A stretch of 64,000 nucleotides of DNA from Rhizophagus irregularis (lineage: Eukaryota): the NCBI RefSeq assembly GCF_026210795.1, contig NC_089430.1:5084001-5148000 (forward strand). The letters are read 5' to 3'. The notes beneath the pieces were generated by a model that searched no databases, was not told the DNA's origin, and saw nothing but the letters and a program-made list of their open reading frames with translations. The translations under genes were made by a program, and so were the position numbers. The number at the start of each line of letters is the position of its first letter. Position 1 is the first letter of the stretch. This document shows, piece by piece, positions 1 through 64,000 of the stretch.

Positions 1-3000
1 TTTATTTATAATTTGGATTATAATGTGAGTGAAAAATAAAAATTGATTATAATAATTAATAACTAATAAAAAGAATATTAAAATAAGTATTAATTATCTA
101 CCAATTATTTAATTTTATTTTTTTGGCTGGATACTTTTTAATTATTTTGAACTGGTTCAGAATTTTAGGATTTTAATTATATAAAAACAAATGTTTATTA
201 ATAAATTATGCAAAATGTTTTGAATATGCAAAATAAAGATTTTATTAAAGTGCGAATATACAGAAGCAACAGGACTTTTAATTTTTTTAAAAAAGAAACT
301 TAGTATTTTCCTTGTCAAATCAAACATGATTTTTAAGGCAATTTAATGAATAAAAAGCTTACGCACAGCACATCTATACTTATCCTCTTTTTTGAGTTTT
401 TTTATCTTGATTACTTGATTTATCATGTTTTTAAGATGGTAAAGAAGTGACTTTAAATTCATATCAATTATTCTTGTATTATATAAATCGCTTATCTAAT
501 AAAAATCATAAATTTTCAATTTAATAACTCAATCTAATCTTGATCTCACATCCCATCCTAACCCTCGGACCCTAATTCCGCACCCTAATCTATATCTAAT
601 ACCATAACTTAATCTTACCTCTAATTTTGCACCTTAATCCATATTCCATACTCCTAATTCCTTACCAATATGTCATCATTATCTGTGGTATTTGATTAAA
701 GAGAATTTACAAGAGTTTGTGATAATTTGTAAATAAGTTGTAAGATATGAAAAAAAAATGAAAAAATAATTCGAGGGAAATGAGAAAGAAAAGATATGAG
801 AGTAAGATTCAAAAAAAAAAAAAAAAAATTTGTAGGAAAAGAAAAAATGAAAAATGTTTATAGAAAATTGAGCTATTATAGTGTCACATGAGATACTGGT
901 ATCCCTGGTACAAGTGTTCAAATTTACTTTTTTAAAATCATATTTATTCCAACTAAAAAAATCATACAATATATTTAAATAAAAAATATTTATTTCGATT
1001 ACATCATAACACTTGCCCGATCCAAACCTAAAAGGCAAAAGAACTGCTCGCCGTAGTACCGCAGCGTTGATCTAATCACTGATCCAAACCTAAAAGGTGA
1101 AAGAATGAAAAATGCCACGGGTTTAATAAATACTGGAATGAACAAAAAAAAAATAAAAATTTCAAAAAATATTAAAAATAAAATTCCGATATTGAAAAGA
1201 CTGGAGAACAAAAAAAAATAAAAAAAAAATAATTCAAAAAAATCTAATCTTACAAACCAGAAAATAAATTTAATAAAAGATAAAAAATCTGATTTAAAAA
1301 ACTGGAAGTTTAATAAAAATCCAATTTCTAAAAGACCGGAAAAATAAAAAGTTTAATAAAAAATTAAAAATCTGGTTTTGAAAAGATTGAAAGAATTTAA
1401 AAAAAAATCCGATTTATAAAACCGGATAATGGAAAGTAATTTCGGGTTAACTGTTATCTCAGTTTAGCCGTTAAAAACAAAACCAATCAAAGTTTAATTG
1501 GAAAAAACTGAAGAACCGAATAAAAAATTTATTAAGTAATTTCAGTTGGTTTAACCATTAAAGGAAAAACAGAAGGGAATAAAATTAAAAAAAAGTCCAT
1601 TCTACTACTGTAAAAAGAAATATGATTAAATAAGATAGACTTTTTTCGCAAAAAAAATTTATCAAGTCAAAAATTTCAATAGCCGGAATAAATTAAGGAC
1701 TGTCAGGACGTCCACATGACATTATAGCCGCGGAATAGATCGGGCGCAGACACATCATTTTCATGTTACACAATTCAAATTATTTATAGACCGCAATTTA
1801 AACGTGACAATCGTGACATTGATTATTTTTTATTATGTAATATAATAATTAACAATATTTTTTAATACTCAATATCTTAAATAATATCAACAGACGATGG
1901 TAATTTTAAGAAAAAAAATGAATAAATTCCAAATCAATTGTTATAATCCATTTGTAGAAGTATTGAAGTACATTATGTACTATTTTAATAATCATGTAAC
2001 TAATTGTTCTAACTCTTTTTTGCATAAAGACTTTCATCAAGGATAAGCTGTACTCCAATACAACAAGAGAGATTTGTTGATGTTACGTTGTTTGACTCTA
2101 ATTAATTTTTAAATTTGTAATACCTAACACAATCCCAAACCAAATAATTCTTTTCTGTTCCAGTCCCGATTTTAGGAATGCTCAGCACGTTAACATGGTT
2201 AAGGGTTCAATCATTATATACAGTATATCAAAGCAACTACAATTTTGAATTACATACATATTCTTGTAAATAGTGAATTCCTAATGGGAAAATACTCTTT
2301 ATTTTGAACGGTTTTGATGTTCTTAGTCTAAATTCCTATAAAAAAGTTGTCCAAACACTGTCATGATATTGTATGTTTTTTATGTGGTCGAAAATTCACA
2401 TTCTCTGCATCTTGTATTAAATTGTAACAAATATTGTATAATAACGTGGAAAATCGACCCCATTCCGAATATTTATCAGACAAACATTTTTTATAGGGAA
2501 TATGCAACTAAGATTCATGACAAATGTCTTTTCTTCCAAAATATACTTACAATCTGTACAATCTGTTCGTAAATGTGACCTCATTTGCTCTGAAAAGTAT
2601 AAGTAACAAGAAACAGAGTAAATATTCAGTAATCATATTTGTAACTTAAATTCCTCAATCTTACATTTCTTTATAAACTCTTGTTTATAGTCAATATAGA
2701 AACATAAGGTTACAAATTAAATTATTTCAAAAAAATGCTTAGAAGATTTAGTAAAAAGAAAGAAAATTTGAAAAATGATAAATTTGTTAAACATTGGGTC
2801 ATAATTATCTCATCGTCTGTTTTAAAAATTTATAAAAAAAAAAATTCAAAATCAATAAACTAAAAATACTATGATATAGGAATGAAACAAATAAGATCAT
2901 TTTGAAATTTAATTGAGTTATATTATTCATTTATCTATATTCTAAATTTTTTTCCCCGATTTCTAGTGAATTTTTCTAACTTTGACAAAAAATTAAAAAA

Positions 3001-5339
3001 CTTTTATTTATAAAATTATGAATATGAAAAACATGAAAAAAATTATTAACAATGAGTTATTGTCAAACATAAAAATTAATGTATTGTACATTATAAAGAT
3101 TCATATAATGTTTTTAGCTTTTTAGTAAATAATACGAGTTTAAAATTTGTAGTAATTTATCAGCAGCGAATATTAATGTTTAATCATGATGATCTTTTTC
3201 TCTCTTTTTTTTTTCTAATTAAAAATACAAAATATGATTAATTATCTATTAGTTATAGATATCAGGAATAAGCAAGCAATTGTAAATAAATTGGATACAG
3301 TTATAGAAAATATAAAATTATCATACTATTCCAATGATAGGTTCTACACGAAAAACTTGAATCCACTATTTTATCTTATTATGCGACCGTACTACTCAAT
3401 TGATAATAAAATCCTGTTATTTAATAAAAATCTTTAATCCATTTCCACATTTGTATGTTATTGACATTTTATTTTCTTTTTGTTTTCCATGTATCGCTGT
3501 TTTTTTTTAATTGGATTATTATATGTATTAATTACTGAACTATTGTCTGTCTTAATAATAATCATACTATTTTCTGAAATGCTTATATTTCAAGTGCTAT
3601 GTCGTTCGTATTATTAATAATTTTGACACTAAATTTTTTTGAAATTTTTTCCTTCCTTATCCATTCTAACTCAACCAATTCCTCTATTATTACTTTTAAT
3701 TGATGCATCCGTATAATAAAAATTATTGAATTCATCTATTGAATTAGACTCTGAATATCTCTAAGGTTTTCTCCATTTCGTTAAATTTTTTATCAAATAA
3801 TTTCCAACTTGTATTTTTATATAAAAGCCATCTAATTCTTTATACTTCACAGATTTTGTATATCTCAAACACTTCCCTTTTGCTCACGTCTTCTAACATC
3901 CACTTCTATCTGCTTCAGCAGTTATCTGTTTCCATGATTTAGTCAATTAACTGCGAAGTGACGTTAACTAATATAAATACCACTGTACAATATCTATATT
4001 ACCGTACGGATAATGCTCAAATAAACTATCGATATTCGATATTGTATGCAAATAAACTATTGATATCAATATTGTACGATAATGAAAATATCGGTCAAAT
4101 ATACTTTCTATATACAGTAATACTATATTAACAATTATTTAATTCTAACAATTTCTTTTATACTTTGTAATATACTTAAAAATTTTATATTTGGAAAAGT
4201 TAATTAAATAACAATTTCAACAAATATTCTGTTAACTATGTTTATTTTTATTTATTTGAGTGTAGGATAGAAAAAATAAATAATGATGACATGATACATT
4301 AAATGAAAATTCCTTTTCAATAAAACTTTTTTCTGAAGAAAGTAATAAAATGTCATAATACAAAAAGAGTGTTTCCCAGTTAACCAGTTTTAATAAAAAT
4401 AATAAGTAAAGGATCGTAATATTTGTTAGATGTAAATTTACAATATCATTATATTGGTATGATAAAAACGCATAGTTTAGACCATAAATAAAAGGTATCT
4501 AATCTAAAAGTTTATAAGGAAGAAAGGATAAAGAGGAGCTTGAATCTATACAAGGTATTTTAAACAAAAGAGTCATGTAGGCTATTTTATGAGGAAAGTT
4601 ATTAAATTTTACATAATGATTTGTAATATTACTACATAAGGACCGAGTAATATATAAATAAGTAACATTATCGCACATCCCTATATCCCTATAGGATAAA
4701 TTTATGAGCTACTGGTTCTTTTTATATGAATTCGACCCTAACGGCGGATAAATTGAAAAATATCATCAGGCAGTAATATAATTATGGACATTTATTCCAT
4801 ATTGCATTATTGCAATATAATTTTAATAATTTTAAATTAGAAACAGATTATTAATTTATTACTCTACATTTTAGTTTAAAAAATTTTTATTTTGATTAAT
4901 GAATCGAGTAAATAAGATAAATGAATAAATACATACAAGTTAATCAATAAGGCTAATATAATTTAAAAATTTATCTAACATTATTTCTATTCTACTATTC
5001 TTCCATTTTATCGTTATATTTTATAGCTTTCAAGTTGCAATTCACTAATTGTTGAAAAGCAAAAAAAAGAAAAATAACCGCTTTTAAACTATAATAAAAT
5101 TTAAATTTTTTACCTTTCTACTGAAGATTAATGATAATTAAAATTTTAAACTATAATGGCGAAAAAAAAAAATATTCAAAAAATATAAAATTTTAAAATT
5201 TAACAATAACCAATATAACAAATGGTTATAATTAGTTTAAATTTTTTCTTTGCCTGCTATCCTGATCTAAAAAATGAACAAATAAAATAAGTATATTACA
5301 CTTATGGTAGCCTCGTTTTCTATTTATATTTTAAAAATA

Positions 5340-6335
5340 GTTACCATTATTACTAATGTTCAGTTGAGAAATATCAATTTGTAGAGATTCTATTTAATAA
5401 ATAAAAAATTAATACTATTTTTAGATGATAATTTGAATATTTTTTTATTAACGGATACCTGAAGAATTCATACTAGTCATATCATCATTCTTTTCGTAAG
5501 ATACATAGGAATTATTTGGTTCAGGAAAATTATTATTATCAATTTGTAAGGATCCTATTTAATGAATTAAAAATTTATTAATATATTTATAATTGATTTA
5601 ATTAATTTTCCTTAAAAATATACCTGAAGATTTCATTTTATTAATATTATTATAATTTTTTTCATAGCTATCATTAGAATTTTCTTCATTAAAATTATTA
5701 TTTTCCAATTGAGAAATATCAATTTGTAAGAATTCTATTTAATGAATTAAAACAATATTAGTATTTTTTACAATTAATTAATTAATTTGAAATTTTTTTT
5801 ATATAACCAATACCTAAAGATTTCATGCTAATTATATTATCCTCAACTTTGTAATAATCACCAGAATTTTCCAGCTCAGGAAGACTACAAAAATTAAGCA
5901 ATCTACTGGTATAAATAGCTTCTGAATGGGTTTCATATGATATTCCTAAATTTGTTGATAATGCACTGCTAGTTTGTAACATATTATTAATTATTTTTGC
6001 TTCATTAATTTGTTTTCTTATTTCTGAATAAGGATTAATATACTATCTACTATCATCTTGTGATTCAAATGATTCTCTAAACCATTGACTTAAAGTTTTT
6101 TTAATTTCTATTGCATTTGGTCGATTTAATGGATTTGCATCCAAGCATCTTTTAATTAAATGCACAATCAATTGGGGTACTTTAGTATTAAACCTTGGTC
6201 GAAGTCCCTTACAAATTCTTATTGCTAAATTATTATTGTGACTCATATTATAATAAGGAGGTAATCCGGAAATTACTTCATACATTATTATACCAAAACT
6301 ATAAATATCTGCAGCTTTGGTATAATTTTGCCCAT
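5340..6335 (-). pseudogene. 3' fragment of a TKL-type protein kinase (paralog of the 58340-48569 gene)
   Basis: GQNYTKAADIYSFGIIMYEVISGLPPY...GLRPRF...CLDANPLNRP is nearly identical to the 49883-48963 ORF. In-frame stop at ~6043, then HSEAIYTSRLL and three short ESLQIDISQL-type tail exons. Everything upstream of GQNY is missing and replaced by a transposon end. Confidence 0.85.
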
Positions 6336-6399
6336 AGAATCTATATAAAAAGTGAATCGCAGTACCGCAACTCACTTTTTTTATATAGTAGAATCAATA

Positions 6400-6508
6400 G
6401 TTTCAGGTCAACAGGTCAATCAGGTCAGGTCAATCTTCATACCTGACCTGAATTTTTTTCAAAAATCTCATACCTGACCTGAATTTGGCTGACCTGTTCG
6501 GAGCTCTA
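6400..6508. mobile_element. Isolated right end of a hAT-like element
   Basis: Ends ...GACCTGTTCGGAGCTCTA (reverse complement TAGAGCTCCGAAC) with ACCTG/CAGGT subterminal repeats. Resembles the end at 11519 and the TAGTGCTCC ends of 21321-24056. No partner end found. Confidence 0.6.
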
Positions 6509-7676
6509 ATTCGTGTTAATATATTTAAAGCATATTGATAAAGGACTTGCTTGGCTAACTGAAAACTCTTTGACCTCTTTTGTGAAATATCTTTTGCCTT
6601 TAGGATCAGCAGATAACCCAAAAGTATTTTGGCATCAGGCCTATTTCTGCGCCAACTAACAATATTACCAAGTGTCAAATAAATGGGATGTTCGCTGGTC
6701 TTTCCTAAGTGATCACGTGTCATAGCATCCGAATATAAAATTACTGACAATACATTTGCACCATTAGGAAATGATTTTTGGACTCTTTCCCACCATTGTC
6801 CATTATATTGTTCATTATATATTCTTTCTCCATTATGATTTAATAGTGTAAATTTAAAAGTACAATGGGCAAATATATCCTTATTGCTCATTTGCTCAAC
6901 AATTCCTTTATAACATCAAAAATTGGACGATAATAAAGATAATAAGTTTCTTGTTTATATGTCATGATAGGCGCTTTTTTAAAAGAAATATGTGGTACAA
7001 CAATTTGATCCAACAATTGACAACCTTTTTTTACCGACGTAGGTAAAATTACATTATCGTGGCAAATCTTTTTTGAAAATTTAAGTATATCGTTACCACA
7101 TGCATCAGACAAATTCCATTTAGTAAGCAACTCCATAAAATTTCCAAACTCTTCGCTTGGAAATTCTGGTATATTTGTTACTCTAATATCAAGAGATTTG
7201 AAGGTTGGGATTAGTTCAACGTCAATTAGTGAATATTCAATTTCAATGTCTCTTGATTTATCAATCACTTCCTATATATGGATGTTAATATACAATAAAT
7301 ACTTGATAAATTTGTCGGTTGCTTTCTATATATAGACATATATAGACGCACACAAAAGTATAAATTATTTTAATTTCATTTAATGTTGATTTCTCACCTC
7401 TTCTTTCTCTTCTTCCTCTTCTTCTTCCTCTTCCTCTTCATAGCTCACCTCTTCTAGTCATTCATCATTATCGCTCTCTTCCTCTTCTTCTTCCCCTTCA
7501 TCTTCCCCTTCCCCTTCCCCTTCCCTTCCCCTTTGTAGTTTACATCCTCTAGTACTTCATCATTATCTTCCCTTTCTTCTTCGTAGTTCACATCCTCTAG
7601 TACTTCATCATTATCTTCACTTTCTTCTTCGTAGCTTACCTCCTCTTGTACTTCATCATTATTAGTACTCCCCCTC
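6509..7676 (-). pseudogene. Plavaka-family transposase, middle part (acidic linker and start of the transposase domain)
   Basis: RIYNEQYNGQWW...VILYSD...HPIYLTLGNI...AKILLGYL motifs recognised as Plavaka-type. Frameshift between ORFs 7268-6888 and 6891-6430; truncated at 6508. Confidence 0.8.
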
Positions 7677-10600
7677 CACTGGTAAAAAAATGGTCTATCC
7701 TACACATATCCTACACATATCTTACATATATCGGGTACTCAAAATGTAGAAAATCATACACAAATAATACACATATCATACACATATCCACTAGTCGAAA
7801 TAGGAATATTTGACCTCTAAAAAATTCAGCCTAAATTCGGCCAATTTTAAAAAAAATCGACCTAAATTAGTAATGATATACAATTCAATCTATATTCGAC
7901 TCTGATTTGATCCTGCAGAATGATGGTCGAAATGCGTATAATAAAATTAAACTATATTCAACCTAACAGAATAATGGTCGAACTATAACTTTTTTTTTAC
8001 AAAAAATATAAAAAATAATGGCCGAATTGCATGCTTTTTTTATTCACTTTTCTAGATAAAATAGTGGTTATACTATATTAATAATACTAAATATAATAAA
8101 AAAATAATTTGTTAAAAAATGTTTTGAAATTCGAATTGGTGTAAATACCAGTTCGAATGTTATATTAAATCAACGCAAATGGAACTTTCTATTTATAGGA
8201 ATAACGGCTAAATATTCCCTGGCATTAGATCAATCCGATTTTTTGTATTTTACAGGTATAAACTGACCTAAAATATTGTGTATCAGGATTATATTGTCTC
8301 TACTGCTTGGGTAGAAACTATCTTTCCATAATTCGATGTTGCAAGTTTCGACATCATCGTCAATACTGAAATGGAATCGAGATGTCAAATTTGCCAGTTT
8401 GTACCATTTGATGTAAGCCAATTTGTGTGTCAAATTACGGGAAGATAAATGAACGCTATGTTCGAAAAAAAATTGGATTTGACCTGGGTAAGTATCAACG
8501 CTATTCCCATCACGATTAATAAATTTAGCTAAGACGAATGAGCTCTTAATATGTCGTGTTGCAGCAGCAGATCCAAAAGTTTCTGCACAGATTTGACATC
8601 TTCCATATCGATTCGCTCTGTTGATAATGATCGTTGAATTGGGTAAATTTTCCGTGAACGGTTTTCTGAATATAGAATCTACATATGTATCCTCGTAATA
8701 TTCGATAAGTAAATCGAAGATTTGTTCCTCAAGATGAATATCTTTGGATTGCGGTGCTAAAAATTTACCCGGAAATTCCTCACAACCAGTAATTGGTGAC
8801 TCCGATATATTTCTGGAATTCATCAAAAATCGATACATTTCATCTGTTGGAAATTCGGAAAGAGAACTGACAGAAGGTCGTTTATCGAGTAATTCCAGTC
8901 CTATTACTTCTGAACTTGAACTATTAATAATATCATTTATTTGCGCTTCGGTCATCAATTGACGCATTAGTTCAGGTTCGATTTGGTGGTGGCTATTAGG
9001 CAAAGATCCTAATAAATAATTTATTATTAATCTTTGCTAAATAAAATAATATAATTCGAAAAATTGACACAATTAAATTTGAATTACCTAATAAGCCATT
9101 CATTCGATTAAAGCTAAAGCACCAGAACGAATACAGAGGTCCGTAATCGTAAGAGCACTCGCATAGATGTAATGATAGGTGGAGGTTTGGCGTTATTTTT
9201 TCTTCGCCATAGCATTCTTCGATCAATTTAATTATCTTTATCAAAAGTTCATGGGCTTCTTTCATATCGTTAATCTCCACAATTCGTCTAACCAAAATCG
9301 TACAAACTCTTACGAAATACGTAAGAATTTTGCGATCTTTACCCGGAAGATGATTCCATAAAGCAACAGTGGCATATATTAGGAAAAAGTTGCGCCATTG
9401 GTCAGCGGTAAAGTTAGAAAACCCTTCACCACAATGGATTTTACCAGGAATTCGTCCCAAATCTGATGGTACTTTAAATTCGTTTATTTTCTTTTGAATT
9501 GATTGAAGATCTTTTTCTGTTAATACACCTTCGTCAATCCATATTCGTTTTGTTATCCATTTAGAGATTCCTAGAAAAAGGCAATGCATCGGATCTACAA
9601 CAACAAAACGAATCGGATCAAAATACGGCAGTCTTAATATTTCAGACCACCTTACGCCATTCTCCTTGACAAATCTCTCTCTTTCTGCGTTAGATTTGCA
9701 TCGTCGCCATTCTAAAGCCTTTTGACAATGCTCGACTGGATCTTTCATGATAAACCAGTTGCTCATATCCGCCATACCACCAAAATTGCGATTATTGGCC
9801 CTTTTTCGCATCGATGGCATGATGCAAGGGCAGAGATGTGCCCGCATAATTTTCGAGCTCCAGGAATATCGCACGAAGCAATTATTAATGCAGCTCGAAT
9901 ATCTTTGCCATTTGGACATTCATAAGTGCGATTAAGAATCACACCTTCCCAAAGTGATTCTAATTCCATGATTATTGGTGAAAGGTAATGATTTACTCTA
10001 TGTAATTTAACCTCATTGGGCCCTGGTAATATGCCGAGTATAAGCATATTTTTAGGCTTAAATCGAACATCCCAAAGTAGATTACATATTATTGCGTATA
10101 TTACACCTGTACTGTAAATCGTTCCTTCGTACGGATGGAACCAATCCAAATTTATCATTAATCCTAGATGAGTATCAGTCTTGTCCGGTCGGAAAAAGTT
10201 ATTTGACCCTTGTTCGTTTGATTCCTTAAGATTTTGCCAAATTTGCCCGTCGTATATGTCTGATAAAACATTATCAATTACTGAACAACGAGTCCAATGC
10301 CGCAATAATTCTTCAAATCCTGGTCGCTTGAACATACTAGAAAGCTGCTGTTGTATACTCGAGACCGGATAAATTAATTCAGGAACAATTGATATACTAT
10401 TATTTAAAGAAATTTTTTTTCCTAAAGGAGTTTGACATTGCTTTAATCTCTTTGTGGCCGAATTTGGAAATTCGACATGGCTGCATTTCATAATAGTATT
10501 ATCATCATTTGATATTATATCCTTTTTTTTGTATAATTTGTGGCATTTTTGGCAAGCTGCAAATTGCGTAAATCGATCGATAAGTCCTAACGCTTTTCTT

Positions 10601-11518
10601 AACATATATAATGAATTTGGAAATGATTCGGGATTGATATTTTTACACACTTTCAATATTATTTTAATAAATTGTATTAATTCTTCAATTGCGGTATTTG
10701 GTATATTATGACTCGACCTGAACTTCATAATCCAAATCAAAATCCCCTTAATTAGTTCATCTGTTGGTAATTCTGAAATATTCGGTGTGTCTGAAATATC
10801 TGGTATGTCGAACATAGGATGAGAATAATTCTCAAAATTACTTGAAAATTCGTTATCATCATTATTAGGAGAATCTTCTTGTGCCGAAGATTCACTAGTG
10901 TAGATATCATCCGTGTCATATTCAGTTGATTCACACTGGTCAAAATCTATGCTATCGGGTATATATCGGGCACCTATATATCGGTGACTAATCAGATATA
11001 TATCGGGTATTTACATATATCGGGTACATATCGGGTACCCAATATGTCACCGATATATACTGGTATATTTCGGGCACCTATATAATCAGATATATATATA
11101 TTTCTAATATATATCGGGTACTAATATTTGTATGATACATTTTGATATATCGATATCGATATTCTATTAGTAGAATTTGATAATCTAAATTTGATTAACC
11201 GTCATACCGGTCGATCAATCTATTTTTAATAAAAAAAAATTTCATATTCCTTTTATATCCTTACCTCTATTTTTTTAAGTTGCCAGACTCTTTGAACGAA
11301 CCTGGGCTTTGGAATGTAAGTTGGAAAGATGCGGATTATTTTAATATTAAAGAAACGTTACTAATGTTTCTTTCTCTTGTTTTTTTAGGTTTTGGACTCC
11401 TTGGACTATCTCAAACTTTAGAATGTAAGTTGGAAAGGTGATTATTTTAATATTAAAGAAACGTTACTAACGTTTCTTTCTCTTGTTTTTTTAGGTTGCC
11501 GGACTCCTTGGAGTGAGC

Positions 11519-11640
11519 GAGAGCTCTGAACGGGTCAGGTCAGGTCGGGTAACCTATTCTGACCTGACCTGACCCGTCTGACCTGAAAATATTCAGGTTA
11601 ATTCAGGTCACTTCGGGTAATCAGGTAACCTGAAATTTTT
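11519..11640. mobile_element. Left end of a hAT-like element inside the non-autonomous CACTG element
   Basis: GAGAGCTCTGAACGGGTCAGG followed by GACCT/AGGTC repeats, similar to the reverse complement of the end at 6508. Partner end not found. Confidence 0.5.
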
Positions 11641-11899
11641 ACATGAAAAAAAACTCCAATAGTATGTTATTTATGTATACAATTTATAAAATTATTTATA
11701 TTTATTTTAAATACATTTTATTTTTGAATACATTTATTATTTTACATTAATTTGTTGTTAATAGTTTGGAACAATGTTCCAGTTGGTTCGATTCCAATAA
11801 ACAACTATTAAAACTTAATAGAGAAAAAAAAAGAAACGTTAAAACGTTTCTCAAAGTCAATTTCAAACGCCACCCTTAAAGAAATGTTTGCCCATTCAA

Positions 11900-12900
11900 A
11901 GTGTCATTCCAGCAAGCTAAACCCTACAAGGATCAAAAAAAAGAAACATTAGTATGTTTCCATCTTTAATATCAAAAGAATTCCCTTCTCCCGGTACCTT
12001 TGCTGCATAAGTTCAGATTCGTAAGAGTCCGGCGTCCTACAAGAGAAAAAGGAAAGAAGCATTAAAAATGTTTCATAATTACAAAACACCACTCTCCCCT
12101 TCCCTTATTCCTTACATTCAAAGTCCGGGTTCGATTTGTTTCCAAGAGTCCGGTGTCCTAATCCTACAAAAAAAATAAAGAAAGAAACGTTAGTACGTTT
12201 CTTTAATATTAAAGAAAAAATTCCCCATTCCCTATTCCTTACATTATCCAAGTCCAGGTTCGTTTTCAAGAGTTTGGCATCCTAGTCCTACAAAAAAAAT
12301 AAAGAAAGAAACGTTAGTACGTTTCTTTAATATTAAAGAAAAAATTCCCCATTCCCTATTCCTTACATTATCCAAGTCTGGGTTCGTTTTCAAGAGTCCG
12401 GCGTCCTAGTCCTACAAAAAAAATAAAGAAACGTTAGTACGTTTCTTTAATATTAAAGAAAAAATTCCCCATTCCCTATTCCTTACATTATCCAAGTCCG
12501 GGTTCGTTTTCAAGAATCTGGCGTCCTAGTCCTACAAAAAAAAATAAAGAAAGAAACGTTAGTACGTTTTTTTAATATTAAAGAAAAAATTCCCATTCCC
12601 TATTCCTTACATTATCCAAATCCGGGTTTATTTTCAAGAGTCCGGCATCCTAGTTTTACAAAAAAAAGAAAGAAACGTTAAAAATGTTTCTTAATTACAA
12701 AACAGTAACCCTGGCCTCCTTCTCTCACATTACCTTTATTGTGTAGGTACAGTTCGTCCTGGTCTCTAAGGGTCCGACGTTCTACAAAAAATAAGAGTCC
12801 GACCTACAAAAAAAAAATAAAAGAAAATATAAAAAAAAATGAATTTTTTTTTATATGATGATAAACCGAATATAGCAGTGTCGATTTCAGTTGCTTACCG
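11900..12900 (-). repeat. Tandem ~120-bp micro-exon/intron units
   Basis: Minus strand per unit: GTAAG...AAAGAAACG-TACTAAC-GTTTCTTT...TTTTGTAG, then a ~45-nt exon-like segment. Four near-identical units at 12160-12660 plus diverged flanking units. Confidence 0.8.
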
Positions 12901-13480
12901 AACCTAGATTCACGTTGCCCCTCCGGACTCCGGTGAATTTCACTTTAATCAAAATTTTTAAATTTATCCCAGTAAAATTCACCAGATGATTTCATATTAC
13001 ACAAACGCGTAGCACATATTTTATTTTTTGCTTTCTTGTAGTATTATTTCCAAAATGGCCAGCTTTTTCTGGAATTTCTTAAGGTAAGATTTTTTTATTT
13101 TCTTATTACTTCGCTAGTTTAATGTTCTTTTTCTTTATGCTAACTTGTTAACTTGTTTTTCAGAAAACAACAATTTCAAATAACTTCAAAGAGTTTAAGG
13201 TAAGACTCACTTTTATTACTAGTATTTTGCTATTTTATTGTTTTCTTTATTGAAAATGATACTAACAGTTTCTTTTATTTTCTATCATCCACTTTATTCC
13301 CTTTTCATTTTCTATATCCATTTCACTCTCTTTTTATTTATTTTCTATTATTTTTTTCGCTCCTTTTGTTTTTATTATTTCATTATTCCCTTCGCCTCCA
13401 TTTTATTTTTCTATCATGATTCCCTTTGTTCTTATTTTGTTTTTAATTATCCTTTTCATTTATCATCGTCCCTTTTGCTT

Positions 13481-14710
13481 CCATATCGTTTTTCATCACT
13501 CCATATCGCTCCATATCGTTTTTCATCACTCCATATCGCTCCATATTGTTTTCCATCACTCCACATCGCTTCATATCATTTTTCATTACTCCACATCGCT
13601 CCATATCATTTTTCATCACTCCATATCGCTCCATATCGTTTTTCATCACTCCATATTGCTCCATATCATTTTTCATCACTCCATATTGCTCCATATCATT
13701 TTTCATCACTCCACATCGCTCCATATTGTTTTCCATCACTCCATATCGCTTCATATCATTTTTCATCACTCCATATCGCTCCATATCATTTTTCATCACT
13801 GCATATCGCTCCATATCATTTTTCATCACTCCACATCGCTCCATATTATTTTCCATCACTTCACATCGCTTCATATCATTTTTCATCACTCCACATCGCT
13901 CCATATCATTTTTCATTACTCCATATCGCTCCATATCATTTTTCATCACTCCATATTGCTCCATATCGTTTTTCATCACTCCATATCACTCCATATCATT
14001 TTTCATCACTCCATATCGCTCCATATCATTTTTCATCACTCCATATCGCTCCATATCATTTTTCATCACTCCATATCGCTCCATATCGTTTTTCATCACT
14101 CCATATCGCTCCATATCATTTTTTATCACTCCACATCGCTCCATATTGTTTTTCATCACTCCACACTGCTCCATATCATTTTTATCACTCCATATCGCTC
14201 CATATTGTTTTTCATCACTCCATATCGCTCCATATTGTTTTTCATCACTCTATATCGCTCCATATCATTTTTTATCACTCCACATCGCTCCATATTGTTT
14301 TTCATCACTCCACACTGCTCCATATCATTTTCATCACTTCGTTTTTCATTACTCCACATCACTCCATATCGTTTTTCATCACTCTATATCGCTCCATATC
14401 ATTTTTCATCACTCCACATCGCTCCATATCATTTTTTATCACTCCACATCGCTCCATATCGTTTTCATCAATCACTCCACATCGCTTCATAACATTTTTC
14501 ATTACTCCATATCACTCCATATCGTTTTTCATCATTCCATATTGCTCCACATCATTTTTCATCACTCCATATTACTCCATATCATTTTTCATCACTCCAT
14601 ATCGCTCCACATCATTTTTCATCACTCCATATTGCTCCATATCGTTTTTCATCACTCCATATCGCTCCATATCATTCCATATCGTTTTTTATCACTCCAT
14701 ATCGTTTTGC
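13481..14710. repeat. 30-bp minisatellite (CCATATCGCTCCATATCATTTTTCATCACT), roughly 40 copies
   Basis: Directly visible periodicity; produces the long low-complexity ORFs on both strands. Confidence 0.95.
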
Positions 14711-17517
14711 AACATTCCACTTCATTTTTTATCATCTCAATTCGCTTTATATTGTTTCATTTTGTTTTACATCATTTCATTTCTTTTCCATTTTGTTTTC
14801 ATCATCCCATTTCACTCCCATTTTATTTTTTCATTATCTCCTTCAATTCCATTTTATTTTCCATCGTTCCATTTTGTTTTACATCATTCCATTTCACTCC
14901 CATTTTGTTTTTTGTCATCCTATTTCATTTTTCATCATCTCTTCACTTCTATTTCATTTTCATCATCCTTTTACTCCAATTTCATTTTTCACATTGTCCT
15001 TTTAATTCACTTTCATTCACTTCATCCCTTTTTCACATATTCATTTCTTTTCCATCATAAAATTATTAATTGTTAACTGAATTATAAAGGATTATATCTT
15101 ATGCATTATTATAGGTTTTAAATTAATAAAAAACCTAAATTAAATGGTTAGTGAATGGGTGTAATGGTATATATAAGTAGGGTTTTGTATTATTTAAAGT
15201 GATAAAGAGTTTAACTTGCAGTGTAATTCTAGTATAAATAGCATAGTGAGTAGTACAAAGTTTGCATGAACGTTAAATGCATTTTTATTAATCCGGATTG
15301 ACATAAAATCTATGGCCCAATCGCCCAATCAGAATTTGTTATTGTAATCAGGCGATTGATCACATAATTTAAGTGTTTATATTTCGCACTGTGTTTATTT
15401 TTTTTTTCTTTCCGTCGTAAAAACCTTTTTCTTAAACTTTTTTATTATTTAAAACAAACTAAACAAACTCTTTACTTAGTTATTATGAAATAATATTATT
15501 AATATTTTTTTTTTATTTTTATACTTAGAAATAAACATAAAGGTATATTTTCATTATACTTGTTTTTTTCTTTTTATATATATATTTTCTATTGACGTTC
15601 TAATATTTTTTTCTTTTCTCCCACTAATGTTTTCTATTACTAACATTTTCTATTAATATTAAATACTACTAACGTTTTTATTAACGTTCTCCTATTAATA
15701 TTTTCTATTTTACTAACTTTTCTTTTTTACTACTAACATTTTACTAATATTTTCTATATTTACCACTAACGTTTTTATTAACATTTCCTTTTTTCTCTTA
15801 TTAATTAATACACTTACTAATATTTTCGCTAATATTTCTTTTAAATAATAAACAGATATAACAAAAGCAAGCAAAGAGGTAATTTTATTATCATTGCTAC
15901 TTTCAGTAGAACTTTACATATTACATAGTATAATTATGTTCAACTTTATTTGATTTTTACGTAACAGATAGTGTAAGATTTGTATTATTGCTTTTATATA
16001 AATAAATTTATAAATTTTAATAAAATTGAATTTCATTTAGCCCAAATTAAAATAAAAAAAAGAGATATAAATCTATTAGTTTTAATATGAAATTGTCAAA
16101 CGTATACAATAAAAATATATATTACCAATATTTTACATATTTTACTACCCGATATATGTGTGTTAAATGTATGATATCTATAATATATATCACTGATATT
16201 TTACTACCCGATATGTGTGTGTTAAATGTATGATATCTATAAGATATGTCAATGATATTTGACTACCCGATATGTGTAAGATGTGTATATGATGTTTACA
16301 TGATATGTCACCGTTTTTCTACATTTATACTACACATATCAGGTACCCGATATGTGTAGTATTGTTAAATATCATACACATATATTACATATATCATACA
16401 CATATCAGGTACCCGATATGTACCCAATAGCACCAATTTTGACCAGTGTCAGCGACTTGCTCAACTTCAGTAATATGACGAAGTGTGCCTGTTTTTGACC
16501 TTTTTTTACGTGGAAGAAATACATATTGTTGTTCCTCATACATATCATTATCAGAATATGTATCAATAGATATTGTCGTATCTTGTGGTTCTACTAACGA
16601 TATTGTCGTATCTTGTAGTTCTACTAACGGTATTGTCGTATCTTGTGGTTCTACTAACGATATTGTCGTATCTTGTAGTTCTTCTAACGATATTGTCAAA
16701 TCAATCAGTTCTACTAACTCTTGAGACGTTGGAGCCTTATCGGAATTTAATGGTTCTAAAGAATTCATTTGCTCGTGTCTCTCCTTTGTGCGCGGATCAA
16801 TCATTTTCCCATTACAATTGCTGCAATAGCACGGAACCTTCGATCTTGGTTTCTGGTCGTAAATTCGGCATAAGTTCGTTCAGAGGTTGAAGAACTCAGA
16901 TTATTATATTCGTCCAAGATATTAGCAGCAATGCATTTTCTTCTCCCTTTATTCATTTTTTGATAAAAGTCAGATATGATAAAGTTGTAATATGTTTTTA
17001 CGTTGAATAAAATTGTAATTATTAATATCAAATTTTTAGTGATGTCGAATTTTTAGTAATATTGTGATTTTTTATATTCCGTTTTTAAAGTGATATTGAT
17101 GGTATAATTAAAAAAACCATACGAAAATTGGATGAAATAGACAAAAAATTGAACGAAAATTGAATAAGTATAGGAATTTAAAAATAAAACATACGTATCA
17201 CCATACTATTTAATTTGATTTAACAGTTTCATTAATTGAAAGTCTAATTTGATGCGAAAGTTTAAGTCTGATTGATGAAAAAGTTTAAGTCTAATTTGAT
17301 CTGTTTAATTAATTGAAAGTCTAATTTGATGCGAAAGTTTAAGTGTAATTGATCGTTGATTGTTGAGAGTCTAATTTGATACAAATGTTTAAGTGTAATT
17401 GATCGTTGATTGTTGAGAGTCTAATTTGATAGTAAAAAATAGATATAAAAGGTGGACCAATTTCCTCGTCCGTACAAAAAATCTCTTTCTTTTTTTTTTG
17501 AAAAAAAAAAACCAATA

Positions 17518-19800
17518 ATGACTCATAAGAAACCATCAAAACCAAATACTCCTCCACCAAATATTGCTGAGTTGTCAACACCAGCACCACAAAATATTGC
17601 CACTTCGTCAACACCAACACCTCCAAATATTGCCACTTCAACACTGGACTTACGATCGTAAGCATCAGCATTACGAAATATTGCCATTTCGTCAACATCA
17701 ACACCACAAAATATTGCTTCTTCAACAGCAACACCTCCAAATATTGCCACTTCGTCTACACCAACACCTCCAAATATTGCCACTTCAACACCGGCATCAC
17801 GATCGTCAGCATCAGCATCATGAAATATTGCTTCTTCAACACCGGCATCATGATCGTCAACATCAGCATCACGAAATATTACCACTTCGTCAACACTAAC
17901 ACCACAAAATACTAATACTACAGTTTCTTCATCTCCCTTTAAACTCGTTATTCTGCCAGATATTTCAGCCTCAATAGGTCGAACTCAATCTCAATCTCAA
18001 CGAAATTTAACGGCTTCAGATATTATTAAAAAATATCCTAATATTAATGTACCAAAAAGTTATCGTTCACATCACGAAGAAGGAGCACCAAGAAGTGATC
18101 GACCAAGTAATGAAGAAGCGGGTAAATCGAATTTGTTATTTTTATATTTTGATATTTATTATATTACATCTGTTTGTTACATATCCTTATAATTTAAAAT
18201 AGGTAATTTTGAGTTAGGAAATTTAAAAAAAGAAACCCTTCGACTACAGAACGAATTAAAACAAGAAAAGTCCAAAGTAGCTGGAATGAAACGAAAAATA
18301 GATAATTTAGAAGACCATGTTCGTAGAATCGAGGAGGAGAACTCCATGTTACGGGATTTTAATGAAATTTTTAGTAACGAATCGAATGAATTATGTGAAG
18401 AAAATAAAGCTCTTCAAGAAGAACTTCAACAATCCAAACAACTTCACATACCTCGAAAGATTATTAATCCTCCGCAGCAATATTCACCAAAGCGTCCCAA
18501 TAAAAGATTAAAATCGAGAGAGGAATCTCCTGATGAAGTTGCCGCTACAGATGCAAGAGTAAGAATTTTACAAGACTATTTGCAGCCGAATTGTGTTAAT
18601 GTATATATACAGCTTTTATTATTTTATTATTTCCTCTTATTGTTTAGGCTGAAATGAAGAACCTCTTGAAAGGTCAAATACCCAAAGAATATCGGTTGGA
18701 TTATGGTAAGACTTTCAGTGAACAGACAGCAAAGATATACAAAAAATTGATACCTGAATTAAAGAAGTTGATGAGTGGACATTATAATCTGTCGGTAACC
18801 CAATTGTCAGACTGGTTACGATCGATGCACAAGCATAAAAGAGATAGACAACGGAAACAACAATCAGGCCAATTAGACAAAATAGATCAAAGAATGCACG
18901 TAAATGCGCGATTGTCCGAAGTGAGGAGTATTTTATTTTAATACACTTCTTTTTTTTTTAGTCATTTGAAATTAATCTTTATATATTCGACAGAAAAAAA
19001 ATAGACGAGTAAAGGCCGCAATAAAATTATACGAAAGAAATGATGCCAACATACAGGAATTCGATAAAGATGAATTATTACCAATGCTCCTACAGAATGA
19101 TTGTCATTCGATTGAGCAATCAGATTCCGAAAACGAATCAAGACAGAAATTGCCTAATAACAAGCGGTTCCTGCATGTATACGATCGGGAATGGCGTTCG
19201 AACAAGGTATTAAAGTGATTATTGCTATTAACCTATTTTAATATTTATTCGATATATAAAGTTTATCTTTGTTTTAAATAGTTAAAACACCTATTACGAA
19301 ACGTATTGGACCCTGAAGCAGAATATATTCAACACGCAAAAAAGCAAAGAGAGAGAATTTATGATGATGACATGTATTTTACGTCTAGTGAACCTCTCAA
19401 GAATACGCCCGAATGGGCACTCGATAAAGCGAAAATGTACGAAACTGATGAACCAACGAAACAAATAACGTTAGCGAATATGACGCGGCTGATGATGTGA
19501 TTGATGATTTGATTCAATCTTACGAAGATTGTGAGCCAATGGAGCTGAATTTAACGGAGCCATATTCAGATTTCTTGTTAAATTCAGCGGAAATGAATTC
19601 GATTAGACCCGAAGATTTGGATGAGATTGGTGAAAGTTCGACGACAGTAAGTTTAATTGTTTTTAATATTTTTACATCGCAAATATCGCTAATTAATTTT
19701 GTTTATATCATATTAGCAACAAAGAGCCGAAAGGAGTCAAAAAGGCAAAGAAAAAGCCACAAAAGAAGCAAAAGAAGACGAGGAAATTTATGAAATCTTT
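17518..19800 (+). pseudogene. Transposon accessory gene copy 1 (repeat-rich N-terminus, coiled coil, conserved helical domain)
   Basis: Predicted exons 17518-18121, 18203-18558, 18648-18920, 18994-19206, 19282 onward, with GT-AG junctions. Homologous to 35550-38095 (AEMK, KLIPEL, WL..MHK, VYD..WRS, LLRNVLD, RERIYDD). Stops at 17659, 17821, 17851. Confidence 0.75.
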
Positions 19801-20511
19801 GAAGCCGACAAATATAATTAGTATATTTTATATTTCTTTTTTTTGGTTGGTTTATTGGGTTTATTTTTTATTATATGGTATTATTAGTATATTTTATATT
19901 TCTTTTTTTGGCTTAATATGGTTGGTTTATTGGGGTTTATATATTATTATGTACATGGGTTGATTTATATAATTATATTACTATACGTCAATATATATAA
20001 AATATAAAATAAACGGGTTTTATTTGCTTATACTATGCTTTATTATTCGTCCTTGAAAACTCTATTTATCAATAATATTCGGGTTACATATAGTAGTCGA
20101 ATATGGTTTTTTTTTAGGGTCGAACAAATATGTAATAACGTCCTAATATAGGTCTAATTTTAGCCGAATATCCTTTCCGAATTTGAGTCTAATTTTAGCT
20201 GAATATCCTTTCCGAATTTGAGATGATTGGCACCCTAAATGCGCCCGAAAATTCGACCTTAATTTGACACAGGTTAGATTGTCATTTGACCTATATTCGA
20301 CCTGGTCAAATTTAGGTCGAATTGTCCTATTTCGACCAGTGATCGGGTACTTATATATATAGTATACCTATCAGGTACCTGATATATGTATGATATATAT
20401 ATTAGTACCCGATATGTGTATGATATGTGTATTATTTGTGTATGATTTTCTACATTTTGAGTACCCAATATGTGTAAGATATGTGTAGGATAAATCATTT
20501 TTTTACCAGTG

Positions 20512-20708
20512 CTCTTTTCCTCTTTTTCTTTGTAGCTCACCTTCTCAAGTCGTTCATTGTCACCCACTTCCTCTTGTTTATGTTCTACTTCTTCAGCAAT
20601 TTCTCTAAGAACTTTATCAATTATATCATCGTGAGTTTTCACATGATTTTGTAGAGAAGCACGACGACTGAAGACTCTTTCACAATGTGGGCACGAGTAT
20701 ATAGCCAT
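20512..20708 (-). pseudogene. 5' end of the Plavaka transposase gene, with N-terminal C2H2 zinc finger
   Basis: MAIYSCPHCERVFSRRASLQNHVKTH is a canonical C2H2 finger. Removing 7677-20511 and one TSD gives ...KEKEEKRGSTNNDEVQEEVSYEEE... in frame with 7673 downward. Confidence 0.85.
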
Positions 20709-22079
20709 TTTTTGAAATTGATTTATGGTGAATAAGTTTTTTATTTGACGCTAGCAAAGTAGGTTAATTTATATAAAAACATTAAGGTTTTTTACATGTT
20801 GATTTATTATATTAACTTGTTTAACAATAAATTGACTATGTGCTTTAATAATATTAACAATATTTAACAATACAGTATTGCTTGACGTATTGCATGGTTT
20901 ACACAATGTTAACAGTTAGTGATACTGATTACAATCAATCAAGAAATACATACATTAAATTAATCAATCATCGTGTCATTTAAATATTTAGGTAAGAATA
21001 TCAAATGATACCATCAGTTAACTGCGTAATGATACTGATGAAAATATTCACATTTAAGGTGTCAACAAACACAACAAACATCATAGAAATTAACGCATAA
21101 TTATTATTATTAGTACTTTTATGACGAATAAAATAAAGGATTAATTAATACAGTAAACTGGAATGTCCAAAAGCAAAACCGAGCATTGGATGAAGGTAAT
21201 TATATTTTGTTAGAAATTTCACTTGTTAAAATTTACATCCTCAATATTTACAATTTCCTGTTAAAATTTTCTCTCTTCTTCAGATTTAATCTCTTTCTTC
21301 TCTTTATTGCTCACCTCTACTAGTGCTCCGAAAAAAATCTGATCTGATCTGGGATCTGCAGATTTGATCCTAGCCAGATCGGTTCAGTTTTCAAAATTTT
21401 GATCCGTAGATCAGATCGGATTTAAAAAAAATTTGATCCGATCAGATTCAGATCAGATCAGATCAAACACGAGAAAATCTGATCCGATCTGAACAGATTT
21501 CAGATCAGATTTTTTTTTTAAAACCCTTTCCTGGACGAACGGACGCCGGATGACCAAGATTTAAAAGAATGAACTAGGTAAGTTCGTTTCTTTTTTTTGT
21601 TATTTTTACTTGAGGGAACTTAATTAATGGTTCCCTTCTTTTTATTAGGAAGCCTGGATGAACGAAGCCTAACGACCAGGATTTAAAAAAAAAGAACGAA
21701 CCTATGGTGAGTTCGTTCTTTTTTTTAAGGTTTTTTTTTATTTTTTATTTAAGGGAACGTAATTAACGTTCCCTTTCTTTTTTTTAGGAAACCTGGACGT
21801 GGACAAAGTCATTAACGACCAGAATTTAAAAAACGAACGAACTATGGTAAGTTCGTTTCTTTTTTTAAGTTTTTTTTTTTATTTTTACTTAAGGGAACAT
21901 AATTAACGTTCCCTTTCTTTTTTTTTAGGAAACCTGGACGTGGACGAAACCATTAACGACCAGGATTTAAAAAAGAACGAACTATGGTAAGTTCATTTCT
22001 TTTTTTAAGTTTTTTTTTTTATTTTTACTTAAGGGAACGTAATTAATGTTCCCTTTTTTTTTTTAGGAAACCTGGACGT

Positions 22080-23460
22080 TGTCACCCCCGTCTGCCACCC
22101 GGCGGTAAACAAAACTTCCATGCTTTAACGTATATTCATTCTTCACGAAACATTAATATTCTTGCTTGGTTTAGTTTTATTACTACTTAACTTTCAAATT
22201 GCGATAGCTCTCGCCACGATATTTCATCCTTTCTCTTTCAAATTTACGATAGTTCTCTTTACGAAAGTTTATATTTTATTCATTTCATAATTCTTGTTAT
22301 GACATTAAATTCACCATGAATTTGTCCAATTAAAATTAATTAAGCGAACATTACAATAAAGTTTAGGGCGAACCTATTACCTTTAAAATAACATTACGCT
22401 TTACTAACAATTAATTAAACAAAATTACTTTTTCATCATAAGAAAATAGTAACAAAAACAATCGAAACAATTAATTTTCATATAAAGGGTATTTTATTTA
22501 TTCTTCATAAAATTCACAATTAACTAATTTACTTAAAGTTTTACATCATATCTGACGACTGTGGAATTCACCTCCCATTCCGCTCCTATTTAAACCAACT
22601 TTCTTATTCTTTCTTTTCTTACTTCTTATTTCTTTCTAATATTTTATGTTATGTGTTCCCTTTTATGCGCTATCTTATATGCTATTTATATATTATCTTT
22701 TCTAATATGTTATACTATTTTAATACGCTATCTTTTCTTCAAAATAATCTTTCAAATATTATGTCGTAAAGATATAATCCATCTTTTGTGGCTGTGCTAT
22801 CTTTTCTTTAAAATAAAATAATCTTTCAAATATTATATCGTAAAGATCCATCTTTTGTGGCTGTGCTATCTTTTCTTTAAAATAAGATAATCTTTCAAAT
22901 ATTATATCGTAAAGATCCATCTTTTGTGGCTGTGCTATCTTTTCTTCAAAATAAAATAATCTTTCAAATATTATATCGTAAAGATCCATCTTTTGTGGCT
23001 GTGCTATCTTTTCTTCAAAATAAAATAATCTTTCAAATATTATATCGTAAAGATCCATCTTTTGTGGCTGTGCTATCTTTTCTACTGCGTCTCGTCAGCT
23101 ATTCTTCTACTGCGGCTGCAGTTCATCAATATTTTACATGTTTTTATTTTTTTGTTCCCTTAATTCGCTATCCTTCCTTTTTATATGATTTATCATTTGT
23201 GGCTTATGATTACTCCTCCTAATTGTTCTTATTGTTGAACTTGATAAACTGGTTGCTAAGCCACATCGATCAACTCCCTACTTGATCTATTGGTTCTCCG
23301 TTAATTATTTAATAAACATTACATCGTGTAGATCATTCCTTCTCCTAAAAGTTTATCCTTTCCGGTTAATTTTATCCAATCATGTGACTTTCTATTGTTT
23401 GATCTTTTATTCCATATTATTCCTCCATATTATGCGATTACTTCAGTATCTATGGCTACA
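22080..23460. mobile_element. Probable solo LTR (1381 bp), TG...CA with 4-bp TSD
   Basis: Begins TGTCACC, ends GGCTACA, flanked by ACGT on both sides. Removal restores the CCTGGACGTGGACGAA exon seen in neighbouring units. A Ginger-type origin is not excluded. Confidence 0.75.
22728..23082. repeat. ~69-bp tandem repeat, about 5 copies, inside the putative LTR
   Basis: Repeated GCTATCTTTTCTT...AATCTTTCAAATATTATATCGTAAAGATCCATCTTTTGTGGCTGT. Confidence 0.9.
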
Positions 23461-24859
23461 ACGTGGACGAAGCCATTAATGACCAGGATTTAAAAAAAGA
23501 ACGAACTATGGTAAGTTCGTTTCTTTTTTTAAGTTTTTTTTTTATTTTTACTTAAGGGAACGTAATTAACGTTCCCTTTCTTTTTTTTTAGGAAACCTGG
23601 ACGAACGAAGTCATTAAGACGTTAATGACCAGGATTTAAAAAAAAAGAACGAACTATGGTAAGTTCGTTTCTTTTTTTTAGGTTTTTTTTATTTTTACTT
23701 AAGGGAACGTAATTAACGTTCCCTTTCTTTTATTTTTAGGAAACCTGGACGCGAGACGAAGCTGAACGACCAGGATTTAAAAGAACGAACTATGGTAAGT
23801 TCATTTTTTTATTTTTATTTTTATTTTTTACTTTAAGGAACGTAATTAACGTTCCCTTTCCTTTTTTAGTACAAGGACCAGATCCGAACCAGATTCAGAT
23901 CAGATTCAAATCAGATTCAAATGGATCTGAACCAGATTCGGATCAAATTGAACCAGATCTGATCAGATTCGGATCAGATCAGATCTATTAAAATAAAAAT
24001 CAGATCGGATCAGATTTAAGCTAAATCTGGTCTGAACCGATCTGTTAGGAGCACTAACCTCGACTAGTTGTTCTGTTCATCGTTTAATGCTTTCATTTCT
24101 AGCTGTCCATAGTTACTCATCATGTCTACTTCATCAGCAGAAATTCAATTTGAAACATCACATGATTTCGTAAGGATGAACAACAATTAATACTTTTTGC
24201 AATGTGATGAATAACAACTAATACTTTTTTGCAATGTAGGTGTTGAAATTCAAAGTGAAGAAATGAATCAGATTTGTCGTTGCAACACGTGACATGACTA
24301 ATACTTTTTTGTGATGTGGGCATTAAAATTTGAATGAATCGTTGTAATACGTAATATTGTGCCACAATTTAGTCTTAAAGTAACATCTAGTTAAGTAATT
24401 ACATTAATTATGTTTGTTACAAGTTACACTGGACACTAAGTAAGTATACTAATCATTAGTATACTTGAGTATACTTACGTATAGATAAATCAAGTAGATC
24501 ATCACACATAAGAGTTAAAAAATGATTACTTTTTTTTTCTCACATTCTAATATTTTTTTTTTCTCATTCTCACATTCTAATAATCAATTAATTCTCTCTT
24601 GTCAGTCATCTTTTTATCAATGGATAATGACAACAACAAAAATAATAATAATAAAACCAGTGGCAAACGCTCTTTAGATTTTAATAATTTAAAATGCCAA
24701 AACCTACTACTAGATCTAGTACTAGGTCTTAAAGATGTTAGCCTTAATTATTTTTTAAAAAATTTTGAATTACGGCTATAAGATTTTTATAGCCTTAATT
24801 AATTACGGCATATAAAAATTTTGTATTACGACACTTTTTTGAATTACGGCTAACATCTT

Positions 24860-24986
24860 TACTAGGTCTACTAGATCTACTAGATTGTCAATGAGTAGAT
24901 CTAGTACTAGGTCTACTAGATCTACTAGATTGTCAATGAGTAGATCTAGTACTAGGTCTACTAGATCTACTAGATCGTCAATGAGT
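24860..24986. repeat. 45-bp tandem repeat rich in CTAG/GATC palindromes
   Basis: ACTAGGTCTACTAGATCTACTAGATTGTCAATGAGTAGATCTAGT repeated about 3 times. Confidence 0.85.
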
Positions 24987-24994
24987 ATAAATAT

Positions 24995-27700
24995 CACTGG
25001 TCAGAATAGTCCATTTCAGCAAAATTTTAAATTGCCACGAAATTCGGTCTGACATTAGCCGATCAGTACCAAAAAAATCAGCAACTAATTTTATGGACAA
25101 TTTGCACCGTAATGCCTGCCACTCGCAATTAGAAATTGGCAAAGTTTTGGAATTAGTTAAAAAAATTGGCTGTACATATCAATAAAATTTGAACCTGCCA
25201 TGCAAATGAAATTCATTATGAATAATCAACTATTCGTTTAAAAATCGATATTGATTTAATTTGCCGATTTGCAAAAATAAATAAAATCGACCATAATAAT
25301 TTTGACGAAATTTAGCAAATTTAAGTTTTAAAACCAATTTTATTTCGATTGATTTACCAATTATTTTAATTAAATCAATTAAATCACAAAAATTTCCTAC
25401 AAAAATAGTAAAAATTTCCTACGAAAATAATACTAAAATAATACGAAAATAATACTAAAATAATACGAAAATAATACTAAAATAATACGAAATAATACTA
25501 AAATAATAAAAATTTCCTACAAAAATAATATGAAAATAATATGAAAATAAGGCCATGCAAACTTTTAATTTTTTTTTCAAAAATTTTATATGCGAATTTT
25601 TTTTTCAATTTTTAAAAAATTCTCACCTGGCATAGTAATAATATAAAATTTTTTTTTTAAGACTTAACAAAACTGACTTAGCCGGACTATGAAAACCATT
25701 TTTGCCACTTTGTGTCGCCTAATACTAAAATAATAAAAATTTCCTATGAAAATAATACTAAAATAATACGAAAATAATAAAAATTTCCTATAACAATAAT
25801 ACAAAAATAATATGTAAATAATACGTAAACAATACGAAAATAATAAGAAATAATACTAAATTAATAAAAATTTCTTACGAAAATAAAAAAATTCAATCCA
25901 CAATTCCACAAAAAATCCCATAATTTTCAAAAAAAATCCAAAAAAAACTGACAAATTTACAATCTAAAATTCGAAAAAAAAAGTTAGTATAATAAAAACT
26001 CAAACAAAAATTAAAGTACAAATTTATACCATTTGTCTGTTTCATCTTCTGTTTCTGGCGATTCTTTCACTCCCATTGGTTCCGATTCTTCCACTCCCGT
26101 TGGTTCTGATTCTTCCATTCCCATTGGTTCTGAATCTTCTATTACCACTATTTCATCCATCTCTGCCGACATTTCCGCATCTTCCGCCATTATTAGATTC
26201 TCCATCATTTGAATTGGCGTCTCCAGCTCAGAAAAGTCAGTATCGGTGGCGTATTCTGCTCCACATAGGTCTAATTTGGAGCACCTCGTAAATGACGAGA
26301 GATGATATTATATATCTCATCGTCATAATTTCGCGTTCGTATCAATTGTGCAGATTGAAGAGAGAAAGCATGTTGGTTCAAGACATTTTGTAATAAATCT
26401 ATTAACTATTATTAGAAAAAAAATCAATCCTATTACGAAAAAAATAAAACAAATAAAAAATAAAAAATAAAAAATGCGACAAATAAGTTATCGAACCTCT
26501 TCAGATCTCCAAGACAGATTATAAACATTGATATGTTTTTTACCGTCTGGTTGCTCTTCATCCGATTCAGCATACTCTGGAGAGTGATATCAGTTGTCAC
26601 TTAAAACATTCAAAAGTTCTTTTCAATCATAATTCTCCAGTTTTTCGTCATTTTTGTCGAAAAGTGATTTTGCACCTTTAACTTGACGTGTCTTTTCTAT
26701 ATTTAAAGTTTCGATGAATGATGAGATTTTTTTTTTTGAAATAATAAAGAAATTATTTACCTCATTTATCCGATTGTTTCGATGTAGACGGCAATTATCT
26801 TTATCTAAAGTGCCACGTTGTTTATATAACAAGCGCACTCTGCGATATTTATGTAAAGCGGAGAGCCAAGACTTGACTTGCCTGTATCGTGGAGTATACC
26901 TTGGCTTCATCGCTTCAATTAGTCAAGGTATAACCTGTCAAAGAATTTCATCATTCGACTTACTGGTAAACTTTTCATCGTATTTTAATTCTAGTTTAAT
27001 CGGAAAAGTTTTTAGAATCGTCTTCATCTCAGCCTAAATTGTACAAAATATTGGTTTAGTAAGCGTTAAAAGCATACATTGAAAGAGGATTTTGGACGAA
27101 CCCTAACTTCTTCTTCATCTACTTCCATTTCATCTTCAGAATCGTGCACAAGATTTTTTCCTTTCCTATGCTTTGTTAGTCATTGATTCTCTTCAAATTC
27201 GATATCTTGAAGGTCAGATAAATATCAGTGATGCAAGCCGTTGTTTTCCTGACTACATCAGGAATTTAAACACGGCATAATGTTCCGTAAGTTTACAGAT
27301 TTTCATAAAATTACGTACATTTACGGCATAATGTTCCGTAGATTTACGGATTTCCGTAAATCTACGTAATTTTACGATCGAAATATTCCGAAATAATACA
27401 GGATCGTAAATGTTCCGAAGCATTATGATCGAAATATTCCGAAATAATACATGATCGTAAATGTTCCGAAGCATTACGGTCAAAATATTCCGTAATAATA
27501 CGTGATCGCAAATGTTTCGAAACATCTTTACTGAAACTTGGGGTTATTCGGCGACATCGATTCGACATCGAAATTACATCAAAATTACAACACATCGATG
27601 TCTTAAAAATATTATAACAAAAATCGAATTGATGACGTTAAGTTAGTTTTTACTGGATCGATGTGATATCGATTCACCATAACATCGCAGGAATATCATT
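24995..27700. mobile_element. Truncated CACTA-like element (accessory-gene end only)
   Basis: CACTGGTCAGAATAGTCC at 24995 resembles the accessory-side end of 30490-38894 (CACTGGTCGAAATAGTCC). AAAATAATAC repeats at 25390-25890 and an accessory gene pointing toward the TIR. Other end not found; right boundary approximate. Confidence 0.7.
26011..27600 (-). pseudogene. Transposon accessory gene copy 3
   Basis: tag|GCTGAGATGAAG (AEMK) at ~27033, QVKSWLSALHKYRR, RLHRNNRINE|gt, WRSEE|gt, LLQNVLN; several TGA stops; 60-bp N-terminal repeats at 27370-27520. Confidence 0.72.
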
Positions 27701-30599
27701 CTGACAATGATATGACATATAATTTGATATTATATCTATATCATATTAATATAAGGCTGATATCAGAATAACATTTGTTAGAATATTTTTCATAAATAAA
27801 ACATTTAATTGATGTTATAACTGCAACATAGTGATATGAAATTAACATCAAAATAACATTAATAAAATATTGAATTAATATCATAACTGCATCATAATGG
27901 TACGGATTAAAGTATTTAATTGATATCATATAATGATCTTAATAACAATATTATAACATTAAAATGATACTAAAATGATATTTTATTGATATAAAAATTT
28001 CTTTTATTTATTAAATTTTTTTAAATTACATTCAACTCATCATATCAATTGATTGAATGGATTTGAATATATTTTTTTGAAAAGACATGAAATACATTTA
28101 CAATTTACTAATGGTAATTCCCGATATAATAATTAAAATTGGACTCGTAAAAGAGGATGACCAACTTTGATTTGATTATTATGGTTAAATAAAAGACATC
28201 ATGATGTTGGATGTGAAGCAAACGTCATTCATTAGTGCTGTTATTAATTATTACAAATTACAAAATACTTATAATTTTTGTTTCATACCTGCTATATTTT
28301 ACACGCTAAATAATAACAAGATATGCTCACATGCTTCACCCGATACCTAAAAAAAAAAAAAAAAGAACAGTTAGAAACCGTCCATAATAATAAACAAAAT
28401 AAAAAAAATAAAAATTCGTACCGAATCTTTAGTTTTTTCCGTTCCTCAGAATCCACCTGAACCTATAAAAAAAAGGAACGGTTAGTGACCGTTCCATAAT
28501 ATTAAAAAAAAAAAAAAAACTAAACCATTCATTCATTAATAGTTCAAAATATATCAGACTATTTTTGATCACCTGATATCGCCTATGTTTAAAATACTGC
28601 GGTAAAACACTAAAAACATCACCAGAAGATTAAATGTTGAATCGATTGACCTTCTACTATTCTGTTGTATTTCAATCAAATAAGGTTTAACAATATGATT
28701 CATAACATAATTGAAACTTGACAATTTTTAAAGAAACAATAAATACATACTTACGTGTAAAGTTTATTCACAAAGGCGGTCTGTATTTTACGAGCTTCAG
28801 CCACGAAGTATTCCTAAGTACGTAAACGCACATAAAAGTGATAAAACATTCTTATAGGTAATTTAATTATTTTGAAAGATGCTACAAAATGTAAAAAAAG
28901 GAACGTTATCATTGATTGTCAAACACCAAGTATCAAACGTCTATATATCTAAGCTAGCTAATATTACAAGAGATGGCTACAAAATATGCAAAAAAAAGCG
29001 CTCGCCTCAGAATTACTAAAATTAATTTAGAGAAGTCTTCTCTGTTTTACACATTTTCATTTTGAGAGGTCGGCCAGTTAAGATTTCCCGATATTAGTCT
29101 TATCAGTCTCTGGCAATCCACTTAACTTGATATTTCAATTATAAATTAAGTCTGACGGTGCTACATAATAATTACAATCATAAGTAAATTCCTGACCTTC
29201 AAAATTAAACGTGTTCAGCTGGTTATATATTATATATAATTAATATTGTATTTTTACAGCAGTCACAATAATATAATAATCAATAGCTGACCGTTATGTT
29301 TAGTACCTTACAACAGCAAGCCAAAAGATCCATGTGGTAAAACACGTATTTAGTATTTGCGCACCTATTTAATAGCTCTATCTAATAAACCATTATTATT
29401 TAATATAAAGTTTCTTCGTATTACTATAACATATATAATAAAATATTAAAAATCACTTAACAAAATGTTTTTGATAAATTTTGATAAAAAATAAGCTTTG
29501 CGTTCAAAAGAAAAACACCAGAACGCATTTTTGAAAAATAGAAAAATAAACAAATCGTATATATTTAAGTAGCTATTTTTAGATGCATATGGCAACTGAT
29601 TTTTTATTGGTCAATTTTTAAATTCAAATCATATATATTTGAGTAGCTATTTTTAGGTGCATATGACAACTGATTTTTTATTGGTCAATTTTTAAATTGC
29701 GAATCTTAGCTTATAGTTGGGTTTCTTCTGAAAGATATATAGTGTTGTAGGTTTAAGTATAATTGTAGATGCAACTCCCGGAAGATAGAATAATGTGGTA
29801 TCAGCATATTTTTTGTTGATGTCGACATATTATATATTGGTCGTTGAAGCAAGCATCTTTGGCAGCAATTTTGATTTTATCTGAGTGCCAGCATTATTTA
29901 TGCTAATGGGATTATGATTGTATTTTTTTTTACCATAACAGATAATTCTTTGATGAAGAAACCGTGGAGCAGTAGGCAAAATTTTCGTAGGGGTGGTATT
30001 TGTTGATGTAAAAGGTGACCATTTGTTATAAAACAAATATGATTTTTGAAAGGATTTTATCTGTTCTTCATATGGCTTTTGGATGTTGGATTGCAGCTTT
30101 CGTACTTCAAAGAAAAGAGCTATTTGATCGAACGATCAAAGCCATACTCACGATTGCAGGATTTCTTTAAAGTTTCCACAAGTGAACTAAAATTGTTAAT
30201 TGAATATATTTTAGGTTCACAAGCTTCTTCTTTCTGAAATTTTCGCATCCTTCTGCATCTTATATTCATTTTTTCATTTCTATTATTATATTAGGTTTAT
30301 CTTGGTGAACTGGTCGGTTTCTCAGGCGGACTTTTATTTTTAGCATAGTACTAGATTTACTGCAGATGTTTTTGTGGATTTTATTATTATTAATATTAGA
30401 ATTAAATATTAATACCGGAAAAATCTGGTTCAACATGTTATTATTGTAATAACTGAGGGATGGTTTCTGCAATTCTGCATAAAGAATTCCACTGGTCGAA
30501 ATCAAAAAAATCGGACATATGGAAAATCAGCTAAAAATCAGACCAAAATCGACTGACATTACAAATCGGCACATCTGATTGATGCCAATCGGACAATTT

Positions 30600-31150
30600 A
30601 ATGAAAATCCAGAAAAAAATCATCATATTTGATTGACGGCTGATTGATGCTAGTTGAAATCAAAAAAAAAATCAGACAAATGGCAAATCAACCTAAAATT
30701 TGCCCAATATTCAAATATGTACTTCCAATTTATGGAAAATTGACAATTCAATAAAAATTCAATAAAAATTCGATAAAAATCCAGAAAAAAATCATTATAT
30801 TTGATTGACGGCTGATTGATGCTGGTTGAAATCAAAAAAAAAATCAGACAAATGGCAAATCAACCTAAAATTTGCCCAATATTCAAATATGTACTTCCAA
30901 TTTATGGAAAATTGACAATTCAATAAAAATTCAATAAAAATTCAATAAAAATCCAGAAAAAAATCATTATATTTGATTGACGGCTGATTGATGCTGGTTG
31001 ACAAAATGACAAATCAACCTAAAATTTACCCAATATTCAAATATGTACTTCCGATTTATGGAAAATTGATAATTCAATAAAAATTCAATAAAAATTCAAT
31101 AAAAATTCGGCAAAAAATCATTATATTTGATTGACGGCTGATTGATACAA
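30600..31150. repeat. ~170-bp subterminal tandem repeat, about 3 copies
   Basis: Recurring ATCATTATATTTGATTGACGGCTGATTGATGC...CCCAATATTCAAATATGTACTTCC. Confidence 0.9.
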
Positions 31151-31279
31151 AAAAAGTCATCAAAATTAACTTTTGAAAAACATGATTTGTCATTAAAATT
31201 CAGAAATTCGGAAAAATCAACACCAAATTTATAGTCAATTACTCAATTTATTATAAATTTATGTCTAAAACTTATAAGT

Positions 31280-34200
31280 TTATAATTGGTATTTTCTACT
31301 AATTGGATTTACGGCTAAATACTCTCTTGCATTTTGCCGGTTTGAGATTTGGTAACTTACTGGTACAAATCTACCTAAAATATGATGCACAGGTATTATA
31401 CAATCACGACTTATTGGATAAAATTCGGTATTCCACAACTCAACATTACAAATTTCATCACTGCTGAAATAGTATCGAATATTGGTTGAATTTGCGTGTT
31501 TATACCAACGAACGTATGCTAGAAAATGTTCGACGGAACCATCCGGAAAGTCTACTACGTGAGTAAAATAATACTGAATTTGACCTGGGTAGGTGTCGAC
31601 ATCTTCATCATCCGTAATAAATTTCGCTAAGACGTACGAACTTTTTACATGTCTTAACGATAATGATGATCCAAAGACTTCTGAACCAATCCGACACCTT
31701 CCAAATTGGTTAATTTTGACCCTAATTATTATATCGTTATCTAAACCTTCTACAAGAGGCCTCCGAAATCCAAATGATTCGTAAGTCGCATTGTAATATT
31801 CGACCATTAAATTTAACATTTCACTTGAAAGTAGTATATTATGAGATACCGGCTTAAGAAATTCACCTGGGAAGCCTTCTTTGCCAGAAATCTGTGAATC
31901 TTTAATATTTTGTGAATTCAGCCAAAATCGATGCATCTCATCTGACGAAAATTCATCAGTAACTGAAAGGGACCCGATAGTACGCTGACTGTTTAGCAAT
32001 TCAAGACCTTTTACTTCGATACCTGAACTTATGATATTTTCGATTTGTTTATCAAACATTAATCGACGCATAAGTTCAGACTCAATTTTCCTGTTGCTGT
32101 TTGGTAACGAACCTAAAAGTGCGAAATCAATAAATTATAAGCTAATATTGAAATCGTTAAAATCGTTAAAAAATCGTTAACGGATATTTACCTAAAATAC
32201 CGTTCATACGTTCGAAAGAGAAACACCAGAACGCATATAATGGTCCATAATCAGATGAGCAATCACGCAAATGCAGAGAAAGATGAAGATTCGGTGTGAT
32301 CTTATCTCTGCCGTGGTGATTCTCAATGAGCTTGACTATTTCGATAAGACTTCTATGGGCTTCATCCACCAAATTAGATTCTAGAATCCGATTTACCAAA
32401 ATCGAACAAACCCTGACAAAATGATTCAGGATTCTTCTATCTACGTCTGAAAGGTGTTCCCAAAGTGATACAGTTGAATAAATTGTAAAGAATATTCGCC
32501 ACTGATCGGCCGTAAAATTGGTGAATCCCTCTCCACTATGAATTTTTCCTGGAATTCGACCTAAATCGGATGGTATCTGAAACTCGTCCATCTTTTTCTG
32601 AATTTTGTTCAAAGAATTTGGTGTCAAAATACCCCCATCGATCCAAATTCGTTTTACTATCCACTTCGCAATGCCCAGAAATAAGCAATGCATTGGATCG
32701 ACTGTAATAAATCTAATAGGGTCAAAATATGATAGACGCAACAATTCGGACCATCTAACGCCAGTTTCTTTGACGAAGCGCTTTCTAGCAGCGTCTGAGT
32801 TGCATCTTCGCCAACCTAATGCGTTTTGCCGGTGCTCATTCGAATCTCGAGCAGAATACCCTACATCATCCATTCCAGCAAAATTATGCTGCCCATTTTC
32901 ATAATTTGCTTTTTTCTCACACCTGTGACATGAAACTAAGGCAGAAACATGACCGCAAATTTTTCTTGCGGCGGGAATGTCACATGATACTAAGATTAAA
33001 GCGCCACGAACTCTCTTTCCATTTTCGCATTCATAAGTACGATTTAGTGTTAACCCAGCCCAGAGTGTTTCCAATTCGTTAACTATTGGTGCTAAATAGT
33101 GGTTCACTTTATGTAGGCTGACCTCCTTTGGCCCAGGTAAAATGCCAAGAGTCAATAAATTTTCACGTCTAAATCGGATATCGCGTGGCAAATTGCATAT
33201 AGCGGCGTATATGACACCGATACTATAAATGGTACTATCATATGGCTGAAACCAATCAAGATTCAGCATCAAGCCAAGATGAGAATCGGCTACTTCGCTT
33301 CTGAAAAAATTTGGCGAATCTTCATTGTCTGATTCTTTAAAATTCTTCCACACTTGCCCATCATATATATCGGTCAAAATATTATCAAAATTCGACCGAT
33401 TAGCCCAATGTCGGAGAGAATTTTCAAACCCAGGCCGACAAAACATAGTGGCAAGTTGTTGATTGATTCCAGCAAACGGATACATTAAATTAGGTCGTAT
33501 TATTGTTTGATTTGTCGATGCGCTAATTTTTTCAGACAATGCCGTATTGCAAAGACGTGATCTGCGAACTGAAGAATTGGGAAATTCTATGTGTTGACAT
33601 TTCATTATAGCAGGATTGTCCTCTTGTTTGAAATCTACCACTTCCTCTTTTTTATACAATTTGTGACATTTCGGACAAGGTACAAAACTATGAAATTGGT
33701 CATTTAATCCAAGCTTCTTTCTTGTTAAGTAAAGCGAATCTGGGAAATCATTAAAATCGTCACTACTGAACTCGCACAGGGCCAATTTCATAAATTTTAT
33801 TAGAGTCTCAGTAGCTGTCTCTGCGATATTGAATCTTGTTCGAAAGTTCATTATCCAAAGTAAAATCCATAAAAATCGATCATAATTCGATTCTAAATAT
33901 GGTGGGTTTTGAAATGGTTCATAACTAGGTGGTGAATAGTCTTCAAAAATTTCAGAAATTCCAGAAATTGGATCATTATCTGATTCACTGCCTATAGACA
34001 ATGTATCACTGTAGATATCTTCCTCTGTAGTATATTCGGATGATGATGAATCTTCTGGATCTTCTGAAATTTCCGGACGATTTGTATACTTTCTTGCACG
34101 TTGTCGAGGTAAGAAGTTAAATTCGACATCTTGATGTTCATCATCAACATCATCTTGATTACTGTTATCTGATTTTTCCGATTCTTGTCTAATAGATTCA

Positions 34201-34535
34201 TCAATCATTCGTCCAGCTAAAGCGGGTATTGATGTTTCACCTATTTCAAGTTGACGAACTTGAGACGAAATTGTACCTTGCGAATCTTGGTATTCTTGAT
34301 ATCTAGAATCGTGAATTTCTTTTGTGCGAGAATCCACCAAGTTGCCATCACAATCAGGACAATTACAAACTACTAGTTTTCTTTTATTACTTGTTGGTCT
34401 AGCAGAAGATACTATTTCTTCGTTTATTATACCAGAAATTGATCTATTTCTACGAGTAGAAGATGGCTGATTTGAAGGTGATTCTTCATCATCAAGATCG
34501 TCAAGTATACTAGAGACTGACCTTTTTCTGCTCAT
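31280..34535 (-). CDS. En/Spm (Tnp2/Transposase_21-like plus DUF4218-like) transposase, 2 exons, ~1058 aa
   Basis: Open exons 34535-32192 and 32112-31280 joined by a 79-bp GT-AG intron give ...FERMNGILGSLPNSNRKIESELMRR.... Motifs DIYDGQVW, NLDWFQPY, NLPRDIRF, CDIPAARK, DPMHCLFLG, YGPLYAFWCFSFER. Confidence 0.9.
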
Positions 34536-35074
34536 TTGTTTAGTATTTGAATAAGTTTAATAAGTTTGGCAAAATCCAAATTTGTAAAAAGGCCGATTTT
34601 TATAAAATTTGGAATAACACAAAATTTGTATAATTTGTATGTATAATTAATGTAATCCTGGCTTCTATGATTATTTCAATAATTTTTTAGGATTTAATAT
34701 TTTTTTTTCGCAAATTTGGCAATTTTATATAATAAATTTGCGAATTTTCTAATTAATATACTTTTAAAAATTGCAATATGATTTAAGCTTATTTTACAAT
34801 AAAAAGCTTATTTTTAATAAAAAGCTTATTTTTAAAATAAAAAGCTTATTTTATTTTAAAATAACTTTTATTTACAAGATAATCACTTTATCATCCCTTT
34901 ATCATTTTCGGATGCCAAACAAACCTTATCAAAAGAAACTGTAAATTTTAGCGAAAGTTGAAAAGTAACAATTTTGTATTAATCGAAGTGGTATTGCTAT
35001 AATAACAATATATTTTTGATTTTACTGCAAATTTCGACAAAGTATAACTTGCCGCATTAAAGTATATCAAATTT

Positions 35075-35470
35075 TAACGCAGTAGAACGCTAACAATTTT
35101 CGTAATTTTAATTTATTTGTCTTTTTAATTATGATTTATAATTGATTTTTCAATCGAGAAATCAACGCAGGACGCTAACGATTTTCTTATTAATTAATTG
35201 ATTTGTCTTTTTAATTATGATTTATAGTTGATTTTTCAATCGAGAAATCAACGCAATAGGACGCTAACGATTTTCTTATTAATTAATTTATTTGATTTTT
35301 TAATTATGATTTATAGTTGATTTTCCTTGAGAAATCAACGCAGTAGAACGCTAACGATTTTCTTATTAATTAATTGATTTGTCTTTTTTTATTATGATTT
35401 ATAGTTGATTTTTCAATCGAGAAATCAACGCAGTAGAACGCTAACGATTTTCTTATTAATTAATTGATGA
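35075..35470. repeat. ~87-bp tandem repeat, 4-5 copies, in the divergent intergenic region
   Basis: Recurring AACGCAGTAGAACGCTAACGATTTTCTTATTAATTAATTG...GATTTATAGTTGATTTTTCAATCGAGAAATC. Confidence 0.9.
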
Positions 35471-35549
35471 TTTTTAAATTTATAAATAGGACGATATGAC
35501 GATATTGAACCCGCTTCGATTTTTTAAACGAATATTGAGTGAATATAAA

Positions 35550-38095
35550 ATGTCAAATAATAGCAATAATAAAAAAAACAATAAAAAAAATAACAAACAA
35601 AAGCAACAGAGGTTTCAAGAAGAAACACCTGACGAAGGATCTAATCGTCAACGGGAAGAACAGAAGAAGAAAGTAATCCGAATGAGACAATTGACAAAAC
35701 CAATAAGTCGACTAGCAAATCGTCACCCACCAAGTCAAACAAACAAAAGCAGCAAAGGTTTCAAGAAGAAACACCTGACGAAGGATCTAATCGTCAACGG
35801 GAAAGAACGGAAGAAGAAAGTAATCCGAATGAGACGAGTGACAAGACCAATAAGTCGACTAGCAAATCGTCACCCACCAAGTCAAACAAACAAAAGCAGC
35901 AAAGGTTTCAAGAAGAAACACCTGATGAAGGATCTAATCGTCAACGGGGAAGAACGGAAGAAGAAAGTAATCCGAATGAGACGAGTGACAAAACCAATAA
36001 GTCGACTAGCAAATCGTCACCCACCAAGTCAAACAAACAAAAGCAGCAAAGGTTTCAAGAAGAAACACCGAGCGAAGGATCTAATCGTCAACGGGGAAGA
36101 GCGGAAGAAGAAAGTGATCCGAATGAGACAAGTGACAAAACCAATAAGTCGACTAGCAAATCGTCACTCACCAAGTCAAACAAACAAAAGCAGCAAAGGT
36201 TTCAAGAAGAAACACCTGACGAAGGATCTAATCATCAACGGGGAAGAACAGAAGAAGAAAGTAATCCGAATGAGACGATTGACAAAACCAATAAGTCGAC
36301 TAGCAAATCGTCACCCATCAAGTCGATCCTCAAATCTGCAAAGTCGACTAAGCCGACTCAAGAAGAGTCTGACGATGAGGTTATAGAAATTGATCCGCCA
36401 AATATTCCTAAAGGTAATTGAATTTTGGAAAATTGCTGATTGACATGTACGATAATTAATAATTTTTATAGATCAACAAGAGATGTTATCGGAAATGAAA
36501 AAACGATATGGGAATATTCGAATTCCACAAAAATTCGTATTAGTGGTTAAAGACGATCAAGGTAATGAAAGGATGATCGATGACGACGATACTGATTTAG
36601 AAGCAGGTACGATTTTGACTTCATTCGTATAAATTCAGAATTATTCGTAAAAAAATATTACTATTAATAAAATTCTTTATTTAGAAAATCTAAAATTAAA
36701 GAAACAAATTGAAGAAGTACAAGTAGAGAATGCAAAGCTTCAACGCGAAAATAACCGATTATTCGACGAAAATCGTTTTTTGACTCGAATAAACGAGGCC
36801 TTTGCAGACGAGAATGATGATCTACGCGAAAGCTTAAACAGGTATTCGAGAATCCGTCTGCCTAAAGCCATTCATAGGCAGACGGATCTCGAACAGCCGG
36901 CAAAACGTCAAAAAAGAATTAAGACAAAAAAGTTCGAGCGATACGAGGAAGAATCGGAGGAAGAACGGTCTGGTTCTAACAATAATGATGAGTACGACGA
37001 AAAAGAAGCTAGGGTATATTAATTTTATTTGTCTGATTCAGTTATTTAAAATTGCAGTATTGAGTAATTAAGTACCGGTTATCATTATTTGATTGTTATA
37101 TTTAGGCTGAAATGAAGTCTATTTTGAAAACCATCGATGAAACTCGAGGACTAGATTACAATGAAACGTTCAATAGCGCGAAAAATCTCAAGATTCGTCG
37201 TAAGCTAGTCCCTGAATTGCGTTCAGCCCTTGCTCCGTGTTTTCCCGCTTCGAATAAGCAACTTACAAAATGGTTGGGTTGTCTCCACAAGTCTCGTCGT
37301 TCTCATCAAAGATTAATGGATAGGGGAAAAGCCGATGAAAATAAACACCGGGTGCACTCAAACAATCGAGTACACGACGTTAGTAATGATTTATAATTAT
37401 TATGCTGAATTTTATTCCGATTATGTATTGAATTTTATTCAAATTATAACGTATTTTAGAAGAAAATCCGCCGAATTAAGGCGGCAAAGAGATTATATAG
37501 TTTTGACGATGAACGGATAACAAAATATGATAAGCGTAGATTACTAAAGATGTTATCCAATCGCTTATTTCATTCTCCAGAAATAAGCGAGACAGACGAA
37601 GAAGACCCAACAAAGTCCATAATCGCTATTTACGACTATTCGTGGAGATCTGATGAGGTTAGAACTTCTGAATCTTGATTTTTCAGACGAATCGCTGGAT
37701 TTAATTTTTATATTTTATTGTTTCTTCAGCTTAAAAATTTGCTACGAAATGTACTCGATGTACACTCGTCAAATAAGTCGAAATTAATACGCGAACGTAG
37801 ATACGACGACGAGGTACAAAAATACGACCGACCACATCCGTCGAATGCTCCCGAATGGTCTTATATCGTACAACAACAAGATTTAATATTCGATACTGAT
37901 ATCGATCAGGGTTTAATCACTGAATATGATGAAGAAGAAGAAGAAGTTAGTAGAGGGACAACACCAGCAACTGGCAACACCACCGAAAATGATGAAGACC
38001 ATAACAAGGAAGGAGAAGAAAAACCATCAAAATCAACGGTCGGCGACAATCATAATAATTCAGATTCTGATTTACATATGGACGACGCGCAATGA
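35550..38095 (+). CDS. Transposon accessory gene copy 2 (unknown function), 6 predicted exons, one apparent frameshift
   Basis: Predicted exons 35550-36412, 36472-36606, 36685-37013, 37106-37378, 37460-37657, 37730-38095, all GT-AG. Exon 1 holds five 147-bp (49-aa) repeats; a missing base near 35652 shifts the frame. Confidence 0.75.
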
Positions 38096-38234
38096 ACGAA
38101 TCTGAATTAATTTGGTAGAAAACTTTCTTTTTTTCGTCAAAAATCTATATATATATGTAATTAATATTCCAAATTATTAGTATTAGAATTTTCCATAATT
38201 CAAAATAAATTTGTCTTAATTCAGAAAAAAATTA

Positions 38235-38700
38235 ATTACAATTCGAAATAAATTTACTGCAAATTTACCGCAATTCAGAATAAAATTTACTGCAAATATA
38301 CCATAATTCAGAATAAAATTTACTGCAATTCAGACGCAATTCAGAATAAAATTAACCGCAATTCATTAAATTTTTACCGCAATTCAGAATAAATTAACCG
38401 CAATTCAGAATAAATTTACCGCAATTCAGAATAAAATTTACCGCAATTCAGAATAGAAAATTTACTGCAATTCAGATTAAAATTTACTGCAATTCAGATT
38501 AAAATTTACCGCAATTCAGAATAAAATTTACCGCAATTCAGAATAAAATTTACCGCAATTCAGAATAAATTTACCGCAATTCAGAATAGAAAATTTACCG
38601 CAATTCAGAATAAAATTTACCGCAATTCAGATTAAAATTTATCGCAATTTATCAAAATTTATCATAATTCAGAATAAATTCACTGCAATTCGGTAAATTT
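38235..38700. repeat. 21-23 bp subterminal minisatellite (CCGCAATTCAGAATAAAATTTA)
   Basis: Directly visible, about 20 copies. Confidence 0.92.
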
Positions 38701-39354
38701 ATGAATATATTTTTTTAAACAATTCGGATCAAAAATACTAAGCAATTCAGATACAATTTGGATATTCTGATCGGCGTCGATCGGCCTGCCAATCGGAACT
38801 TTTCCTAAATTAATAAATCGGCCATCTTTATCACCAAATTCGGCCTAAAATCGGACATCCGATTTCTAGCCGATTTGGACTATTTCGACCAGTGTTAAAA
38901 GAGCATCTCTCTTCAAAAAACAAAAACAAATCAATAAATTTTACGTTTTTGCGATTAATTTATATATATAATTTTATTAATATGAGTTTTTCTCATTTGG
39001 CTGATAACTGTTAAACAATAAAAGAATTTTTATACATGAAACACAAAAAATTATTTTGAATTTGATCGCAATTTTGTTAAAATTCATAGTTACAATTGAA
39101 TGTGTAAAATTGTTCTATTTTTTATTGGTTAGACTGGAGTTCATTGTCTGATCGGTCACACCAACTAATAAATTCGTGATCAAAAAATGCTGATCAAACA
39201 ACCCTGACTAATATATAATGAGTTGGAATTTTATTTCACTCAGGAGTGTATCATTAGATTTTTTATAATGTGTATGCATGCTTATGTTTTTGAAATTATA
39301 TAAATTTTTTATCGTACAAAGAAAAACTTTAATGTTTATTGTTTCCATGTAAGA

Positions 39355-40135
39355 TACGACTGACATAATTATTACTACTAAGTATGCGAAGGTTTCTGCA
39401 GTTCCTGCGAATTCTACTTTAATGACTTGTACGAAAAATTGCTTGGTTTAGTATAATGAGTAAGTATCGAAATCATGCGAATTTCTATCCATAATAATAA
39501 AACTCATGTTCACGTGTTTATGTTTTATTTCCATATATGATATAACAATGATATAATTATTAAATATTCGAAGGTTCAAGGTTCCTGCAGATTCTACTTT
39601 AATGACTTGTACAAAAAATTGCTTGGTTTAGTATAATGAGTAAGTATCGAAATCATGCGGTTCTATCCATAATAATAACAAGGAAAAAACTCATGTTCAC
39701 GCGTAATTATTTATTTCCATATAAAGTGATATAATTATTGAATATTCGAAGGTTTCTGCGGTTACTGCTTTAATGACTGGTACGCCTGGTTTAGAATAAT
39801 GAGTAAGTAATCGAAATTATCCTTATGTTCACGTGCGTGTTTTTATTTCCTCAACTGACATAATTATTACTAAGAAAGTTTTTTTGCTTGGTTTAGAATA
39901 ATGAGTAATTATGCGAATTGTACGAAAAAATTTCCTGGTTTAGAATAATGAGTAATTATGCGATTTATCCTTATGTTCACGCGCATTTGTTTTTATTTCC
40001 TCGACTGACATAATTATTACTAAGAAAGTTTCTGCGGTTCTGCTTAATGACTGGTACGAAAATTTGCATGATGTAATTATTGAGTATTCGAAAGTTTCTG
40101 TTAATGACTGGTACGAAAAATTGCTTGATTTGGTT
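39355..40135 (+). repeat. Diverged tandem repeats with splice-like signals
   Basis: Recurring TGGTTTAG(T/A)ATAATGAGTAAGT and ATGTTCACG...CTGACATAATTATTACTAAG. Confidence 0.75.
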
Positions 40136-40237
40136 TAAAGAGTTTTTTTTTTTTCATAAATAATGGTCAATTTTTTTTCTTCAGAAATATTTTTTTTTCT
40201 TAAATTGTAAGAAATCCCATTTTTCAAAAGTATCATT

Positions 40238-41420
40238 ATGGAATCAGGAAATAAATTGAGAGAATCCTCTCGTAAGAAAATTGAGGAATTGCTAATCGAT
40301 GGGAATCACAAGCGCAGTGATAGAAGCCGAAGCTGAAGCAGAAACAACAACAGTAAAACCAACATCAACACCAGCGAAACCATCAATGATGAAGTTAACG
40401 TTCTTCAGACTAAGAGATGGCTTCCTGTAAATTCAAAAATTGAAGGTATTCGCAAATATTTAAGAAATTAATAAAATTATCTTGTAATTAATATTTATTG
40501 TAATTATGGTAGATCGATTAACAAAGATTGAAAATAAAATTGATACTTTAAGTAAAGAAATACACGAGTTTAAATCCGAATTAAAAAATTTACTTTCTGA
40601 TAAAATAAATTTGTCATCAAGCGTTAAAGAATCATTCATAGTGGTAGGAATATCTTTGAAATATTTAATTTTATTATTTATTTACGTTCTAATTATTTTG
40701 ATTGAAGGATATTTAGTACTGAACCATGCGAGTTTTTTCTCTAATTTTACTGAAGACGATTGGATCACGTATTACAACGAGAATATACATAAACAAGTAA
40801 GTCCTTATTCGATGACAAAATGTTTAATAAAATAAAATAAAATATTAAGTATTAACTTTCTTTGTAAAGTTAACAAAACAAGTACGGTCCGTAAGAGGAA
40901 CATTGTCCTCGAAATCAAGGGAGGCTATTTTTTCTATATTTGGATCCCGTTTACCACCTATAAACACAAATGCCGGGCCGTCTGAAGTAGCAAAGTGGGA
41001 GAGAAACCCCGAAGTTAAAGATTGTTTTGAAGGCCTGTTCAAAAAAATGAATCCCAAGGACAAAAATTCTTCGATTGTTTTAGCAAGCGTTATTGACAGA
41101 GCCTTCCAAAATGACCATTCTAATGCAGAACTTGCATATGTTCTTGCGATCTGCTCAACAATTTTAAACCTAAATCATGACGAAATAAGGTGTAAAAAGA
41201 ATATCATGAAACAAAAAGTTAAAAAATTTTTAGTAAGTTTGTAATTTTGTAGTAGCATTTAATAAAATATCATTTCATGGCTAATCATATTATTCTTTAA
41301 AGAAAAAAATCAACAGTCAAACGGGCATAAGATATTCCGATTTTGAAGATAATAGCTATGAGGAAAAAGAAAGCGGAAATGAAACTGAAGATGAAGATGA
41401 TGATGTATAATAAGGTGAAT
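40238..41420 (+). pseudogene. Spliced gene of unknown function, probably degenerate
   Basis: Protein-like exon segments (VDRLTKIENKIDTLSKEIHEFKSEL; SKSREAIFSIFGSRLPPINTNAGPSEVAKW...) separated by short GT-AG AT-rich gaps; stops in the first exon. No family recognised. Confidence 0.5.
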
Positions 41421-42059
41421 TTTATTGTATGCATAAGATATTTTTTTTATTGGTGTGGCAGGACTGGTGAATTTTATGTTTTTGCGATTAATTTGTATAT
41501 AAAATTTATTAATTTGAGTTTTTCTCATTTGGCTGATAACTGTTAAACAAATAAAAGAATTTTTATCCATGAAACACAAAATTATTTTGAATTTGATCGC
41601 ACAAAATTTATCAATTTTGTTAAAATTCATTTTTTTGTTCCTCTTTCGCTATATTTGGAAAGTTAAATTTATTTCTATCAAGTCTGATGCCGAGTGCCGA
41701 CCATAAGAAATTATAAATTTGTGAAAAGTGTTACAAATTAACCTCTAGTTATTTGTTATATTATTTATATAGTATATATTATCAACACGTCATGCATATT
41801 TCTCTTAATTTTATATTTATCATGCAAGAATTTTTTTTTAATAGTCGAGGTCAGAATTCTTTAGGACTCTATCAAAATCATATAATTTGACTCACAGATT
41901 ACGAATTAATTTTATAAATCTAGTAAATTTGATAAATTAACCTATTATGGCATATACATGTGTTCATGTGATCATCTAAAAATAGCTAAACATGAATTAA
42001 ATAAACAAACTTAATATTCTCTATACGCTCTATTTTGCAAGGACCGCTCATTGTACATT

Positions 42060-43850
42060 TGCGTAGCAGAAGACTAGCAGAAGTATCATGGAAAGTATTT
42101 ATATATATTCATAGGCTTTATGAATATTTATAATATTAATAAATTATACATGAAAAAGCTTTGCAACAGCTGCTGGAAAAATGAACGCGTACTTTCAATA
42201 TAGTAGAAGTATGGAAGTTATTTATATTTCATAATTTCATTAATATTCGTAGGTTTACAACTATTTCATAATATTAATAATTGTTCATGGAAAGTTTTGC
42301 GTACAATATAATGGTAAAGGTATGGAAAGTATTTATACTCCATAATTTAACTATTTTATATAATATTAATAATTATAACTGTTGGTCTAACTTTTGAACT
42401 TATAAAGTAAAAATAAAATTAATGCGTGCTCTCAATGTAGTAGTGTAGAAGGAATGGAAGGTATTTGTACTTTGTAATTTCGTTAATGTGTTTACGTCTT
42501 TTTTATAAAAAATATTAATAATCACGCATAATGAACTGTTGGTTTAACTTTTTGAACTTGTAGAAATAAAGTTAACGCGTGCTTTCAATGTAGTAGTGTA
42601 GAAGGAATGGAAGGTATTTGTACTTTATAATTTCGTTAATGTTCGTATGTTTACGTCTTTTTTATAAAATATTAATAATCACATAAAATGACAACTGTTG
42701 ACCCAACTTATTGAACTTGAATATTCGTTGATGCAGAAATGAATTTAACGCTCTCAACGTAGTAGTGTAGAAGGAATGGAAGGTATGTACTTCACGATTT
42801 CGTTAATGTTCGTATGTTTACGTCTTTTTTTATAAAAAATATTAATAATCACGCATATTGAAACTGTTGGTTTAACTTTTGAACTTGTAGAAATAAAGTT
42901 AACGCGTGCTCTCAACGTAATAGTGTAGAAGAGATGGAAGGTATGATCACAACTGTTGGTCCAACTTTTTGAACTTGTAATTGTTTGTTTGACGTAGTAG
43001 TGTAGAAGGAATGGAAGGTATGTACTTCACGATTTCGTTAATGTTCATATGTTTACGTCTTTTTTATAAAAAATATTAATAATCACGCATATTGAAACTG
43101 TTAGTTTAACTTTTTGAACTTATAGAAATAAAGTTAACGCGTGCTCTTAACGTAATAGTGTAGAAGGGATAGAAGGTATGTATTCCTTAATTTCGTTAAT
43201 GTTCGTATGTTTACGACTTTTTAATAATAATCACAACTGTTTGGTCCAACTTTTTGAACTTGTAATGTTTGTTTGATGTAGAGATGAATTTAACGCTCTC
43301 AACGTAGTAGTGTAGAAGGAATGGAAGGTATGTACTTCACGATTTCGTTAATGTTCGTATGTTTACGTCTTTTTTATAAAAAATATTAATAATCACACAT
43401 ATTGAAACTGTTGGTTTAACCTTTTGAACTTGTAGAAATAAAGTTAACGCGTGCTCCCAACGTAATAGTGTAGAAGGGATGGAAGGTATGTATTCCTTAA
43501 TTTCGTTAATGTTCGTATGTTTACGACTTTTTAATAATAATCACAACTGTTTGGTCCAACTTTTTGAACTTGTAATGTTTGTTTGATGTAGAGATGAATT
43601 TAACACATGTTCTCAACGTAATAGTGTAGAAGGAGTGGAAGGTATGTACCTCACAATTTCGTTAATGTTCGTAAGTTTACTTTTTTTTTATAAAAAATAT
43701 TAATAATCACGCATAATGATAACTGTTGGTCTAACTTTTGATCTTGTAATATTCGTTGATGCAGAAATGAATTTAACGCATGCTATCAACGTAGCAGTGT
43801 AAAAGGACTGAAGGTATGTACTTCATAATTTTGTTAATGTTCGTACAACT
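42060..43850 (+). repeat. Tandem 100-180 bp units built around TAGTGTAG|AAGGAATGGAAG|GTATGT
   Basis: About 10 clear copies at 42430-43820, with diverged copies upstream. Confidence 0.85.
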
Positions 43851-44264
43851 TTATTACAATTATGTTTATAGGTTAAGTTTTAATAACAATTTGTCTTTAC
43901 AACACATCCTTTTGATATTAACAAATAATGTTATCCAAATGACTTTTATTTTATAATATCAGATATAGCAAAATATTAATCACAGATGAAATAGAAGTGA
44001 AGTTGAAAAATAAAAAGTCAAAGAACGAAAGTCAAATAAATGAAGATGAGCGACAAATAAGATTAAAAAAATTCTATTGACGAGATTGAACGCAATATTA
44101 TGATAGTTTTAAATACAAATTATTTATTGTAGCTATATTTCGAATAAAAATACAAAAATTACATAAATTTATAAAATATTACGTGTAAGTTACAGTGAAA
44201 AATGTTATTTTGTAATTACATATATTAATCACTTGAATTTGTGAAAAAAGTTCGCGAAATAATA

Positions 44265-44870
44265 ATATTTTGGAAAAGTTTCGAAATATTGTACCGTAAA
44301 CCTGCGAAATTCTGTGATGTAAAATTACGAAATGTTATACTTTCGGAAAAGTTTCGAAATATTATACCGTAAACCTACGAAATTCTGCGATGTAAAATTA
44401 CGAAATATTATACCTTCAGAAAAGTTTCGAAATATTATACCGTAAACCTACGAAATCCTACGACGTAAAATTACGAAATATTACATTTTTGAAAAGTTTC
44501 GAAATATTGCACCCGTAAACCTACAAAAATCCTACGAACTAAAATTACGAAATATTACACTTTCGAAAAGTTTCGAAATATTGCACCCGTAAACCTACAA
44601 AAATCCCACGACGTAAAATTACGAAATATTACACTTTCAAAAAGTTTTGAAATATTGCACCGTAAATCTAAGAAATTCTACGATGTAAAATTTACATACA
44701 TGGCAATATTACACTGTAATTCTACGAAATATTACGCGTAAACTTACGAAATATTGCGTTGAAATTACGAAATATTACTGTTGCGTAATTTTTCGAAGGT
44801 CATGTAAATTTACGGAGTATTTCGCAGGCGTAAATTTTCGTAATATTACGCCGTATTCAATTTGCAGATG
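44265..44870. repeat. ~73-bp tandem repeat, about 6 copies plus a degenerate tail
   Basis: Recurring GAAAAGTTTCGAAATATT...CCGTAAACCTACGAAAT...AAAATTACGAAATATTA. Confidence 0.88.
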
Positions 44871-46083
44871 TAAGTATATTGTTATATGATTGTAATTGGC
44901 CAACGTCTAGCCATAGGTCACACAACTTGCCATTTGCATTATCGAGTTGCCGATTTAATTCGTCAATTCTTCCCCATAAATAGGCATTTTCTTCTCAGAG
45001 ATCATATATTTCTAAAAAAACGTTAAAGTTGACCAGAACTCTAAAATGAATACAAAAGTCAATTGTAGCTCACCATTTACATCTCTAGTCCAATTACTAC
45101 TATAAGGTTCACGTATAATTGGCGTTAATTCTCTCCTATATAGTTCAGCGGTACGTACATTGCTCCTATACGGTTTGGCGACGTGTACATTGCTCCTATA
45201 TGGTTCGGTGGTGTGTGTAATGGGCATTAATTCCATTGTCGGGCTGGTAGTGTAGTCGCTACGCTCCTCCACCTCGGCCTCACGGCTTCGCAGTACCTCC
45301 TTCCCCCTTCGTGGGGCAGGTTTACCTGCCACAGTACCATGGTCTGCCATGGTATTTTTCCACTTATTTTTTTTTCTATATTTTTTCTTATATATAACTT
45401 ACTATGGCAACTATGGCAACTATGGCAACTATGGCAGACTACTAAAAAACAGAATAAAAACACGAATAAAGCCAAAATCAGACAGAATCTCCTGCCATAG
45501 TATCTGCCATAGTATGAAAAATCTTATGATAATACTATGGCAGCCATAGTCAGCTCCTCAGACCCTAAAACCCAATTTATGCTATGACTACCCTTTATAC
45601 ACTCACTTATACTTCCAAGTATGACCCCCATATGTCCTGAACTATGGCACCTGAACTATGGCAGCATGTCCCGAACTATGGCAGCCGAAATATGACACCC
45701 AAACTATGGCAGCTGAACTATGACCCCCAAGTATGACCACTCTATATCCCGAACTATGGCAGCTGAACTATGGACACCTTAGTCAGCCCCTCAGGCTCCA
45801 AAACCCGATTAAAGCTATAATTACCCTTTATACACTTACCTGGACCTCCAAGTATGTCCCAAACTATGACCACTAAACTATGACTACCAAATTATGACCA
45901 CTGAACTATGGCCACTTGCTCCGTCAGAAAAAATAGTAATTGAACAATAGGTAAACCATAAGTAATATATAAGAATACCTAACACGAAACATGCATATGA
46001 TAAACTTGCATGCAGCTACTTCTCTTGCCAAAGATCTTGGACTTGATCTTGTAGACATCTATGGAATCTGTAAATAGACCCAA

Positions 46084-46434
46084 ATGCAAGCATCACCTCT
46101 CAATGACCCAGACATAGTAGCAGGGATGTTCAGAAACCTTCCGATCAAAAAATTTGGAAAGCACCTCAAGATAAACAGACTCTGGTACAACTGTTGTAAA
46201 GCTGAGTTGTGGAAGCGGCATGAGAAAACCGATGAGGCATACGACAAGGCAGTAGAAAAGAGGGAAAAAGCGGGGGATGCTCTTGGTCAATCATATGAAA
46301 GGGAGGGTATTGGAAATCATGAACTTCATGAGCTTAAATGGAAGGAGTATCATAAGGCTTGTAAAGAGAAAATAGAAGCCAGAATAGAGCATGGTATGGT
46401 AAGGCAAGCTCTTGAGCAGTGTGGATTTTACTAG
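46084..46434 (+). CDS. Small intronless protein with F-box-like N-terminus and charged helical tail
   Basis: LNDPDIVAGMFRNLPIKKFGKHLKINRLWYNCCKAELWKR resembles the F-box pattern; clearly paralogous to 46659-47171. Confidence 0.55.
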   Translation: MQASPLNDPDIVAGMFRNLPIKKFGKHLKINRLWYNCCKAELWKRHEKTDEAYDKAVEKREKAGDALGQSYEREGIGNHELHELKWKEYHKACKEKIEARIEHGMVRQALEQCGFY

Positions 46435-46658
46435 ATATATGTGGATTGAAAAAGAGGAAGGGAAGATTTAGAGCAGTCGTAAAGGTTTATGGTTTATAGG
46501 TTTTTTTTTATCCCTAGAAGATAACCAGGTATGACCGGAGGACCGCAGGACTGCAGGATCGCAGGAGGATAACCAGATAGGAGTGCAGATCTTTGGAAAA
46601 AATATATTCGGCAATTGAAGATTAGGTAGACCATAAGTAACCTATAAGGACAAACAAC

Positions 46659-47171
46659 ATGTATACCGCAGAAAAGTCAGCAACAATCTTCAGCTGCACA
46701 GTCCCTGATCTTATAGATATCAATAGGGAAATACTTCTTGAGCAATGCAGAAAGCAAAGCCCTAAGATTGTGGATATCTTCATTGCGGTCTGTCCGATTA
46801 ATAAATTTGGCAAACATCTATTACATAACCGCACTTGGTATACTTGGTGTAGAGACGAATTATGGAAACGGCATAAAGAAGCTGAACAAGTATATGGCAG
46901 AGCGGCAGATGAAGACAAGAAAGCTGGGAAGGCTTATTGGCAAACATTCGAGGGTGATAGAAAGAATGTCAATAAAGCTTACGAAGAATGTGAAAAAGCT
47001 CACGATAAAAAATATACCACCTTTAAAAAAATGGTAACCATAGAACAAGCTATTCTCCGTTGTAGTTTTGTAACAAGAAAATCTAACTGGGGAGAGTACT
47101 ACTGGATGATGCACAACTTCGAGTTATTTAAGAAAGATGATAAAGATGATAAATATATTATTATAAGTTAG
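46659..47171 (+). CDS. Paralog of 46084-46434, F-box-like
   Basis: PKIVDIFIAVCPINKFGKHLLHNRTWYTWCRDELWKRH aligns with the previous ORF, as does the tail (EQAILRCSF versus RQALEQCGF). Confidence 0.55.
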   Translation: MYTAEKSATIFSCTVPDLIDINREILLEQCRKQSPKIVDIFIAVCPINKFGKHLLHNRTWYTWCRDELWKRHKEAEQVYGRAADEDKKAGKAYWQTFEGDRKNVNKAYEECEKAHDKKYTTFKKMVTIEQAILRCSFVTRKSNWGEYYWMMHNFELFKKDDKDDKYIIIS

Positions 47172-47215
47172 TTGTTCTTTGTAAGGCAGTGATTTTTAAA
47201 TAGTTAAGTTTATTT

Positions 47216-47450
47216 AGGACCCAGAAATATATATATAGGGGTCAGGTGATGAAAAAAATTTTTTACTATGAGCTGTACGCATTTTTCCAGGGCTGGAATT
47301 ATGATAATGTCAGTCGGTAACTATAATAGGAAATAAAATTCTGACCAGCATTATCAAAAATTATCTAAAAAAGGAAAGATTTTCATGATTTTTTTTAGTT
47401 CAAAATACGCAAACTCAAACCTGATCCTTTTATATATATTTCTGGGTCCT
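47216..47450. mobile_element. Fold-back MITE with 8-bp TSD
   Basis: AGGACCCAGAAATATATATA...TATATATATTTCTGGGTCCT; flanks GTTTATTT/GTTCATTT. Confidence 0.8.
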
Positions 47451-48568
47451 GTTCATTTACTATGTAATATTACAAATAATTTGTGTTAAACTTAATAATT
47501 TTCCGCAAACTATTTTATTTAAAGTACCATCTTTTATAGATTTAAGCTCCTCTTTATCCTTACTTCTTTAACTTTAGATACCTTATTTATTTATGATTCA
47601 ACTGTGAACTATGCGTTTTATTATATTATTGTAATTTATTGTATACCAAACTTTTTATTGGTTTTTCATTGAAAAAAAAACACTCTTTCTTTATTAATTA
47701 CTTTCTTTTTTATTTCTTTATTGAAAAAGTAATTTTCATTAGTAGATCAAAAAAAAACTTAAATGATGACATTATTATTTTTTTCTAACCTACGCTTAAA
47801 AAAAAAAGAAACAAACTATAATTATTTAAATAACAATTTCAAATATAAAATTTTTAAGTATATTATAAAATTTAAAAGAAAATGTTGATATTTATCATAT
47901 ATAAAAAGTATAATAATTAATTTTATTGAAATCAATGTTAAATTTATGGGATATTAGTTTTTTATACGTGAATTTGATCTTAATTGTTAATGGATAATTA
48001 AAAAAATATCACCAGTAATATAATTAAAGCTATTCCATATTGCAATATAATTTTCAATTATTTTAAATCAGGAACATATTATTAATTTTATTACTCCACA
48101 TTTTAGTTTAAAAAGTTTTTATTTAATCAATAATAAATCAAGTAAATATAAGATAAATGAAAAAAAATATAATAAATATATAAAAGTTAAACAATAAGGC
48201 CAGTATAATTTAAAATTCAATCTAGCATTATTTCTATTTCTACTATTCTCTAATTTTATCATTATACTTTATAGCTTTATCAAATTAATTAAAAATTGCA
48301 ATTCACAACTAATTATTGAAAGGCAAAAAACAATCATTTTTAAACCAATAAAGTAGTCTATAATTGTTACCTTTTCACTGAAGAATAATGATTGTTAAAT
48401 TTTTAACCTATAATGGCGAAAAAAAAATACTTAAAAATATAAAATTTCTAAAATTTTACAATAACTAAAATAGTAAATGGTTTTCTTGCCCTTAGATTTG
48501 CTATTCTAGTCTAAAAAGCGAACAAATAAATAAGTATATTATATTCATATTTAGGAATAATTACCATC

Positions 48569-51500
48569 TTACAATTGAGAAATATCAATTTGTAGTGATT
48601 CTATTTAATAGAAAGAAATTAGTATTTTTTAAATAATAAACTGATATCATTTTATTAAGCAATACCTGAAGAATTCGAACTAATCACATCATCATTTTTT
48701 TTGTAAGAATCATCAGAATTATCTGGCTCAGGAAAATTACTTAATTGTAGAATATCACTTTGTAAGGATTCTATTTAATGAATTAAAAATTTATTAATAT
48801 ACTTACAATTAGTTTTATTTTTTATAAAACATACCTTTTGTTTTTATGTTAAATTTGTCATTTTTCTTATAAATATCATTTGAATTTTTTAGTTCATTGA
48901 AATTATTATTTTCCAATTGAGAAATATCAATTTGTAAGGATTCTATTAAAGATTAAACCTGATCAGTATTTTTTACAATTAATATGAAAATTTTTTTTAC
49001 TAATAATACCTGAAAATTTCATGCTAATTATATTATCATTTACTTCATAATAATCGTCAGAATTTTTTTGCTCAGGAAGATTACTAAAATCAAGTAATCT
49101 ACTGGTATAAACAGCTTCTGAATGTGTTACATAAGATATTCCTAAATTTGTCGAAGTTATACTGCTATTTGATGAACTTTTGTTTATTTCATCAATTTCC
49201 TTAATTTGCTTTTGTATACTTGTATAATTAATAATATTACTATTATTTATCAAATCAACTAATTCTCTAAGCCATTGACTTAAAGTTTTTTTAATTTCTT
49301 CTGCATTTGGTCGATTTGATTGATTTGCATCCAAGCATCTTTTAATTAAATGCACAATCAAATAAGGTACTTTAATATTAAACCTTGGTCGAAGTCCTTT
49401 ACAAATTTTCATTGTTAAATCTATATCATGACCTACATCATAATACGGAGGTAATCCAGAAATTACTTCATACATTACTATACCAAAACTATAAATATCT
49501 GCAGCTTTTGTATAATTTTGTCCACGTAAAATTTCAGGGGCAATATAAGGTAAAATACCATATATTTTGCTTTTTGCATTTTCCGATGTATTATAATCAG
49601 CAGGTTTACATAATCCCATATCAGTTATACAAGTGAGATTTTTGAGCCTTAATATATTACCAATATGCAAATCTCGATGAATTAATTCTATTTCATGAAT
49701 ATTTTTGAGTCCATGTGCAATGCTATGTAAATAATTAATCTTATCACCCCAATTCAATTTACTATAATTTGTATCTAAATAATTTCGTAAACTTCCATTT
49801 TCTGCATAATCTAAAACCATAATGTAATTTTCAGTTTTTGGGTCTTGAGTTATTCCATAAAATTTAATAAAGCGTTTATGCAAATTTACTTTATGATGTA
49901 ATGTAATCTATAAATATTATAAATAAGTATCAATACTTAAATTAAATATTTATTAAGAATAGTTAAATAGCTTACCTCATTCATAAATTCCAATGTAACA
50001 TTTCTTGAATTATTTAAACTTTTCAGAGCTACAACCATGTTTTGATCCTTTCTTTTCCAATTTTGATTATGATCATCCCATTTATCAATATAACCATCAA
50101 ACCATTTTGCTTTATATACTTTTCCAAACCCACCTTTTGCAATATATTTAATATCATAAAATCTATCATAAGGTATCCATTCTAATACATTTTTTACACC
50201 ATAATAACAAGCATGTTCTGATAGCTGAGTATCTTGAATAAATTTATCGATAACATTATTACCACTAGTCAAATTTTTAAAATGATACACTTTATTACAT
50301 TTTTCACATATATTCTCCAAAACGACCATATAGTTCTTGGTTTCTGGATCTTGAGTTATTCCATAAACTTTAGAAGGTACTGCAATCTATAATGTATTTA
50401 AAATTAAAAAATTGGTAAAAATTAAAATTTCAACTATTTGTTTTTTTAAGCATCTGGCAATTTTTTTTTTTTTCACAAATGGTACAATACAATATGATTA
50501 ATTTGTATTACAATTCACAAAAAAAATGAAACTTTTAATAAATTTATTATACCTTATTTATAAGTTTTAATGTAATACTTGCTGGATTATTTAAAATTTT
50601 CAGAATTACAAACATATTTTGACATTTTCTTTCCTTTTGATTTTCATTATTCCATATATTTATATATCCATCAATCCAATTTGCTCTGTAAATTTTGCCT
50701 AACTCATCATCTTCTGCAATATATTTAACATCATAAAGTCTATCATAAGGTATCCATTCTAATGCATGTGATATTTCACTATCCTTATGAACCAATAACT
50801 GAGTATCTTGAATAAATTTATCAATATCATTATTACCACTAGTCCAATTTTTAAAATTTCGTTGAAAACGCATTGAATCACATGCTTCACTACATTTTTC
50901 ACATTTATCCTTTAAAACTACCATATAGTTCTTGGTTTCTGGATCTTGAGTTATTCCATAAACTTTATAAAGTACTGCAATCTACAATATATTAAAATAG
51001 AAATATTAGTAAAATTAACTATTTGTTTTAAATTAACTGGCAATTTTTTTTCACAAAATGGCATAGTACAATGTGATTAATATATATCATAATTCACAAA
51101 AAAAATGAAACTTTTAATAAATTTATTCTACCTTATTTATAAGTTTTAATGTAATACTTGCTGGATTATTTAAAATTTTCAGAATTACAAACATATTTTG
51201 ACATTTTCTTTCCTTTTGATTTTCATTATTCCATATATTTATATATCCATCAATCCAATTTGCTCTGTACATTTTGCCAAACTCAATATATTTAACATCA
51301 TAAAGTCTATTGTAAGGTATCCATTCTAATGCATGTGATATTTCACTATCCTTATGAACCAATAACTGAGTATCTTGAATAAATTTATCAATATCATTAT
51401 TACCACTAGTCCAATTTTTAAAATTTCGTTGAAAACGCATTGAATCACATGCTTCATTACATTTTTCACATATATCCTTTAAAACTACCATATAGCTCTT

Positions 51501-54500
51501 GGTTTCTGGATCTTGAGTTATTCCATAAACTTTATAAGGTACTGCAATCTACAATATATAAAGTCAGAAGTATAAAATATTCAACCATTTGTTTCTTAAA
51601 ATAACTTTTTTTTTTCGCAAAATGGCACAAAAAAAATTGAAAAATTTGATAAATTTATTATACCTTATTTATATATTTTAATGTAATACTTGCTGAGCTA
51701 TTTAAATTTTTCAGAATTACAAACATATTTTGATCTTCTCTTTCCCAATTTTGATTTTTACCATTCCATTTATTTAGACGTCCATCAATCCAATTTGCTC
51801 TGTACACTTTGCCAAACTCTTCATCTTCTGTAAAATATTTAACATCATAAAGTCTACCATAAGGTATCCATTCTAATGCTTTTTCTACCTTATATTTATT
51901 ATGATATGATAGCTGAATATCTTGAATAAATTTGTTGATATCATTATTACCACTAGTCCAATTTTTAAAATTTCGTTGAAAGCCTATTGAACTACATGTA
52001 AAATTACATTTTCCACATTTATTGAAATCCAAAACCACCATATAGTACCTGGTTTCTGGATCTTGAGCTATTCCATAAACTTTATAAGGTACCGCAATCT
52101 ACAATATATTAAAATAGAAATATTAGTAAAATTACCTATTTGTTTTAAATTAACTGGCAATTTTTTTTCACAAAATGGCATAGTACAATGTGATTAATAT
52201 ATATCATAATTTGCAAAAAAATGAAACTTTTGATAAATTTATTATACCTCATTTATATATTTTAATGTAATACTTGCTGGGCTATTTAAATTTTTCAGAA
52301 TTACAAACATATTTTGATCTTCTCTTTCCCAATTTTGATTTTTACCATTCCATTTATTTAGGCGTCCATCAATCCAATTTGCTCTGTACACTTTGCCAAA
52401 CTCATCATCTTCTGCAATATATTCAACATCATAAAGTTTATCATGAGGTATCAATTCTAATGCATGTGATATTTCACTATCCTTATGAACCAATAGCTGA
52501 GTATCTTGAATAAATTTATCAATATCATTATTACCACTAGTCCAATTTTTTAAAATTTCGTTGAAAATGTATTGAATTACACACATTATTACATTTTTCA
52601 CATATATCTTCTAAAACTACCATATAGTTCTTGGTTCCTGGATCTTGAGTTATTCCATAAACTTTATGAGATACCGCAATCTACAATATATAAAGTCAGA
52701 AGTATAAAATATTCAACCATTTGTTTCTTAAAATAACTTTTTTTTTTCGCAAAATGGCACAAAAAAAATTGAAAAATTTGATAAATTTATTATACCTTAT
52801 TTATATATTTTAATGTAATACTTGCTGGGCTATTTAAATTTTTCAGAATTACAAACATATTTTGATCTTCTCTTTCCCAATTTTGATTTTTACCATTCCA
52901 TTTATTTAGGCGTCCATCAATCCAATTTGCTCTGTACACTTTGCCAAACTCTTCATCTTCTGTAAAATATTTAACATCATAAAGTCTACCATAAGGTATC
53001 CATTCTAATGCTTTTTCTACCTTATATTTATTATGATATGATAGCTGAATATCTTGAATAAATTTGTTGATATCATTATTACCACTAGTCCAATTTTTAA
53101 AATTTCGTTGAAAATGTATTGAATTACACACATTATTACATTTTTCACATATATCTTCTAAAACTACCATATAGTTCTTGGTTCCTGGATCTTGAGTTAT
53201 TCCATAAACTTTATGAGATACCGCAATCTACAATATATAAAGTCAGAAGTATAAAATATTCAACCATTTGTTTCTTAAAATAACTTTTTTTTTTCGCAAA
53301 ATGGCACAAAAAAAATTGAAACTTTTGATAAATTTATTATACCTTATTTATAAATTCTAATGTAATACTTGCTGAATTATTTAAAATTTTCAGAATTACA
53401 AACATATTTTGCTCTTTTTTTTCCCAATTTTGATTTTTATCATTCCATTCATTTAGGCGTCCATCAATCCAATTTGCTCTGTACACTTTGCCAAACTCTT
53501 CATCTTCTGTAAAATATTTAACATCATAAAGTCTACCATAAGGTATCCATTCTAATGCTTTTTCTACCTTATATTTATTATGATATGATAGCTGAATATC
53601 TTGAATAAATTTGTTGATATCATTATTACCACTAGTCCAATTTTTAAAATTTCGTTGAAAGCCTATTGAACTACATGTAAAATTACATTTTCCACATTTA
53701 TTGAAATCCAAAACCACCATATAGTACCTGGTTTCTGGATCTTGAGCTATTCCATAAACTTTATAAGGTACCGCAATCTACAATATATTAAAATAGAAAT
53801 ATTAGTAAAATTACCTATTTGTTTTAAATTAACTGGCAATTTTTTTTCACAAAATGGCATAGTACAATGTGATTAATATATATCATAATTTGCAAAAAAA
53901 ATGAAACTTTTGATAAATTTATTATACCTCATTTATATATTTTAATGTAATACTTGCTGGGCTATTTAAATTTTTCAGAATTACAAACATATTTTGATCT
54001 TCTCTTTCCCAATTTTGATTTTTACCATTCCATTTATTTAGGCGTCCATCAATCCAATTTGCTCTGTACACTTTGCCAAACTCATCATCTTCTGCAATAT
54101 ATTCAACATCATAAAGTTTATCATGAGGTATCAATTCTAATGCATGTGATATTTCACTATCCTTATGAACCAATAGCTGAGTATCTTGAATAAATTTATC
54201 AATATCATTATTACCACTAGTCCAATTTTTAAAATTTCGTTGAAAATGTATTGAATTACACACATTATTACATTTTTCACATATATCTTCTAAAACTACC
54301 ATATAGTTCTTGGTTCCTGGATCTTGAGTTATTCCATAAACTTTATGAGGTACCGCAATCTACAATATATTAAAATAGAAATATTAGTAAAATTATCTAT
54401 TTGTTTAATCAACTGGCAATTTTTTTTTTTCACAAAATGGCATAGTACAATGTGATTAATTTATATACAATTCACAAAAAAAAATGAAACTTTTGATAAA

Positions 54501-57500
54501 TTTATTATACCTTATCTATATATTTTGATGTAACAATTGCTGGGTTATTTAAATTTTTCAGAATTACAAACATATTTTGATCTTCTCTTTCCCAATTTTG
54601 ATTTTTATCATTCCATTCATTTAGGCGTCCATCAATCCAATTTGCTCTGTACACTTTGCCAAACTCATCATTTTTTGTAATATATTTAACATCATAAAGT
54701 CTATCATAAGGTATCCATTCTAGTGCTTTCTTTACATCATCATGAGCATCTGATAGTTGGGTATCTTGAATAAACTTATCAATATCATTATTGCCACTAG
54801 TCCAATCTATAAATGTCTGTTGAAAATGCATTGAATTACACACTTTATTACATTTTTTACATTTATAATTCAAAACCATCATATAGTTCTTGGTTTCTGG
54901 ATCTTGAGTTATTCCATAAACTTTATAAGGTACTGCAGTCTACAATATATTAAGTAAAAATATCAGTAAAAGTAAAATTTTTACCAATTTTTTTTCACAA
55001 AATAACACAGTACTGTACAATTATATTAATTAAATGAAACTTTTAATAAATTCATACCTTATATATAAATTCAAATGAAATACTTGCTGGATTATTTAAA
55101 ATTTTCAAAATTACAAACATATTTTGATCTTCTCTTTCCCAATTTTGATTTTTACCATTCCATTTATTTAGGCGTCCATCAATCCAATTTGCTCTGTACA
55201 CTTTGCCAAACTCATCATCTTCTTCAATATATTTAATATCATAAAGTCTATCATAAGGTATCCATTCTAATGCACTTTTTACCTCATAATAAGTATGTGC
55301 TGATAGCTGAGTATGTTGAATAAATTTATTGATATCATTATTACCACTAGTCCAGTTTTTAAAATTTCGTTGAAAAAGTATTGAAGTACATGTATAATTA
55401 CATTTTCCGCATTCACTGAAATCCAAAACTACCATATAGTTCTTGGTTTCTGGATCTTGAGCTATTCCATAAACTTTATAAGGTACCGCAATCTACAATA
55501 TATTAAAATAGAAATATTAGTAAAATTATCTATTTGTTTAATCAACTGGCAATTTTTTTTTTTCACAAAATGGCATAGTACAATGTGATTAATTTATATA
55601 CAATTCACAAAAAAAAATGAAACTTTTGATAAATTTATTATACCTTATCTATATATATTGATGTAACAATTGCTGGGTTATTTAAATTTTTCAGAATTAC
55701 AAACATATTTTGATCTTCTCTTTCCCAATTTTGATTTTTATCATTCCATTCATTTAGGCGTCCATCAATCCAATTTGCTCTGTACACTTTGCCAAACTCA
55801 TCATTTTTTGTAATATATTTAACATCATAAAGTCTATCATAAGGTATCCATTCTAGTGCTTTCTTTACATCATCATGAGCATATGATAGTTGGGTATCTT
55901 GAATGAATTTATCAATATCATTATTATCGCTAGTCCAATTTTTAAAATTTTGTTGAAAATGTATTGAATTACACACATTATTACATTTTTCACATATATC
56001 ATTCAAAACCATCATATAGTTCTTGGTTTCTGGATCTTGAGTTATTCCATAAACTTTATAAGGTACTGCAGTCTACAATATATTAAGTAAAAATATCAGT
56101 AAAAGTAAAATTTTTACCAATTTTTTTTCACAAAATAACACAGTACTGTACAATTATATTAATTAAATGAAACTTTTAATAAATTCATACCTTATATATA
56201 AATTCAAATGAAATACTTGCTGGATTATTTAAAATTTTCAAAATTACAAACATATTTTGATCTTCTCTTTCCCAATTTTGATTTTTACCATTCCATTTAT
56301 TTAGGCGTCCATCAATCCAATTTGCTCTGTACACTTTGCCAAACTCATCATCTTCTTCAATATATTTAATATCATAAAGTCTATCATAAGGTATCCATTC
56401 TAATGCACTTTTTACCTCATAATAAGTATGTGCTGATAGCTGAGTATGTTGAATAAATTTATTGATATCATTATTACCACTAGTCCAGTTTTTAAAATTT
56501 CGTTGAAAAAGTATTGAAGTACATGTATAATTACATTTTCCGCATTCACTGAAATCCAAAACTACCATATAGTTCTTGGTTTCTGGATCTTGAGCTATTC
56601 CATAAACTTTATAAGGTACCGCAATCTACAATATATTAAAATAGAAATATTAGTAAAATTATCTATTTGTTTAATCAACTGGCAATTTTTTTTTTTCACA
56701 AAATGGCATAGTACAATGTGATTAATTTATATACAATTCACAAAAATAAATGAAACTTTTGATAAATTTATTATACCTTATCTATATATTTTGATGTAAC
56801 AATTGCTGGGTTATTTAAATTTTTCAGAATTACAAACATATTTTGATCTTCTCTTTCCCAATTTTGATTTTTATCATTCCATTCATTTAGGCGTCCATCA
56901 ATCCAATTTGCTCTGTACACTTTGCCAAACTCATCATCTTCTTCAATATATTTAATATCATAAAGTCTATCATAAGGTATCCATTCTAATGCACTTTTTA
57001 CCTCATAATAAGTATGTGCTGATAGCTGAGTATGTTGAATAAATTTATTGATATCATTATTACCACTAGTCCAGTTTTTAAAATTTCGTTGAAAAAGTAT
57101 TGAAGTACATGTATAATTACATTTTCCGCATTCACTGAAATCCAAAACTACCATATAGTTCTTGGTTTCTGGATCTTGAGCTATTCCATAAACTTTATAA
57201 GGTACCGCAATCTACAATATATTAAAATAGAAATATTAGTAAAATTATCTATTTGTTTAATCAACTGGCAATTTTTTTTTTCACAAAATGGCATAGTACA
57301 ATGTGATTAATTTATATACAATTCACAAAAAAAAATGAAACTTTTGATAAATTTATTATACCTTATCTATATATTTTGATGTAACAATTGCTGGGTTATT
57401 TAAATTTTTCAGAATTACAAACATATTTTGATCTTCTCTTTCCCAATTTTGATTTTTATCATTCCATTCATTTAGGCGTCCATCAATCCAATTTGCTCTG

Positions 57501-58340
57501 TACACTTTGCCAAACTCATCATTTTTTGTAATATATTTAACATCATAAAGTCTATCATAGGTATCCATTCTAGTGCTTTCTTTACATCATCATGAGCATC
57601 TGATAGTTGGGTATCTTGAATGAATTTATCAATATCATTATTATCGCTAGTCCAATTTTTAAAATTTTGTTGAAAATGTATTGAATTACACACATTATTA
57701 CATTTTTCACATATATCATTCAAAACTACCATATAGTTCTTGGTTTCTGGATCTTGAGTTATTCCATAAACTTTATGAGATACTGCAATCTACAATATAT
57801 TAAAATAGAAATATTAGTAAAATTATCTATTTGTTTTAATCAACTGGCAATTTTTTTTTTCACAAAATGGCATAGTACAATGTGCGTGATTAATTTATAT
57901 TATAATTCACAAAAAAAAAAATGAAACTTTTGATAAATCTATTATACCTTATCTATATATCTTGATGTAATACTTGCTACGTTATTTAAAATTTTCAGAT
58001 TTATAAACATATTTTGACCTCCTCTTTCCCAATTTTGTTTTTCATCATTCCATTTATTCAGGTGTCCATCAGTCCAATTTGCTCTGTACACTTTGCCAAA
58101 TTCATCATCTGCTGCAATATATTTAATATCATAAAGTCTTTCATAAGGTATCCATTCTAATGCATTTCTTACCATATATTCATTATGATCTGATAGCTGA
58201 GTATTTTGAATAAATTTATTAATACCATTATTACCACTCGTCCAATTTTTAAAATTTTGTTTAAACCGTATTGCGTTACATTCGTAATCACAATCACATG
58301 ACTTAATCAGCTTTTTAACGCTTTTGATAAAGGAATCCAT
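48569..58340 (-). CDS. Giant TKL-type kinase with 15 tandem Cys-module/N-lobe exons, ~2500 aa if all exons are used
   Basis: Exons: 58340-57948, 57789-57362, 57211-56777, 56625-56191, 56072-55644, 55492-55058, 54939-54511, 54359-53928, 53777-53343, 53227-52796, 52680-52248, 52098-51664, 51548-51132, 50981-50553, 50386-49976 (all phase 0), catalytic exon 49907-49010 (HRDLHIGN, DMG, APE), tail exons 48942-48835, 48770-48666, 48600-48569. Exons 2 and 11 each carry a 1-bp indel. Confidence 0.85.
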
Positions 58341-59584
58341 TGAGAGTTTTTCTACTAAAATAAATACATATAAAAGGCGGAAATTAAAAAAATTTCAGTA
58401 GTAGTAGTAAGAAAACAATTTCGCCCGATGCTTTAATAAATAGAAGAACAATACTTATGCATAATTATGTATTGCTGATCAGCCGTAATGTGGGCTGAAT
58501 TTTTTACAACCGATTATTTGTCGATCATTTTCAGTTTAAACGCACTTGATATAACACAATTGTTAAGAAAATTGAGGAATGTAATCATTCCAAAGTCATA
58601 AATTAGATACATAGACAGAGCATTTTTATAGGTTATTTATGGTATATATTATATGTTTATAATTTATATCAGTCAATGATATATTGAAGTAAGAACAATG
58701 CTTATGCATAATTACGTATTTCTGATCTACCATGTAATGATTGTAATGTGGATGAGAATTCTATAAAAAATTCGACCGATTATTTGCCGATCATTTTTAT
58801 TTTAACGCACGTGAATTCTTCTTGTTAGAATTAAATAATTTGGAAACCTTTTGAACTAAAATATAATGTATTCATTTTAAAGCCATAACTTAGATACATA
58901 GATGAGCATTTTTAGGTTTGCCATATATTATATGTTTATAAAGTTATAAGCTAATTATTCGCTATCTAAAACTTAATACTGTAATAAATATCAGTCAATA
59001 ATGTATTTAACCATGAAAGAAAATCATCATGTGGAAATAACTTTTCCTTCTAACTTTCTGAAAACTTGAGAGCAAAAAAAAATTGAATTGAAAAGAAGTA
59101 GAATCCTACCTAATATACAGAACATACAATCCTCACTTTTTATTTAATAAAAAGTATGTGAAAAAAAAATTATTTTATTTATTTACTGCGGATTTTTAAT
59201 AAAAATGACGGAAAACGGAAGGAGTTTCTTCAAATTTTCGATTTTTGGTTTTTTTTATTTTTGATTATAAAATTAAATTTAAGCACTTATATTAATTTAT
59301 CATGTGATATATTGTGGAGTATTTTTATTGGTTGATGGATTTTCCACTCAGATGAACCAATTTTTTTTTGTCGTCTTATTATTCCTATTTCTAATTTTAT
59401 GGAACTATTTAGAAGTTAGAACTTCCTGTCATGACTAAGACAACTTGTTAATAATAAAATAACACCGGCTGCTTTATCTTCTGATAATTTCCAAGTCAGA
59501 CTAGCTCGATCACGAATTCCGTACTAACAAATCCATACCGCCCAGTCAGTGGCCGAACTACCCAAAATACAAAATAAGACGTTA

Positions 59585-59794
59585 CAACTGATTTCATAAT
59601 GTGCGAGACACTTAGCAAATTTTAAAGAACTCGGAAGTATTCGGTAAAGCTTGATATAAAATAAAAATTATACGCTAATTTTGGAGTACTATTCCGAGAA
59701 TGGTGGTATAATTTTATCTTATTTTGAACTTTTACCGAATATTTCCGAGTTCTTTAAATTTTGCCAAGTGTCCCGTACATTATGAAATCAGCTG
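59585..59794. mobile_element. Tc1/mariner-type MITE with TA target duplication
   Basis: TA|CAACTGATTTCATAATG...CATTATGAAATCAGCTG|TA, with ~65-bp imperfect inverted arms. Confidence 0.82.
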
Positions 59795-61432
59795 TAAACA
59801 AACCATAGTTCACTAATATTATATCACGTTAAAATTTATAATTATAGAATATCTGAATATTTGTCAAATTTTAATAATAATAAATTTAGAAAATAAAATA
59901 AAATAAAATAGGTCAATTAAAAAAGATCAATTAAATAATTAAAATTAATTGTTACCTAAATTTTTTGCAAAATTTTCTTTTTTAAATAGTCGGTCAGAAT
60001 TGACGGCAAAGGTGCTTTAGGTAGGTTATTTTGGTATAGGTAGAACAAATTTGCCGATTAATCGTTGATTAAAATAAACCTTCTGCGTATTTGTAATTTG
60101 TTTCGCAAAAAAAATAACAAAAAATTAAATTTGATTTCATCATAAAATCATAAAGAACGTAATTACAAAAATACCTGCTGAGATTAATTATATAAATTCT
60201 TCTCTTTCAGCATTATCCTAAAAAAAAAGAATCATTGATTTTTACATTGCAAAAAAATTCATTGGTTTTCCATCACATTATTTGATATAGATTTAGGATC
60301 GGAGACGGATTCGGAAAATCAAGTTAAAACGGGGTTTTCATACAAACAATGTAGGAATTATTTATTTTAATTTTGGGTTAATTCCTATAAAGGAAACCAT
60401 TTCCCATAATGAGATTTGTAGACTGCCTTATTGTCAAAATGATATTATCGGTAATCCCCGTGATTTGATAAAAAATAAACAGCACCAACAAATCCAAATA
60501 ATCTAGTTTAACGATATTCAACATCAAATTTTGCGAAAATTACGAAAAATCGGATTATCGGAGTAATTTTTATCATACAAAAATTATAACATTTCCGAAT
60601 TTCTAAACACGGTTATAACAATTCCGAATCTCCGAAATCTGAATGATACTTTTGGTATAATTTTAATCGAATTAAATAAATTAAATATGTACGAAATTTT
60701 TTTTTTTAATTTTTAAAAAGTAATTAATACAAAACATAAACCTAAATTCAGCAATCCACATAATGAACGGATAAAATTACACTTGAATGACAAAAATATC
60801 ATTTATTTCGGCCGAAACAAAGTTTTTTTTTTTTATAATATTTACGACATATAAGGATCATCTTTTGTTTCCCAATTTGTTGAATCATTACCTAATATGG
60901 TATAGTAAATTATTTTTCAAACCGAATCCTGTTTCACAAGTCAGGGGTTTTTTAAATGGATATCAATTTAAGGTAACCAGACTAACTAAATAATGGGAAA
61001 CAGGAAAATGATTTTATTTGATTGCAGATTACATAAGGGATACAAGGGGGTAAAATAAAGAACAATATTTAAAAATGAAATTTTTAATTAATTTTTTTTT
61101 TTTTTTTAACCTTTTTAATCGACACGAAACAAAAATTTTATTTGCTGATTTATAAGATTACAAAGATTATAATAAAATCTTATCAAATATCTCAGTTCTT
61201 TGTATAATAAAATTTTAATTGGAGGATGAATGAGATCCATTATCAATAATTCTTTCCTTTTTTAAAAAACAATAAAGTACCTTAAAGATAATTTTGATTC
61301 GTTGCGAGTAACCATTATTATTATTTTTTTTTTAAAAATATATATATATATATATATATTCCTTTTTTTACGTTCCCTTTTTTTTTTGAACGAATTCTTC
61401 AAAAAAAAACCTAAAACCCAAGAAAAAAAAAC

Positions 61433-62940
61433 ATGGCCAATATTCGTAGAGAAGCTGTTAATGCTGCATATGATAAAGCATACGCATTAATAAATAATGA
61501 TGATATGCATAAAAGATTTAAAGAAATAAAAGAATTTGTTAATAATGATGAAACACTTAGTAAAGAAGAAAAATTAGAAGTGATAAAAAGGTTTGATGGA
61601 GATTATGATTATTTTAAAGTTGTTAAGAATGATGGAATCAAAAGAGATTGTGAGAATTGTAAAGAAAAATGTTTAGCAACATTATATTGTGAAAATTGTG
61701 TTAGAAAATATTTAAAATCCGAATTTTCAAATTGGACATCTGAAAATAAAATTATTGATTCTTTAATACAAAAATGTCAACAAGAATCATTAATTCCATA
61801 TATGATATTTGAATGGATTCCATATGATAGACTTAAAAATATCAAATTTTTGGTTAAAGGTGGTTATTCTGATATTTATACAGCTGATTGGGAAGATGGA
61901 TGTTATAAAGAATGGGATCTTGAAGAAAAAAAATTGAAAAGGTCTGGAACTAGTAAAGTAGCACTTAAAAGATTAGAAACTATTGAAGGTGATAATAAAA
62001 CTTGGCTTGAAGAGGTAATTATAACTTTATGAAAAGTATTTTTTTTTAAATGTAATATTAACTTTAACATATAATATTTTCCATATATGTAGGCTTTGTA
62101 TATTAGTAATAAATGGGGAAGTATTGTCCAATGTTATGGTTTTACAAAAGATCCAACTGATGACAAATTTATGCTCGTCATGAATTATATGGATACGGAT
62201 TTAAGGAGATATTTACAAAAAAATCGTAATCAAATTACATGGAAAACGAAAATTCAAATTATTTTTGAAATTGTTAAAGCACTTTCTAGAGTTCATGAGG
62301 AAAATTCAGTTCATAAAAATTTACACTCAGGAAATGTATTATATTTAAAAAATAAGAATGATTGGTATATTAGTGATGTTGAATTTTATGGACCTGCTAA
62401 TAAACCATTAAATAGTGTATATGGAAATCTTTCTTACATGGCACCTGAAGTTATTTATAAAAGTGAATACAGTTTTAAATCCGATATTTATTCTGTTGCA
62501 ATACTTATGTGGGAAGTTTTATCAGAACAACCACCATTTCTTAATAATAATAATGATCAAGATCTTGCATTAAATATTGTTAATGGGACAAGACCGAAAA
62601 TATTACCAGGAACTCCTGAAATATTTAAAAAATTAATGGAAGAATGTTGGGATGCAAATCCGGAAAAAAGACCTGATATTCAGACACTTTGGAACAAAAT
62701 CGAAGATATTAATAAATCAATTCATGAAAATAACGATAATTGGAAAGATGTAAATATTGATATAAACCCTAATATTACTGAATTAACTTATAATAATAGT
62801 AAGGTTTATACTTTTAAAGATTTACCTAAACCAAAAAATGCCACCAAAGGTGATGTATTATTAAATTAATCGACTTTTACTGATGATTTTACAGATTATT
62901 AATCAGAAAAAAATATACACATATATTTTTAGATATCTAA
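61433..62940 (+). CDS. TKL-family probable pseudokinase, 3 exons
   Basis: Exons 61433-62014, 62093-62849, 62933-62940. CENC...CENC and NWTSEN...WIPYD N-module, VALK, APE, DIYS present, but HKN replaces HRD and DVE replaces DFG. Confidence 0.85.
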
Positions 62941-64000
62941 ATTTAACACTTTCGGAAATTATATACAATATTATAACATTATTTTTATTATATATATATA
63001 TATTATGAATTATTTAAACACTTAGTTCATGATATTTCTAGGTTTGTAATTTAAATAATTCAATTTTTATTATTTTTTATTATATATTATCCATCATATT
63101 GTTAAATAAAGTTTGAATATTTAAATATTTACAATATAAAAAATACTTCTAAAATTTTGAAATTGATTGTTTTGGATTGTCTCGTATTTGGATAAATGTA
63201 AAAATGAGTTGTTTGAACACCTTTTACGACTTTCACGCTCATCGCTCGATCCCAAATGAAATTTTACAAACTTTGGAGTCTAACTTTGTTTTGTAGAGAA
63301 AAAAATAATAAAACGAGTGTATAACTTCCAATAAATAGATATGCATTTTAGATCAAGAGATGATGCTAAAAAAGTATACAACTATACATTATTGCATTAG
63401 TACATGAAATTCTCCCATAAAATCCTCAGAAATTAACAAAGTCTAAAATCTAAATTTTAAGATATTTTATAGAATTTACTTACTAAATATGAACGTTCAA
63501 GGTAGAACATTTATTTAGGGAATTTAAAAATTATAGTTTATTAGAGTGCTATATAAATTTATAAATTTATGTTCATATGTTCATACTCCTTATATTTTAT
63601 ATTTTTCTTTCTCGTATTAAAATACTTCTTTTTTTCAACTGATAAATATAAAAAAAAAAATATTTCATATAAATAAGAATCTACGAAGTTTAGAAAGCGC
63701 TCGAAGAAATACTATTTTTGAAATCTAAAAAATTATATAGGTGTCAAGAAGGAACTGCATTTTAATGAATTTCATGTGCATTCTATTTTATTTTCTTCTT
63801 GTACTGTAATCTGTAGGTCTACTAATTTGACCCTTTCCGTAAAAAGATATAATAATAAAAAAATGATGGAAAAATTCTTTAATAAATATATAATATTAAT
63901 TAGATTTACGATATATTCTGGAGTATTTCAACAAAGTTCAAACTTTATCTAAAAAAATTTTTGTAAATGGGCATAAATTTTCTTAAAGTTTATAAACTTC

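Follow-up and report, generated by a model that had tools for sequence, protein, structure and literature searches.

In the parts of the literature available to us, the closest known kind to the locus described here is the transposon-derived spliced lncRNA of Blumeria hordei (PMC10648671). Those RNAs are non-coding, contain introns and come from fungal transposons, and intron retention is their commonest alternative event. Most run antisense to retrotransposon genes; they typically comprise about two exons, and fewer than 1.9% of them have more than five. SCANR in Cryptococcus likewise concerns transposon RNAs with inefficiently spliced introns, which lie in coding transposon transcripts (PMC5851062). 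Introners link transposons with near-identical spliceosomal introns, each introner being itself one intron inserted in a host gene (PMC9860276, PMC12130899); the main texts of these two papers, as far as available, name neither Rhizophagus nor Glomeromycota. The non-coding RNA Gomafu/MIAT contains a repeated branch-point consensus, with exonic motifs that bind SF1 (PMC3116199). Concealed branch sites, in which a stem-loop hides the branch site, lower branch use, and breaking the stem-loop raised it, for example at the SF3B3 poison exon (PMC11162794). Introns counter silencing of a transcribed locus by HUSH even without splicing (PMC8770142); HUSH, a vertebrate complex that acts on retroelements and is not one shown in Glomeromycota, serves here as a model for a role of the array.

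The locus compared here is a micro-exon/intron array at positions 11924-12898, on the minus strand of the 64-kb stretch of DNA that we analysed (the window). Unlike the Blumeria lncRNAs, arrays of this type have 8-12 stereotyped introns and exons of 20-70 nt, are carried by DNA transposons, bear a stem at the branch site and occur across superfamilies. No coding gene underlies the array, so it is not antisense to an element gene as in the Blumeria type; the apparent lack of a protein is shared. By contrast with SCANR, the introns are not those of coding transcripts, and their splice signals are stronger than those of the host. The array holds eight introns within one element rather than being a single intron in a host gene, and its branch motifs, unlike those of Gomafu, are each accompanied by a donor and an acceptor and are partly base-paired. 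It is therefore neither an introner nor an exonic repeat of the Gomafu type. SF3B3-type concealed sites belong to single regulatory introns of animal host genes, whereas the predicted hidden site of the array is repeated and lies in transposon RNA.

The array is a real feature, with strand-specific splice signals far above chance. It comprises eight GT-AG introns of 74-95 nt (12898-12804, 12733-12650, 12610-12532, 12486-12412, 12366-12288, 12242-12164, 12115-12037 and 11997-11924, in order of transcription) and seven internal micro-exons of 70, 39, 45, 45, 45, 48 and 39 nt, respectively. The ~120-bp units that an earlier note had seen on this strand are real: they measure 120-127 bp, and TRF reported a core tandem repeat at 12095-12675 with a period of 124, 4.7 copies and 90% matches. 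The same note had described each unit as a textbook intron plus a ~45-nt exon. The eight introns do exceed chance; GTAAG is present in six of the eight donors and an exact TACTAAC in four of the eight branch motifs, and three of the seven internal exons are 45 nt long within a range of 39-70 nt. The array has a GT donor, YTAAY ~20-30 nt before the intron end, a pyrimidine tract and YAG, as in U2-type introns; because the genome is Rhizophagus-like and its owner thus likely a root-symbiotic fungus, standard eukaryotic splicing applies. An intron parser found six high-scoring introns on the minus strand and none on the plus strand of the array, and none of 200 dinucleotide shuffles yielded more than one. 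Across the window, at least three high-scoring introns were present in 6 out of 254 one-kb tiles, all six within this array or another at 21.5-23.9 kb.

At the start of most array exons, a second AG lies 6 nt past the first, so an exon could be 39 rather than 45 nt long. Among the four closest copies, 10 out of 45 exon columns vary compared with 3 out of 74 intron columns (p=0.004; p=0.045 when counting G+C sites only). The splice signals are thus the better conserved part of the unit, the reverse of the pattern that the earlier note had named as speaking against a spliced RNA. Upstream, the probable first exon (12899-13000, minus strand), whose start is a presumed one, ends at the donor at 12898 and lies within the span of an RNA-like contig (12566-13009, run X11). 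Downstream, inspection by eye suggested a probable ninth, decayed intron (11814-11891, minus strand) with a GC donor, a hairpin remnant and an AAG acceptor, followed by a probable AT-rich last exon (11650-11813, minus strand) with three AATAAA hexamers at 11738, 11722 and 11706. Two plus-strand introns (13084-13163 and 13200-13268) diverge from the first exon of the minus-strand array; an X11 contig with a depth of 97 crosses the second of these unspliced.

The window is AT-rich and contains Tnp2 (PF02992), Plavaka (PF18759) and kinase genes. The best matches of one transposase from it are 91-98% identical and are proteins named after Rhizophagus irregularis by their sources. An outer CACTA-type element (7677-20511; target duplication CTC), with a Tnp2 transposase on the minus strand and a second gene on the plus strand, interrupts the Plavaka gene. 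A non-autonomous element (10934-16448; 3-bp target duplication TCA) splits the Tnp2 transposase frame, which is restored to an open frame on its removal; CACT-type ends, the 3-bp duplication and the Tnp2 partner identify this element as CACTA (CMC). It contains the array, a sister array on the plus strand (11279-11512; exons 11279-11315, 11389-11424 and 11495-11512, introns 11316-11388 and 11425-11494) and a 30-bp satellite. The array is thus carried by a non-autonomous element, as the earlier note had supposed, and lies beside a hAT-like end. The satellite (13300-15050) has ~40 copies and long stop-free frames on both strands, and is probably non-coding.

The sister array is 72% alike to the main array, is convergent with it and is cut by the hAT-like end at 11519; because the two are convergent and alike, read-through RNA from them (11279-12898) could pair. 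The hAT-like end (11519-11650) consists of a short terminal inverted repeat and TCAGG subterminal repeats, as do the end of the metagenome contig L011, to which it is 80.7% alike over 57 nt, and the element at 21321. We take it to be hAT from the end motif and from the 8-bp duplication of the sister element at 21321-24056; its partner end and an 8-bp target duplication of its own were not found within the 64-kb window. The main array reads towards this end, and this copy has lost one end and may be dead. Beside the Plavaka gene, 6410-6508 is a short remnant of the same end family.

The window holds two more related arrays. A complete hAT-like element (21321-24056, plus strand) has both ends and an 8-bp duplication with one mismatch; its body consists of a related seven-intron array in which the hairpin occurs as a compensated variant, and the element is interrupted by an insertion at ~22080-23460. 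At 28347-28530 on the minus strand lie two more introns of the array type, whose branch-site stem has another sequence. Other tandem structures were also present. The kinase gene (49900-58400, minus strand) has ~14 tandem exon-plus-intron units of 547-595 bp, each encoding ~145 aa. An 89-bp tandem array (35076-35480, plus strand) immediately precedes the second gene of a CACTA element, and its units appear by eye to be a short intron and a 28-nt exon. At 42400-43830 (plus strand), an AT-rich tandem array of ~158-bp units has a GTATGT donor-like motif in each unit; the branch hairpin of the main array was not found in it.

The earlier note had placed the branch sequence within a perfect inverted repeat and the branch point in the hairpin loop. 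A perfect repeat with a 10-bp stem and an ACTA loop is present in three of the eight introns (12425-12448, 12305-12328 and 12181-12204, minus strand), and a copy with one mismatch lies at 12550-12573 (minus strand). The five remaining introns each have at least one change in the repeat, the first intron having a different A/T stem, so this claim stands for part of the array. The placement in the loop was not upheld. The branch adenosine is the last A of TACTAAC; it opens the 3' arm at the top of the stem, where its predicted pairing is 88%, and the loop contains only ACTA. A whole array intron folds at z = -3.7.

We compared 37 non-redundant array introns with 31 non-redundant coding-gene introns of the window, assigned by eye. 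GTRAG donors occurred in 26 out of 37 array introns and 5 out of 31 coding introns, and YTAAC branches in 21 out of 37 and 3 out of 31, respectively, contrasts that are inflated by the parser's preference for strong signals at the donor and the branch site. The branch region was predicted to fold at -3 kcal/mol or lower in 22 out of 35 array introns (those without an exact match to the searched palindrome) and 2 out of 31 coding introns. Within the window and the loci studied, the hairpin is thus enriched in introns of transposon arrays relative to host introns, an enrichment for which the earlier note had proposed a test. The donor region reached the same fold threshold in 32 out of 35 array introns and 19 out of 31 coding introns. 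In several families the 5' splice site also lies in a hairpin: it is paired with the upstream exon in the 21.5-kb array (21835-21860, plus strand) and with the downstream intron in the metagenome contig L020 (885-915), and a further instance lies in the contig L035 (1185-1215).

For covariation, the alignment comprised 40 out of 53 parsed intron ends and two added by hand, and excluded six near-duplicates and seven introns without a recognizable arm. Changes on both sides were seen in 8 out of 9 stem pairs (reached by 5 out of 500 shuffles), 24 cells were changed on both sides (reached by 0 out of 500), and 84.7% of cells in the stem were paired compared with 42-61% when partners were slid, with controls that ignore relatedness and a structure derived from the consensus. 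The stems around the branch site at 21.5-23.9 kb and 28.3-28.5 kb differ in sequence. Mismatches comprised six G.U and nine A.C, showing neither a G.U excess nor a strand bias, so that selection on the RNA rather than palindrome formation at the DNA level is only a possibility. The stem may have originated at the DNA level through template switching.

Scanned for the palindrome, metagenome contigs yielded 36 matches and viral contigs none. We dropped 25 of the 36, which by eye had no flanking splice signals, and kept 11 AT-rich loci in which a donor precedes the motif and a pyrimidine tract with AG follows it; four of these represent one family. These loci were picked by the palindrome, and their context suggests a fungal origin. 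Contig L027 is 73% alike to the main array over 427 nt and also has the CACTA end of the 10934-16448 element (89% over 94 nt); in L027 and L030 the array reads inward from a CACTA end. In L011 the array lies before a hAT-like end of the 11519 type, and in L003 before a similar end. The array of L024, 70% alike over 481 nt, forms a unit of its own with CACGTG motifs upstream; it is flanked by an ORF on one side and, on the other, by a Helitron Rep/PIF1 gene that shares its strand and is separate from it. Contigs L035 and L020 have 12 and 9 introns, respectively, with exons that differ and are not copies of one. Over all array regions (7,870 nt), the parser called 46 sense introns and no antisense introns, and no more than two in 20 shuffles. 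The module thus recurs in CACTA, hAT-like and Helitron contexts, that is, in at least three superfamilies, and appears to have been exchanged between them. We also considered the array as the 5' UTR of a transposase, but in L024 and L009 it is a separate upstream unit, and this reading was therefore merged into the neutral alternative discussed below. In L009, an ORF that follows the array on the same strand (1598-1978) shows a BED-finger-like Cys/His pattern by eye and has no Pfam match.

The RNA was seen spliced at a single point. We mapped raw reads from four unstranded runs with the same species label (three samples, two studies) to 11200-13300. Reads 99% alike numbered 38 out of 1105, 23 out of 1057, 14 out of 734 and 2 out of 1229, and so most of the reads came from paralogs; most match the intron 3' ends of the array and then continue into other exons. 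Two polyA reads of run X22 and one X11 contig (depth 3.6) contain the joint 11426-TGCC-11394, which corresponds to exons 11389-11424 and 11495 onward and is thus the spliced junction 11424|11495 of the sister array; it was absent among the joints listed for the DNA-like run X1. The array module can therefore be spliced. For the main array itself, no spliced junction was present among the 12 joints listed for raw reads and the 15 listed for contigs in eight runs. Runs X11, X9 and X14 gave near-identical unspliced contigs over it at depths of 2-11. Those of X11 bridge introns 12804-12898, 12650-12733 and 12037-12115, the contig at 12566-13009 differing from the window by one mismatch and two gaps, and one of X14 bridges intron 11924-11997. 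These three runs, which are not on record as RNA, look like RNA because the neighbouring transposase is nearly uncovered; the libraries being unstranded, antisense read-through or DNA may account for the unspliced contigs. The transposase intron 9009-9087, intended as a positive control, was uncovered in the RNA-like runs. The description "heavily spliced" in the earlier note thus goes beyond the data: the main array was seen only unspliced, and the one exact junction belongs to the sister array.

In three RNA-like runs, a loose end fell at 11813, exactly at the last acceptor; a paralog in the DNA-like run X1 may explain it, so we did not count it as splicing. A paralog that has the 3' end of this hAT-like family in common (11635-11680 and 11777-11813) reaches contig depths of 187-892 in every RNA or RNA-like run; further upstream it diverges and may be spliced.

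We consider it quite probable that the array is a selected non-coding splice-signal module. The whole account, in which it is a non-coding RNA gene of a hAT-type transposon whose hairpin-slowed splicing keeps the element open, is tentative, and we would place it slightly below an even chance. The array would be the body of a non-coding RNA gene on a non-autonomous, likely hAT-type DNA transposon, grown by tandem duplication of one exon-plus-intron unit. RNA polymerase II would transcribe it, for the copy at 11924-12898 from ~13000 towards the hAT-like end, and U1 and branch-binding factors would load on each unit. By analogy with the concealed branch sites of animals, the stem over the branch adenosine would slow branch use and hence intron removal. 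Our favoured guess is that prolonged spliceosome loading would keep the element transcribed and open, like a gene. Protection from silencing as the benefit to the element is speculative. We favour a benefit to the element because non-autonomous copies and a Helitron retain the module, and similar runs in several unrelated transposon types may help elements to stay active despite silencing. Doubtful, in our view, is the fullest form of the idea, a "splicing decoy" gene of AMF: a portable string of micro-exons that hAT, CACTA and Helitron elements exchange and that shields them from silencing. Such a decoy would combine the strongest U1 and U2 signals with concealing hairpins, so that the spliceosome is held and the element resembles a host gene.

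The module could have the opposite effect. A hidden branch site might stall spliceosomes and give rise to siRNA against the element, as in SCANR, and the convergent sister array could supply double-stranded RNA. Introns are retained in the RNA-like contigs, the branch adenosine is predicted to be paired, Cryptococcus makes siRNA from poorly spliced transposon RNAs (PMC5851062, in the part available), and small-RNA loci of Rhizophagus lie on and near transposons (PMC8647823, likewise); the 72% likeness and convergent arrangement of the two arrays also fit. We nevertheless regard a silencing trigger as unlikely, though a serious rival: the splice signals of the arrays exceed those of the host in strength rather than falling short of them, and a self-silencing module would be a puzzling thing for several superfamilies to retain. 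To a neutral by-product, an untranslated exon-plus-intron unit of a transposon transcript that was tandemly amplified without RNA function, with a hairpin from template switching that copies the pyrimidine tract, we give the same low standing. Exon-intron units have been amplified in tandem in the kinase gene (50-58 kb) and in the arrays at 35.1-35.5 and 42.5-43.8 kb as well, perfect Watson-Crick stems without a G.U excess fit copying at the DNA level, and the element ends contain other palindromes. A neutral origin sits poorly, however, with a stem that coding introns lack and whose centre falls on the branch site even where families differ in stem sequence, with the 9-12 different exons of L035 and L020, with introns that vary less than exons, and with an array that forms its own unit in a Helitron.

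Two further readings concern the product. The array RNA is likely non-coding, judged from its frames: over 32 acceptor combinations, the longest ATG frame of the spliced array is 16 aa, in agreement with the earlier note, which had seen no evident coding capacity in the exons. A decayed or unusual micro-exon protein gene would use the second AGs, with exons of 48, 39, 39, 39, 39 and 42 nt, to encode a repeat protein. Its best point is that these acceptors give a 120-codon stop-free stretch, and six of the seven internal exons are multiples of three. Yet no ATG leads that frame, and exons that start at the first AG put a stop in each repeat. The frame is not kept in relatives: 18 of the 29 exons outside the main array are not multiples of three, and spliced models of 13 array regions have longest ATG frames of 0-48 aa. 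By eye, most differences between copies alter the residue, and a protein search with the unspliced 58-aa frame, a weak test, found no match. We therefore consider a protein gene very improbable. Least probable of all is an RNA that acts in trans, whether as a sponge for U1, U2 or SF1 like Gomafu, as a source of stable lariats or small intronic RNAs, or as an intron donor. Each transcript would have many strong signals, Gomafu binds SF1 through tandem UACUAAC (PMC3116199, in the part available), and RNA of some paralogs of the family is abundant close to the end of the element; but the motif is predicted to be half buried, which is poor for a sponge. An Rfam search of 10900-16500 gave 11 matches, all below the gathering score and none over 11900-12900. 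The suggestion in the earlier note of a source of new introns found no backing, as none of 32 coding-gene introns of the window is an array-type intron, and introners are single introns rather than arrays. GGACT, which fits the m6A DRACH consensus, was present in 10 out of 23 non-redundant array exons compared with 2.1 expected from shuffles, an excess that shared ancestry could explain.

Such arrays are undescribed in the literature searched, although supplements and the repeat libraries of AMF transposon papers may list the elements. A term search of the available parts of AMF genome and transposon papers (PMC10234402, PMC8647823, PMC11952901 and PMC13465315), supplements excluded, returned no such arrays, and the feature has probably not been described before. 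Uncharacterised repeats make up about a quarter of the genome of Rhizophagus irregularis, according to the available part of one of these papers (PMC8647823), and a recognizable non-coding module common to unrelated superfamilies would allow some of them to be identified and searched for by motif. Gene finders could mistake such arrays for orphan protein genes; a single search for such proteins found none. The compensated branch-site stems would offer a natural series for studying how structure affects branch-point use. The module would also make testable, in a fungus, the idea that transposons use the spliceosome to escape silencing or are caught by it.

What the first reader, a model, noticed from the sequence alone, without database searches (positions are those of the whole stretch)
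49976..58340. Kinase built from 15 tandem N-lobe exons: 14 degenerate modules feeding one catalytic domain
Seen: 15 phase-0 exons of about 390-435 bp. Exons 2-15 start with YGITQDPETKNYMVVL (the strands that follow helix C), then CxxC...C, WTSGN...WIPYD and the start of the next N-lobe. Each N-lobe is therefore completed by the following exon, giving a chain of whole N-lobes. Modules 1-14 have an acidic or deleted glycine loop (e.g. IAEDDEFGKVY); only module 15 has IAKGGFGKVY, VALK and EFMNE, and it splices to the single C-lobe. Established: TKL kinases are greatly expanded in Glomeromycotina. Inference: half a kinase fold has been recycled as a repeat sensor, decoy or scaffold domain; I do not know this architecture as described.
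Basis: partly seen in the sequence, partly recalled or inferred. Interest (0 to 1): 0.9.

Follow-up and report, generated by a model that had tools for sequence, protein, structure and literature searches.

The report
Kinase with chain of half-kinase repeats
In a root-symbiotic fungus, a kinase gene carries 14 duplicated exons, each predicted to fold as the front half of a kinase that has lost its ATP-gripping loop; the same layout recurs in over a hundred predicted proteins of related fungi, and the chain likely serves as a variable binding or decoy array controlling the one kinase at the end, although this particular copy has two reading-frame breaks.

Summary
Largely confirmed, and it is a family. 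The minus strand holds 15 tandem exons (58340-49976, GT-AG introns, cut at the same point in helix C), then one kinase C-lobe exon. The architecture does not depend on this copy: 137 of 147 retrieved homologues with a C-lobe have 3-17 N-lobe units before a single C-lobe (Rhizophagus irregularis, clarus, diaphanus; long arrays also in Acaulospora), including an in-frame 15-unit paralogue. AlphaFold2 folds each repeat as a helical hairpin plus a five-stranded N-lobe that matches RIPK-type N-lobes. Repeats lose the glycine loop (23 of 641 keep it, against 85 of 87 terminal units) and the alphaC-beta4 loop; the core is under purifying selection, and loops vary and are shuffled between copies. Repeats group with their own subfamily's catalytic N-lobe, which suggests repeated origin or homogenisation. 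No Pfam family covers the repeat and ten literature searches found no description. Nearest precedents: wheat RWT4's single partial-kinase duplicate and the C-lobe-only KIND domain. Function is inferred, not shown.

The parts
57948..58340 (-). Exon 1 (ATG at 58340): Cys knuckle, WTSGN hairpin, beta1-beta3 and first half of alphaC of repeat 1
   Evidence: 393 nt, in frame
57362..57789 (-). Exon 2, repeat module with a one-base deletion near 57559 (frame break)
   Evidence: run X20 has a 111-nt contig identical to 57530-57640 across the break
56777..57211 (-). Exon 3, repeat module; 5' two thirds identical to exons 4/6, 3' third nearest exons 2/7 (mosaic)
56191..56625 (-). Exon 4, repeat module, identical to exon 6
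55644..56072 (-). Exon 5, repeat module, 98% identical to exon 2
55058..55492 (-). Exon 6, repeat module
   Evidence: last 126 aa identical to P0112
54511..54939 (-). Exon 7, repeat module
   Evidence: all 143 aa identical to P0112
53928..54359 (-). Exon 8, repeat module, keeps alphaC Glu; near-identical to exon 11
53343..53777 (-). Exon 9, repeat module
52796..53227 (-). Exon 10, mosaic repeat module (first third = exon 11, middle = exons 9/12)
52248..52680 (-). Exon 11, repeat module with one extra A in the run at 52546-52551 (frame break; may be a sequencing error)
51664..52098 (-). Exon 12, repeat module
51132..51548 (-). Exon 13, repeat module with glycine loop deleted (12 nt)
   Evidence: an X20 contig stops at this donor site and runs on for 37 other letters
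50553..50981 (-). Exon 14, repeat module, 98% identical to exon 13
49976..50386 (-). Exon 15: completes repeat 14, then the catalytic N-lobe (AKGGFG loop, VALK Lys, alphaC Glu); Cys knuckle partly deleted
49010..49907 (-). Exon 16: end of alphaC, alphaC-beta4 loop, beta4-beta5, hinge and the single C-lobe (HRDLHIGN, DMG, APE) plus start of tail
   Evidence: Pfam PF07714 132.6 bits, cut-off 23.1; donor at 49010 matched by a 67-nt CT..AC skip in X17 and X20
48569..48942 (-). Three short phase-1 tail exons (48942-48835, 48770-48666, 48600-48569 with stop), each opening with an ESLQ-type repeat
   Evidence: the matching tail of P0074 is modelled at low confidence

Best explanation
This is a Rhizophagus protein kinase gene in which one exon has been duplicated 14 times, each copy predicted to fold as a non-catalytic unit (likely zinc knuckle, helical hairpin, kinase N-lobe), and the chain likely works as a variable protein-binding or decoy array that would switch the single, probably active and probably cytosolic kinase at its end. 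Shown: the exon array, its recurrence across species, loss of the glycine loop and of the alphaC-beta4 loop in repeats, a conserved core with variable loops, and mosaic shuffling of copies. Inferred origin: the ancestral gene had two exons split inside helix alphaC; a duplication joining the beta4-beta5 start of exon 2 to the cysteine knuckle of exon 1 made a symmetric phase-0 exon that completes the previous N-lobe and starts the next, and unequal crossing-over or gene conversion then expanded and mixed it. Inferred mechanism: without a glycine loop, a C-lobe or the loop that ties the N-lobe to a C-lobe (general kinase knowledge), the repeats cannot bind ATP productively; they present kinase-like surfaces with variable loops, so proteins that target the fungus's kinases (inhibitors or effectors from other organisms, or partner signalling proteins) would bind them and change the terminal kinase's activity. 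This copy may itself be broken in this strain.
For: Family: 137 of 147 retrieved proteins with a C-lobe have 3-17 N-lobe units and one C-lobe; the C-lobe follows the last N-lobe in 144 of 147. In-frame 15-unit paralogue P0312; 7-unit P0318 is held identically under two accessions. Fold: repeats of P0074 mostly at pLDDT 65-89 per 10 residues with the same strand order as the catalytic N-lobe; P0112, identical to exons 6-7, mean pLDDT 84.7, pTM 0.70; best matches are kinase N-lobes (Foldseek RIPK2, prob 1.0, about 105 columns; VIA-align RIP3 Z 8.8, rmsd 2.5, 76 aligned). Systematic loss: GG[FY][GAS] in 85 of 87 terminal units but 23 of 641 repeats; the 9 alphaC-beta4 columns are gapped in 94-98% of repeats against 18-29% of terminal units. 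Selection: in the third of columns most conserved among other family members, 14 amino-acid changes on 116.8 sites against 10 silent on 27.2 (ratio 0.33, p 0.008); 7 of 9 distinct indels among exons 2-15 keep the frame. Shuffling: exons 3 and 10 are mosaics. Catalytic motif HRD-type in 115 of 139 and no hydrophobic segment in 136 of 139 proteins with 3 or more units. Two-exon single-module genes with the same alphaC intron in 4 of 28 metagenome loci. Precedent: the KDup partial kinase duplicate of wheat RWT4 is needed for effector binding (10.1101/2024.04.30.591956, passages); fungal NLR sensor repeats are shuffled and diversified (PMC10197012, section 13).
Against: No ligand or partner is known and no binding was shown. 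The excess of amino-acid change in the variable third (61 on 116.2 sites against 9 silent on 27.8, ratio 1.62) is not significant (p 0.11), and the pooled pairwise ratio of 0.84 is also what weak constraint gives. Two exons of this copy are out of frame, and the exon 2 break is matched by a contig of another run. No piece of any run links the array to the kinase exon. Homologues are gene predictions, and one gene appears with 2, 6 or 7 units in different annotations (P0320, P0008, P0318). The acidic glycine loop is not general: 35% of 358 repeats have a net acidic loop. These kinase families sit in methylated, transposon-rich regions (PMC8647823, passages), where decay is common.
Confidence: 0.5

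Rival explanations
1. Tolerated expansion: the symmetric exon duplicates easily in a transposon-rich compartment; the repeats need only stay folded and in frame, and bind nothing specific.
For: Pooled dN/dS-type ratio 0.84-0.92; unit number varies from 2 to 15 among the 22 closest kinase domains; two frame breaks and an in-frame deletion in exon 15 of this copy; CACTA-type and Plavaka transposase ORFs and a truncated paralogue in the same window.
Against: Purifying selection on the core (p 0.008); arrays in at least two kinase subfamilies and in Acaulospora; the same two elements are lost in nearly all repeats while terminal units keep them; His co-occurs with the three-Cys pattern.
Confidence: 0.25
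2. Structural or autoregulatory array: the repeats form a rigid rod that spaces, oligomerises or autoinhibits the kinase, like a pseudokinase beside a kinase, with no outside ligand.
For: Two adjacent units are modelled with pTM 0.70, compatible with a set relative orientation; W/I/Y core, beta3 Lys (82% of repeats) and the beta4-beta5 motif are conserved.
Against: Unit number is very variable and loops are hypervariable, which a fixed ruler or a fixed self-contact would not need; whole-protein pTM is only 0.55.
Confidence: 0.15
3. Splice cassette: every exon ends at the same phase-0 point in alphaC as exon 15, so any one could be spliced straight to exon 16 and give alternative N-lobes (pseudokinase isoforms) or arrays of different length; skipping would also bypass the two broken exons.
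For: Identical donor position and phase in all 15 exons; skipping exons 2 and 11 leaves an open frame of 2230 codons including the stop.
Against: No skipping joint with clean intron ends among the 15 joints shown of 142; repeats carry their own beta4-beta5 in the next exon and a shortened loop, which fits chain assembly; gene models join exons in series.
Confidence: 0.08
4. Assembly or annotation artefact: the array is a mis-assembly of paralogous kinase exons.
For: Exons 4 and 6, and introns 4/6, 5/7 and 10/12, are identical, so the exact copy number may be off; no piece laid spans the array.
Against: Exons 6-7 occur in order and letter for letter in P0112 from a separate 1006-bp contig; soil metagenome contigs L001 and L007 each hold three successive module exons; arrays occur in three Rhizophagus species and Acaulospora.
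Confidence: 0.02

Closest known systems
KDup, the integrated partial kinase duplication of wheat tandem kinase RWT4 (10.1101/2024.04.30.591956; passages read)
   Same: An N-terminal partial copy of the protein's own kinase N-terminal part, non-catalytic, placed before an active kinase; there it is needed for effector binding.
   Different: KDup is one copy, lacks the active-site lysine, and sits in a kinase-pseudokinase protein of plants. Here whole five-stranded N-lobes with the lysine are repeated up to 16 times, each one exon, before a single C-lobe; no sequence homology was tested or is claimed.
KIND domain (kinase non-catalytic C-lobe; Spir, very-KIND, PTPN13; PMC3415841, passages)
   Same: Half of the kinase fold reused alone as a presumed or proven protein-interaction module.
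   Different: KIND is the C-lobe, in one or two copies, in non-kinase proteins. This is the N-lobe, in long arrays, attached to its parent kinase.
Expanded PF07714/PF00069 kinases of Glomeromycotina (PMC3886924, one passage; PMC8647823, passages)
   Same: The catalytic domain belongs to this expansion; the knuckle-WTSGN-N-lobe first exon is shared with single-module members (neighbour at 61430; loci L011, L012, L015, L017).
   Different: The passages seen report kinase numbers, methylation and transposon links, not N-lobe arrays; databases name these proteins only 'kinase-like' or after yeast kinases.
Fungal NLR sensor repeats (WD40, TPR, ANK; PMC10197012, section 13)
   Same: Near-identical internal repeats shuffled within and between genes, conserved core with variable positions, attached to an enzyme or effector domain.
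   Different: No NACHT or NB-ARC domain; the repeat is about 140 aa and derived from a kinase, not 20-40 aa; positive selection here is not significant.
Tandem kinase-pseudokinase proteins (plant TKPs; JAK JH2-JH1)
   Same: Non-catalytic kinase-derived parts beside an active kinase.
   Different: Those have two or more whole kinase folds; here 145 of 147 retrieved proteins with a C-lobe have only one.

Membership tests
Protein kinase, PF07714/PF00069 | Kinase domain above Pfam cut-off | tested here: met
   Exon 16: PF07714 132.6 bits (cut-off 23.1), PF00069 122.3 (31.7)
Protein kinase, PF07714/PF00069 | Catalytic motifs: glycine loop, beta3 Lys, alphaC Glu, HRD, DFG-like, APE | tested here: met
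   AKGGFG, VALK, MNE in exon 15; HRDLHIGN, DMG, APE in exon 16
Protein kinase, PF07714/PF00069 | Phosphotransfer activity | not testable with these tools
   Needs an assay
TKL kinase group | Placement among TKL kinases by kinome phylogeny or group profiles | tested here: inconclusive
   PF07714 outscores PF00069 and fold matches are tyrosine kinases and RIPKs, but no group-level tree was built; the TKL label is recalled, not from a call
Tandem kinase protein (TKP) | Two or more complete kinase or pseudokinase domains | tested here: not met
   One C-lobe in the gene and in 145 of 147 homologues with a C-lobe
KIND domain proteins | Isolated kinase C-lobe | tested here: not met
   Repeats are strand-rich and align with kinase N-lobes, model range about 56-152
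KDup-type integrated partial kinase duplication | N-terminal partial copy derived from the protein's own kinase domain | tested here: met
   Repeats are 74-83% identical in DNA to exon 15 and group with their own subfamily's catalytic N-lobe
KDup-type integrated partial kinase duplication | Binds a foreign effector and is needed for activation | not testable with these tools
   No ligand known
NLR / STAND receptor | Central NACHT or NB-ARC domain | tested here: not met
   None in Pfam scans of 5 exons of the gene or of P0074, P0312, P0125, P0271; the exons leave no room for one
Membrane receptor kinase | Signal peptide or transmembrane helix | tested here: not met
   Crude hydropathy scan: a 19-aa segment above 1.8 in 3 of 139 proteins; no dedicated predictor was run
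Zinc-binding knuckle (C3H or C4) | Four ligands in tetrahedral geometry binding Zn | tested here: inconclusive
   His 18-20 residues after WTSGN in 468 of 493 units with C-x2-C-x3-C but 9 of 194 with CxxC..CxxC (two lineages, not independent counts); model geometry could not be read; P0271 has no knuckle

The most novel reading that the evidence does not exclude
Arbuscular mycorrhizal fungi have a large, undescribed class of intracellular receptor kinases whose sensor is a polymer of their own kinase N-lobe: an exon-shuffled array of decoy half-kinases, evolved more than once, that catches kinase-targeting proteins of bacteria, fungi or the host plant and fires the terminal kinase, filling the role that NLR repeats and integrated decoys play elsewhere.
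Probability: 0.3. Interest if true: 0.88.

Novelty: new variant of a known kind. Interest (0 to 1): 0.7.

Why it matters
The kinase C-lobe is known to live alone (KIND); a free-standing, repeating N-lobe would be its missing counterpart and shows the N-lobe can act as an independent folding and repeat unit. It also gives structure to a standing question: what the very large kinase expansion of arbuscular mycorrhizal fungi is for. A sizeable part of it carries variable, shuffled arrays that standard annotation does not see (no Pfam family), and these give defined modules to express, crystallise and use as bait for ligands from endobacteria, competing fungi or host roots.

Tried and rejected
No whole genome is held, so no genome-wide count was possible. 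Sequencing runs: no RNA holder listed on record; RNA status of X15, X17, X20 is a guess by the tool. Only one laying of contigs is available: it shows 32 of 6198 pieces and 15 of 142 joints, and leaves the exon 11 break and the array-to-kinase link open. Search for a full-length database copy of this gene among 832-2650 aa proteins found none; only exons 6-7 match exactly. Pfam finds no family above cut-off for repeat exons; the listed non-kinase hits in long homologues have no stretch passing on its own. The hairpin and knuckle were barely tested by the fold search and no fold is claimed for them. ESM Atlas returned only unnamed Mucoromycota kinase clusters. Complex prediction of one repeat against the terminal kinase of P0074 gave 'no answer'; not used either way. 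The 87-row tree did not finish its careful search. Three look-ups in earlier findings returned nothing. Rejected: 'acidic glycine loop' as a family hallmark (35% of 358 repeats); compensation between the two frame breaks (stops lie between them); significant positive selection (p 0.11); a link of the OCT59 gene models to long-read annotation (tag not found in PMC10234402).
Full report
OBSERVATION. The minus strand from 58340 to 49976 holds 15 exons of 393-435 nt separated by GT-AG introns of 68-166 nt, each ending at the same codon of helix alphaC, followed by a kinase exon at 49907-49010 and three short phase-1 tail exons ending in a stop at 48569. The exons are 74-100% identical. Exon 16 matches PF07714 at 132.6 bits; none of the three pure repeat exons scanned reaches any Pfam cut-off. 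Only exon 15 has the glycine loop, VALK and the alphaC Glu together. Of 9 distinct indels among exons 2-15, 7 are multiples of three and these 2 are not.

IS THIS COPY INTACT AND EXPRESSED? Twenty of 24 listed runs hold part of the stretch; none is on record as RNA. I laid four guessed-RNA runs, kept as contigs (32 of 6198 pieces and 15 of 142 joints shown). Of the 8 pieces shown per run, those of X15 and X17 contain no intron base and those of X20 two bases, while 4 of 8 in X16 run into introns. X17 and X20 show a 67-nt CT..AC skip exactly at intron 16 (side only 20 letters), and an X20 piece stops at the exon 13 donor and continues with 37 other letters. This is a fair hint of spliced transcripts from exon 1 to the 3' end in two studies, blurred by many paralogues; no piece links the array to the kinase. 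One X20 contig (depth 4.37) is identical to 57530-57640, a stretch unique in the window, and crosses the exon 2 break with about 29 letters on the short side, just under the tool's 31-letter mark. So the exon 2 break is probably real in at least one sample; the exon 11 break is untested and sits in a homopolymer of a unit otherwise near-identical to exon 8. This copy may be a decaying gene, or may rely on skipping: without exons 2 and 11 the frame is open for 2230 codons.

IT IS A FAMILY. One repeat exon finds 228 proteins of 253-2000 aa at E 1e-10; the 120 listed are all Rhizophagus irregularis, R. clarus or R. diaphanus. The exhaustive search finds 583 50%-clusters at 1e-10; of 20 more distant ones looked up, 17 are Rhizophagus and 3 Acaulospora morrowiae. 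Of 324 proteins in hand, 147 have a C-lobe; 137 of these have 3-17 N-lobe units and one C-lobe, 8 have 0-2 units, and 2 have several C-lobes; the C-lobe follows the last unit in 144. The set was chosen by similarity to the repeat, so it is no census. P0112 equals exons 6-7 letter for letter and comes from a separate 1006-bp contig named R. irregularis. The closest kinase domain (88%) is P0312, an in-frame 2409-aa paralogue with 15 units. These are gene predictions, and one gene is modelled with 2, 6 or 7 units in different annotations. In 28 soil metagenome loci, L001 and L007 each hold three successive module exons, and L011, L012, L015, L017 show the simple two-exon gene with the same alphaC intron, as does the neighbour at 61430.

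WHAT THE REPEAT IS. AlphaFold2 of P0074 (three repeats plus kinase, 50-row alignment) gives every unit two helices, then beta1-beta2, an inserted hairpin, beta3, a shortened alphaC and beta4-beta5, as in the catalytic N-lobe; mean pLDDT 74.2, pTM 0.55, tail disordered. P0112 folds at mean pLDDT 84.7, pTM 0.70. Its best structural matches are kinase N-lobes: RIPK2 by Foldseek (8 matches at E 0.001 or less, about 105 columns) and RIP3, MLKL, RIPK2 by VIA-align (Z 8.7-8.8, rmsd 2.5-2.6, 76-79 aligned), a middling Z that here agrees with clear sequence homology to exon 15. Across 728 regex-defined units, GG[FY][GAS] is in 85 of 87 terminal and 23 of 641 repeat units; the beta3 Lys in 97% and 82%; the alphaC Glu in 98% and 60%; the nine alphaC-beta4 columns are gapped in 18-29% and 94-98%. 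The terminal loop is always 8 residues (64 of 64), the repeat loop 4-11. By general kinase knowledge the alphaC-beta4 loop ties the N-lobe to the C-lobe, so repeats have lost both the ATP lid and the C-lobe tether. A His follows WTSGN in 468 of 493 units with C-x2-C-x3-C but 9 of 194 with CxxC..CxxC, suggesting a C3H zinc site replacing a C4 site; this is one or two evolutionary events, not hundreds, and some arrays (P0271) have no knuckle.

EVOLUTION. Exons are mosaics: exon 3 matches exons 4/6 in its first two thirds and exons 2/7 in the last; exon 10 matches exon 11 and then exons 9/12. Using 10 of 14 repeat exons (exon 1, the two broken exons and duplicate exon 6 left out) and column variability taken from 542 segments of other proteins, the conserved third has ratio 0.33 (p 0.008), the variable third 1.62 (p 0.11, not significant), all columns 0.92; the counts are crude in AT-rich, recombining DNA. 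Variable sites cluster around the knuckle, the loop after the hairpin, the former glycine loop and the inserted hairpin. In a 23-row quick tree with the glycine loop masked, units split by kinase subfamily, not by repeat against terminal, and holding the 13 repeats together is rejected (p-AU 0.0007); I named that group after seeing the unfinished 87-row tree, and there is no root, so this means either several origins or continuing homogenisation from the catalytic unit.

MECHANISM. Shown: array, recurrence, systematic losses, conserved core, shuffling. Predicted: fold of each unit, active terminal kinase (HRD-type motif in 115 of 139), cytosolic location (no hydrophobic segment in 136 of 139). 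Inferred: binding function. I put 0.5 on a variable binding or decoy array that regulates the kinase, 0.25 on tolerated expansion, 0.15 on a structural or autoinhibitory rod, 0.08 on a splice cassette, 0.02 on artefact. Independently, there is about a 40% chance that this copy is non-functional in this strain.

WHAT IS KNOWN. Ten full-text searches found no description of N-lobe arrays in these fungi. No supplement was read, and subscription papers on these genomes (recalled: Tisserant 2013, Chen 2018, Morin 2019) were not searchable; a domain figure there could pre-empt novelty. The nearest precedents are the single KDup of wheat RWT4 and the KIND domain; this is not a tandem kinase, KIND protein or NLR by their defining features.

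VERDICT. A real, apparently undescribed repeat architecture: new variant of a known kind (kinase with integrated partial duplication), taken to a scale and regularity not seen in the precedents. Interest 0.70; if the arrays prove to be decoy sensors (probability 0.3), 0.88.

Noticed in passing
window 61430-62900 (+): A single-module relative: one CxxC..CxxC knuckle, WTSEN hairpin and N-lobe exon, intron in alphaC, then the kinase exon (PF07714 114 bits; HKN in place of HRD). It shows the unexpanded gene plan 3 kb from the array.
   Followed up: partly
window 5346-6393 (-): Truncated paralogue: second half of the C-lobe and tail exons, 81% identical over 1008 nt to the gene's 3' end; upstream of it lie a Plavaka fragment (6430-6915) and tnp2-type transposase ORFs (8230-11010) instead of the 5' part.
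   Followed up: partly
window 31280-34556 (-): 796-aa open frame with Transposase_21 (tnp2, CACTA-type) above cut-off plus a 284-aa downstream frame; a related, broken copy lies at 8230-11010.
   Followed up: partly
window 48569-49085 (-): The tail is a second exon-duplication system: phase-1 exons of 108 and 105 nt repeating an ESLQIDISQL-type motif, with variable copy number in homologues.
   Followed up: partly
window 59582-59797: 216-bp imperfect inverted repeat (81% self-complementary), 1.2 kb upstream of the ATG; could be a small transposon.
   Followed up: no
window 13450-14990, 35592-36324, 42377-43845 and others: Many minisatellites: a 30-bp unit open in several frames, a 147-bp unit in a lysine/serine-rich ORF, and units of about 70-190 bp elsewhere.
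   Followed up: no
window 46078-46434 and 46641-47171 (+): Two adjacent, related short ORFs sharing a FGKHL..N..WY..C..ELWKRH pattern, no Pfam family above cut-off.
   Followed up: no
proteins P0271, P0276, P0008/P0318: P0271 (16 units) has lost the cysteine knuckle from its repeats; P0276 has more than one C-lobe (a true tandem kinase in the same family); the terminal unit of P0008/P0318, like exon 15 here, has a degraded knuckle.
   Followed up: no
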